A DNA stretch of 64,000 bases from Laetmonice hystrix (lineage: Eukaryota), in NCBI GenBank assembly GCA_965235115.1, contig OZ249436.1:7504001-7568000 (forward strand), in the 5' to 3' direction. The position numbers and the translations under genes are program-made. Positions 1 to 64,000 of the stretch are shown here, piece by piece. Below the pieces are notes generated by a model. That model was not told the DNA's origin. It ran no database searches and saw nothing but the letters and a program-made list of their open reading frames with translations. Every line of letters starts with the position of its first letter. Positions within the stretch are counted from its first letter, which is position 1.

Positions 1-911
1 AGAGCCTAGAAAGCATAATATTTTCTAGCCTACGTAGTAAGCCTTGCCGCGCCAGCAAGGCTTACGGGCAGTCAATGTAAATTCCTGGCGGGTCATGCTA
101 GGCCCTGTCACATCTGCCACACCACCACCGCTTGCACTGATCAACTCACCGCATCCATTTATCTCGACAGTAGGTGCGACAAGTCCTGAAGCAGTGTTTC
201 TAATAGTACAACGTCAAATTTAAAATTCATGTCTAGATTATCGGTCTACCAGCTGCCATGTTGCCTTTGATATCCCAGCATGCATCTCTCCGCTCGGAAA
301 TCCTGAACAGCGACCTTCGGCTCTGTTCAGAGCACAGAGCCAAATTCTTTGGCTAAATATTTTCATGACTTTTTACCCAAGATACAGAAAACAAACCTCT
401 GCCAATGTTACCTAGATTCTCACGTCTATCAGACTGGATCTCAAGAACATCATTTACTTAACGGTGTTCGAAATAAGGAAAAAAATTAGGTTGCCCAATG
501 GGGCAACCTACAGAACAAATCAGGTTGCCAGCCAAAATTTCTGCTTGCCCTGAGAAATGCCACAATTTTTTTACATAAAGGACAAAATAATGAGTAGACC
601 TTTTAAAGTTGCAATGTTATTAATTAAGTTAACCAAATCCTCATATTATTTAACACACTGACTGCAGAATCTTGCATTTTCATTTTTAGTGTGCATCAAT
701 CCAGCTAGTGCTACTGCATATATGCTGACAAATGTGTGACATGGTGTGGAAGATCGCTGGTGACAATATAAACACCTGGAGCTTGCTATGATTATCAGTT
801 GCCCGCCAGGGCAATCTCATGACCACTACAGCTTGCCCGTGGCGATTTTTGATTGCCAAATCGCCCGGGCAAGCTCTTATCGTGAACACTGCTTAATCTT
901 TATCTCTGCAG

Positions 912-3900
912 GCTGCTACTTTGGAAGCTACTTCATAATGGGTGGTGAAAGGTTTGATACAACACAGCCGGAAGCCTACTTGTTTGGTGAAAATCAAGAT
1001 TTGAATTTCCTTGGCAACAGGCCAATACCAGTAAGTATCAGTACAACACGTTTTTTTTAACACAGATTTTAAGGGGAGACTGAAACAAAATCATGAAAAA
1101 TCTACATATAAGTTTGATTAGATGATAACTTTTGGCTGCAGTATGGTAAATGATATTGCTGATGTTCAAAGAGAAAAATGTTTATTGAAGCTCAATATGG
1201 GATTCATTTTTTTTAGTTCCCCTATCCAGCGCCTCAGGCCAATGAACCTACAAAGACATTGAAAAGTCTTGTGAACATCAGAAAGGATTCTCTAAGGTTC
1301 ATCAGGTGAGTAAATTGGGAAGTAAATTTTTGCTGCTAACGTTCTGTCTTTATTTTTGTAGGTCCTTTGTTTTATCATTATAACTTGCTTATCCTGGTAT
1401 CCCCAATTCTACACATGAATTTTCAGCCAATTGGCCGATTTCTTCCCTTCTTTAGCCTTGAAACCCTGTACAAAGCCAATGGCAGGGTGAGATTTCAGCC
1501 TCTTTGATGTGTATTCACTCTAATGTTTGCTATTCTAAAAGTTAGCTGTGAGTATGAGTATGAGTATGAGCCAACATTTTGTGCACATGAATGCAGGATT
1601 CCAGGGGAGGAGAATCCTAAAGAAGAGAAACCTGAGGGAGAGCAGGAGGAGGAGATGGAGGAAGAAGAAGGGGAGAAAGATGAAGATAGTGAAGAGAAGG
1701 AAACCACCTCTCCACGTTACAACATAGAGTTCACCTTTGATACTGATGTTAGGGTGGCCATCACCATATACTACTTTGCCACAGAGGAGATCAGCAATGG
1801 CCAAGCAATGTAAGAAACAATAGCTGCCAGAAGGGTGATAGTCCAATTCTATGCAGGGTTGGCCGGGCAATACCCGGGCGGGTAATAATGTCCGGGAAAA
1901 CCCGGGAAAACCCGGGCTGGGCAATATCCCTAAAATCAGCTAAGTGGGCAATACTGGGTAATAAGAACAATATCATATACAATTCTCAAAAATGGAAAAA
2001 AAATTGCCAAACAGGGTCTCTATGCTTCATACTGGTAGGTCAGTACCTGAATAGCTATACAGTCAAGTACTGATACACACTGACTGAAAATTTCTCAGTT
2101 GCAGGACATTATATTCAGAGGCCTAGATCTACCTATAGAATCTGACTACCATGTAGAGTTTAGACAAGGCAGTCAGTATACACAGAGGAGCTAGAAGGCA
2201 CAGGTGCACCCCTCTCTTTACCGGTTCACTGATTCCAGTGTGTTGATTGATTCAGTGTAGTCATGAGTTGCCAGACGGTCTGGAGTATAGCCTATAGGAC
2301 AGGGATTATCTACTCTTTACAATGATACAATCACATCAGACTCACGGGTTCCAGTGTGTATCAATTTAGTACATTCTCATGAGTATTTTTTGAATGAAAA
2401 ATATTATGAATATTTTAAATGTTTACCACTTTAGTTGGACCTGGGGAAGCGTGTTGTCATAAAACCCAGTATTACCCATAAAACCCGTAAAACCCCGGTA
2501 AACCCGGTAAAACCCACTGGGCTGGGCAATAAGCTTAAAACCCGGGTTTTTGCCAACCCTGATTCTATGGGGGGGGGGAGTGCTAAATAATATACAGATC
2601 AAGTTGATCGAGTTGATCGAGGACTTCAGTTTCCTTTATCATTATTCTGGCATGGCCATGTATTAACTGGTATAACTGGTAAAAATGGAACTGTTGGATT
2701 TCATATGAATTCAAATAGACTTTTAGAAAAGGTCATAGCAGGGCAATATGATTGTGATTTCAAGTATATTAATATTTTAATATGGATAATTTCTGTGTTG
2801 CATTATACAGCTACCATCCACGTGATGTGACTATGAACTCTGAGACATACCACTACAAGCGAGGAGCCAACCAAACTTTTAGCCAGTCCACGCACATTGT
2901 TGAGCCCAGCAAATTCCCTGAAGAGGATGTAAGTCATATACATTTGCTTCTTGCAGTATTTTATTTCAGTTTCATTTAATTTGCACAGATTGTAAAGGTT
3001 TACTACATCAATACTAGCTGTACTAGTCAGTTGACTTGTTTATCTCAATCGGTATAGTCATGTATTTATCTTTGAAAATGTTTGGCTTGCAGTGGCAGTA
3101 CAATCCAGACAAGGATACAATCCCAGTTGTCATTCAGTGTGTTGTGGAGGATGAAGGTAAGCACTTAATGGCCATATCAGTAAGGGTCCTATAGTAATTG
3201 CCCATTACAGACTTTTTAAATTGTACTACTTGCAACATCAAGACAGTGGTCTGATGTTTTCAGTGAAATGTGCAACAGGACTAAAATCTGGTTATAATAT
3301 GCTAGAGAAACTGAGGATAGCTTTTCAACCAAGTCCTGTACGCTGATTATTTTTGGTAACCCTCAATGATTGGCATGGCATTGGTGATAAAATTTGATTA
3401 ATTAATGCATGATCAGGATACTAGTACCTTCAGACCAACTCAGTAGACCAATACATTGTTGACAACACTGTAAGGCATCATTCATTTTACCTGAAGGACT
3501 AAAATTTTTGTTGTTTTCTGGGATTTGTCCTGTATTATTCATGATCACATGACTTATTCATGTTTTCAGCAGAGCACACTGGACATTCACACATGACATT
3601 TGCTGTGGTGGACCAGTGGTCAAACGACAGCTATGTTCTCAAACCTCTGAAACAAAAACAAATGGTGGATGGACTATGCTATCTTCTTCAGGAGATTTAT
3701 GGCATTGAGAATAAAAATGCTGACAGAACAAAGGTATTGTATAACTTAGAAAAAGAGAATAAATGTATTGCAATTTTTGATACACAAAACTAATAAAGGT
3801 AAAGCAATATTTATATTGTGAATACTTCAGTGTCACAACAGTAGGAATGCATAGCACAGTCTGTAGTTTTACATAACAAATTGGGATGCAATTGATTATT

Positions 3901-6834
3901 GCTCACCAGTATTTCTGTCCAACCTACGATTTAATACATGTAATAGGTTTTGTTTATGAAGTACACCATTATATCTGTATTTACAATCAGTTCCAGGATG
4001 ATGAAATCGAGGACTCTGGATCAGAATGTGTCATCTGTATGTCCGATGTACGAGACACCCTCATTCTACCATGTCGCCATCTCTGTTTATGTAATGGCTG
4101 TGCAGACAACCTACGTTACCAGGCCAACAACTGCCCTATCTGCCGAGCCCCTTTTAGAGCTTTGCTTCAGATCCGAGCCATGAGGAAGAAACTTCCCAAT
4201 GCCCCAGCTCACCTGCCACAGGTCAGCGCTTCCTTTCAGTTGGCCTATTGAGATATTTCTGATAAGTTTAAAAAACTGAATGATCCTGCTTTTGAATAAC
4301 ATTTAATGACAAAATAGAAAAGGAAAGCCGATTTTTCCTGCTTGATTGATAGTACAGGTTCTGTGGAATGGTTCAAGTCAACTTTAGAAAAATACAATAA
4401 ACTGGTTTGGTATGCATGCTACCATTAGCATGTTGGTTGACCTTAGCCACTCAAGGAATCATATCTTCATACAGTTGTTTTTATAGGCTTTACTATAACC
4501 TATAGCAGAACACAGATGGATGGATACATCTGATGAGAATGAGGATGAGATTGTTTGAGATATTGATGATATTTGTTAATAGAGTGAGACTGAGGATAAC
4601 GGAGTCAGTCAAGAGGGTGTCCCGCCAGGTTATGAGGCAGTCTCACTCATTGAGGCCCTCAATGGACCAAACAGCCTTCAGGCACCTACACTCCAGATGG
4701 CTCCTGATGGTAAGTGACATAACCTGATACTTGCAAAGAAATATACCCTATAAGAAGTGCATCATTTCATAGAGGTTAAATGGTTATTTCATTGCTCTGG
4801 ATATATGTGCGTTTTTAAGTCATGGACCAAATCAATGTACTTCATCAAGTAGTGGGATGAATTATTGATTGCTGACTTTTAACACCAGTACATTCACATG
4901 TTATATTTATTTAAAACATATAGAAACATACTTATCATGTCACAACTGTACATAAACCTTTATGGCCTTGAGTTTCATGCTGTTTCCCTTTCTGCTAGGC
5001 ATCCCTCCTGTTCGACCAACAGGACCAAGTCTGCCTACCTCTCCGGAGGAGAGTCCCATCTTGGACAGGCGGAAGACCAAAAGGTAAAGGTGGTGTTTGT
5101 AGTGTAGGGGCTGGAAGGAGAGGGCATGTTGATTAGTAAGGCAGTAATTCAGTCAAGATATGACAGACTTTGAAGACAAAAATAGCATCACCGAGGTCTG
5201 GTTCCTAAAAACGTCAAATATTGCTTAAGTTTGAGCTTAACGCTTCTGATTGGCTGGTCTAAACAGACCAGCCAATCAGAAGCGATCAGTTTTACTCTGA
5301 AAGTCTAACTATCATTATGATACTAAAACTTAGATAGATACGAGTTTATATACTTGTGTTATTCCAGTTTCACAATAAGAAAGCTCATTGTCTGCATGAT
5401 TATAATGACAGGCACTCATCGATCCGAAGCAACCACTCAGTGCGTGAGACTCCAGTAGTGGAGGAGGCAGAAGAAGCCGTGGAGAATGGCACTGATCCTG
5501 GCACCAACGGTCGTAAAACACCAGAGGTCATCATGACAGGAATTGTAGCTGAACCGGTGAAGTCTCCTGCTGCTGTGAAAGCTCCATCCCGCATTCCAAA
5601 CGTCAGGTAAACTCTCAGGTTTATCTCCTCTCGTCTAGAAATAATATTTTGTTTGAATAGTTCTCCTATGAATAATCGCTGAACCCTGGGATCTCTTGGC
5701 TCTGAATAATGTTTCCTGATGGAGACCTGTTTTATCTGTAATTTCACAATAATTACCTTTGATGGGGAAAAATGACCTTGAGCATCTGCTCTCGACGTTT
5801 GTGCACCTCTGTTTCAATATCTGGATAAATAAAGTGGTTTAGTACATGTTGCACAGAGTGTGTGGGATAGAGGGAGGTGTCAGATATGACAGGCATCACT
5901 TTTTGATGACAGGTTTTCAGGAGGGAAGGCGGCAACCACCCCTGAGAGTTCCCCAGACGGTTTGGATCCAGCCCAGAAACAGTCTGTTGAGATCATCAAT
6001 GAGGTTGATCAAGTAAGCATCTAAATGAGCTTGGTCTATGTATAGTCCCGCAATCCAGTCTGAAATTATCTTGATGCTGGTTGTTTGAAAATCAGAAATC
6101 TTTTCACTTCCTTCACTTTTGTTTCCACTCAACTTTGCTGGGTGTAAACTTGTTCTGGTTTTGAAGACGTGTCCTTTTATCAACTTAGCCGGTAGTGGGC
6201 GCCACTGCAGCGGTTCCAGACGTAGCTGTTTTGCCAGTAGAGGGCGCTAGACATATCACACCGCCACCTAACTATGAACAGGCAAACGGTAGGAACTGTG
6301 TACCACTCGTCCCTCTGAGACATCGTGCCAACCTTCAAACAACCCTACCTTACCATGGCACTGCAACATAACACTTATTACATAATAATCGTTATACAGT
6401 TCATATTCAGTATAGAAGATTAGAGCAGATATACCATAACAAGTTATAAATTCATGGGCTTTCCATAAATTTGTATGTCGTTTGATTATAGAAGTTGGTG
6501 TATAAATTACTTTATTCAGTGATGATGCTAGATGATGTTAGAATTTTGCTGATTTTAGTTTTTGTATCTGATCATTTCAGATATGCCTACTGTGGCCTTG
6601 CCTCCTGGCGTGGAGTTCCAGGCTGCCGCTCACACTGCCGTGTTGAGTGATAAGGCTGGCGATGGTGAAGAGTCTGTGCCATTATGCCAGGCGCTGCCAA
6701 CAGAGAATATGTCTCTGCCAGGTACTCCAATCTCCACAACTGACGGCTCCAGCTACAGCTCGACGTCTTCAACGCGAGTCCTGCTGCCGACAGGCGTTCC
6801 CTTGAAAGCGCCCGATGACAATTCCACAGCGTGA
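912..6834 (+). CDS. MGRN1: Mahogunin/RNF157-family RING E3 ubiquitin ligase, multi-exon, 5' partial
   Basis: Phase-compatible GT-AG exons: 912-1030, 1217-1305, 1597-1809, 2811-2928, 3093-3156, 3570/3573-3733, 3991/3997-4221, 4583-4709, 4999-5083, 5412-5606, 5913-6012, 6189-6288, 6581-6834. Family motifs: [119 protein letters not shown]. No start exon found in the window. Confidence 0.93.
1854..2561. mobile_element. Non-autonomous hAT-type DNA transposon in an MGRN1 intron
   Basis: TIRs CAGGGTTGGC...GCCAACCCTG; 8-bp TSD ATTCTATG at 1846-1853 and 2562-2569; subterminal AAAACCCGG repeats. Confidence 0.85.
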
Positions 6835-9800
6835 CGGGAAGACCTTGGGGGAGACCGGGATGGGGATGGGGATGAGGAAGAGAAGGAGGAAGAGGTGGAG
6901 GAGGAGGGGTGGCATGGTGACGTGGAGGCAGGGCATGGTGACGGGTCATGGGGCGTCTTTCTCTCAGACTTTGAGGACGCTGCGTGATCAGACCAGTATC
7001 ATACCATGCCATGCCGACATATCACAACTGGCTCTGGCCTCGGTTTGTGGACTGAATGTTACTCAAATTTAATTTTTGTTGATTTTTTAAAAAAATTTTC
7101 TTCTTTTTTTTCAAAATAAAAAAGATTATTGCTAGAATGGTATTCAGATAAATTTCGAACAGTGATAACTTTGTTAAAATGATGTTAGTTTTAAAGCAGA
7201 TGTACGTTTAACACAATGTCGAACTGGTTCAAACATTGGTGTATTCAGTCCACAAAAAGAGAGTTGGACAATAAGTAGATGGTCATTGGCTGAACTTTTC
7301 TACAGAAGTGAAGGATGGAGAGTTGAGGGCCGTACTTATGCCAGGCCACTTGGTAATATGTGGGATGGCCCTTTGGCCGAAAACGCCATTCTTACAAGGT
7401 AAAACATTTGAAAGGTGGGGAAAAGTATTTGGTCTCCCTCAGGGTATACACTGATACCTTTGGGTTAAATATTCTCTGTACAAAATACTATATTATATTA
7501 ACTGTATAAAATCTAGAGGAGGAAGGCAACCTTTAAAGTTGATCATTTATCCCCCAGACAGATTCTCTACAAAATTTATTTAGTAATAAATTTATTCCCA
7601 TCTAACTTGCTAACAGTCAACCCCACGGGAAATGAAACTAAACTTGATTGCTTTTTTTCACAGCTATCTGTAAATTCAATTTTCTATGTATATATGTCAA
7701 ACTTTACCATATGGGGAGAAATGTGGGCCTTGCTTTCACAAATTTATTGTCGTACACAGCGGTATTCATATAACATCTAAAATAAAACTACAGAGTAGAT
7801 CCAAAGCACTCGATCTCAAAGACTATGACCTATTTGTTGAGAACTGTTATATCAATATACCTAAAAAGTTATAATTCTCATAAGGCCCGAATTAATACAA
7901 AATTAAAGTATATGGTGGTCCGCCAAAGAAGTTAATGGAAGCTGTATGGTGAAAGATAGGGTCGGGAAGCAAAAGTAATGGTGCAGTTTATATATACGTA
8001 TATTATCCTTGCCATAATTGTAATATAGTGTATCTAAATGTACTTAGAAATAGGAGTTCCCCATGATGTTTTAATCTAGCCTGTTAGTTATTTATTAGGA
8101 TATATTTTATGGTTATCAGAAGTAGAAATGACAAAGGAATAAATGTCATAGTACCGTATATCGTACAACAGATTTGTAGATGCCCGTGATTTTTAAGTGA
8201 TATTTAACAAGGCATGTTGCATGGGCCCAAGGTGCATATAAATTAGAAGATGACACTCGAGCAATTGTAATACTCCAAAGTTATAAAGAAAGCAGGCAAG
8301 TTTTTAAAAAACGAGCCGGGAGCATGATACGTTTACAGCTCATGAGCTTGAGCAGAACATTTCAAGCTGAACTAAGAATTCAGTCCAGGATACGTTACGA
8401 AAATCAAAGGTGACCGGATCTTATATCCAATTATTTGTTTACTATCGTGTCCTGGGCTTGCAGGAATTCAAACTCGACAGTAAGGAAGATATATGGGAGA
8501 CAAGGATGTAATGCGACTCCTGACATTTGCGTAGACAGAATTCTCAGCAGGCGCATCGCTGGTTTTACGATGTGTCTCAAAAAGCTCTATGAATGTTTGT
8601 AAATTTTTTAATGAAACCCCAGAATGCATATCCCGGCTGTTCTTAACTTTACTCTGCTCGGTCGGGTCATAAAGATGTTGAATACAGTTGTACAGTCGAT
8701 ACCTGCATGCTGGACTTAGGGGTCAGCATATATCATTCAGTGAAGCTCTTATAACTTTTTTTTTAATGTTTGAAAATTTTCAGCGTATATCAGTTTGAGG
8801 GTATGCTGTGGTATAGAACGGGCAGTTACAGTGGGCCCGACCTTATGTTGATTTCGTCTTCATCTGGTTCAAAGTTGGTGCAGTCATAGCACCGAAGTAA
8901 TTGTGGCCGAAGAAACCCCCTTGCTGATCAGTAGTCCAGCTCTGGTGTTAAGCTCAAACCTTATAATCTACATGTACACCTGCATTATAGAAGAAGTCCG
9001 CATTAACCATAAATACATGTATGCATGTATATACATATACGTATTGATTAAGACATAGTTTCGAAAGAACCTGAAAAACATGAGAAAGTCAGAAAACAAT
9101 ACAGTTAATGTAAAGGTAGTAGATACATGTATTCCTACTCTATCAACGTAACCTTGGGAGTTCTCAGTTAATGTGTATTACGTACCGGACTATGTGAAGC
9201 CTTGAACTGATAAGATGTATACTGTATAAAGAAATAAATACTAGTGTTCAATATGACCGTAGTCTCAGGGCCGGATCCAGGATTTTTTTCGGGGGGGGGG
9301 GGGGGGGCACAGGTGTATGGGTGGATGAATGGACCCATATAGCTACCTGACATGGGCAAGGGTCACTCAGTATGGGGGGATCAGAACCCTGCTTTTGAAA
9401 AATTTCGGGGGGGGGGCTGTGCCCCCCTAAATCCGCCAGTGAGTCCCCCCCCCATTTTTAATATTTTAAAACTTAAATATAAGGACCTATTTAAAGCGTG
9501 TGTAGAGTTCTGGGTACCGGGTATGCGCTCGCAGACAAGGGGATCTCACTCCAGTGAGTGGAATCTTTATATTCTGGGCCCTAGAGCACTCCTCCCACAA
9601 GCCCTTTGAAATATCTGGTAAGAATGTTCTCTCTATTCACGAGTCTACTGAACATAACCCATTGTCTCGTCTGTTAGTTCATTGTCTAACATTGGGCTTT
9701 TACTAGCTGTAGAATTATATTAGAAATCGGTCTCCTTAAAAAAGAAATCGTACCTGCATGTCCGACAATAAATTTTACTACCAATATGAGAACAAAGACC

Positions 9801-10859
9801 GTTTTATATCTTCACGTGATATATACATTATTCGGTGTTGTTTGCCTGATGTAGTAGCTATGGCCCGACCTGGCCAATCGTTCCTTGAAATCGCGTGCCT
9901 CAATATAACAATATAATAACATTTAGTCCCTTCCCCTGCGGCGATATACCGGTGGTACGATCGCGTGCCGTAACAGGTTAGTCGACTCCATGACTTGCAA
10001 TCAGCTAATCAGTGGGATGGCGTTATCAGACATGGCAAACCTAGCTCCCAATGTATCATACATAAAGAATGAAAGCAGCACAGAGAAGATCGGGTTGTTA
10101 TTCACCTCCATCACCTCATTATTGAAGTCGGAGAAAGAAATATGGATAAAGAAAGTAGAGCCAGACAGAGAAATAGAGACATCCGGACAAACATTAGAGA
10201 GCAAAAAGAGTCAGCGATGTGAGTCAGATGGGGACGTCACGCATGGTTGCGTGATTCTTCAATCAAAGTCTGACTAATTTGGCCTACCCAGATATTACGA
10301 GTCGACCTGTCAATTATCCAGTTGACCAAGCCCAGTCCCTCTAGTTTGTGTCCGTCACAATTATTTCCCGCGGTGTCCTGAGCTGTCCTTCCATATAACG
10401 CTACGTGAAGGTTCTGATGCTGGCCTGACTTGTTTGGATGGTCGGACAGACATAACTGATTCTGGCTGTGAAGTGACTACACGTGCAAACTGGAAACTCT
10501 GAGACATTCATTATATTTCTAATGAATTAGAAACTGGTGGGTATTTAAGAGATTTTAATCTTTGGAGAATATGTGTCAATAGGTTCGAATATTACCGAGT
10601 TCTATTTCAGGGTTGCCGCCTAGCCACAACATATACTCGTGACAGTCTCATGCACTGAGTATTGAATCAAAAATCATTTGGAATTTTTTCTTTTAAAAAC
10701 CTGTACAGAATTCAAAGGTGTCTTTTCCTCTCTATACTATTTGATTTTTTAAACCCTAAGTTGTTGCATTATCTTGGTTTCGCGCATGCTGCTGTATCCA
10801 GGGGCACCAGAACAAGGCGTTTTCAGGTGTGTTCTTTCTCAGACGCTGCCGGCTCGAGT

Positions 10860-13800
10860 ATGGCGCCAAAAATGCTGAAGTTGGTTCAGATACAACTCTT
10901 TCTACTCGCCATACTGCAGACATCTCACTCGGCAGGTAAGTGGTTTTTACTTGGGTCTCGATCAGGATTTTTACTTGGGTCTCAATCAGGTTATACTCGA
11001 GCATGGTATGAGACGTGATAATGGATTGGAGTGGTACTCCTGCCCTGTACATCCCACTTAAACCCTAAGAAATTTGATCAGAAAAAAGATCCATAGCCCT
11101 GACTCCCTAACCCAGGGCCCTACAACTCCCAAAGATATATCCCTGTCCTTGACCTTAACCCGAATCCCTTTTTTTCTGGAAGATACCATGGAGGAATAAC
11201 CTCCTGCCCCAATCCTGACCCCTACCCATACTTCCGGTCCCCGGACCATCCTCAAATATAGGCCTACCTGCCCCCAACTCTCGTTCCTGCCCCTGTCCCT
11301 ATAACACCGATTTTGTTGGATGATACGATGGAGAAAATCCATTTAAATCCATTTATAAATTTAATAGTGGGATTGAAACCAGGCAAAAACTGGAGACCTG
11401 TTCAGGACGTTTACGGGAAGAGAGCAGTCATTGGAGAAGTCGGAGAGGCATGCATGCTCCTCTGGGAAATTTAAGAAAGACATCAAATAATCTAATCTCA
11501 GAACGTCTTGTTTGGAAATATGAAGATTTCCTTTGGTTAAACACTCCTTTAATATAGCAAATTTGTTTCAAGGACGGCGGGGGTGGGGGTGGGGATTCCG
11601 AGATAGATCTACTTGAAAACCCCCCTGCATGGATACGCCACTGAATAGTCCTTTGCCCCTTGACTTAATGCGTTTTATGGATTGTACACGGTACAGGGAT
11701 GCAATGGCAACACGTCATTGCATGACTCTAAACCGGGAATTCACCAAAGGGGTTAGTTTTTTTGTGGGGGTCTTTTTGGGTTGTTTTTTGTTGTTGAGCC
11801 ACACACATTATACGGACCGGAATCATGTGTTCGGATCTCATGTCACGCTAACGCCTTGGTCCAACCATGGCACGCAACGAATTGCATGCAGCCCGTGATC
11901 CCGCTATGTCCTGAACTACATAGGCACCTACGCGGGTTTCCGACAGCGAGGTTAGACCTACACATTGTACCTTTCTACAATCCTGCCCTTTATGACCATC
12001 TGAGGAATAAAACTGTCAACATGCGGGGCTCGTATTGCGTGTAAATCTGAACGCTAAGCCCGACACGTGTTCCCACGAACATAAATTCGTCCGTTGCTGA
12101 TGTAGCCATTACTTACGTAGCCTATAGACGACAGGGCTGTAGCCAGCCCACAACATCAGCGGAGGCACCCCATCAGGTGCGAATTCGGGGGGGGGGGGGG
12201 GGGGGGGGTCATGCCCCTGAAAATGTAGGCCTACTTATCTGGCCCTGACTAATTATTCGAACTGTGCAATATATAGCTACCAGGATAATAAGGATTAGAT
12301 ATAGGCCTAGGCCTAATTGTCAGTATGCCCAATAGGTAAAGTTTCGTCAGACATTTTTCTGACCTTGAATTAATATGATCTATTCAGGTATATGCAGAAG
12401 AACTATAGAATTCATATTAAACGAGCATGTTTTTGTAAACATATGCAGTAGATTACGTCATAATTAGGCGTATAGAGGGCAATTCCTTTGACATTAACCA
12501 TGCGGTCAATGTTAAAACTTCTAACGTTAAGTAACACAATTCAAGCAAAGTTTAGCAATTCATTCTGGTGCGACGAAGCGAGACAACCATTAAATTTTAT
12601 ACGAACAGGCTATATAAATGATGTTCAGAATGGTTATACGAATAGGCTATATAAATGATGTTCAGAATGGTCCAAGTTACCACATACGGGGTCGTTTCTC
12701 ACGCTGACCGATTTTGATAGCATTGCACAATTCTTCTTGGCAGAGTTGATGTTCAGCGAGACCAGCAAAGAACTCGCGCCAGGAGAGACAGCAATGTGTA
12801 CTATTCTATCAAGTAAATATGCACCGATCCATGGGATTTTCGCAACGTAAGTAGAATCATTTTTTCACGTTCCAATCCTGTGGCCAAGGTGCAAAGGCGT
12901 TCCCCTGGGGGGGGGGGGGGCTCCCTAGAAAAAATCTAGGGAATATATAGGAGGGGGCCTGTACATATTTTCGTCCCCCTAACCATATCTTACATTATGT
13001 ACAGGCATAGATATTATCATTTCTCAACGCAACGTGCATGCTTACACTTTGCTTAAGGGTGATCACAGGTTACACCTGTATACGATTGCTGCCATCATCC
13101 ACTGAGGCGATTGTCCTTGCGATGTCCATGCGATTTTGAATTCCCATTTTTATTTTACTGTGATTTTGAGATTAAAAGATGGAACCAATTTCCAGAAACA
13201 GGGAAGGCCAGCCAAAAACAAAATTTACAGAGTGAAATTCCACCATTAAGGCCATCGCAAGGGAAGTCGCCTTAGTGGATCAGGTCGCAAAACAGGGAAC
13301 GTGTGCGCTCATTGGGAACAGGCTAGACTGTTCTGTTCTTCATAATATGATACCTCAGACGCAGTGTGGTCCTGAAAAGCCAGTTACCGCCTGTTCTGTC
13401 GCGTCGTGTTCACCTGTGGCCACCTGCTCCTCACTTTCTTTGTCCAAATCTCTTTTCTCCAGATTGCGTGTCAAAGTCCCAGGCCATAAAGATGCTGCTG
13501 ATTTTATAAAGCTGACGCCGAAAACAAATACGTTAAAAATCGAGCCCTTCAAAACGTCGACGTCATTTACGGTAGAAGCTTTGAAAGGGCCGGCGGTAGT
13601 GATTTTGACGATAACTCCTGTCTCAGCCAAACATACAAAAGGGGCCGCTGCCACTAAGGTCATCGTTATCAAGGCTGGTAGGAAATGAATAAACAAATCT
13701 ATACTTTTTAGAAAGGTAGAGTCTAATAATGATAAGGATCACAATACGGACTGTAGGCCTACTTCAAACTCGTATACCACCAAGGTATACATATTCTTTC

Positions 13801-16800
13801 ATGAAAGCCTCAAGCCTATAAAACATTCCCAGTTCGTAAAAGCTTAAGATCTCGCTGAAGCTTAAGCTTAATGCTTCTGATTGGCTGGTCTAATCAAAAG
13901 CGTTAACTAAGCTTAAGCTTAAGCAAGATCTCAAGTTTTTACGAACTGGCCTCACCAAACAGGCCTGCGTTTTCTTTGACCATGTAGGCCTACGTAATTA
14001 TATTGGCGTTGAATAAGGTAGCACATGTGTCTACAGGTAGCAGATGTATTCACAGCTATTGTCGAAAGTAGGGTTATTTCCTGATACTAAACACTTTTTT
14101 CTTTCCTTCTACAGGGCCCGATGGGGAGAAGGGCATGAAAGGCCAAATGGGCTCTCAGGGCCAAAAAGGTGGCAGTGGAGAAAAGGGGGAGAAGGGCATA
14201 GTAGGATCCCCTGGCCATCCTGGCCCTCCGGGCAACGATGGAGCAAGCGGGGAAAAGGGCCTACCGGGCACGATGGCAGGACCACAAGGGCCCCAGGGAC
14301 CTGCAGGTCAAAAAGGTGAACAGGGCGATCAAGGGGCCCAAGGAAGCAAAGGAGACACGGGTCCTGACGCCAGGGACGGGACGAAAGGTACAAAGGGCAG
14401 TACTGGACCCCAAGGGCCTAAAGGTGAACAGGGGGATACTGGTACCATGGGCCTGAAGGGCAACGTCGGAGAACCAGGAACCCCATCAGACAAGGGAGCA
14501 CAGGGGGATACCGGATTGAAAGGCGTACAGCCTAATAGTGGACCGGACGGGGATCCTGGAGAAACGGGTGGTGGCGGGGACGGAGGGGACGTTGGTGCAC
14601 CAGGACTGGATGGTGTCGACGGTTCGAAAGGATCAATGGGCATGATGGGTGGGAGTGGGCCGGATGGGGCAAAGGGTGAAACTGGGGAGACCGGAGCTCC
14701 AGGGGAGGGTGGCACAGCGGGATCCAAAGGGCCAGGTGGTATGGCCGGAAACAAGGGCGAAATGGGCACAAAGGGATCGATCGGGGAGAAGGGCACCCCA
14801 GGAAAAACTGGACCGAAAGGAGACATTGGGGAAAAGGGAATGGCCAATGTCGCTGGTGATAAGGGTGATGTCGGTCCCCAAGGACCCAAAGGAGATACTG
14901 GACCAGGTGGAACACCGGGACTAAAAGGAAACACTGGTGGGCCGGGACCCTCGCCTCCAGGAGATAAAGGTGATAAAGGCCCAAAAGGTGATCCTGGAAC
15001 CTCGGAGGTTGGGCCACCTGGGGACAAAGGTAAAGCAGGACATCCAGGAGGAAAAGGGTACAAGGGCATCTCGGGACCTGACGGTAAGCGAGGAATGTAC
15101 GGCATAAAAGGATCGAAAGGATTAAAAGGTCATCCGGGACCTCCGGGTTATGTACAGGTTGCCGTCCCCAGTGGCCACAACGGGTTCGACGTTTACGGTA
15201 AGGAATTGGAATAAACTGTACACTCTAAAACAGATTGGTTGAATTAACCAATATTGATTGAAATGTGTCCAATCAATTCGGATTGGTTGGACACATTTCA
15301 ATCAATATTGGTTGATTCAACCAATATCTTGGCAATTTCAACCAATCTGTTTTTAGACTGTAAACAAAAGGATAAGCTCCACTCAGTGGTGGATTACGGG
15401 TAGAGTCTACCTTGGGCCCCGGGCTGTACCCCACCCCGGCCACCATTAACACCACCATCCCCTATCCCATAATACCGAAGTACTCAGGGGTGCGTTTCAC
15501 AACCATCGTTATCCTGTCATGCGTTAAAATCCCCACTGAAAATACATTGGTGTTAATGATACGACAAGCTAACGAGAGGTTGTGAAACACACCCCAGGAG
15601 GCATCCGTGTTAAAGCACAGGCACCGGATTTATTTATTTAAAATTCAAAGTTTTCAAAATAATTCTTTAACGAAACTCGCTTCCGTTTAGAATAACAAAG
15701 TTCAAATTTACATAAGAGTGAAACTCGTGCGTATTAGCCGCCCCCTTTTTTGCATGTGCCTCATCAAGGCAGGAGCCCTGGGTGGCCGCCGTGATCACCC
15801 AATGGTAAATCCACCACTGGCTTCACTGCCAAGCAAAACCAGGCAAAAATAGTTTGAACCTCATTCTGCAATCTGTCCATGACGACGACGACGCCGAACC
15901 GTTTTCTCTTTTGGATTCAGAATTCTGTCGGGACCAATACATCCTGAGCGGCGGAGATCAGTTGGAGCGAAGCTACCGGACGTCTGCCTTGGTCTGTGAG
16001 GAGTATGTTGTCTGCAACATGGGCTTCGGCGAGATCAGATCCTGCTCGTCGGGCCTTCAACTCGACACAGTCACTGGCAGCTGCATCCTGTTCTGTGACG
16101 GGCAAAGTAAGTCTGGAAGCTGTCGTTCAGCCACGCTGCAGTTTGAAGGGCTCTGTTAAGACCCATTTTGCAATATGTGCCCATGCATGTTTTTGTAATA
16201 ATGGGCAATCTGTGCATAATGTGCATCTGTATCTGTGAATGTGATTTGCATCACATGACTATTTGTTGCACGTTGCATACATTCTACCGACACGGTAATC
16301 TTCAGGCTAGTCCTTTTTCACTTCTTGTCACCAATTAGCAGGGAGGTGATAAAATCATTGATTTAAATCATGATTAAAATGAAGGCAAAACAAACATAGG
16401 GTTTAATTTTTTGATACTGAATTATTATGAAAAGCAATGTCAACATGGTAAGCAAGTAAGATAAAACGTTGTTTTTCAGAATAATTCATATTACAAAATA
16501 AAAGTTTGTAAAATAATTCTACTTCTTATTTATTATCTGCAGCAGACTATAGAAATTTACTTTCAATTGATGTCCCTAAAAGGGGAATTTTTTAGAATTC
16601 CTTTAAAATAATTATAAAAATCTGATTAAATAAGAAAAATCTATTTTTTATATTAGAAACAGGCATGACCAATCATGAAAGTTTCATGAAAATCTGTTCA
16701 TTACTTTTTGAGATATCTTGCGAACAAAGATGGTAGATACAGACTACAAGAGCTTTGTAGGGCACAAATTGTGGCACTAAAATGCGGGCATCAATAAACA

Positions 16801-19276
16801 GCGAACTGAGCGAACTGAACGAACTGAGATCGATTAGTTACGCCTGGGGAATTCCAAATAGGGACTGGCTATTGACACCAACACGGAAACAACCGACCTA
16901 AATTAGTTTGACTAATTCCGACACGAAAAAGTGTGTTTGGGTTAGGGTAAAGGTTAGCCTAGGGTTAGTTTAGTCCCAAAATTGTTGTTAAATATAGGCA
17001 CTAACTTCCGGCCGTGACGTCATATATTCTACCTGAAGTCACGGGCGTGTAGCAAGACTAATCGATCTCAGTTCGCTCAGTTCGTTCAGTTCGCTCAGTT
17101 CGCTGTTTATTGATGCCCCTAAAATGCTGCCGCAGTCGGCGAGATTGGGGTGTCCGTAGTCGGAAACAGCTGAACAACTTTGACGGGACAAAGGATGAAC
17201 CTTTGACATTTTCTGAGGCAGAAGTTGACTTTTTGCCTAGGGCCTATCGAGTGTATGGAGGCATATTGATCAGTCATAGGCCTATGGTTTTTGGAAACAA
17301 TCGTGCAACACACTCCCTAAGTTATATCTTAACTATTTGAGCAGCAATTGTGTTCAAATCTTTTCTAACTTACTTAGAATTCACGACCCGATGTGCGCTT
17401 GGCCCGTACAAACTGGCGCCAGTCTTTTCTTTCAAGAGGGCCCTCCATAAATGACCAAATGAAGCCAATGACATACCCTCCCTCCAAAACAGGGAGGGGG
17501 AGTAGCCCAACCACTATTTTCTCACGTCTGCAATAGCAAAGAGACCTTGTCCATCATCCCCCATAGTACTTGCCTATTCTAGCAGAGAGCATGGCACTTT
17601 TGACAAAGTTTGCCGGTATAGATCTATTCAGGTCGAGTCATAAATTCGTGGGGAAACAACGATCATGATGATTTTAAAATCCAACCCACATAGGCCTATT
17701 ACATCTGAAGGGTTAACGACATATAGGCCTATTACATCTGAAGGGTTAACGACATATAGGCCTATTACATCTGAAGGGTTAACGACATATAGGCCTATTA
17801 CATCTGAAGGGTTAACGACATATAGGCCTATTACATCTGAAGGGTTAACGACATATAGGCCTATTACATCTGAAGGGTTAACGACATATAGGCCTATTAC
17901 ATCTGAAGGGTTAACGACATATAGGCCTATTACATCTGAAGGGTTAACGACATATAGGCCTATTACATCTGAAGGGTTAACGACATATAGGCCTATTACA
18001 TCTGAAGGGCTAACAACACTAGAGGTATTTTTGTATAGGTATTTTCCCGTCGGATGATTGTATCAATTGAAACTGGATGAAATATGAACAGTATTTGCAC
18101 ACGCCAAGTCTTGAGGGAAATCAATTAAAATGAGTCCGCGCGGGTAATGCGCACAATTTGTACACTGGATCGATTGGGCATAGAAAGCTCCTTGAGTTGG
18201 TGGGACATAATGGTAACTCGTTCCCTGTATTTGGTGAGGTTTACCAAACCCTCGAGAAGCCACATCTTATCCACTTGAAATCACCTTTAGGACAAATGAT
18301 TTTGGGAAAAGTTGGAATTATTGTGTGATTTTCTTCCCTGTCCCGTTCCACCGTCCCTGATGATTGTTATAAGGGGGGGGGGGGGTGTTAAAATCATAGG
18401 AATTTTAGCCAACAGAACGTTTTCCTGTTCAATATGAGACCACATAAAGCTAAACGTAATCGGGACAGAACATAATGGATCTGCACGTGTTTTATGTGAT
18501 GCAAAGTGCCGTAAAATGCTACTTCGCATTTTTCTCAGCACCGTGCACATGTCAGAGATAAGCAGTGTTTGTTTACACAATTAATATGGTATAGGCTGTA
18601 ATGCCACAGAGTGTGCATTCCCAGAGGTGCACGTTTTCGGCCTGACCCGGATGTAGATCTCTCGGTGTAATGTGTGGCTATAAATTTTACATCAATATCA
18701 AGAAAATAGGCCTGTATTTGATCAAACTTTGCCGATTGATTTTGCACTTCTGTGACATGGTTCAGGACATAACATCCTGATCTAACCGTTATACAGGGTG
18801 GCCCTAAAAAAGTCCAGGCCAAACTAGGCAACCTCAGAACCTATGTTCCCCCATATCCTGATAGAGAATCCTTTTACATGAATAATAGTCTACAATTCAT
18901 CAAAATCAGTCAAGCAATTCAAATTATGCCGTTATTGGTGGGGGCAAGTATTTGTCTCTTTTTACAGAGGTTTGGTGTGGACATTTTTTTGGGAGACACC
19001 CTGTATAGCTCTGTATAATCTATTAGGCCTACGGGGCCGTTTTACTGCCGCACAAAGAGTATAAGTGTCTCTTGTTATTTTACTCCAGAGCTGACCCGAG
19101 TTCTGTACGTCGCGGCGTTCGCGGTGGCGGCGACACTGGTTTGTCTTGCCGTCTGGGTGTGTCGTCTGAGGTCCAGGACCAGGAACGCCGCCATCACCAC
19201 CGCCGCCACATCTGTCTATGATTCACCCGGCACCGAGGCTGTTCTCTGCATGGACAAACGGCAACTAATCCGATAA
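10860..19276 (+). CDS. Predicted type I transmembrane collagen-like protein with a chitin-binding (peritrophin-A/CBM14-like) domain, multi-exon
   Basis: Exon 10860-10935 encodes a signal peptide (MAPKMLKLVQIQLFLLAILQTSHSA). Probable exon 12744-12846 (joins uncertain). Exon ~13322/13359-13677 is Cys/beta-rich. Exon 14115-15197 is Gly-X-Y. Exon 15921-16106 is a six-Cys domain. Exon 19089-19276 is a TM helix plus tail to TAA. The junctions 13677>14115, 15197>15921 and 16106>19089 are phase 1 with canonical GT/AG. Confidence 0.72.
13828..13951. mobile_element. Palindromic MITE (degenerate relative at about 5195-5330)
   Basis: ccagttcgtaaaagcttaagatct...agatctcaagtttttacgaactgg inverted repeat; shares the gcttctgattggctggtcta core with 5240-5260. 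Confidence 0.55.
14115..15197 (+). CDS. Collagen triple-helix exon (about 345 aa Gly-X-Y, Lys-rich, several interruptions)
   Basis: ORF 14135-15214 is near-continuous G-X-Y; acceptor ttttctttccttctacag before 14115; donor tacg|gtaagg after 15197. Confidence 0.92.
15221..15360. mobile_element. Palindromic MITE (CACTCTAAAA...TTTTAGACTG) flanked by TA
   Basis: Near-perfect fold-back with repeated CCAAT/ATTGG; a similar degenerate sequence lies at about 35675-35800. Confidence 0.55.
15921..16106 (+). CDS. Chitin-binding type-2 (CBM14-like) domain exon
   Basis: EFC...CEEYVVCNMGFGEIRSCSSGLQLDTVTGSCILFC matches the C-x-C-x5-C-x9-C-x12-C-x-C peritrophin-A spacing with C..Y..C..G and C..GL..D hallmarks; acceptor ttttggattcag, donor caaa|gtaagt. 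Confidence 0.7.
16786..17118. mobile_element. Mutator-like (MULE) MITE
   Basis: TIRs of about 50-60 bp, GGGCATCAATAAACAGCGAACTGAG...CTCAGTTCGCTGTTTATTGATGCCC; 9-bp TSD CTAAAATGC at 16777-16785 and 17119-17127. Confidence 0.88.
17690..18018. repeat. 33-bp minisatellite, 10 near-perfect copies
   Basis: Unit ataggcctattacatctgaagggttaacgacat repeated head to tail in the collagen-gene intron. Confidence 0.95.
18794..19003. mobile_element. Tc1/mariner-type MITE
   Basis: ta-CAGGGTG...CACCCTG-ta termini. Confidence 0.6.
19089..19276 (+). CDS. Transmembrane and cytoplasmic-tail terminal exon
   Basis: Acceptor ttattttactccag; reads KLTRVLYVAAFAVAATLVCLAVWVCRLRSRTRNAAITTAATSVYDSPGTEAVLCMDKRQLIR-stop; about 21 hydrophobic residues followed by a basic stop-transfer cluster. 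Not in the ORF track because it has no start codon. Confidence 0.72.
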
Positions 19277-20503
19277 TACTATTAGATCTACGTACGTCGT
19301 GTTGACGTCGCCACACATGCTGCAAGCATGTAGGGCAGGGGAAAGCGATGCGCCATTCTAATCAAGTGTCGGCATGGTCTCGTATTTTAGCAGCAGTCTG
19401 AACACCTTACGCAAACATGTGTATCTATATTTAATGAGTCTCTGGATAGTATCTGCGCCCTGTGTATGGATATAAAGAGTTATAATGATCCAGGTGGATA
19501 TAAAATGATTAACCTTCAAAGTCAACCAATTAGGGAAGCCATTTATAGGTCATTCATCACCATGAAGATCATAAAGTAATTATCATATACAGGGTGGCCC
19601 ATAAAAACCGGAATAGTATACGTATTTCCGTTATGCTGGTACCTATAAAACATAATAATGTGATCACAGGACCCCGCTTTCACGACGGCTCCCAGCCGAG
19701 TAGGTAATCCTGTTTAAAGATGCTCAAAAAAGCAACAGCAAAAAAATGGTATACATGCATGGTAGGAAAGGGAATCTGTCTTTATGAAAAATGACACAAT
19801 AATCATCTGATTCGGTTGAGTAGTTTTCTAATGGGAGCTATTTTGATGTGGCAAGTCTGGGTTCAACGGTACAGCACTGGAATTTCTTAACCATGATACT
19901 TCCCACCTATAAGTGTAGGCCACGTTGAACATTTTGTTGTTAAGTTTGAATTGTAGTCTTCCCTTAAGTTTGAAATAAAGTCCTTCTAGTCTTCTTTTGT
20001 TACACAGAATTTATGTTTTATGAGTAATGACAACCAAGACCGACTTATTGCACAAAAAAGGCTGTCATTAAAATCTAGTAATCCGAATATGGCGATCTTG
20101 GTGTTGAGACCGCCACGGTCTCAGCGTTAGCACTGCCGGGCCTCCGCCCGCTCTGACTGCCGACGACACAGTGTACACACACCGCCCCGGCCGCCGGTCG
20201 AGGCTCCGACCGCCGCGGTGATATAAACAACTCCCGATTTATTGTCTTTCACTGTCATACTGCTTTCACTTGCATGTATTATGATGTCAGGGTTAATACC
20301 TTTAGGAGTGGCCAGTTTTTATTTCTTTTAAAGCCACTTTAGGAAGGGTTTTAGGCTTCGGTGGAATCATGACAGTCGCTCGGTGGGTTGCGCAGCAACG
20401 GCTTGTTATGATTCGGTGGCACCGAGTCCCACCGAACCTCCACCGAGCCTCCACCGAGGTCCCACCGAAGACACCGAAGGCAGGGTCATGTGACGGCTCT
20501 AAG

Positions 20504-20541
20504 CCAATCAGGGCGCGTCTAGCGACCCGGTTACTATAAAA
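20504..20541 (+). promoter_or_regulatory. LTR core promoter: CCAAT box (20504-20508) and TATA box TATAAAA (20535-20541)
   Basis: agCCAATcag and cTATAAAAgggg closely spaced, downstream of a CACCGA array; duplicated at +7676 in the 3' LTR. Confidence 0.65.
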
Positions 20542-20951
20542 GGGGCGTGTCTTCGGTGGCGGGAGATTCGATACTAGAGACACTAGAGCTGACAGATCGG
20601 TGTTTTAGCAAGCGGTACAACCGCCTGAAAACCTTGAGAAAGGTACGTCGGCCATGGTTCCGACAATTAGTTACACCGTTCTCGTTCGTTTGACACTTGT
20701 TACGTTGGGTTGTCTCAGTTGTTAGAATTATTTTGACTCTGGTTTAGGTGTTCAATCAGGAATGTCTGTTGGTTACCTCACCCACCCGGGCCCCGCCCAC
20801 TTGACTGCCGTCCACCCATTTTAATGTTGACAAACAATCCCTGTCGTTTGACATGGTAAGCATGCTGCATGGTAGGTCTAGAATTAGCGTTGATTGTTTG
20901 ATGATGTTTAACTTTCAGGTTTAGGCCTAAGGCTAAGAGTAAGATTTAACC

Positions 20952-21923
20952 CTAGTTTTAACAGTGTGATATCTCATTCCACTGAGCCTGAGGGCTTACA
21001 CCACAATGGTGGTGACTAACTAGTATTAAACTAGTATTAAGCTAGAGTTAAATCATTAAAACTAGTTTTAACAGTGTGATATCCCATTCCACTGAGCCTG
21101 AGGGCTTACACCACAATGGTGGTGACTAACTAGTAGTAAGCTAGAGTTAAATCATTAAAACTAGTTTTAACAGTGTGATATCCCATTCCACTGAGCCTGA
21201 GGGCTTACATCACAACGGTGATGACTAACTAGTATTAAACTAGAGTTAATTAGATTAAATCATTAAAACTAGTTTTAACAGTGTGATATCTCATTCCACT
21301 GAGCCTGAGGGCTTACACCACAATGGTGGTGACTAACTAGTATTAAACTAGAGTTAAATTAGATTAAATCATTAAAACTAGTTTTAACAGTGTGATATCT
21401 CATTCCACTGAGCCTGAGGGCTTACATCACAACGGTGATGACTAACTAGTATTAAACTAGAGTTAAATCATTAAAACTAGTTTTAACAGTGTGATATCCC
21501 ATTCCACTGAGCCTGAGGGCTTACATCACAACGGTGATGACTAACTAGTATTAAACTAGAGTTAAATTAGATTAAATCATTAAAACTAGTTTTAACAGTG
21601 TGATATCTCATTCCACTGAGCCTGAGGGCTTACACCACAATGGTGGTGACTAACTAGGATTAAATTAGAGTTAAACTAGCTTGGATAATTAAGCCTAGAT
21701 TTAGTCCAGTGTGATACTGATCACCTGAGGAATTACATCACTATAAGTGATGAGTCCAGTGTGATACTGATCACCTGAGGAGTTACGTCACTATAAGTGA
21801 TGAGTCCAGTGTGATACTGATCACCTGAGGAATTACATCACTATAAGTGATGAGTTATATGTTTAGTCCAGTGTGATAATTGATCACCTGAAGAATTGCA
21901 TCACCATAGCCCAGGTGATGAGT
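20952..21923 (+). repeat. Hairpin-motif tandem array in the 5' LTR: 7 units of 99-110 bp plus 4 units of about 50-60 bp
   Basis: Long units start at 20952, 21062, 21161, 21269, 21378, 21477, 21586; short units at 21703, 21753, 21803, 21865. Shared core CAGTGTGATA..CCTGARG-NN-TTRCRYCAC-loop-GTGRTGA. Confidence 0.93.
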
Positions 21924-22288
21924 TAGGGTCAATCAAGTGCACATTGGTTCGATAGGATTTCTCCCACCGGTTTTGTGTGGTCAGGGAAAGCATGATTAGG
22001 AAGTGAGATCTGATTAGAGTAGATTAGTCTCATTAGATCTAGTTTAGCACAGGAGGTGTGTATAGCTGAAGCTAGGGTGTATTAACTATACATGTACTAG
22101 ACATTGGTGAGTGTATTTGACTACTTTGGTAGAAAACCAGGTAATGTTTAGGGGTCATTGTGTCATGGTAAGGTAATCCATGCCACAGGTACGTGTGTAT
22201 TGTACATAGAGGTTAATGAAGGTATTGTGATTACTTCCACCTGAGGACAGCAGCCAGGAGTCTACAAGAATGATGTATCGACGTCAGT

Positions 22289-22294
22289 AATAAA
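22289..22294 (+). promoter_or_regulatory. Candidate LTR polyadenylation signal (copy at 29965-29970)
   Basis: AATAAA about 260 bp before the LTR end; the only AATAAA I noticed in the LTR. Confidence 0.5.
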
Positions 22295-22558
22295 ATCATT
22301 TTAATTTATACATACTGAAGTCCAGTTTTACAACCGTAGTCCAGATCCAGGATAATTCGCCCATATCCCGTTTTTATTTTTATTAAACTGCCCGCCTTGG
22401 AATCAGTGTAAAGCAGGGTATTCACCGTTACCCTTACGCAATTAGCTTTTGGCCATAGTATAGCTACCCCACGTGTTAACAGCACAGCGTTACCATATTC
22501 CCCGTTATTTCTTTTCCCCTTCCCAAATCCCTGTCGGTCCCAGGACGGTCACAGTTTT

Positions 22559-22576
22559 TGGTGGCAGCGGTGGGAT
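22559..22576 (+). other. Primer-binding site complementary to the tRNA-Leu 3' end
   Basis: TGGTGGCAGCGGTGGGAT is the reverse complement of ATCCCACCGCTGCCA-CCA, the eukaryotic tRNA-Leu(AAG/TAG) 3' end; 5 nt after the 5' LTR. Confidence 0.88.
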
Positions 22577-22733
22577 CTGGTGAATTCTATTTTATATCCT
22601 GGAAAAAAATCTGGACTATAGGTAATTATAGGACTAAACCAAGAACGTTGGTTAAATGACATAGTCCTAAAACTAAAGTAGGATAGGTCAATCTAGATAC
22701 TGTTAGGTAGGAAGTAGGAAGGTAAACATAAAT

Positions 22734-24317
22734 ATGTCTGAATCTTCACCATTGGTGACTAGAGAGAGTGTTGTGGGTGGGCCCACTCCAAGCTCGGAGA
22801 GTGGTGTGCCACACCCAAGCTATAATTTAAGAAGTCAACGGCCGCTCACTGAGCGTGCTATGGTGAGTGTCAACCTCCCAGGTGTGACACCTATAAGTAC
22901 TCCTGTTAGGGAGCCCCGGGTTGACCCGACCGTAACTACGGTTGGCATGGTACCTGGGGCAGGAGATGCTGAAAGCATTCCCCTGCAAAATGCAGATGGG
23001 GTTAGCAATCGGGATGGGCTGGTTACCCAGTCTATCACTAGGCCCATTGTGGCAATGCCACATATTGTTCCCATTTGCACAGTCTCCTCCAATCAGCCTA
23101 TGCACGGTACGCCCGTGACCACGAGGGCTGGCTACCATAATGATGGTAGAACTTCTGGCATCGCTCCTATCCCGAGTCAGAGTCACCTTGGAGAGATGAG
23201 ACCTGTGTCACTGGAACAGGACCGTCGTACTGGTGAACAGCACCAGAATGACAGCCGAGGGCATGACCCTATGGAGCTGATACGACAGTTATCAACCACC
23301 GTCTTGAGCTTATCTAACGAGGTTTTGGCGCTCAGGGAGCACAGGACCTCCAGTGATGCTGACATAAGCAATGGACGTCAATCTAGAAATTGTCATGGTA
23401 ACAATCCACCTGCCCGGGTATCCCTGCACTTACCAAAGTATTCTGGCCGGGGAGACTATGTAGCCTTTGAGGCGCAGTTCCAGAACGTGGCCAGACAGTG
23501 CTACTGGGACGATGAAACAAGTGCTGAGATGCTAGGGTGTGCCCTTGAGGGCACAGCCCAGAGGTACTACGCTAGGTTGCCGGTACCAAACCGTTACAAC
23601 TACCAGTGGCTCGCCTCCACTATGCGCAAGCGCTATTGTGCTCATGTTCCTGAAGTACAGCGGGAAAAATTGTTGGGCCGCACCCGCAAAGCTGGTGAAA
23701 GTATGGCCGACTTAGGTGACGACATATGGCGCTTAGTGCAAGAGTCTTATCCAGAAATGGAGTACAGTTTTCAGGAATCCATTGCACTAGACTGCCTTAA
23801 GCGTGCAGTTGACCAAGAGCTGCGGCTCAGGTTTATTGACAGAGGGGTGACGACACTGCAAGGTGCAGTGGAGGTAGCTGAGGTATATGAGTCAGTGGTG
23901 AAACGTGGTAAGCCGCCAGTGGCAGGCCAGCACAGATCAGTGAGGGCAGTGGGAATGAATGGGGATAAGAATTCCCCTGACGAGGAGTATGGCAAGACTA
24001 GCTCTAGATTAGCCAAGGTGGAACGAGATGTTAGTCAGTTGAAGAATAGCATGACAAAACTCCAGAAGACCATGGAAGGTCTTGGTCAGGCTAATGGGTC
24101 TCAAGGCAGGCCCCAGAGTAGAGGTCAGCAGCCACCAAACCATTTTGGTAGGGGTAGGCCAGATAACCGCAATTTTTCTGGTAGGCCGTATGAGGGTGCA
24201 AACAGGCCTAGTAGGGGTGAGTGTTTTAAGTGTGGCAGTAAGGATCACTGGGCAAATGAGTGTCCCCAGAGAACAGGTAGAAATCAGGGAAACGCCCCAC
24301 CACCAGGTCGAGCCTAG
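22734..24317 (+). CDS. gag: Retrotransposon Gag (capsid plus CCHC zinc knuckle), 527 aa
   Basis: Gypsy capsid pattern LPKYSGRGDYVAFEAQFQNVARQCYWDD..LGCALEGTA; coiled-coil segment; CFKCGSKDHWANEC knuckle; uninterrupted ORF. Confidence 0.92.
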   Translation: MSESSPLVTRESVVGGPTPSSESGVPHPSYNLRSQRPLTERAMVSVNLPGVTPISTPVREPRVDPTVTTVGMVPGAGDAESIPLQNADGVSNRDGLVTQSITRPIVAMPHIVPICTVSSNQPMHGTPVTTRAGYHNDGRTSGIAPIPSQSHLGEMRPVSLEQDRRTGEQHQNDSRGHDPMELIRQLSTTVLSLSNEVLALREHRTSSDADISNGRQSRNCHGNNPPARVSLHLPKYSGRGDYVAFEAQFQNVARQCYWDDETSAEMLGCALEGTAQRYYARLPVPNRYNYQWLASTMRKRYCAHVPEVQREKLLGRTRKAGESMADLGDDIWRLVQESYPEMEYSFQESIALDCLKRAVDQELRLRFIDRGVTTLQGAVEVAEVYESVVKRGKPPVAGQHRSVRAVGMNGDKNSPDEEYGKTSSRLAKVERDVSQLKNSMTKLQKTMEGLGQANGSQGRPQSRGQQPPNHFGRGRPDNRNFSGRPYEGANRPSRGECFKCGSKDHWANECPQRTGRNQGNAPPPGRA

Positions 24318-24359
24318 GCAGTTACCTGGTGGGAAGTCATGGAAAAGGAGGCCCTAGGC
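24287..24359 (+). promoter_or_regulatory. -1 ribosomal frameshift signal (G GGA AAC plus predicted pseudoknot)
   Basis: Heptamer 24287-24293 in X XXY YYZ phase with gag; stem 24300-24308/24324-24332; second pairing 24312-24318/24353-24359; the -1 frame is open into the protease ORF. Confidence 0.85.
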
Positions 24360-25411
24360 ATGGTTGTTCACCAGAAAGGGAAGTAAGGCCCAGTTCTGCT
24401 AAGGTAGAAAGTGGTATTGTTGCTTGTGCGGGAGATACCCAATCCACAGTACATGATGTTGAGCCAGGACAGGTTATTTTTAATGAGAGTGTGGCAGGTA
24501 ACGAGGGGAGTGCGAGTGAAGTACCCCCACTAGTTTCCCCTGATAATGATAGTGATAGCGAGGCTCGTGTGGAGCCAGGGTTAGTTATCTCATCAGGTGG
24601 GGAAGAGGATTCAGAAAGTCTGGATCACTCAGGATGCTGTCAGGTCACAAGTGTGACTGACGTTGTATTTGCTCGAGATGAGCAGGGCGGCAGCTGTGTG
24701 GCTGACCTACCCAGTGATTGTGTAGCCGTGGGAGCGGACACTAAAACTTTGGTTCAATGTACTGGGGGTGGGGTATCGGGTGCGAGAGCAATAGGCAGGT
24801 CTTGCTACAGGATAGGGGACGAGGGTCAGATACTGAGGGTTCGAGTAGCTGATCAGTATATTTCACTTCTGGTGGATACAGGTAGCCAAGTGTCAGTGTT
24901 GGCACGCCGGGTGTATGATGCACTACCGGATGAGTATCAGAATCTAGTAAGGACTGGGTTGTCTCTGAGAGCTGTGAATGGTTCCCCCTTTCCCGTGGAG
25001 GGAGTAGTAGAATTACCTTTGGAGGTTAGTCGAGAAAATAATGCAAGTAGTGAGACATTCCTTATAGCGGACATAGGGCAGTCCTTTGATGTGGATGGCA
25101 TCCTGGGGGTGGACATCCTAAGAGCTCATAAAGGTCAGATTGATCTAGAAAGTAATCAAGTTAGATACGATGGTGTCTGGGTCCCATGTCAGGTAGTAGA
25201 TGCCACAGAAGTGGTAACAGCTGAAGGTGTCACCATCGAGCCTGGTTGTGTGTCTTCCATGACTGTTAATTTACCAAGTTTAGAGGGCGGAGTGTCCCAG
25301 TTAGGCTTAGTTCAGCCACTAGTGAAGGTCGGAGGCGAGGGTGACCTCCTGATAGCTCAGTGCATGGTAGCCTCTAACATAGGCCGTACGTGTGTACGGC
25401 CTATCCGCTAG
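24290..25411 (+). CDS. Retroviral-type aspartic protease region of pol (-1 frame), ended early by an insertion
   Basis: ISLLVDTGSQVSVL, LRAVNGSPFPVEG and GILGVDIL motifs; the stop at 25409-25411 lies inside the inserted DNA. Confidence 0.88.
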   Translation, partial: KRPTTRSSLGSYLVGSHGKGGPRHGCSPEREVRPSSAKVESGIVACAGDTQSTVHDVEPGQVIFNESVAGNEGSASEVPPLVSPDNDSDSEARVEPGLVISSGGEEDSESLDHSGCCQVTSVTDVVFARDEQGGSCVADLPSDCVAVGADTKTLVQCTGGGVSGARAIGRSCYRIGDEGQILRVRVADQYISLLVDTGSQVSVLARRVYDALPDEYQNLVRTGLSLRAVNGSPFPVEGVVELPLEVSRENNASSETFLIADIGQSFDVDGILGVDILRAHKGQIDLESNQVRYDGVWVPCQVVDATEVVTAEGVTIEPGCVSSMTVNLPSLEGGVSQLGLVQPLVKVGGEGDLLIAQCMVASNIGRTCVRPIR

Positions 25412-26018
25412 CGAACGGGCTACGAGACCAAACGTTCTTGCGCAGAATGAATGTGCTTCCGCACCTCTTCCAACACTTCAAATAAAAGATTGCCTTTACC
25501 TTCAGCTACTGAGCCCAATGAACTTACTTGGTGTTCCTCTAAGCAACAGATCCGGCCAATTTTCCAAACCAAGCGACCACTTTCCATAGTCTTACAACCG
25601 GCGCCATTTCTGTAAATCCACATCCGGGGTCAAGCTCACGAAGGGAGCAGTCATTTCAAACGTTGGCTACTAGTTCGGCGCCATAATGGAGGAATTCCTG
25701 TTCGGTCTAGAATAATAAATGCTCCCCTGCTGGTCGCCAGTGTGCGTGTTTTGAACATGCGCAGTAGAACAAACAGTATGGCGGCTAACGGCAGTGAAAC
25801 AGCGCGATTCGCAATTTCGGAAGTCTGATTTATTAAAACTTTGGGCAAAAATCCTCGGAAAAGTGTGCAGCAGAGGAACAGAAGATGGGCTGCGTTAGAA
25901 TTGACACCTCAACTGGCAGTAGTTACGATGGATTTTGCACAGCGAGTGATTGACATCGGAGGTAGGGTTTTTCGGGTTAACGCTGTCCGTCCCTACACTG
26001 GGGACGATACTCCGTCTA
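25368..26018. mobile_element. About 650-bp non-coding insertion in pol
   Basis: Direct repeat AGTGCATGG(TAG) at 25359-25370 and 26019-26030; TAG...CTA ends; hairpins near both ends; removing 660 bp restores the pol frame (LIAQCMVDGGMRQISLTT). Confidence 0.82.
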
Positions 26019-26020
26019 AG

Positions 26021-26779
26021 TGCATGGTAGATGGGGGGATGCGTCAGATTTCACTCACCACAATTAATATGGGGAAGACACGGGTGAGTCTTCCTCCAGG
26101 TCAGATCGTGGCTCATTTGGAACCCCTAACCCCTGAGGATGAGAAAGGTATGTTGTGTAATGCCGTCAAGAAAGACGAACAGGTAGAGTTACCTGAACAT
26201 TTGCTGGAGATGTTCCAGAGAAGCTGTGAGCATTTAAATACTGATCAGGCCCTGAGGCTTCACTGCGGGGGGCGCAAGTCAACCCATTTCTCAGAGCTGT
26301 GTGGGATGGCACGTCCCGACTCCGTCCCCAACCCTGGATTTGTGGACCCCGGACGCTGCCAGCTGCCCTGGGAGCAGGGACCTGCCCCCCCTTTGGCGAC
26401 CAAGCGCCCGGCCGAGGACGCCCCCAGTCAGACGGAACAGGCCCCCACCAAGAAGGCCCGGGTGACCACCTGCCGGGATGGAGCGTCCTCCAGCATCTTC
26501 ACGCCCGTGGTGCCCGAGGGCAAGGCTGCCCTCCTCGCCTTCCTGGAGAAGTCTCGGCAGATGGTGGATGTTTGGATGAAGGCCAGCCGGACCGCCGCCG
26601 ACCGTCTGCGCGAGTTGGAGGCAGCGACTCGACGGGAAGCCGACCAAGCCCTGCGCGAGAGGGCCCGCCAACTAGAGTTTGAGCGCCGTCGAGTCTCCAA
26701 CCTGCGTGGTCAGCTGGACTCCAACCAGGACGTCGCCTGTTCCCCCCTTTCTCGTTGGGGGCGCTCCCGGTTCTTGTAG
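26021..26779 (+). pseudogene. Pol linker remnant fused in frame to the C-terminal part of a GC-rich accessory ORF
   Basis: INMGKTRVSLPPGQIVAHLEP..LPEHLLEMFQRSCEHLNTDQALRL resembles the Gypsy protease-RT linker; near 26260 GC content jumps and the frame continues into unrelated NLS-like and coiled-coil sequence. No RT motifs. Confidence 0.62.
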
Positions 26780-26805
26780 GAGCTGACATTTTTCTTCCCC
26801 CTGTT

Positions 26806-27076
26806 TTTTTAATGGTACATCGTTAGGTCTATTTTTTTTTACTGTACCCATGGCCGTTTTTAGCGGAGCCTGCTTCAGAGGGAGTGGGCTGGCCATGTTT
26901 TTGCAGTTTTTGTGACTGCCTAGTTTTTTTGTCCCCTTCCCCCCTTTTTAATGGTACATCGTTAGGTCTATTTTTTTACTGTACCCATGGCCGTTTTTAG
27001 CGGAGCCTGCTTCAGAGGGAGTGGGCTGGCCATGTTTTCGCAGTTTTTGTGACTGCCTATTTTTTTTGTCCCCTTT
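26806..27076. repeat. 139-bp tandem dimer in the 3' untranslated part of the LTR element
   Basis: aatggtacatcgttaggtcta...gtgactgcct starts at 26811 and again at 26950. Confidence 0.9.
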
Positions 27077-27768
27077 CCCTTGTTGTGCATTGTAAATGCT
27101 TTGAACTTGTCACTTGAGAAATGTCTTTTACATGTACATGTACTGGATCAGAGTAGGTGTCTACCTTTAGAGGGATGAGTGCTACTATTGTTACTGTTAG
27201 GCCTAGTAACTGCTAGTCTACACGTTTGCTTGGACTTGGTATAATGTGTATATGTCTTGTGTCTACGATGCTACTGTGTACAGTGTAGCCTAACACAATC
27301 GGTTTTATAAAGTCTAATAATATAAAGCAAGGTATGGGGCTCACCAGGTGGTTTTCAGCCTCTACGGACAGCACGTGGCCCTACCGTCTCTAGTCTGTGC
27401 ACACCAACTCCTACTCACTGTTGGGCCAAAGCGTAATCCAAAGGATGTGTCTGGTATTCCAATGTAATGCTTGTATATATTCCAACTGTTGTAATTAACC
27501 ATTGTCAGGGATGATCTAGTGATGATTAAGACTTTTTCAGGTTTGCTGTGATGTTTGGTGATCTATGAGAGGTGTCACTGTATTCACTTGTAAGGTTGTC
27601 CGGTGCCATGCCGCCGGACTGGAAACTAGGTCAGCAGCTTGACGTCATGCCACGTCATACTTTTAAGTAGGTCACCTCGTGACATTAGTCTTAAAGGGAC
27701 ACTGTATTGAGCCTTAAAGGTGCACCAGAAGAATGTATGTTGGTTAGCTCGGGACGAGCTATATTTTT

Positions 27769-27780
27769 AGAGGGGGGTAA
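27769..27780 (+). other. Polypurine tract
   Basis: AGAGGGGGG-TAA immediately before the 3' LTR, preceded by a T run and a tagctc-gggac-gagcta hairpin. Confidence 0.85.
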
Positions 27781-30229
27781 TGAGACCGCCACGGTCTCAG
27801 CGTTAGCACTGCCGGGCCTCCGCCCGCTCTGACTGCCGACGACACAGTGTACACACACCGCCCCGGCCGCCGGTCGAGGCTCCGACCGCCGCGGTGATAT
27901 AAACAACTCCCGATTTATTGTCTTTCACTGTCATACTGCTTTCACTTGCATGTATTATGATGTCAGGGTTAATACCTTTAGGAGTGGCCAGTTTTTATTT
28001 CTTTTAAAGCCACTTTAGGAAGGGTTTTAGGCTTCGGTGGAATCATGACAGTCGCTCGGTGGGTTGCGCAGCAACGGCTTGTTATGATTCGGTGGCACCG
28101 AGTCCCACCGAACCTCCACCGAGCCTCCACCGAGGTCCCACCGAAGACACCGAAGGCAGGGTCATGTGACGGCTCTAAGCCAATCAGGGCGCGTCTAGCG
28201 ACCCGGTTACTATAAAAGGGGCGTGTCTTCGGTGGCGGGAGATTCGATACTAGAGACACTAGAGCTGACAGATCGGTGTTTTAGCAAGCGGTACAACCGC
28301 CTGAAAACCTTGAGAAAGGTACGTCGGCCATGGTTCCGACAATTAGTTACACCGTTCTCGTTCGTTTGACACTTGTTACGTTGGGTTGTCTCAGTTGTTA
28401 GAATTATTTTGACTCTGGTTTAGGTGTTCAATCAGGAATGTCTGTTGGTTACCTCACCCACCCGGGCCCCGCCCACTTGACTGCCGTCCACCCATTTTAA
28501 TGTTGACAAACAATCCCTGTCGTTTGACATGGTAAGCATGCTGCATGGTAGGTCTAGAATTAGCGTTGATTGTTTGATGATGTTTAACTTTCAGGTTTAG
28601 GCCTAAGGCTAAGAGTAAGATTTAACCCTAGTTTTAACAGTGTGATATCTCATTCCACTGAGCCTGAGGGCTTACACCACAATGGTGGTGACTAACTAGT
28701 ATTAAACTAGTATTAAGCTAGAGTTAAATCATTAAAACTAGTTTTAACAGTGTGATATCCCATTCCACTGAGCCTGAGGGCTTACACCACAATGGTGGTG
28801 ACTAACTAGTAGTAAGCTAGAGTTAAATCATTAAAACTAGTTTTAACAGTGTGATATCCCATTCCACTGAGCCTGAGGGCTTACATCACAACGGTGATGA
28901 CTAACTAGTATTAAACTAGAGTTAATTAGATTAAATCATTAAAACTAGTTTTAACAGTGTGATATCTCATTCCACTGAGCCTGAGGGCTTACACCACAAT
29001 GGTGGTGACTAACTAGTATTAAACTAGAGTTAAATTAGATTAAATCATTAAAACTAGTTTTAACAGTGTGATATCTCATTCCACTGAGCCTGAGGGCTTA
29101 CATCACAACGGTGATGACTAACTAGTATTAAACTAGAGTTAAATCATTAAAACTAGTTTTAACAGTGTGATATCCCATTCCACTGAGCCTGAGGGCTTAC
29201 ATCACAACGGTGATGACTAACTAGTATTAAACTAGAGTTAAATTAGATTAAATCATTAAAACTAGTTTTAACAGTGTGATATCTCATTCCACTGAGCCTG
29301 AGGGCTTACACCACAATGGTGGTGACTAACTAGGATTAAATTAGAGTTAAACTAGCTTGGATAATTAAGCCTAGATTTAGTCCAGTGTGATACTGATCAC
29401 CTGAGGAATTACATCACTATAAGTGATGAGTCCAGTGTGATACTGATCACCTGAGGAGTTACGTCACTATAAGTGATGAGTCCAGTGTGATACTGATCAC
29501 CTGAGGAATTACATCACTATAAGTGATGAGTTATATGTTTAGTCCAGTGTGATAATTGATCACCTGAAGAATTGCATCACCATAGCCCAGGTGATGAGTT
29601 AGGGTCAATCAAGTGCACATTGGTTCGATAGGATTTCTCCCACCGGTTTTGTGTGGTCAGGGAAAGCATGATTAGGAAGTGAGATCTGATTAGAGTAGAT
29701 TAGTCTCATTAGATCTAGTTTAGCACAGGAGGTGTGTATAGCTGAAGCTAGGGTGTATTAACTATACATGTACTAGACATTGGTGAGTGTATTTGACTAC
29801 TTTGGTAGAAAACCAGGTAATGTTTAGGGGTCATTGTGTCATGGTAAGGTAATCCATGCCACAGGTACGTGTGTATTGTACATAGAGGTTAATGAAGGTA
29901 TTGTGATTACTTCCACCTGAGGACAGCAGCCAGGAGTCTACAAGAATGATGTATCGACGTCAGTAATAAAATCATTTTAATTTATACATACTGAAGTCCA
30001 GTTTTACAACCGTAGTCCAGATCCAGGATAATTCGCCCATATCCCGTTTTTATTTTTATTAAACTGCCCGCCTTGGAATCAGTGTAAAGCAGGGTATTCA
30101 CCGTTACCCTTACGCAATTAGCTTTTGGCCATAGTATAGCTACCCCACGTGTTAACAGCACAGCGTTACCATATTCCCCGTTATTTCTTTTCCCCTTCCC
30201 AAATCCCTGTCGGTCCCAGGACGGTCACA
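27781..30229 (+). repeat. 3' LTR (2449 bp), with the second hairpin-motif array at 28628-29599
   Basis: Direct repeat of 20105-22553 at offset 7676; followed by TSD GTGT. Confidence 0.96.
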
Positions 30230-31372
30230 GTGTCATTTTTCTTCAAAAATAGATTCTCTATCCAGCCATACAAATTGTTGGGATATTGGGATATCGGGAA
30301 TATGCTATTCTGTTTTCTGGGCCACCCTGTATATGACTCCTTAATTCAATATGGTGCCTTTTAATAACCGAAAACGAATTAGTTCCATAGCCATAGCAGC
30401 CCCCCCCCCCCTTATTGAGCAATTATAAATGCCTGCGTTAAATGCTCTCATTATTTCATATAAATTTACTTGTCACCGTTCTAAACTGTGCATAATGTGT
30501 CCGTTTGGGGGGCACTCATGCCCACACAACAAAATAGGCCTATATCAACACGTCACACAGCCGACAGGAAAGAAGGATTGTCTTTGAGCTGTGAACTTTG
30601 AACCCATGCCACAATTCTACACGATCCCACAATCCTGTTTCAGAGACTATTATAGCAACCAAAACCTATTGTGAGAAAATGGCTCAACGTATGATCTCAT
30701 GTATACCTGACCACACACCATTGTGGTTAACAATCTTTACCACAAGGATTCGAAAGTTTAAGGAGAAAGGCGTCAAACCACCGACCATATCCCACCCACA
30801 TACTATAGCAGATCTTGCAGTCATGACTATACACCCGTGTTAACCTATGTTTTCTGTACCGGGGAATAGCAAGGTCGGTATATATAATACATGTATTATA
30901 TAATAGGTGAACAAGTGTTCTGAAAATAAAATGCCTTGTGAAGACTGGCTCTATTATATTTAATCACGGAATCTCTGCATTTTCAATGAATCATTTCTTT
31001 GGAAACTTCATTCACATATCAATTTCCTGCACGTTTTTTTAAAGTGAAAACTTTAAAAATGCAAAACTTAAATATATTAATAATAATTATTATTACTCAA
31101 CAGAATTCATCATTACCTTTTATAACCTTTTAACTTGGATTATACGTTTAGTCGCTACAATTTAGAAGACGTATATCCGAAAGCCGTTTGGTGCCGTCCC
31201 GTTGCACACGTCCATCCGACACAGAATAGAATTTAATAATTGTGCGCACAGTTCTATCTATAGGCCTATACTCTTGAAGTTTTCACGATAGACTTCTGCC
31301 TTTGATCCATGTAGCCCTACTATATTTTCCACCGGTCGGGCCATCTATACCTTTTTACTACTCTTCCACGTA

Positions 31373-32707
31373 TTATACGTCATGAACTGATATACCTGTG
31401 TTTCCTGCTATTATGCTGGTACTAGTGGTAGGTCTACGCGCAACAGTCAATTTGCTCGAACATCCACAAATTCTCTCTAGCTTGTCAAACGCTTTGCGCA
31501 AAATACTTCGGAATGCCTCTCTAAAATTTCTTCCAGCGACGTTGTAGATGAAGAAGTCTACTCCAAAGTTCAGGTAGTAAAGATGGTAGATACAGACTAC
31601 AAGGGCTTTGTAGGGCAATGAATACTCTGGATGACTTAAAACGTCGTCAAGTGACCAATTACTGAAGCGAAAATAGTGGTATTCCTTTAGCAGTTCGTAA
31701 GGCAACCCTAACACTATGAAAGCACTTGACGAAATCACCAACATGCGTGTCATCCGGTAGTGAGATCGACGGTTTGAGGAGACCGCCTGTAAGAATCGCA
31801 CCCTGGCAGACACAGTCCTGTCTCGGCTTCCATCAACCTGGAAGTTTGTCGGCGAGGATTCTCTGGACGGTGACGCCTCCCCGAACGAACGCCCAACGCG
31901 CGCGTCTTGACGGACCAACGCGCAAATAATCCGTACGTTTAGCCCCACGGTTAGAGACGTGGGCAACAACCAGGTGAATATAAGAGTAAAGACACAGGAC
32001 CACTTAAGTATAAGTTCGTAGCCAGCTTTGGCAGTGCACTGGGGTACATCGGTGGATCCGACAACCCGACTTTCAAACATCCACAACGTTGGCGTAAAAC
32101 AAGCCAGCGCAAAAACAGCGGAGACGCCGATAAGCAGACGAGTTCTTCTTTTGGTGCACCATGTTTTACGTCGTAATGGCCAGCACGTTGCAATGTACCG
32201 TTCAGCCGTGTATCCCAAAACGTACGCTGTACTCAAGAAACTGAAGACCCCGGTGAGGTAATACGTCAGTTGACACAAAGGAAACTGCCACTGGAATACA
32301 CCAGCTCCATGTAACCATCGGACTAGTAGACACAGCAGGAATCCGGAATCCGTAAGGGCAAGGGCGGCCAGATATGAACTGCAGCTGAGTCTGCTTAACC
32401 CCGAGGCCATGTAAACGACAAGTGCGAGGGTGTTACCCGACACTCCAAGTCCCACAATGAGTGGTACCACGACGTACTGAAACCACTGCATGATGAGAAG
32501 CTCTTCAGATTGCTTTCCCAGCTCTGCACCTGGAAACATGGTCGTCTGTTCTATCCCGGCGGCTTCTTTGCTAATGCCCGATTCGTTCCGAAGTAGCGTG
32601 TAGTTAACACGAGGCGATGAACTGCCTTGGGTGGAATGCTGAAATATCGTTTCTTGTTTTTCTGTCAATTGCCAGAAAGCAGAGGTGCTTAGGTCCTGTT
32701 TCGCCAT
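31373..32707 (-). CDS. Class A (rhodopsin-like) GPCR, FMRFamide/TRH-receptor-like orphan peptide receptor, intronless
   Basis: Seven hydrophobic segments; GN (TM1), LALTD (TM2), AERYIATCWPL (TM3), ECL2 Cys, LP (TM5, TM6), LNFGVDFFIY (TM7), NFREAF helix 8. First ATG at 32707; the ORF extends to a GTG at 32755. Confidence 0.9.
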   Translation of the reverse strand: MAKQDLSTSAFWQLTEKQETIFQHSTQGSSSPRVNYTLLRNESGISKEAAGIEQTTMFPGAELGKQSEELLIMQWFQYVVVPLIVGLGVSGNTLALVVYMASGLSRLSCSSYLAALALTDSGFLLCLLVRWLHGAGVFQWQFPLCQLTYYLTGVFSFLSTAYVLGYTAERYIATCWPLRRKTWCTKRRTRLLIGVSAVFALACFTPTLWMFESRVVGSTDVPQCTAKAGYELILKWSCVFTLIFTWLLPTSLTVGLNVRIICALVRQDARVGRSFGEASPSRESSPTNFQVDGSRDRTVSARVRFLQAVSSNRRSHYRMTRMLVISSSAFIVLGLPYELLKEYHYFRFSNWSLDDVLSHPEYSLPYKALVVCIYHLYYLNFGVDFFIYNVAGRNFREAFRSILRKAFDKLERICGCSSKLTVARRPTTSTSIIAGNTGISVHDV

Positions 32708-34851
32708 ATCTAAAGCTGCAACGTGTAGACTTCTAACGGAGAAATATCGCCTCACAATGTGCCTACTAAGAATCCGTTGGGCGGTGGTGTACGTTCTGTA
32801 AGATTGATATAATCCATGCTGCTATTAACCACGGCAAAATTTACCGCATTTCTCGTCTCTTCTGTAAACACAAACCCACGCGTCAATCTGAGCCACTTTC
32901 CGAGAATTCCTGCGGCACTTTCTGATCCCGGTTTCAGCTGTGGTGTGTGTCCACCCCACGCCGCCACTGGAGAAAAAGCAGATCTAGATCTATGCGAGAG
33001 GCTGCGCGCATATTAACTCCGCACATGTATCCGCCTCCTGTGATTAATAGCACCAGGCCTGCACGCGCCCTGTCCGGCGTATAAACCTGGATGCTGTCAG
33101 CCTGTGATAGGCCTACAGGCTTCCAAGTGGCAGGGGACAATTGCCCGACCTTGAAATTGAATCTTCAGTGTAGGCAGTACACATCGTGTTGATTGGGATC
33201 GATCAATCAGAAGTGGGCAATAAGCCACCAAGAGATAGGGCCCACCCAGTGGCGATTCCAGGGGTGGGTGGGTAGGGGGGGGGGGTTAAACCCTCCTATA
33301 GGTAAGCGATTTTTCTTTTTCCGCGTATGGTATACGAATATAGAAGATTTCTGAATTGACCATGCTAACCCCTTGTCCAAGTTATGCAAGGGATTTATCC
33401 CCCACCCCTCTTTAGGAAACCCTGCCCTTACCAAACTCATGGATCCGCCCCTGCCACCCTCGTAGACATGTGCATATAACCATGCTATAATATGTCTATA
33501 AAACCCCATTCATACATGTATAATCTAGGCCTAATTAAGCCTATATTGCATTAAAATATCGCGCCTTTCGTGTCCAGTCCTCCCTTGAATGTCGTCCCTT
33601 CCAATAATACCCAATCGTCGAGCGGTTGACTGGGTATTATTTGATCAGCGGATGACCACTGTTGTGCTATAAACGTGGGTGTCCATTTGATCCTGTCATA
33701 ATAAATGGACCTTTACCCCCAGTAACCTAGCGCAGAAACAATGGTGACGTTTCACACACTCCACCATGTAGAAAGGCAGGCACAATGACATGCATTTAGT
33801 CCCTTTGACGGTCATTCCACATGTCAGTACTGTTATCAACGTACACAGTTACGAAATCCAAGACCTTTGCGAGTGGATCTCCTAGGACCAGCGATCCAAG
33901 ACAAAATTAATGGATCGATTGCTTCTATTCAAAGCTTCCCGGACACGTAGGACCCTTCTGACAACCCTTATACAAAGCTTGATGGATCAGTCTTTTGTCA
34001 AACTGTAGACACAGCAATTAACATTAGGCCTAATCATCGCTCTATTGGAGAGACTTGTAAATCAAATTAGGAAATAGTGTCGTGTCCTATGTTTAGCAGC
34101 ATGTTCACGGAATTGACACCAGTTAATGTTTAAATATCGGAGGCGAGTTGGCTGGAACTGAAAATTACGTCAGTAGATCTAAGAGGGCCCTGCATGGGTA
34201 CGTCGGCGGAGAGACTCTACGCTTCAGTAGACCCATATGTCGACGTACGTAAAGCCAATCCATGTGTACGTAGTGTAGGCGTGATGCGTAATGCCTACTG
34301 CGTAGTGCGTAATGCGTAAAATTAAAGGGGCATATTATGAAGAAACGTGAAAAATCGGTATTTCAAAGAACTAAAGTTTCATCGTTATCAGTTTCGTCCG
34401 CTCATCGTTTGCACGTGGCTTTTGTTGATCGATCGAGTGCAACTGATGAATTGTTTAAACTAAGCGAAGCACGTGACTAAGCAATTGCAGAGAGTGCACA
34501 CGCAGGATGTGACGTAGTATGCAATTACTCGGGTTGATGGGAGGTTGTCTACCAAATTATGGCGGGAGATGGAAATGAAAAGGTGGTGGTCACGGTCACG
34601 GTTGACTATAATTAGAGCTAGGCCTATTATGCAGGGCCGGATCCAGGATTCGTAGAAAGGGGGGCGTAGCCCCTGGAGAAGATTGCGAGCACCGAATAAG
34701 GCGCAAAGCCCCCAGAAAAATTTGAAAATTCATGTTTGTCAGATGCATTTTCCCGGCATCTGAAAATTCCAGTCTCAAAAAAATCATTATTTTGCCAAAA
34801 ATAGGGGGGGGGCGTACGCCCCCCACGCCCCCCCTCCTTGGATCCGGCCCA

Positions 34852-35011
34852 GGGGCCGGTTTTACTAAAGAGTCGAAAATAACGACGTCGAAAATTTAAC
34901 ATAGAAGTGAATGGGTTGCTAGGTCGAAAATAACGACCTGGCACCCATTCACTTCTATGTTAAATTTTCGACGTCGTTATTTTCGACCTTTGCTTTAGTA
35001 AAACCGGCCCC
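34852..35011. mobile_element. Palindromic MITE, possibly Harbinger-like; same family as 47860-48010
   Basis: GGGGCCGGTTTTACTAAAG...CTTTAGTAAAACCGGCCCC near-perfect fold-back. Confidence 0.75.
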
Positions 35012-35329
35012 TGTATAGACGTCTATGCCCAGTCGGGGCCACTCGGACGAGTCCAAGATCCAAATATTCAACTGAACCAACGAACCCAGCGTCTTTTATG
35101 GGTGTTAGCCATTCATTTCTCAAACTGCCATATACCATAGGCCTAGTCTCGATCACCAGACCCTTTTTCTCGCTAGAGACTGGTCGTCGAGTCTAAAACT
35201 GCCAACGATGCCAGCAGCACACTACAAACCCAGTGGCGTAGAAGTCTACCCAGAAACTGGCCTCAGGGGGGTGCTGGAAATGCAACGTCGTAGGCGCTGC
35301 AAATTGGGAGGGGGCTGTGGGCAACAAGC

Positions 35330-35364
<35 letters not shown>

Positions 35365-37171
35365 GGGTGCTTGAGCACCCCAAGCACCCTCCCTGGGTAC
35401 GCTACTGAAAGCGACTTAGGTTGTCGGCGAGCTCCTATAGCCGCGTTATATCATCGGCGATGTCTGTGCTATACCCTTATCTCAGCTTACTCTCCTACTC
35501 CTCCTACTCAAGCTATAGGCCTACCTAGGCCTAGTTCCAACTCTACCACTCTGGGTGGTAGAATACCGTTTTTCAAGCCTGCAGTTGTTTGTTTCTCGCT
35601 TAGGGGCCTATCATAATTTCATTAGTAGAACAGGGTAGGCCCCTACAATTATATTTTTTGGTTAGGCTAGGCCTAATTGGTTGAATCAACCAATTCTAAT
35701 TGGTTATTAAGTCAACCAATCAGGATTGGTTGTTTTAACCAAATTTTTGGTACGTAGGACTCATTCCAGCCAACAAAATTGGTTACATTTTAACCAATAT
35801 TTTGTGGATCTAGGGGGGGGGGCAGGGGCCCGGGCCCCCCATAAATTTTGGACAAGTAGGGGCCTAGCCTATAGGCCTAGTATAACTTAGGCTAGACCTT
35901 TAACCCAGCCACCCCTTTCTATAGCAGTAAAGTAAAGTCTAACAGTAAACCTGGAGATTTATGAAGATTGAAATTTGTATAAAACATGATTTAGTTATCA
36001 GCAGTTCAGGACCAGCCACCCCTTTTTCTGACTTCGTCCCGGTGCCCCCCCCCCCCCCCCCAAAAAAAGAAGAAGAAAAAAAGCGAAATCCCTGTTGTTC
36101 CCACCCTGGCTCCCTGCAGCACTGTCCCTGCAGTAGGCTACACGACTGGACTGGGTTCAGTTAGGTAGTGTCGCCACCTAGAGAGGAACCATTAGACTAA
36201 TTGTTAACCCGTTTCCGGTAGACCTATATTTTTTTTATAGGGCCTAGACGTGGGCTATGTAGACGTGGGCAGGTAGGCCTATGAACAATCTGGCGCGGGT
36301 TATTCCATACTATATTATACTACACTTCTGACTGTCACTAGGCACGCAGGTGACAAGACCGGTGGTAGAGACAGTTGAGCAGGTAAGGGAAACAAGACTG
36401 ACCAACACAACTAGGGAAGGGGGCACGAAACCAAGCGTAGGGCCTAACGTTACAGTTCCCCACTCGGCACACAACTATACTATACTATAGCCTACCATGT
36501 CTATGACTATACTAACGTTAGAGTCTAACTAACTTTTTTTTTGGGGGGGGGGGGGATGAAGGTTCAGGGCCGTCAGAACGTATTTGGAAGGGGGGGGCAA
36601 GCCTGGGGCTGGGGGTGGGGGAACCCCCCACTCAAGTTGTGTGTGCGTGGGTGGGGGTGGGGTGGGGTAGGGGGGTGGGGGTGGGGGTGGGGGACACAGA
36701 TAAATCAGCATCACTCAGCAACACCCACCCACTTGCATTTAAAATTTCAGTTCACTGAAAATTAGTGGGAGGATAGCCCCCCCCCCCAACACACATCCTG
36801 AGTGGGGTTTCAACCCCCCAGCCCCAGACTTGGCCCCCCCCCTTCCAAATATGTTCCGACGCCCCCCCCCCCCCTTCAAAGAAGAAAGAGCTTCCTACGC
36901 CCCTGCTCAAGTTTACTCCAGTGAGTCTCCACTCAACTCACTCGGTTGAGACTTGAGTGGAGTGGAGTACCGGGCCCATGTCCCCAGCTGTGATGGGCGT
37001 ACCCTGCTCACCATGTACCCGGGTGCCCTGTCCCACGAGTCGGCTGCCATGTTCCCGGGATAAGTTTCCGTGAAGCCCTAGGCCTAGCCTATATCCCGGC
37101 AGGGAAAGGGTGTTTCATCAGCCAAATTGACAGCTGTTTTTAAATTGCTTCTTATCATGGGTTATACTTAA

Positions 37172-37776
37172 AGGGACTCGACACCAATAAGCCAAAAATT
37201 TCTGACCCAGAGATTTTCAGGCTACTTTCACATAAAATAATTCTACATTTTTCGAGTGTTTTGGTGCAAAGAAAATGGCGGGTCACCATATCGGATCCTG
37301 AGTTATGAGCATTTGAAGATAGGCCTTCAACTCGCACTACTACAGTCTACAGTAGAGAGAGATACGTGAAATTTTTGGTTCGAATTAGAAGAGAGAAGAT
37401 TTTTTTCAGACATTTCTAACCCAGAGATTCTGAAAATACTTCTCAGAATTGTTGCATGACTTGTTTTGAACACTTTAGATTAAAAAAAATCATATGTCAC
37501 CATGGAAATTCATGAGATATCGACATTTTCACTACCAAGGGTCTTATCGGTCCCATAGACTCCAATGTTAAAACACATAGTCAAGTACATTTTTCTGGCA
37601 TCGTGAAGCCTTTTGTCAAACTGTTTCTGGGATGCGAAGCGGCCAGACTTGACTCTGCCTCTGCATTGCCGTGTTGTTGACAGCATGAGTGACGTAAAAA
37701 AATGCGTTGCAACGTGTAAAAATAGAGTTCGTCAATTGCCACGAGGTGGCGCCACTGAGAAAAGTGACGCGTCTCT
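37172..37776. mobile_element. Kolobok-like non-autonomous element (TTAA-flanked)
   Basis: ttaa-AGGGACTCGACAC...GTGACGCGTCTCT-ttaa imperfect TIRs. Confidence 0.5.
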
Positions 37777-38514
37777 TTAAGTCATGCCCAGAGGCTCAGC
37801 TTCTGCAGCCTACTGAGGTGATGCCGGCTGACCGTCCGGCAACCCTCAGTCCCGGCCTACTATGCCTGAGGTGATGCCGGATATCAGTGGCGGATCGGGG
37901 AGGGGGACAGGGAGGGCTCTGGACCCCCCTCAAATTTCCCAAAGTGCCCTTCTCGCAAAAGGACTTTTTTATTAAGGCCCCTATGTCAGTTTGGGCAGGG
38001 GGGGGAGGTGTTTGGTTACCAAATACATGTATAATTATTATGAGGTGAAATCCATGCCAGTAAATCCAAAAAATGGTCTCAGAATGCACCATTTTGCACC
38101 GAAGCATGAAAATTTGTCGTGGGAAGGCCCATGTCCATACTATATTATACTACACTTGGGAAATAAAAGCTTAGACATTATGGAAGCTGGGACCCCGGAA
38201 CATGGAAGCCGGGACCCGGAACATGGAAGCTGGGACCTGGGAGCCAGGACATAGTGAGCATGGAAGATATATGGCGTCTCCCACCCATCTAGACTTTCTA
38301 GATCTAAACAAGTCTAGGTCTAGGATTAATATGGCTAGTGGACTAGGGCAGGCCCTCTGCCTCTGGGGTATTGGGGTGTGTGCATTATTAATATTGCCCA
38401 TGGTTTCCATAAGTAGGATTAAAAAGTTACACATTGTTCCTTAAGTGATGTGTGTTATAAAGAAAGTTGGCTCTTGCTTTTACTTCAGTACGGGTTAATC
38501 TAACAGCTATCAGA

Positions 38515-41498
38515 ATGTCTCGGCTACACACTGCATCCATTGCATATGCAATGACATCACTTGGAGCAGCGATGATTGGTTCCGTCTTCAATTTCTACTA
38601 TGTCAAGGTCTTTCTGAACCATTATCATGTGTCTGAGGGTTGGTTCCATATGTCACAGGTAAGGAGAGAATAACGGCAAAGTTTTTACCACTGGTATGAT
38701 TCTTCAAAAGTGTCTGTAAAGGCTTTGAACTATAATCAGGAAGGACCAATTTTACGAAACACATGCCCCATGCAGGGCTTGAAAATTAGTTTTTGACCTA
38801 GGAGCTAGTCAGCGCCTAGTCACAGTCGCAATTGGAACTTCTGAGGCAATTTTCAATCCAGAAATAACCTTGGATGTATTTTTTGAGCCTTGTCCATGGC
38901 AAGTACTTTTAAAAATTGAAAAATCAGCCAGTCCTGATATTGCTGGCCGGTAGAACGACAAGGAACTGGAAGGAACTGTGTCTCATATACCCATAGTCAA
39001 TACAGCACATGTGGCCCCTTATTAGATTTCAAACATTTTGAATAAGACTAGCCTGGGCAAAAGAATAGAAAAATAGATGCACCAGGGGTGTGTTTCGCAA
39101 AAATTGTAATCCTGTCATTCGTGAAAAATCCCTATTGAAAATACATTGGTATTTACGATACGACAAGCTAAGCACAGCTAAACTATGTCTTTTAGAATTT
39201 TTTGCATCAATAAAATTTAATTATTCTAAAATGTCTTTCTATTCTATTACAGTTAATATTCTTTTACCTCTGACCTCTTGACATGTTTCAGATTGTGTAC
39301 ATGATATGGAATGCTGTGAATGACCCCTTGTTCGGCTACATGCAAGACAACATGGCCTGCGTTAAAAGTCGTCGTCACTCTGTTCTGTATGGGGCTCCAT
39401 TTTTTGCTCTTTCTTTCCTAGTTGCTTGGTTTCCGTGGGGGGATTACACACAATCTTCCTGGGTCAGTGGCTTGCATCTCATGGTCACTCTGTGTTTTTA
39501 TGATGCGCTGTTTACATTTGTTTTATTGGCGCAGTGTTGTCTTTTTACGGAACTTTCCCATCATCAGGAGGACCGACTTACACTCATCCGCTATTCTCAG
39601 GTGTTGTCACTTATAGGATCATGTAGTGTGTTTGTCTGCGAAGTGTCGTCAAATCATCTGGAGAACTTTTTCAATTTCCAAGTTGTGTGTGTTTTGTTAG
39701 CAACCTGCAGTTTTTTCTGCATGCGTTACACAGGTCTTCATGCATACACTGAGTATGATGCTCTGGAAGCTAAAATGGTACATCAGGATGTAGACGAATA
39801 CAAGGATGGGACAACAGCACTCAGAGCCAATGATCTCTCGATGTGGAAACAGACATGGCAGATACTGAAAAACAGAGACTTTCTGGGGTTTGTGTTCATG
39901 AACTTTTGCCAGACATTTCAAGGTGCATACTTAGCAAACTTTACAGTGATATTTGTTGATCAGTTGGTTCCCAAGGGCTTTATCCCATCTTTTGCAAGGA
40001 GTTCATTCTATGGATCCCTCTCAATTATCTCACAGGTGAGTAGTATTTATAAATAACATGAAAATAATTGTAACTTCTCTAAAATTGCCAGATTGATATG
40101 AGAATTAACGATGATTATGGAAAACATTGATGGACTTTGAACCACTCTGTTAGTCTGGTATCATATGTCATATTTTGGGAGGTGGCATGGTGCAATGGGT
40201 GCACCCAATTTGAATCTATTTTTTTGGCTACTTTTACAGGTCTTTGTGATACTCTTCGTGCCTCTTGTCGGTACATTTGGGTATTACAAGGTCATCAGGT
40301 GCAGTTTCCTGTTCAAAATATGCTTGGGTTTGAGTCTGTGGTTGGCAGGGCCCAGTCCATGGTTTGTCATGGCCTACTTCATGCTGGACAGGTGACTTCC
40401 CCTTCAATACTATTCTAAGACGTAATTTGTTTGCTCCAGGTCCTTTAGTCTGACAGCCAAATAGTCTGACCATTGGGCCGTCAGACTAACGGTCCCTCTC
40501 CATTTGTTTAATGTCAGACGGCCTTCATTTTTCAGTAGATTTCAGTTGTGGCCTAGTATGATTTAGAATTACATGTACTACTAAATGAAAAAAACTGATA
40601 AAAGTGTGATTAAAATGTCATCGTACTCTCTGTAATGTTGAAGTGAGCTGAAGTAAGAGTTGATGTAAGTGAATGTGGTGATTTTTGCAGTATTTCGACC
40701 AGCGCCACCTTCTCACTCTTTAACCTTCCTCTGTCTGACATCATCGACCAGGACAAAGTGCGTCATACACGCAGGTATAGTACCTCAGAATTGCAGACGT
40801 TTTGGGATTGATTGAATTTCAAAACTTGTGTTTGACTAGTATGAATATGCAAGGTTTCGAATTCTCAAGGGGTTTCTGCCGTTTTACTCAGAGCAAATGA
40901 GTTTTGAGTATTGAGGCCTAGGGATATGAAATATTAGTACCATCCATCTTTTATTTATCCTGGTGAATACACATTGGCTATAGCCGTTGTTCAGTGCAGA
41001 GACCAGTACATGTTAACACTTACTGGTACATTGTATCAGGTAAGAAGTTCTGCACTGTTGTCAATGGTAGTAGGACTAGTAACGCTTAATCTAGCAGTTT
41101 GTGTTCTTTTCTTTTGAATTTTTTTTTTCAAATTGATACTGATATAATAATAGTGACTATTACTTGATAATGTAACAGTTGTTATAACAGTTGTCTTCTC
41201 TGGTTATATTTGCAGGCACCCTCTGTCGTCTATGGTATTCGGGACAAATGCTCTCATTGTCAAGCCGGCCCAGTCAATTGCACCAATGATTATTGTATCT
41301 ATTTTAAATAAGTACAATTACAAGAAGGTCCAGGCTAACATTGCTCTCACTGTTGAAGAGGAGAGCGATTTACACCAAGCTTTATTCCATATTGCATGTA
41401 TATTTCCAGTTCTTTTTGGTCTTTTTCAAATCCTCTTCTGGTCTCGATACAGACTACGCAATTCTCATGAAACAATTACAAGGTACATTGAAAGTTAA
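38515..41498 (+). CDS. MFSD13A: Transmembrane protein 180 / MFS domain-containing 13A, 5 coding exons
   Basis: Exons 38515-38658, 39292-40035, 40240-40391, 40691-40774, 41216-41498 are phase-compatible. Motifs FNFYYVKVFL, IWNAVNDPLFG, YGAPFFALSFLVAWFPW, LCFYDALFTFVLL, LSDIIDQD, SSMVFGTNALIVKPAQSIAPM. Confidence 0.92.
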
Positions 41499-41996
41499 AT
41501 TTGGGGATAGGGTCTATTGTTATATCTAGATATGAAAAGTGGTATATTTATGGGAAAGAGCACTGGGGCCTTGGGGTTGGCAGTGATAATTAACGTTAGG
41601 TTTTTACCATGTTGCTAGTTGGTCATTTTACCGATCTTAAGACTGGAATCTTAAGACGGAATTCTTGTTTCAGAGCCCCCCCCCCCCGGGTTAAAGCATG
41701 GCTTCCTTCATAATTTTAAATACATCAGTGATCACTGAATAGAGATGGGAAAATTTAGTATCTAGATAACTGGTGTGTGATAAAGTGGTGATTAAACCAG
41801 TCATGCCATAAATTATAAAAAATATGGGGCCTTTCACCAAAAATATGTCTGTATGGCTGTTCTGGAACGAGAGAATTGTAGTTTGTGCAGTCTGTTCCTA
41901 TGTGTTCCCAAACACAGACAAACACAGTTTGTCGTGTTTTACCCGGTAGTATAAAAAATTATGGTTCCTTCACCACCACAGAACTGCTTGTGTTAA

Positions 41997-42588
41997 AGAT
42001 AAACCGGCGTCATAGGCCAAAAATTAAAAACAATACAAGTTCTATTTTTTTGTGTATAGCATAGTCATGGTATAAGCTTCAAAATAAAGCATTAAAAATG
42101 ATAGGTCACCGTGCTAATTGTCGGGTCAATGCCGGGTAAAGATTCACATAGAATTCAATGGGGATATAGGCCTTCTGGGACGTTTTTACTTCCGCTGAAC
42201 TACTTCTGCTAATAACATTCTTCCAAATTTTACATAATTTTATTCATCTTAGGACAGTATTGATCATTTTAAACGAGAGAAAAAGGTAGGTCACCGTTCT
42301 AATTTTTGATGTAGAGTGGAAAAGCTTCAATGCAAAAAAACGCGTTTCATTGAGTTCAATGTTAAATTAACCAATTTTAACCCATCCTTTTCTCGAAAAT
42401 AAGAATTTAAAACCTATCATTTTTTATGGTTTATTTGAAAGCTTATACTATGACTATGCTATACACAAAAAAAATGAACTTTGGTATTATTTTAATTTTT
42501 TTTAATATCACGCCAGTTTAATCCAATAGGAAATATTAGTACTGTTCTCTGCCACCAGATGTAGTGACCGTCCCACGCCGGTTTATCT
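41997..42588. mobile_element. Kolobok-like element inserted in one copy of a local ~180-bp duplication
   Basis: ttaa-AGATAAACCGGCGT...ACGCCGGTTTATCT-tcaa; the joined flanks match the uninterrupted copy at about 42720-42903. Confidence 0.7.
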
Positions 42589-43614
42589 TCAACAGAGTCA
42601 ATAATAATTAGTGCCATAGTACGTCAATGGTAAGAAGGTATAAATAAATGTGGAGATTCCAGTCAAATCCACCTGGGGTAGAAATCTTTTAAATGTATCA
42701 TCAGCAGGGCCGTAACCTTATAAAATTATGGTTCCTTCACCACCAGAGAACTGCTTTCCATCCACAGCATGTGTTAACAGAGTCAATAATAAACAGTGCC
42801 ATAAAGTACGTCAATGGTAAGAAGGTATGCATAAATGTGGAGATTCCAGTCAAATCCACCTGGGGCAGAAATCTTTTAAATGTATCATCAGCATGGCCGT
42901 AACCAGACTTTAAAAAGCCACGAGGTGGAGACAACTTTTCCAGGCCAGTCTGGGGCATCGTGAGGGTACCTAAGGGCGATAGGACCCTATTTAACTTATG
43001 GGAGGGGGGAAACAGTCATTTTTAAAGCCAGAACAAGTTTGTTGTTATAAAAATTATTATTGTACAAGTGTTGGCAATAAGGAATGAGGGTGGGGACGCA
43101 TTTTAAAGGGAAGAGGACTAGAATTCAATATTTGATCATGAATAGATGTGAATATAGATGATGAGATTATCCCCGAGGATAATCCCACTCCTCTCAGGAA
43201 TTGTCTATTGACAGGATAATTGTGTCACTGTATTAATAAATACATGTATATACATATAGATCTACATGCATGGCTCTAAATTTTTATGTAGCTCTATAGA
43301 TTTGGAAGTTAACGGGTACAATAACTGGCTGAAATCATGTACCGTACAACATTGCACAGTTGAGCTGTGACTTCTATTTCCCGTGATTGTATAGATCTGG
43401 AATTTTCAGATGCAATGTACAGTTGACGTATGAAACTGTTTCATATTATTCTTATTATCATACCATGAACGGCGCAGGGTACAGGGAATGGATGGCTTGA
43501 TATATTATGTCATTCATTGGCAGTAAAACGGTATGGCATCATAAAGTTATTAGGTTGAAATGAGAAAAAAAAGTTAATGCTCTAAAAGAAACCGAAATAC
43601 CGTGTGGTGTTGGA

Positions 43615-43735
43615 AAGTTGTTTCAACCGTAAGGAGTTTAGAATCTGAGATTGTAGTTGTTTCAACTGTAAGGAGTTTAGAATCTGAGATTGCAGTTGTT
43701 TCAACCGTAAGGAGTTTACAATCTGAGATTGCAGT
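43615..43735. repeat. 39-bp tandem repeat, 3 copies
   Basis: agttgtttcaaccgtaaggagtttagaatctgagattg repeated three times. Confidence 0.85.
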
Positions 43736-44547
43736 GTATTTCTGAGACTGACATATCACTTACAGTTTATCCAAAACCATGGCCATGGCGCCAGTTCAAG
43801 GTCACAGAATGAGATGTATATTCATTGTGCCAAATGCAAGAACTTTAACATTCCACAGGATAATAAACGTATCTCCGAGTTAGGATACTATGTCATATCT
43901 TTGTCCTTTTTAAAAATTAAACGTTTAGCCTCAGGAAACATATATTATTATTACTTATATGTTCAAGGTATACCAAAGTTGTCTTTCCCTTTACGCACCT
44001 CTCTTTTGGCCAAAAGAATATTCATAAAAGGACCTTATATTGTTTAACCAATACATGTACATGTATTGTACTGATATTGATATTAACTGCTTACACGTAT
44101 TCAAATAAAACATAAAACAGCGTCTTAAAAGTGAGCTTCTCGATTAATCCTTGATGTATGTACATGTTTGTATTTATATATAATATATATCTGGGTGCGT
44201 TAGGAACATGTCTGGGGGTGTATGGGTGTATGGTGGGTGTGTGAGGGGGTGGACGTGGCCCTGGGGTATGGGTGTATACATACACAATGTGTAGGGGCAT
44301 GTTTACAAATTGTATACATTGTATAAGGAATCACTGCAGTTGTGTATATAGCAAGTCATTTCCTCCACGTGTCTGAAATTTTGTTTCCTAATGTATATGT
44401 TTTCGGTAATGTGGTTTAGGCACCCTTGAATGCGTGCAGTAAAGTTTGCAAGACAGGAATGTATCTAGAATTGTCGCCACAGTAACCCTACTCTTTCATC
44501 ATGATGTAGGCCTATTACTCACCGTTCTTCATTGTTCAGTGGATTAA

Positions 44548-44883
44548 AGGTGCTATTCGTCTCGCACAGAATGGCATTTCTCCTATCATACATTGTGCAC
44601 ATAGTACTAGAAAACATTCCTACCGATACCATTGGCCAACCTTCTATTAGTTTGTGTGCAGCATTTGAAACCTATCTCGGTGCGCACCGAGATAGAGCCA
44701 TTTCCTATGGAGGGGCGTGTCAGGGTCTCCACAGGCCTTCTGAGAGAGCCCCATTTGTGCCGTTATCCATGAACAATTTTGATTTCCTTTGTTGTGAATC
44801 TATTTCCATGATAGGTGGGATCACATAAACGTCAACAAAATAAAAAATAAAAAAATTGAACTTTTTTTTCACGAATAGCACCT
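44548..44883. mobile_element. Kolobok-like MITE
   Basis: ttaa-AGGTGCTATTCGT...ACGAATAGCACCT-ttaa perfect 13-bp TIRs. Confidence 0.8.
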
Positions 44884-46436
44884 TTAAAACAAGTCTGATA
44901 ATGGCTTTATTGTTCAATTTAAGTAAACCATGCTTATTTGTGTAAAATTCCTGTGGCAATAAATTCAATTAAAAAATTCAATTCAAATTATTTATTAGCT
45001 CGCTTGCTCTCTCTCTCTGGTCCAAAGTCCTTCGGTCCGCCCCGCACTCCTTCCCTCTGGCCCTTCCTCCCCCTCTCTTTCTCTACAGTACCTACGTCTG
45101 TCTCTAAAATCCCTAAGATCCAATTTTAGGCTTGTAGAAATACGTGTAGCAGACCTGTAAAACTGCCGTAGACAATTTTGATTCTTAATAGGCCTATAGT
45201 TATCCGGTCTTTCACCACTGAGTGCCGATTGCAGCCAACAGATGGCACTGTGACGAGTCGTCTTATATTAGTTACGAAGTCTTTCACCAGGGGGCAAAAT
45301 ATGCAAAGATCACAACCGGAACCAGAATGGAGGCAGTTCACGGCGACTGTTGCAGTGGTGTGGTCTCAAGGTAAATATCGGAGTCGTATCTGATAAATAA
45401 GCCTTACGTACGTTTCACTTCCTAAGGGAGAAGTCTACTTAACAAAAACAATATTTTTTTACACTTTAAGATACAACCGAGAAAAGACTGTATGGTAATC
45501 GTTGATCAAAATAATTGTTGTTTCTGCCACACGGCGGTGTTGTACTTGTACCTACCGTCCTACGCCTACCGTGTCAGACACAGTAGATCTAGAGTAGTAT
45601 GTGGTGAGTCAGTGGTTGTCACTTGACGTGGACTTGGGTTGGGACGTTAGATTATAGATAAGCCTAACGTTAGGCTTAGCCAGGCTTAACCCGGCTTAAC
45701 CCTTCCCTGCTTAGGGTTGACAATGGCTTGGCTTTGGCTGCCTCGGTTATTCCAGTATAGAAAAAAGGCCACCCAACCAGAAGTAGTACTAGACCGGCCG
45801 CCCGTCATTACTCATTCCACTTTTAGTTTTAACTCTACGGAAGATTTAATAATTGATTGGTCATTGCCATTGCATTGGGGCAGGTTTGTATCAGTTTTAT
45901 GTTATTTAGCTAGAACATTATCCAATGGGATAAAACTAAAAGCTTAATGGTCACATGACCCTGCTAAATACACGAGTTTATAGTTCGTCACAATCTGAGC
46001 CTTGTTTTGAAGTTGCGAGTAAACAAAGCCAGCAGCGCTCCATTCCAATGCATTTGAACGGTGGGTTACCACGGAAAGAAGCCACTATTCCACCACCGGG
46101 AAGTTGCGACAGATTTTTCTGGCCCTTATACACATGGAGGGTAGGCCGACATGCACAGTGCTTCACACAATGTATTAGGCCTGCACAACTCCGTCAACAG
46201 GCTGTCGATGTGGGCTTGAGCTGCCCGCCTGGCAAGCGCAGGCTGCGGCAGTGTCCGCAGACTGTCAGTGTGTCAGCAAGCGTGCATTCGAGGGCTGTAC
46301 CCGGCTTAACTCACCCTCCCCCCTCCAGTCCAGTGCCTAAAATATCAATCAACATCCGACTGCCCCCCAATATCTATCCCGTATGTGTGGGGAACCACAT
46401 GCGCATGCTCTCCGTCGAACTATAAACTGGTGTATG

Positions 46437-46834
46437 CAGACCTTAGGATTTGAAAAATAGAGGGGAGTGATTAATAGCTCCCCTCAGCTGCTCTAGGAGA
46501 GTGATCTGGAAGCTCCCTTCTACCGAGGATTACCATGTCTGTGGTCTCAACACGTGTTTTGAATAGCGCGTGGTTGGCAATCAAATACGTTGTAGTATAT
46601 TGTATTCGGGATAAAAGTAGTACATGGCGGCGATCAAAAATACACGCTGGATTGACCGATGTCAACATTATCATGGTGGGGCTGAACCACCGGCGATCTA
46701 GAAACCCTCCAGCATGTTTGGTGAGGTGCGCTATTCAATAGCAAGAACGGGCGCGTATTTTTGCTCCTCTCCTAAGCTGTTTAGGGGCGCGATGGCGCGC
46801 GAGAGCGATTGCGCCCGTCAAATCCTAAGGTCTG
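46437..46834. mobile_element. MITE with 7-bp TSD (P-element-like)
   Basis: 17-bp TIRs CAGACCTTAGGATTTGA...TCAAATCCTAAGGTCTG; TSD GTGTATG at 46430-46436 and 46835-46841. Confidence 0.8.
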
Positions 46835-46854
46835 GTGTATGCCACCCAAATATA

Positions 46855-47639
46855 CAGTCAGACCTTGTTAATCCGGCCATCGTTAATCCGTATGACTTGC
46901 AATCCGGACACATTTCCTTGGGAACAGATCTTTTTAATGTTATTTGTTCTTCTTAATCCGGATGTCTCGGTTTCCGGATCCGAACATGCCAGATTCTAGC
47001 AAAAGTTGATTTTAGTATGTAAACTGACTGGTTAATCCGGTCACCAGAACCTTAAGGTGACAATGTGTGGCACAGGCTCCGCCGCTCAAAGAGGTGTGAA
47101 TGAAACCATACTCAAAGCCCGGCTGTTAACAGTTAGGCCCACTTAAAACAAAAGGTATTGTTTCCCATTGAAATGATAGCTGGGGTGTTGTTCTTTTTCT
47201 GGTGCATGGCTCCACTTCAACAAGGCATGCTGGCCTCATGAGTAGAGATGACAAGCTCTTTGATAAAGAGGTCAAAGACCAACACCTTTTGCAAAGTCTG
47301 TATAAATATGGCTAGCTAGCATATGCTCTCCACTTCGCATCTACCAACCACCGAGATAAGTCCTACATTTAAGTGTGTATTAATTCTCTAATCAGTTCTG
47401 CAGTGCAGTAAGGTGTCAAATTAACCTGCAAGGAATAGGCATCTGGTGCACGTGGTCCATGGGGATAAGGCGGGAAAGAGTACTATTCAAAATGGTCACC
47501 AGGTGGTGTTAACAGTATATCCCTGAGACCAGTAGGTGGCACTGCATTCGGCAAGTCTGCTGATTTGTTAATCCGGCGTTTTGAAATCCGAACAAAATTT
47601 CTAGGGAACCAGTGTGTTCGGATTAACGAGGTCTGACTG
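46855..47639. mobile_element. Pogo/Tigger-like (Tc1/mariner) MITE
   Basis: ta-CAGTCAGACCTTGTTAATCCG...CGGATTAACGAGGTCTGACTG-ta. Confidence 0.82.
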
Positions 47640-47859
47640 TACTGCTGAACTGTAATAGCTATTTTTTACGGAATTTCCGGAAACCGATCCCTTTTGACCT
47701 GATGCTACATAGGCGCCGGAAGATGTTCACAGCTGGGGGGGGGGGGGGGGCAAAGACCCAATAATCTATCCCAAGTAGCAAGATTTGAAGGCGCGAAGCC
47801 TGGATCAGGGGGTTTGAAAATTAAAGTGCCAAATATGTGTTTTCCTGGCATTTGGAGAC

Positions 47860-48010
47860 AGTTTTACTAAAGGTCCTTATTTAAGGACGTCGCTAATTTA
47901 ACATAGAAGTGAATGGTTGCTAGGTCGTTATTTTCGACCTAGCAACCCATTCACTTCTATGTTAAATTAGCGACGTCCTTAAATAAGGACCTTTAGTAAA
48001 ACCGGCACCT
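47860..48010. mobile_element. Palindromic MITE (family of 34852-35011)
   Basis: gttttactaaaggtccttatttaaggacgtcgctaatttaacatagaagtgaatgg and its reverse complement. Confidence 0.75.
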
Positions 48011-48437
48011 GGGAACAAAATCTAGGCCCTCTGACGGTCTGACCATCTCCTGCCACCTTTGAGCTGAGGGAGGGGGGGGGGGCAAAACTATATGCTTCCC
48101 CCCCCCCCAACTTTTGAGCTGGGGGGGACAACGGCCGCCCTTGCGATCACAACAATTTGAGCCCTTTAATAAGGTCCATGATAATAGTCTGGCTTTACTG
48201 TTATATTTTGCAGGTTGGTGTTGTTTGAACTTACATTTTCATAAGGGAGTATTTTCTCCTTGTCTTTTTCAGACCCACATCATCTTATATCGATTACAAT
48301 GTCTGAAATGGAAATGAAAGTATCATTTCTTCTGCCGACTAGAGGACGTTAGCATTGAAAGAACTAAACAGGCTGTGCCTCCACCTCCATGTGGTTCTTG
48401 ATCTTAGGAACCCCCACCAGGGTGCGCCACCAGCGCC

Positions 48438-49556
48438 ATGTTCCCGCGGCGGTCTCAGGTCCTCAAGTATGTACTGGCCAGCACAGCGCTGTCCGTCATG
48501 CTTCTCCTCTGGCTGTCCCCAGACATTGGAGATGGTCCGTCACCATGGCAGCGCATTCTGGAAGAGTTCGAGATGATTGGACTGAATGAAACCAAGCTGA
48601 GGCTAGAGTTTGAGAAGCTTAAAGTCCAGGTCAATGCGACCTACACATCCGAGAACAAGACAGTTGAGGAAATCTTTCGATATGTTAAGTCAATGAAACA
48701 GAAGGTTCCAGTAAACCCACATTACTTCAAGTACACAATAAACCCACGCCAAGTCTGTGCTGGAAAAAATATCTTTTTACTGGCCTATGTACACTCAGCT
48801 CCTGAACACTACAAGCGACGCACAGCCATCCGTGACACATGGGGCAATCAGAATAATTTTGATGATCTTATTGTACGGGTGGTGTTTTTGATGGGAAAGC
48901 CCAAGGATTCAACAACTGCCGAGGCACTGCAGCTGGAGAGTGATACATACAGCGACATTGTGCAGGAGGATTTCATAGATTCTTACCGTAACCTGACCTA
49001 CAAGGCCATCATGGGCCTCAAGTGGATCTCCAACAATTGCAAACACGCTCGTTTTATACTGAAGACTGATGATGACATCTTTGTGAATATCTTTAACTTG
49101 GTGAGTCATTTGAGGTCCGTGTCATCCCACAAGGCAACCATCAAGCGTTTGCTCCTCTGTTTAGTGTGGTACCGTATGAAGGTGATTAGGGACCCTAAAA
49201 GTAAGTGGTATCTCTCGAAGACAGAGTTCTCTGAGGACTATTTCCCAACCTATTGCTCTGGGTCGGCCTATGTCATGTCTACGGATGTTGTAGTTGACAT
49301 GTATAATACTTCACTACGGACGCCATTCTTCTGGGTGGACGATTTTTATATAACTGGACTTCTAGCTCATAAAATAGGAATCGAACACCACAAGTTTAAT
49401 TCAGTTTATGTGCTTGGCCCTAGTGTCTTTTTTGAGAAATTTACTGAAGTAAACAAATGGCAGACTTTGGTGTTTGGCCACGTACATAATCTAAACCAAA
49501 TGAAACATGTTTGGAATCAAATTCTGGAAGACCGCAAAAGTGTCAAACGGAGTTAG
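48438..49556 (+). CDS. Beta-1,3-galactosyltransferase family (GT31) type II membrane glycosyltransferase, 372 aa
   Basis: N-terminal TM; VHSAPEHYKRRTAIRDTWG, ESDTYSDIVQEDFIDSYRNLTYK, KTDDDIFVN, KWY, FPTYCSGSAYVMS, DDFYITG. Confidence 0.95.
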   Translation: MFPRRSQVLKYVLASTALSVMLLLWLSPDIGDGPSPWQRILEEFEMIGLNETKLRLEFEKLKVQVNATYTSENKTVEEIFRYVKSMKQKVPVNPHYFKYTINPRQVCAGKNIFLLAYVHSAPEHYKRRTAIRDTWGNQNNFDDLIVRVVFLMGKPKDSTTAEALQLESDTYSDIVQEDFIDSYRNLTYKAIMGLKWISNNCKHARFILKTDDDIFVNIFNLVSHLRSVSSHKATIKRLLLCLVWYRMKVIRDPKSKWYLSKTEFSEDYFPTYCSGSAYVMSTDVVVDMYNTSLRTPFFWVDDFYITGLLAHKIGIEHHKFNSVYVLGPSVFFEKFTEVNKWQTLVFGHVHNLNQMKHVWNQILEDRKSVKRS

Positions 49557-49777
49557 CAATGGTCTTCTCAGTAGCAAGTCATCAGCAAGGTGCTATAGGT
49601 AATAATTCACTAATTACGAGTAATGTCAATTAGAAACTAGTATGTGTAGACTGTCATGCCAGAAACTAAACCATTGCCCACAGTATTGGTTTTAGGGCAT
49701 ATTTATTAAGGTGTTTATTAATGGAGATGTACACCTGTGGGTCTAGTCTTTAAGATTGAATTGACATCAATCCATTA

Positions 49778-50526
49778 ATTAGTGGATAAAGCACTGTCAG
49801 AGCCAGTCGAGACGTTGTTATGGCGAAATAATGCACGAGCCGAAGGCGAGTGCATTATATCGCCAGAACAACGTCGAGACTGGCTCTGGCAGTGCTTTAT
49901 TTACTTTAGCACACAACCTATAACTATAAACAATTCACCCCAAACAGTGCCAAAACTACACCCAGTTGAGCTTTTACCGGCGATTTCATTCAACAACTGT
50001 GGCCACCACATCTTGTTTACGTTCTGAGGTCGGGGGCCTCCCACAATGACCTTTGAACCGGCCGATTTGTACCACGCTTCACTATTGGTCGATCGTTATC
50101 ACGTGACTTTCATTGACTTAGCGAGCCTATAAAAGGAGCTTTCTGATTGGACGGAACATTAAGGCCATGCATTCAGCAATAGCGCCATCCCCTCTACTAG
50201 GCAAATGGACTCGGCGCGTCATTTAAACGATGTAAACAGAGTTCGCTGTGGGCATATCGAATCGAAACGACCCAACTGAACTATACAGACGGGTTTCTTC
50301 TCGTAATTCTATAACAACTGCGAAGTCTCAGCCATTAACACTCCATTAGTTGCTAGTTCTACCTATTGACAACCTTGAAGCGAGGACAGGCAAACACAAT
50401 GAATTCGAATGAGCACCCTCTCCGATTGGTCAATTCATGACGCGTCATACCCGTGAATTATGGCTCTAATAATTTCACGGTTTTGGGCCTATAACACACG
50501 CTGGGAGCAGCCAGGCGTGTGCTAAA
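49778..50526. mobile_element. Putative Crypton-like non-autonomous repeat (similar type at about 57580-57930)
   Basis: Large hairpin ataaagcactgtcagagccagtc..gcacgagccgaaggcgagtgc..gactggctctggcagtgctttat and a ttagcacac/gtgtgctaa inverted pair. Family assignment is by resemblance only. Confidence 0.4.
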
Positions 50527-53500
50527 CTGCAATAATTGCATGTAACACCTTTAAAAATGGAAGCAATTTATATCATATACTACGTCTCATGCTGTAGTTC
50601 TGAAGGCGATTGAGCAAAACAAATTTATGTAGAAGAGATTTATTCAGTTAGGCTCAAACCTAACTTGAAAGGAAAGGTTTGTGGTGGAAAACGCAATGTG
50701 GTATGAAACATTTTGTAAGTGGATTGATGTATATGATCTTTTTCAATTTCAGTGACTTGTACCTTTAATGCTGTTTCTAAGCAATGGGGGCGTTTATCAA
50801 TTTGCCTCCTTATTCAAAGTTAAGATTCCTGTTGTCTCAGTGGCACTTGGGGATGTAATATTTGCCGTCAGAGTTTGAAAATTGTCAAGCAATGTTCAAA
50901 TTATCTGAAAACATTTGAATCTTGGCTTGTACTTAAGAAGATAGAATATAGAATCTTAACACAGATAATAGAATGTATGCCTTTAGAGTTCTGTTATTAT
51001 AAATAGGATATTTCACCATCATTCAGAGTAAGTTTTTCAAAGTGAACTTTATAGTAAGGTTTTGCATTATTTAATGCTTAAATCATGTCAGGTTGAATTA
51101 CCTGGAGTTGATAATTTCGATATTTTTATGAATCAGTATTAATATGAGAAATATTAAAGTTTTCTGTATAAAAAAAACAACTAAAATGGCAAAGAAAAGC
51201 TCAAGAAACAAATGTTGTAGGACAGCGGCTGCTAAGCACAACATACCATAAGACGTGGGTTTACAGGTCATACTGATTGCAGTGTGACTATTGCACCAGA
51301 AAACAGCAATAAGCTGAACGCCATCTTTGATCAGAAAATCTAGGAGATTAAAACGGAACCTTGTAAAGAAGTGATCAAGGCCTACAGTAATGCGTTTCAG
51401 ATAGAGGCTTTGGGGTGATTTTGTGATAATTTAGGCAAGTGGGAAATGGATGGTGAAAGGAGAAGCAATATACAGGATGATGGCATGCAGGGCATTAATT
51501 AGGAACATTGAAAAGTACACATACATGTGATTGACCACATGGTAGTGCATTATTTCTGCTATTTGATTTTTAAAATGAACTGTCATGATATCAGGTCAGT
51601 GGGGAGCTGTTGGTAAAGAGAAACCATAATATTGCTTCAAGAGTGGTGATAACCTTTTTAGTTTTCAGTCAACTTTGTCTGAAAGAAATGAATGCAGCCA
51701 CAAAACTGTGATACTTGATGTCGAAAATTCTGTGGGGATTGAGACAAGACAAAGTGTTATTCAGCATTCAAAAAGTAGTAGAGTTGCTGTAGGGAATGCT
51801 GGCTTCCCACATTACCAGTATCCTTTCACTGAGATTGAGAGTGTAAAGTTGGGTCGTCACAGGTCTATAGTTGTCCCTCAGAATCAGGTTTTTAGGAACG
51901 CCTTTTGATGTCAGGTGCTTGTATACACAGTAGCATCAGATTCTATCATTTTACTGGCATGAATTAATGAACTACTTATTTCCTAGTGATGCTCTATTAC
52001 TGGCTATTGAAAGAAAAGCAGGAAAATATTATTGGCTGAATCTGTGAAATACCGGAAAGCATAAGGAAAGGTCAGAAACTGAGTATTGTCACATAATACC
52101 CGGTAGTACAGATCAATATGAATCATTTTACTTACAAATTGCGCCAAAGTGCCAAAAATGGACTCCACACTCCAGGGAATGTGTTTTAATTTTTATCATC
52201 CAGATATTTCTAATATCGACTCAGTTTCTTGATTTTAATAATTTCCTGTGACATCATGGTGTTTGACTCTGGTACATGAGGTGGTTTATCTTCATATTGT
52301 GGTGTTAGACGGAACCAAGAGAATCAGTGATCAGCATCAAGATTTGAATTTTGTTAGGTCATGTAGTCTTATCTGAGAGAAGAAGTGTCTGTGCACAAGT
52401 GATTCTGGTAGAGCCACGATAACTTTTAATCCTAGTCATTGCACCACAGGAAGCCTTCAAACAGCACAGAAGACCAGCGTACCTCAGTACTGTGTGGGCC
52501 AACAGGGGGTCGCCAAGTGGTACCTTATCCTTCCTGACATAGTAGTTGTAAGTACTCACCAGTAGTGTAACATACACACATGTGAAGGGATCAGTGCCAA
52601 GAACAGATGATCGACCCTGCTCCCGTTGAGTTCCCTAGAGGCCAATGTCAGCTAGGCAGAACCTCTCTCAGTGTCTCTTCCAATAGATCATAACTTGTTA
52701 ACTTTGCCACGTTGTATTCAAAGTATTCAAACCAATACCAGGTGATTAAACATTTACATGTATCAGCATACCGGTAACTGCGGTAAGACGTGCGTAACCT
52801 AGACTGACGGACAGAATCAGAGTGTCAACCAGCCATCAATATTCTAGTCACATGTTCATGATTGTTGCAACTCGATTCTCAAGTGATGTGTTTTTTGGTC
52901 TTGTGTAAATCTTTCATGTACCGGAGTATGTTTTTACTGATGATTGTCATTTTGAATTTATAATCAAGTTGTCAATTTGTTTGACCTGTTTGTCGCAATG
53001 GTTTCAGCCATTGGCTGGAAGAGCACAACTTTGCAATTGAAGCTTGAAGAGTCAAACTTCGGCCATAGTGACAGTATACATATCCATACATATACACAAG
53101 GGAGTATGTGGCACATGGGTCATCGCAATGCCAAAATTCTAGATTGTAAAATCTTGATGTTTAAGGGGTTTTGTTTGCTTTTTTCCCCAGTCAAGCCCAT
53201 TGGTAAATCCAGGCCTCCTATTGAAACCTAGTATAAGAACCTATATTTTAAAGTCAAGCCTAATTCTTTTGAATTAAAGATCTTATGTATAAATTATATA
53301 TTAAATCAATTATTTAAACAAATACCGAGCCGCCTGTCATAATTAGCAATAAAAATCAAATCGTAATATTATGGTGGCGCGTAGTTTGAAAATAAGTGGT
53401 CTATTAGTTTCCACCTGCCTACATTTGTTTGTTCTTTGAACGAGCTGGGAGGCTGGATATGTGAACATCCTTAATCTGGGATGCTCTAAAGTTGTCGGTT

Positions 53501-56063
53501 CTGCTTTTCTACTTCACTCGCGAAGAGAAGGTTTAGAAGGCAAGGTGGCAGTGAAAAGGTGGTCACACTTCAGTTATTAAATTTACACTTGAAGTTGCAA
53601 ATTTGCCATTGTTAGAAACGATTTAGTCTTTTTTTATTTAAACGTTTAGTATGGTTCATTCTTTGCTGCTGTCCACTTAAGTGTTACGCTATTTCCAGGA
53701 TGCTTATATCGGAGAATGCTACTGTTATATTAACTTTAATACTAGTCGAATGTATATGTGCTATAGTTGTATTGATTCATTATGTTTAATCACAGAGATA
53801 AAATGGTTGGCCAATCTGTGGTCAGATCATTTCCTATGTGGGCATACTTTGGTGTACTGGTAAAACAATAACCAGTCCAAATCGACCAGGGAGTACGAAA
53901 TTATGCATTTTAGAAGTGAGATATTATTTGTCCGAAGCGTCGTAACATTGTTGTAGAGCACCAAGTGACAATTTATTGCTAGTTGCCGTGTTTGCCAGAC
54001 AAATGGTTTAGTTCATGTGATGTTCGTATACAGTCTGCCGTAGCGATTAGCAGGATATGGTGATAAGCTGAAGAAGTCAGTCCCTATGTAGTACTTAGAG
54101 CTTTCTTAGAACGATTACTTCGTTATTAACTGGCAGAAGAAGTCGAAATACCTCATTGTAACTTACAGAAAATACAAGGTGCAATCTATATAGAGGTGCT
54201 TGCTTGAGGTCTTACCCGGGATCGGGGGTGGTGGGGGTGGGGGTGGGGGGGGGGGGGGGTGGTGGGTGGGGGGGGGGAGATAATGTTGTACATGTATTGG
54301 ATTGCAGGCTGTCGTAAGTATTGGCAGATGTGTTCTTTTAGTGGCGCTTTATGCACTCAAGTATTTATGTTAGAATTGGAAGTGGCTTATCTTTATGGAA
54401 ATCAAAAATTATTGTTGAATGATATTTGTATATTTGTGTCTGTTTTAAGACGCGATTGTCTGCAATATAAATCATATGTACACATGTATGTGCCAGATAT
54501 GTATCCAAAGGTTCAAGAGATTTGTGCTTTCTTTCAAAATCACGAATAGATTAAAAACCATTATGATGAAAACAGTTTTATTCCTTGCAAGTGAATGCCA
54601 CGTTTTATGCAACAATGTGGAATATAATAAATACATTAGGAAATGACTAAATGTTGCGTGACAGGTATGTGTTATGTGAAGGATCACTAGAGTTGATATA
54701 GACCTGGATTCTTGTTACCGTTGGCAGGTCTACGATGTACAGGAATATTAATTATTACTATTCTCATTTGTGCTTCTATTCTACTGTACAGGAAACAAAG
54801 AAGCATTTTCTCCTTTTGCTAATCGGTACGAGGATATATGTAGAATCTAGTTCCTCTCATACGAGTCACTGTACTATTCGTTCCTGACTGATAATTTCTT
54901 CAGAAGGCCTGTATTAAGTAATGATGTCTGCTTGTTTCTTGGCAGGTGGTATTTTAATCATTTACATGTATGGCACCTGTTTCTTGTTTTTTTTTTTTTT
55001 TTTTTTTTTTAATGACAATTTACATTTACCTAAAGTCTATTAGTAGGGATGATGCTGAGCGGAAATGTTGAAAAACTTGAATACATTTGTACTTGACTAC
55101 AACAACGGCCCAACTCCAATATTTTGTGTTTTGTTAAGTGCTCTGTGGTCCCAATCTTCCAATAGTGTGTTGTACACAAATCCACGTCAGAAGGCGGTGG
55201 CTGAACCAGTGCCGTTTTTTACTGATCGAAAGAACTCTGGTACAAAATGTACAACGTAACAGAAATTTCCTGAAGTCGTGAGAATGTCCTTGAAATGGGA
55301 CAGAACGGAAACTCATCAGTGGAGTTCGGTTGTTGTTGTTGAAGTCTGGTATTCGGTGGCCGTGTGAATAATTCGATGACCAGAATTATGATTCCAGTAG
55401 GAAGTGTCTGGTTTTGTACTACATGGTCATTGGAACCGTTGATAAGGGCTCAGATGTTGAGAGACGGGAAACATCAAGTTTTGTATAGAAACGATGTATG
55501 TTTGGGTATACCCCAGAAACATAGAAGTCGCGGGTAGCCATCCTGACTCATTGATTTCAATGTACCAAGTCGGTCGGAATATAGGGTTGTAATTTAAAGC
55601 AAATCGATTGGTAGCATATGGTGAACATTTTTGATATATTGATTTATTATTCATTTGGATGTCCAGGTTTTATGCCAGTTATTTTATGGCAAATCGGTAA
55701 CAGGCCTCTTTAAATCATTCTGTTATTTCTATGTATGTAAGGTAAAGGAAGCTAGGTGAGAGAGGGCTACTTGTTTACTCTCCTTGCTTTTTTTCTCTCG
55801 TCACATTCTATCTATATCCACAGCGTTGTTCTGGGGTCATTTGGCGCCCATCTAAGACGATGATAATTGAAGGCATGTGAATGTATATACTGCAACCACT
55901 GTGTACATGTACTGGCATTGGACTGTCGAGGTATGCGCCAACATGTGGCGACACCTGGCGAGCCCCCAAATCGTCCGTTACATCAGGTGTACCATTCCTG
56001 TTAAAATGTTTTATCATCGTAAATAAATTATAAATGTACATTAAATAGGTTTGTGTTGGCTCT

Positions 56064-56240
56064 GTGTATGTGTGTCTCTGTCTCTGTCTCTCTGTCTGTC
56101 TCTCTGTCTGTCTCTCTGTCTGTCTCTCTGTCTCTCTCTTTCTCTCTCGCTCGCTGTCTCTGTCTGTCTCTCTCTCGCTCTCTGTGTCTCTGTCTCTCTC
56201 TTTCTCTCTGTCTCTCTCTCTTTCTCTCTGTCTCTCTCTT
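56064..56240. repeat. Compound (CT)n/(CTGT)n microsatellite
   Basis: Direct inspection. Confidence 0.95.
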
Positions 56241-56379
56241 GACGACGGCACATCTGAGCAGGCTTCTTTAATAATGTACTGCTCAAAGTCGGCGTAGCAT
56301 GCATATAACTTGATTAAAAGGGATGGGAGGAGCTTAGATCGAGAAGGCCCTGATCACGATCTCATGCCCCGCTAGCATA

Positions 56380-56548
56380 GTGTGTAAACCACGATACGCG
56401 TTTCGATGATAGTGTGTAAACCACGATACGCGTTTCAATCATGTAAACCACGATACGCGTTTCAATCATATATTGTGTATGGTAACCCAAGATACGCGTT
56501 TCAACCATGTAACCCACGATCATGTAAACCACGATACGTGTTTCGATG
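56380..56548. repeat. Degenerate minisatellite (tgtaaaccacgatacgcgtttc), about 6 copies
   Basis: Direct inspection. Confidence 0.8.
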
Positions 56549-57285
56549 TTTACCTGATTACACGAATTTAGGCGACTTTAAATTATGGTCATACGATCCG
56601 GCTCGCCTGCCCCCCCCCCCCCCCAACTACGCGTCCCTGGAGCCTGCACCCAATTATAGCAGTAGATTATGTACCCACGAGTCTGCCTGGGTCCAATTAT
56701 CCAGTCACTAGATAGAAAGTTTGGCCAGGTAGAAGGGTTGACATTCTGACCGCTTCCCGCCAAACCTTGGAACGCCGTCGTCGGAGCCTGGACTCGATCG
56801 TCAGTTGAGAACGCAGGGTTAAACGGAAGGTAAACTAGCAGCAAATTCTCTAATTGGAATTACCCTTCTTTGTTTTCTTGATCACGTGTCACGGAAAAAG
56901 ACAACATTTGTACCTAATTAAGGTTTCCAAGAATGTATTCATAGGCCTAGTTAGAAATCTCGTTCGGCCGGCGCCACTCTAAAGAAGGGTATCGGAGCTG
57001 CATGGTGTGAGCATCTCTAATATTCTGCGGCCTACGATATACATGTAATTAACTTTTCCAATTAACTGAAGCGAAAGGGGAATATGTAGCATAGATCGTC
57101 CACCCTGGTTAATATTGATCTAAATGATCTCATGACGTATCCCCTGGCAGGATACGTCATAGGCCTACATGTAGGCTAGCTAAATTATACTGTGTGCAAA
57201 CAACGTATAACATGCACTCAACACAAATCAAAAAGTAGGTCTATAGTTTTTGTAATTATACAGTGATCAGGCCTGCCGTCCCGCC

Positions 57286-60200
57286 ATGGAGGTGTCAATG
57301 AGAAGAACAGCTTCCAATTTACTAACTGGCTTCAACCGGAGCCTGGCCGCAGCCATCATTACAAACGATGTTGATGCCACTAGGACCACGTGCTGCGGAC
57401 AACCCCCTCTCTATATCGACCAGAACGGTAACACCCCGCTCCACCTTGCTGCAAAATCAGGCAGCGTTGACGTACTCAGGTAGGTATAGGCCTACATGCC
57501 TAATCTTGACCCTCTCATTCCTGAAAATTAAACTTATATATAATGACTGACTCTTAGCGTAAAAAATACAATCATGTTGTATATTATACACGAGCTAAGC
57601 AATCTGATTGGTCCATTTTTACCACGTGACCGTCCCGAAAATACGATATGGGACGGTTCGCTCTGGAAACCATAGAAACGACGTCAAAGTAGAAGCAACG
57701 TCGCACAGAGAATGACAGGAAGATGTGGCTTATAGCAAATTGATGATAGCACAGAATGGATGTATAATATATCAAATGTTAGATGGCAGCTCGTCCACTA
57801 GGCCCTATACAGTTTACGGGACTCCGAAAAGCGATAATGGACTCGGCTTCGCCTCGTCCATTAGGCCTATCGCTTTTCGTCGTCCCGTAAACTGTATACA
57901 TAGTGGACTCGCCGCCATCCAATATTTGTAAAATATTGATGTAAATATGTTATCTGCATGGTCAACCAAAACCACTTGCAATAAATAAGAAATCTGAGCC
58001 ACAAGGCTGTATATAATTAGGTCTAACCTTGGACAGCGTTGATTGTTTCACAAATTGGCCGATTCCCTGGCCGACTGTCGACTCATGGTCACATGACGCG
58101 GCGGAAGTAACCATATACTGATCGAATTGTCTCTTAGTCCCTTGACACTTCTCGGTTTCCAACACAGAATCCTCGGAAGGTCACCAAGACCGTGATAACA
58201 ACTGTGTTAAGCGCCAAAGCCTCACAGCAAAGGTAGTGGGGGTAGTGCTCTATTATAGCCCTACTTTATTATCCCATCTACTACGGAGGGGATGGGATTT
58301 TGGAGGGGATGGGATTTTGAAATTGTGTTTGTGTGCTTGTAGTAAAACGCTATGTCTATCTCAGTCATTTTTCAAGATACCTCAACCAAACATGTTCCAG
58401 CATGGCCGTAGAGTCGAGTCAATACATGAAGAGCTCTAACCCTCACTGTAGTGTTTGCTCGTGTATAAGGCCAGTCAGTACATATGGGGAGACCTCACTG
58501 TAGTGTTTGCTCAAGTCTTAGGGTAGCCAATACATGTAGAGAGCCCTCACTGTAGTGTTTGCTCGAGTATAAGGCCAGTCAATATATGTAGAGAGCCCTT
58601 ACTGTAGTGTAAGGCCAGACAGTCCATGTTGGGAGCCGTCAATGTAATGTTTCCTGGACTATAACGCCAGTCAGTCCATGTTGGCAACCCTCACTGTAGT
58701 GTTTTTGCACCCATTCGCATAGCATAAGGTGTCGACACCCATGTCCAATCGGCCACCGCCACTCCCCTAAAAAAAGGAGCTTTGGTGGTCGAGCAGGACA
58801 ATGGACCCTCGCCCCTACACACATCTTCCGAAATGAGACGGAATCCATATTTTCCTAGATAGAGCTACACATGATTTCTACCGAACATTGACTGTTAAGG
58901 TAATCCTGGCACTGGCGTAGACTGTATTTTTCTTTTGAAATGCACGGGCATCAGGGGTAACCCAATTACTTTGACAATGTCCCTAAAGAGAAAAGTTGTA
59001 TAGTCCTCTACAGGAATCTAACCCCGGCCCCAAGATTACTGCACCCATTCGCATAGCATAAGGTGTCGACACCAATGCCCACTCGGCCACCGCCACTCCC
59101 CTAAAAAAGGAGCTTTGGTGGTCGAGCAGGACAATGGACCCTCCCCCCTACACACATCTACCGAAATGAGACGGAATCCATATTTTTCTAGATAGAGCTA
59201 CACATGATTTCTACCGAACATTGACTGTGTTTGCTGCAATCTGAGGCCAGTCAATACACGTAGAGAGCCCTCACTGTAGTGTTTGCTCGAGTATAAGGCC
59301 GGTTAATACATGTAGAGAGCCCTCAATGTAGTGTTTTCTCGAGTACATGTATAAGGCGAGTCGGTCCATGTGGGCAGCCCTCACTGTAGTGTTTGCTCCA
59401 GTTTGAGGCAGTCAATACATGTAGAAAAATGTAGAACCCTCACTGAAGTGTCTCCTCGATTATAAGGCCAGTCCTCACTGTAGTGTTTGCTGCAGTCTAA
59501 GCCAGTCAATACATGTAGGGGCCCCTTACTGTAGTGTTTGCTCGGGTATGACGCCAGTCAGTCCATGTGGGCAGCCCTCACTGTAGTGTTTGCTGCAGTC
59601 TGAGGCCAGTCAATACATGTAGAGAGCCCTCACTGTAGTGTTTGCTCGAGTATAAGGCCAGTTAATATATGTATAGAGAGCCCTCACTGTAGTGTTTGCT
59701 CCAGCCCAAGGGCATTCAATACATGCAGGGAGCCCTCACTGTAGTGTTTGCTCGAGTGTAAGGCCAGTCAATACATGCAGGGAACCCTCACTATAGTGTG
59801 TGCTCGAGTATAAGGCCAGACAGTTCATGTGGGCAGCTCTCACTGTACTGTTGAAGTTGATACCTCAAAAGCTGACTACCTTGGGCTCGAATCTGTTTTG
59901 CTGAAGACGCGCTCAATGGTATAACATAGGAATTGCTATTCCAATGAAAAAGGGACCTAGATCACAGACCAATCACCACAACGTCTTTATTTTCACAGCA
60001 AATGTTCACCTCTAGGCCTGGTACGAGATAACAAAAGCTCCATTTGATAGGTCAATCGGTTGCCAGGTTGGACTGCAATCTGTTATGCTGAGATGATGAT
60101 GATGAAAGATCATAAGCTTGTTCCCGGCTCCCTCGCTAGGTGGCTCTGTCGAGTCGACCACAGAGCCACCTAGTGAGGGAGCCGGGGACTCAGTATGTCG

Positions 60201-63200
60201 TAATTACGACAACGACATAGCTTACGACTTATTATGTCGTTATTACGACATAGCCATGTCGTCACTCAGTATGATTCAGTACCGTATGTCGTTATTTTCT
60301 CCAGTCTGAGGCCAGTCAATACATGAACAGAGCCCTCACTGTAGTGTTTGCTCGAGTATATATGGCCGGTCAATATATGTAGAGAGCCCTTACTGTATAG
60401 TGTTTGCTCGAGTATAAGGCGAGTCGGCCCATGTGGGCAGCCCTCAACGTAGTGTTTGCTCCAGTCTAAGGCCAGCCAATAGATATAGAGCACCCTCACT
60501 GTAGTGTTTGCTCGAGTATAAGGCCTCGAGTATAAGGCCAGACAGTACATGTTGGGAGCCGTCACTGTAATGTTTCCTGGACTATAACGCCAGTCAGTCC
60601 ATGTGGGCAACCCTCACTGTAGTGTTTGCTCCAGTCTGAGGCAGTCGATACATGTAGGGGGTCCTCAATGTAGTGTTTGCTCGAGTATAAGGCCAGTCAG
60701 TCCATGTGGGCAGCCCTCACTGTATATATAGTGTTTGCTGCAGTCTGAGGCCAGTCAATACATGTAGAGAGCCCTCACTGTAGTGTTTGCTCGAGTATAA
60801 GGCCAGTTAATATATGTATAGAGAGCCCTCACTGTAGTGTTTGCTCCAGCCCAAGGGCATTCAATACATGCAGGGAGCCCTCACTGTAGTGTTTGCTCGA
60901 GTGTAAGGCCAGTCAATACATGCAGGGAACCCTCACTATAGTGTGTGCTCGAGTATAAGGCCAGACAGTTCATGTGGGCAGCTCTCACTGTACTGTTGAA
61001 GTTGATACCTCAAAAGCTGACTACCTTGGGCTCGAATCTGTTTTGCTGAAGACGCGCTCAATGGTATAACATAGGAATTGCTATTCCAATGAAAAAGGGA
61101 CCTAGATCACAGACCAATCACCACAACGTCTTTATTTTCACAGCAAATGTTCACCTCTAGGCCTGGTACGAGATAACAAAAGCTCCATTTGATAGGTCAA
61201 TCGGTTGCCAGGTTGGACTGCAATCTGTTATGCTGAGATGATGATGATGAAAGATCATAAGCTTGTTCCCGGCTCCCTCGCTAGGTGGCTCTGTCGAGTC
61301 GACCACAGAGCCACCTAGTGAGGGAGCCGGGGACTCAGTATGTCGTAATTACGACAACGACATAGCTTACGACTTATTATGTCGTTATTACGACATAGCC
61401 ATGTCGTCACTCAGTATGATTCAGTACCGTATGTCGTTATTTTCTCCAGTCTGAGGCCAGTCAATACATGAACAGAGCCCTCACTGTAGTGTTTGCTCGA
61501 GTATATATGGCCGGTCAATATATGTAGAGAGCCCTTACTGTATAGTGTTTGCTCGAGTGTAAGGCCAGTCTCTACATGTGGGGAACCCTCACTATAGTGT
61601 GTGCTCGAGTATAAGGCCAGACAGTCCATGTGGGCAGCCCTCACTGTACATTTGAAGTTGATACCTCAAAAGCTGACTAACTTGGGCTGGAATCTGTTTG
61701 GTGAAGACGCGCTTAATGGTATAACATAGGAATTGCTATTTTTTTTGGTTCTAGACTATTATTCTGATACCATACCTTGGGTAACCCGACATTTCAGAAT
61801 TCCGCTCCTCCCTAAAGGGATGTTTTTCAACATTTTACACGGCAATTGAAAAGACTGTGTCTCACTTGGCACAAGTCGTATGTTAGGGGGTTTTGAAAAA
61901 TGGCAAGTAGGCCTATTTCTTTATTATTGGTCGCATCTGAGCGAATCAACCACCAAATTGAAGCAGAAGAGTTACTCTTTCCATAGGCCTACCAATTACT
62001 ACATTGTCCTGATTTTGCCAAATCGGTGAGTTATCGCCCTATTTGTGAGTGTATGTTTTTTTTTTCACTCACTCTGTAAGTAGGCCTACTAAGTCGTTTT
62101 TTATTGCTTCATGATAGGTCTAAGAAATCTTAATATTTTCCATCTTCAACATACTTTTCTCTTTTTGAACAGATGGTTGCTGCGAAATTCTGGGATACGG
62201 GTCACAATGCGCAATTCTCGTGGTGAAAGCTGCGCTCACGTGGCCGCGAAGTACGGTCACGTGGCATGCCTGCGTCTAATCCTATTTCACGGGAGAGTTC
62301 GACCTGGAGTTGTTGTCAGGGATAACAATCGGCACGGAATGTCGGTCGTCCACTTGGCTGTTGTCGGCGGGCATCACGGCACTGTTGTTTGGCTCACCAA
62401 TACCTTTGGTAAAAATGTGGGTCTCCTCCGGAACGGTCAGGGACAGACTGCGCTGCATTTGGCAGCAGCAGGAGGTAAAATGTCCTTCAATAATTTTGTA
62501 TGAGGGATATTAGGCTAATTACAGAAAAAATACTCAATATCCACATTTTATTCCGGATTTTCTTTTGTAGCACCCTGCAGCAAAAGTGGAATAAGTGAAA
62601 AGCATGTTATTTGTTCGGATAGGCCTATTTCAACTCGGATGAACAGGGATAACTTTTTTTTAGGCCAGGTTTTCCAACTTCTTTTACAGTTAGAAAATAT
62701 TCGAGCAGACGTGACTCATATATTGGTCTGTGTCTATAGATGTCTACCTCTTCAAGTTCCTGTTTGCTGTGATGCACTGACGTGGGGATTAGAGCTCTAG
62801 TGCGTGCGATTTTGCTTGACACGCATCATACAAGTTACCTATAGGCCTCGACCAGGCTAAAACAGTTTCCTATCTACCTATAGGGCGTCTAAAATGTACG
62901 GAGGCTCTCTGTTGGCTTGGTCCCGATGTCGTTAACGCAACGGATGACGTAGGTATGTCGGCCCTACCTACCTATCAAGAATCCGGGGATACATGGGCCT
63001 AAAGGTCTAGATCTAGATCTATAGGCCTAGGCCAATATGATAAGGTGTAGAAGTTTAAATAGATTCCACACAAGTTTCCATTGTCCAAAATGTCATCATA
63101 ATACTATATAATATTGTGTAGGCCCATGTATGGTTAATCTGACTTTCTATAGGATGCACTGCAGTCTATTACGCCTCTCAAGAGGGCCGGGCCATGACGT

Positions 63201-63635
63201 TACGCCATCTGGTGGATATCGCAAGGTCAAACCTTCATGTCAACACAAAGGACGGCCTGACCCCTCTTCATGTTGGATACATTGAATTTCTTTAACAATT
63301 ACCAAAATCTATTGAAACAATAAATAGGCTGACCACATAATAATGTAATATAGGCCCATTAGGCTACTCTTATAGCAGGGATAGACCTATGGCATTTTGT
63401 CTATCGAGGCCTAAACGTTTGTAGGCTAGTTGTGGCTTTTTCGTATTTGAATAAATGTGATTGCCTGTTAATGCCACGGTATCAATTTTGATGGAACCCG
63501 ATTTAATTGATTGTCAGGCAGCTGCACAGACAGGAAGGGTTGACATTGTCCATTTCCTTTTGCGAAAAGTGCGGGGAACCGACAATCTGCGTAGGTGGAC
63601 AAAAGACGGAGCTACAGTGTTCCACATGGCTGCAG
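57286..63635 (+). CDS. Espin/forked-like ankyrin-repeat protein, multi-exon, 3' partial
   Basis: Phase-compatible exons 57286-57479, 62173-62474, 62884-62952, 63153-63271, 63518-63635. Ankyrin motifs GNTPLHLAA, GESCAHVAAKYGH, GQTALHLAAAGG, GCTAVYYASQEG, DGLTPLHAAAQTG, DGATVFHMAA resemble the espin N-terminus. The 63271 donor (GTTGGA) is weak. Confidence 0.8.
58430..61650. repeat. About 52-bp satellite array with interspersed inserts and a higher-order duplication, in intron 1 of the ankyrin gene
   Basis: Unit gagccctcactgtagtgtttgctcgagtataaggccagtcaatacatgtaga in diverged copies; 59584-60413 is repeated at 60729-61558 (offset 1145). Confidence 0.9.
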
Positions 63636-64000
63636 GTATTTCTGATGCCATCAGCCTAGCTGGAAGCCTAGCAACTCTGATGTAGGCCCACGTAAAGACC
63701 TAGAGTATAGCGTGGTGCATGGCGCACCCCGGGGTAAGACGCCCGGCGGCATATCTCGCTTATAATTGCTGAACGTTGCTGCCACCTAGTGTTTTCTAGA
63801 AGTTTTACGCGCGACCGGAAGCCGTCCTATCCGACTAGCTACGCTAAGCCAGTTTCCCGGGGACTAGATCAAAATGATGTTTTTGCCCCTTTTTGAGTAA
63901 GGTCCGAAATTCACACATTTATCTGAAAAAGGGAGAGGATGTTGAATCCATGAAAAACTACCAACCGGATATAGTTCATATAGGCCTAGTGCTATACTGT

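Follow-up and report, generated by a model that had tools for sequence, protein, structure and literature searches.

Each long terminal repeat (LTR) of a retrotransposon in the Laetmonice hystrix genome carries 11 tandem copies of a small hairpin module, and the hairpin variants that have spread through the element family all keep their pairing on the plus strand. We give about an even chance to the array being a multivalent cis-acting signal for packaging or export of the element's own RNA.

The host element and its array

The window, meaning the whole 64,000-nt stretch analyzed (assembly GCA_965235115.1, contig OZ249436.1, positions 7,504,001 to 7,568,000), contains the element on its plus strand. 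The 5′ LTR (20105..22553) is 2449 bp long, runs from TG to CA and is preceded by the target site duplication GTGT at 20101–20104. The 3′ LTR (27781..30229) has the same sequence, with the purine tract AGAGGGGGG (27769–27777) before it and GTGT (30230–30233) after it. Self-comparison at offset 7676 finds zero mismatch over 20105–22555. A primer-binding-site-like TGGTGGCAGCGG is located at 22559, 5 nt beyond the end of the 5′ LTR.

Between the LTRs, gag (22734..24317, plus strand) has a CCHC zinc knuckle (zf-CCHC) close to its C-terminus, and a retroviral aspartyl protease frame lies at 24281..25411 (plus strand). The window copy keeps only these two among the Ty3/gypsy domains; it lacks the reverse transcriptase, RNase H and integrase found in longer relatives. 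One longer relative on another contig (L037/L038) has RVP, RVT_1, RT_RNaseH, Integrase_H2C2 and rve in this order, from which the host element is classed as Ty3/gypsy (Metaviridae-type).

Compared with this relative, 3.7 kb is missing in the window copy and the break is between GAGGCT and GAGACT. A spliced-out intron was rejected as the cause of the reverse transcriptase-integrase loss, since there is no GT at the start and the borders are microhomologous. The gap thus resembles a deletion at microhomology. A further 645 bases (25371–26015) are extra in the window copy and lie between copies of a 12-nt direct repeat. The third frame of the window copy (316 aa) and that of the longer relative (343 aa) match no Pfam family, and the top Atlas feature score for the third frame, 0.89, is under the meaningful level.

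The host family is very young, as its copies are mostly 85–100% identical over the non-repeat LTR parts. Indels make up much of the difference between copies and the substitution divergence is only a few percent.

The array in the 5′ LTR is composed of seven long units (20952..21706) of 99–111 bp and four short units (21707..21930) of 50–62 bp, all head-to-tail on the plus strand. The sequence-only reading had proposed these two tandem families with a common core, and TRF and motif scan agree with it. The TRF repeats are 20952–21716 with periods of 99/109/208/317 (scores 914–1354, long units) and 21703–21855 with a period of 50 (score 292, short units), and the same arrays recur at +7676. The long units start at 20962, 21072, 21171, 21279, 21388, 21487 and 21596 and measure 110, 99, 108, 109, 99, 109 and 111 nt. 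The short units start at 21707, 21757, 21807 and 21869 and measure 50, 50, 62 and about 62 nt. The second copy, placed at 28628–29599 by the earlier reading and taken here as 28628..29606 (3′ LTR, plus strand), is identical to the first, the LTRs being mismatch-free at the offset.

The core common to long and short units consists of CAGTGTGATA, CCTGARG-NN-TTR and a 6–7 bp hairpin. According to TRF, motif scan and folding, a long unit has a CAGUG/CACUG stem, an AGCC-ugag-GGCU stem, a CAYCAC-aayg-GUGRUG hairpin and an AT-rich linker. A short unit has a CAG-U-GUGAU/AUCAC-CUG stem, AGGARUUR left unpaired and a hairpin of 7 bp whose loop has 3 or 8 nt. The middle segments differ between long and short units, yet each complements the common 5′ CAGUGUGAU motif. 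A 16-nt perfect palindrome, TTAAAACTAGTTTTAA, is present in six copies, one per linker between long units.

The 3′ hairpin variants were found as previously quoted. They are CACCAC-aatg-GTGGTG in units 1, 2, 4 and 7, CATCAC-aacg-GTGATG in units 3, 5 and 6, CATCACT-ata-AGTGATG in units 8 and 10, CGTCACT-ata-AGTGATG in unit 9 and CATCACC-atagccca-GGTGATG in unit 11. The variant sites do reassort, since all four combinations of position 13 (T or C) and hairpin type exist among the seven long units.

In single units, RNAfold returns the 3′ hairpins and also the second small stems that had been noticed by eye (AGCC-ugag-GGCU in long and GUGAU-acug-AUCAC in short units), as both MFE and centroid structures. 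Beyond these, the predicted folds contain a 5-bp CAGUG/CACUG stem in long units, and in short units the 5′ stem is lengthened by CAG/CUG pairs. A long unit is predicted to fold into three adjacent hairpins and a short unit into two. The single-unit z-scores of −1.7 to −4.2 on the plus strand are modest, and the stems are short. The plus strand has lower energy than the minus strand in all five units tested.

The whole array folds at −316 kcal/mol on the plus strand versus −288 on the minus strand (20 shuffles each). Its MFE structure has the 3′ hairpin in 7/7 long units and, among the short units, in the last one; the three middle ones pair otherwise than they do singly. The linker palindromes TTAAAACTAGTTTTAA pair with one another. 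Rfam 15 cmscan of 20000–30300 on both strands with E up to 1 gave 0 matches, in keeping with the earlier reading, which could not assign the module to a known family. A likeness of CAGUGU to the iron-responsive element was considered and rejected, as CAGUGU is paired rather than in a loop and Rfam has no match.

About two dozen LTRs of the array family are present in the 627-Mb genome. We oriented 22 LTRs from 17 elements and pulled their units by the anchor CCTGARG-NN-TTR; the unit table excludes the second LTR of the window and seven loci that overlap. The resulting 205 units comprise 101 long and 104 short ones, with 55 distinct sequences. Each of the 22 LTRs has 0–9 long and 2–18 short units, and the module is repeated 4 to 23 times. 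Long units are missing from three LTRs, all of them truncated or with internal deletions.

All 14 LTR copies matching the full 856-nt 5′ LTR query bear the array. The degenerate 18-nt module pattern CCTGARGNNTTRYRYCAC has 213 matches in the 627 Mb versus 2 for the reversed control, so the module is not explained by chance. Among the matches listed, nearly all are LTRs of the array family and one is a lone odd site. Hence the module is restricted to one family, and the whole-genome search with the degenerate pattern found no more divergent homologues outside it.

Pairing in spread and private variants

The 3′ hairpin of the 205 units was tabulated by variant and by number of carrier elements. 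A variant was called spread if found in at least three elements and private if found in one, a split chosen post hoc with the data already seen.

At pair 3 of the long units, C-G is found in 49 units of 12 elements and U.G in 15 units of 8 elements. U-A at the same pair comes with the aatg loop in 21 units of 7 elements and with the aacg loop in 10 units of 3 elements. Pair 2 of the short units is A-U in 16 elements and G.U in 10 elements (31 units). Pair 7 of the short units is U-A with a 3-nt loop and C-G with 8- or 14-nt loops, and these hairpin forms are in 7, 4 and 4 elements. Pair 1 of the last unit is C-G or U.G (6 units, 4 elements).

Every spread stem variant pairs on the plus strand, and none of the six inferred substitutions is disruptive. 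The spread variants comprise two compensated pairs (C-G/U-A at pair 3 in long units and U-A/C-G at pair 7 in short units) and three plus-strand wobbles. The private stem variants disrupt pairing in 12/13 cases and make a wobble in the other. Two of the breaking ones (C.A and CATCACG) occupy both LTRs of their element. The comparison of 6 spread substitutions with 13 private variants gives a Fisher one-sided p of 0.00026, or 0.0021 if the four variable pairs are counted. The three common one-sided changes all give G.U on the plus strand, where the minus strand would have A.C; chance alone would produce this with a probability of 0.125.

The units were also aligned genome-wide (205 units, 22 LTRs), a check that had been proposed for the hairpin. 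Five pairs are aligned consistently by MAFFT in the 55 distinct units, and 96.4% of their cells are paired. Cells changed on both sides number 8 versus 2.7 expected and only 1/500 shuffles reaches the observed values, although relatedness may inflate the excess and can by itself beat such a shuffle control with structure absent. Slid controls give 4–32% paired cells, and a slide of −3 gives 87% but on 47 cells only.

The covariation evidence amounts to about six mutational events in one young family of one genome, and the youth is what makes the informative events so few. The two 5′ stems are invariant among the common variants and yield no covariation. CCTGARG is invariant too, which is conservation of sequence rather than of structure and equally compatible with a DNA site. 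Intrastrand template switching in quasi-palindromes can yield compensatory changes without selection.

Thus, there is modest support for the 3′ hairpin being kept by selection as pairing in plus-strand RNA, or in plus-strand single-stranded DNA. The structured RNA module that the sequence-only reading had envisaged is partly supported, by the plus-strand pairing kept in spread variants, the variable loop, the absence of an Rfam match and the TATA promoter conserved across families. The claim is weakened by the handful of events, the single young family and the array's place in a general repeat region.

The same data speak against a symmetric double-stranded DNA site. Its half-sites need not co-vary and their spacing should not range over 3–14 bases. 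The loop is 3, 4, 8 or 14 nt long with the stem retained, and three common variants are asymmetric. The palindromic DNA-binding site, once offered as the alternative to RNA, is therefore a poor fit.

Transcript layout around the array

A promoter-like block lies 5′ of the array in the LTR (20420..20545, plus strand). It has CACCGAR short repeats (20420–20470), TCATGTGAC, CCAAT (20504) and the TATA box TATAAAAG (20535). The motif order is the same in a divergent subfamily and in families with 65% Gag identity. An intron-like segment (20643..20918, plus strand; AAG/GTACGT ... TTTCAG/G) comes next and ends 33 nt 5′ of the array, with its donor (20643) 107 nt after the TATA box.

The subfamily L012/L014 retains the promoter motifs, the donor and ~70 nt leading up to the acceptor, whereas the interior is diverged and has large indels, which is an intron-type pattern. 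L040/L042, with 65% identical Gag and otherwise unalignable LTRs, has GGTACGT 105 nt after TATA versus 107 nt here, and the promoter-donor block is in both LTRs of each element. Among 38 genome matches to 20105–20960, there are no copies precisely lacking the intron-like segment; the copies matching by the two flanking blocks only have a diverged or enlarged middle part. Three sequencing runs covering the region, all of one sample and one study, consist of contigs that continue through the intron-like segment and its flanks, which marks them as DNA.

The array was said to lie between the TATA box and AATAAA, and it does, flanked by TATAAAAG at 20535 and the LTR's only AATAAA at 22289. The promoter conserved across families with a donor at a fixed distance points to a start near 20566 with the array downstream. 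Transcription from before the array is accordingly somewhat favored here, as judged from these motifs.

A different picture emerges behind the array. From 22274 to 22655 (plus strand), 383 nt between ATGs contain GACGTCA (22280), the sole AATAAA, the putative U5 and TGGTGGCAGCGG, and this gap is among the four longest on the window's plus strand. The 460 nt between 22274 and the gag ATG contain 1 ATG versus 8.0 expected (P = 0.0018, 5000 shuffles). The array has 12 ATGs, and the AAUG loops of long units supply 4 of these, in good initiation context; together with the region 3′ of it, the array has 20. The array thus cannot belong to a scanned gag leader. The gag message would then either have a second start near 22300, which puts the array in U3, or have the array spliced out or bypassed. 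A start behind the array would agree with the ATG-free block and with the conservation across families from about 22260 on, and is a real possibility of lesser weight.

If transcription does start there, near 22300–22330, the units could be repeated double-stranded transcription-factor sites in U3, an enhancer array whose copy number tunes transcription. LTR tandem repeats are classically enhancers, and murine leukemia virus U3 has direct-repeat enhancers of 72–75 bp, likewise tandem and variable in copy number. GACGTCA and AATAAAA (22289) make a second promoter-like site behind the array that is kept in all related families examined, and both the ATG depletion and the conserved block beginning at 22256–22270 fit a start at this place. 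The invariance of CCTGARG is in sequence, and the motif search located CACCTG in short and GCC-N4-GGC in long units, which we take to resemble an E-box and an AP-2 site.

However, unlike in the murine leukemia virus LTR, a conserved TATA box and splice donor lie 5′ of the array, favoring a start before it. A homodimer site would not predict that the half-sites co-vary or that every common asymmetric variant is a plus-strand wobble. The spacing of the half-sites also shifts among 3, 4, 8 and 14 bp. The enhancer is therefore a possible but doubtful explanation.

Whichever start is used, we infer from the logic of LTR replication that the full-length plus-strand RNA would include the array, either twice or once, since no LTR segment escapes transcription at both ends.

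A more elaborate scheme can be drawn up tentatively with a long R of ~1.7 kb. Transcription would start at the conserved TATA box (about 20566), pass a short conserved intron and then the hairpin array, which would be at both ends of the genomic RNA. The array would be the family's own signal for Gag recognition or dimerization, or else one for export of unspliced RNA. Misaligned strand transfer between the R copies would reset the number of units whenever the element is reverse-transcribed. Translation of gag would use an RNA that skips the array through splicing, shunting or a second start, and this would account for the 383 nt without ATG. The layout of promoter, donor, intron-like segment, array and ATG-free end raises the question of where R begins in such 2–2.5 kb LTRs.

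Related repeat regions and the likely role of the array

The promoter layout and the U5/PBS end of the array family recur in the related families, whose Gag is 54–65% identical. By BLAST, 0/12 of their loci match the array and 10/12 match parts of 22256–22591 only, the sole LTR/leader part shared. Most of them have arrays of their own, each of a different sequence. Between the promoter block and U5, these are 32 nt × 16.4, 83–88 nt × 2.5, 59 nt × 2 and 52 nt × 4, and some families have repeats between the PBS and gag (71 nt × 5.6 and 60 nt × 2).

With the promoter and the U5/PBS end shared and different arrays in between, the array reads as this family's own version of the variable repeat region known from LTR elements. 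This weakens any claim of its being special. On the plus strand, 4/6 related arrays fold better than shuffles and 2/6 do not, so that hairpins as a general trait of this LTR region were rejected.

Repeat regions of this type are described in earlier reports. ZAM (2.3 × 307 bp) and Tirant (2–6 × 102 bp) have hypervariable 5′ UTR repeats (PMC5408687), and Ogre/Tat have 3′ UTR arrays that have been explained by abnormal strand transfer in the course of replication (PMC7004042). As in these elements, the units here are head-to-tail, differ in copy number between copies and are family-specific in sequence, with other repeats in the same place in relatives. Unlike the UTR repeats, the array here is inside the LTR, and it has two unit classes with one core module. 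Hairpin pairing is kept here via compensated and wobble changes, of which the excerpts on ZAM/Tirant and Ogre/Tat give no account (PMC5408687, PMC7004042).

The array could hence be a neutral hypervariable repeat, a by-product of template switching or slippage by the reverse transcriptase in a tolerant LTR part, and the hairpin an inherited palindrome that perhaps promotes slippage. The wide copy-number range, the different arrays of related families in the same LTR region or leader, their mixed folding and the ZAM/Tirant and Ogre/Tat precedents all agree with this. RNA structures ahead of reverse transcriptases are also reported to stimulate indels (PMC5737552). Against neutrality, pairing is kept in 6/6 spread steps versus 1/13 private variants, which is unexpected, and none of the LTRs matched over the full 856-nt query is without the array. 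We regard this explanation as unlikely.

The source of microRNA- or piRNA-like small RNAs, also suggested previously, is highly improbable, for although the fold-backs are repeated in a probably transcribed region, their 6–7 bp stems are far under the roughly 20 bp or more of known precursors and too short for a microRNA-type one, and Rfam has no match.

Returning to the multivalent RNA signal, each unit would add one invariant single-stranded CCUGARG-NN-UUR and one 6–7 bp hairpin to the plus-strand genomic RNA. Seven to eleven or more copies would then make a multivalent protein-binding platform. Gammaretroviral packaging signals contain paired stem-loops. Repeating a binding module raises valency. 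The candidate binder would most likely be the element's own Gag, whose zinc knuckle could serve genome selection or dimerization, or else a host export factor for unspliced RNA. The copy number and the shuffled variants would be best accounted for by template switching of the reverse transcriptase and unequal exchange between units. All this presumes hairpin formation in vivo and the binding of a protein to the hairpins.

Structured RNA in LTRs has precedents, among them the 433-nt Rec response element in the HML-2 U3 and an LTR-derived constitutive transport element (PMC11379458). Like the Rec response element and the MPMV/MER11 constitutive transport elements as presented there, the array has a predicted plus-strand structure in the LTR or terminal region, and hence putatively in the genomic RNA (PMC11379458). 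Unlike them, its hairpins are far shorter and simpler, without a match in Rfam, and its module is repeated 4 to 23 times. Literature searches, judged by titles and abstracts, turned up no LTR retrotransposon in which a hairpin-bearing tandem array serves for packaging.

Most often, tandem arrays of LTR elements are put down to enhancers or junk. In this family, common variants can be compared with private ones, and the comparison suggests a selected RNA hairpin in the repeat. If the hairpin is neutral, the array is an ordinary repeat region. If the RNA signal is true, the array would be a natural multi-copy hairpin tag whose copy number differs between insertions. It would then be a handy system for studying RNA selection, export and dimerization in invertebrate Ty3/gypsy elements, about which little has been known so far.

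Promoter-like block, splice-like signals and upstream ATGs of the LTR

The LTRs of the different families are laid out in a constant order of CACCGAG-type short repeats, TCATGTGAC, CCAAT, TATAAAA, a consensus splice donor and an intron-like segment. This shared layout occupies 20420-20918 in the window, and 3130-3680 and 3340-3700 at L040 and L042, two loci of the same genome with related elements. In all three, the consensus donor lies 105-107 nt 3′ of the TATA box, and the intron-like segment stops immediately 5′ of the tandem array. If the layout is real, R would extend over about 1.7 kb and an intron would reside within the LTR.

More splice-like signals are found downstream. A perfect donor-like CAG|GTACGT at 22186-22194, 100 nt 5′ of AATAAA, is conserved in all nine aligned copies. 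At 22381/22382, an acceptor-like CCCTTTTCAG|G occurs within about 40 additional bases that are present in other subfamilies and in related families but absent from the window's subfamily.

Twenty ATGs are within the array and the post-array part, while a 383-nt stretch at 22274-22655 is free of them, beginning shortly 5′ of the LTR's only AATAAA, spanning U5 and the primer-binding site and extending towards gag. A single two-codon ATG frame follows at 22656, upstream of the gag ATG at 22734. Within the array, long-unit hairpins with an AAUG loop (21006, 21116, 21323 and 21640) present an AUG that has A at −3 and G at +4 and starts a five-codon frame, MVVTN-stop. The AACG variant of the loop abolishes this AUG.

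Internal region and genomic surroundings

The window copy lacks the 3.7-kb RT, RNase H and integrase region found in longer relatives, and the deletion is sited at a short GAG(G/A)CT repeat (26253-26259). It also has 645 additional bases (25371-26015), flanked on both sides by a 12-nt direct repeat, AGTGCATGGTAG. Despite the deletion and the extra segment, its two LTRs are identical. A third open frame is present 3′ of pol, at 25829-26779 in the window and at 4721-5752 (minus strand) in the longer relative L037, where it encodes 343 aa; it matched no Pfam family and had no meaningful Atlas neighbour, and may be an envelope-like or accessory gene. Further 3′, in the internal region ahead of the 3′ LTR, a 137-nt sequence is tandemly duplicated at 26806-27079 (2.0 copies, 96% match).

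Located 1.1 kb past the 3′ LTR, an uninterrupted 482-aa frame on the minus strand (31373-32821) encodes a 7TM receptor domain of the rhodopsin family (E 8e-25). Elsewhere in the genome, long satellite-like arrays adjoin LTR fragments of this superfamily, with 48 copies of 42 nt at L035 (1900-4030) and 36 copies of 72 nt at L044 (1-2566). In a short related family, LTR promoter blocks recur three times at 4875-bp spacing (contig coordinates G000:C5:36289195, 36294070 and 36298945), so a tandem LTR-internal-LTR-internal-LTR arrangement is suggested.

Arrays of related families and the linker palindrome

The related families bear arrays of their own, differing by family in sequence and size. One has 16 copies of 32 nt immediately 5′ of the conserved LTR end, a second has 4-5.6 copies of 71 nt in the interval between primer-binding site and gag, and a 59-nt doublet with a hairpin of 11-12 bp is present in a third. 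These arrays are located at L039 (4155-4678), at L043, L049 and L050 (~4470-4868) and at L044-L047 (~3490-3610 and ~4410-4540).

In the window, each linker between long units contains one copy of a perfect 16-nt palindrome, TTAAAACTAGTTTTAA (six copies, 21056-21599). When the whole array is folded, the palindromes of different units pair with each other. Self-complementary stretches of this kind could also permit intermolecular pairing of two RNAs.
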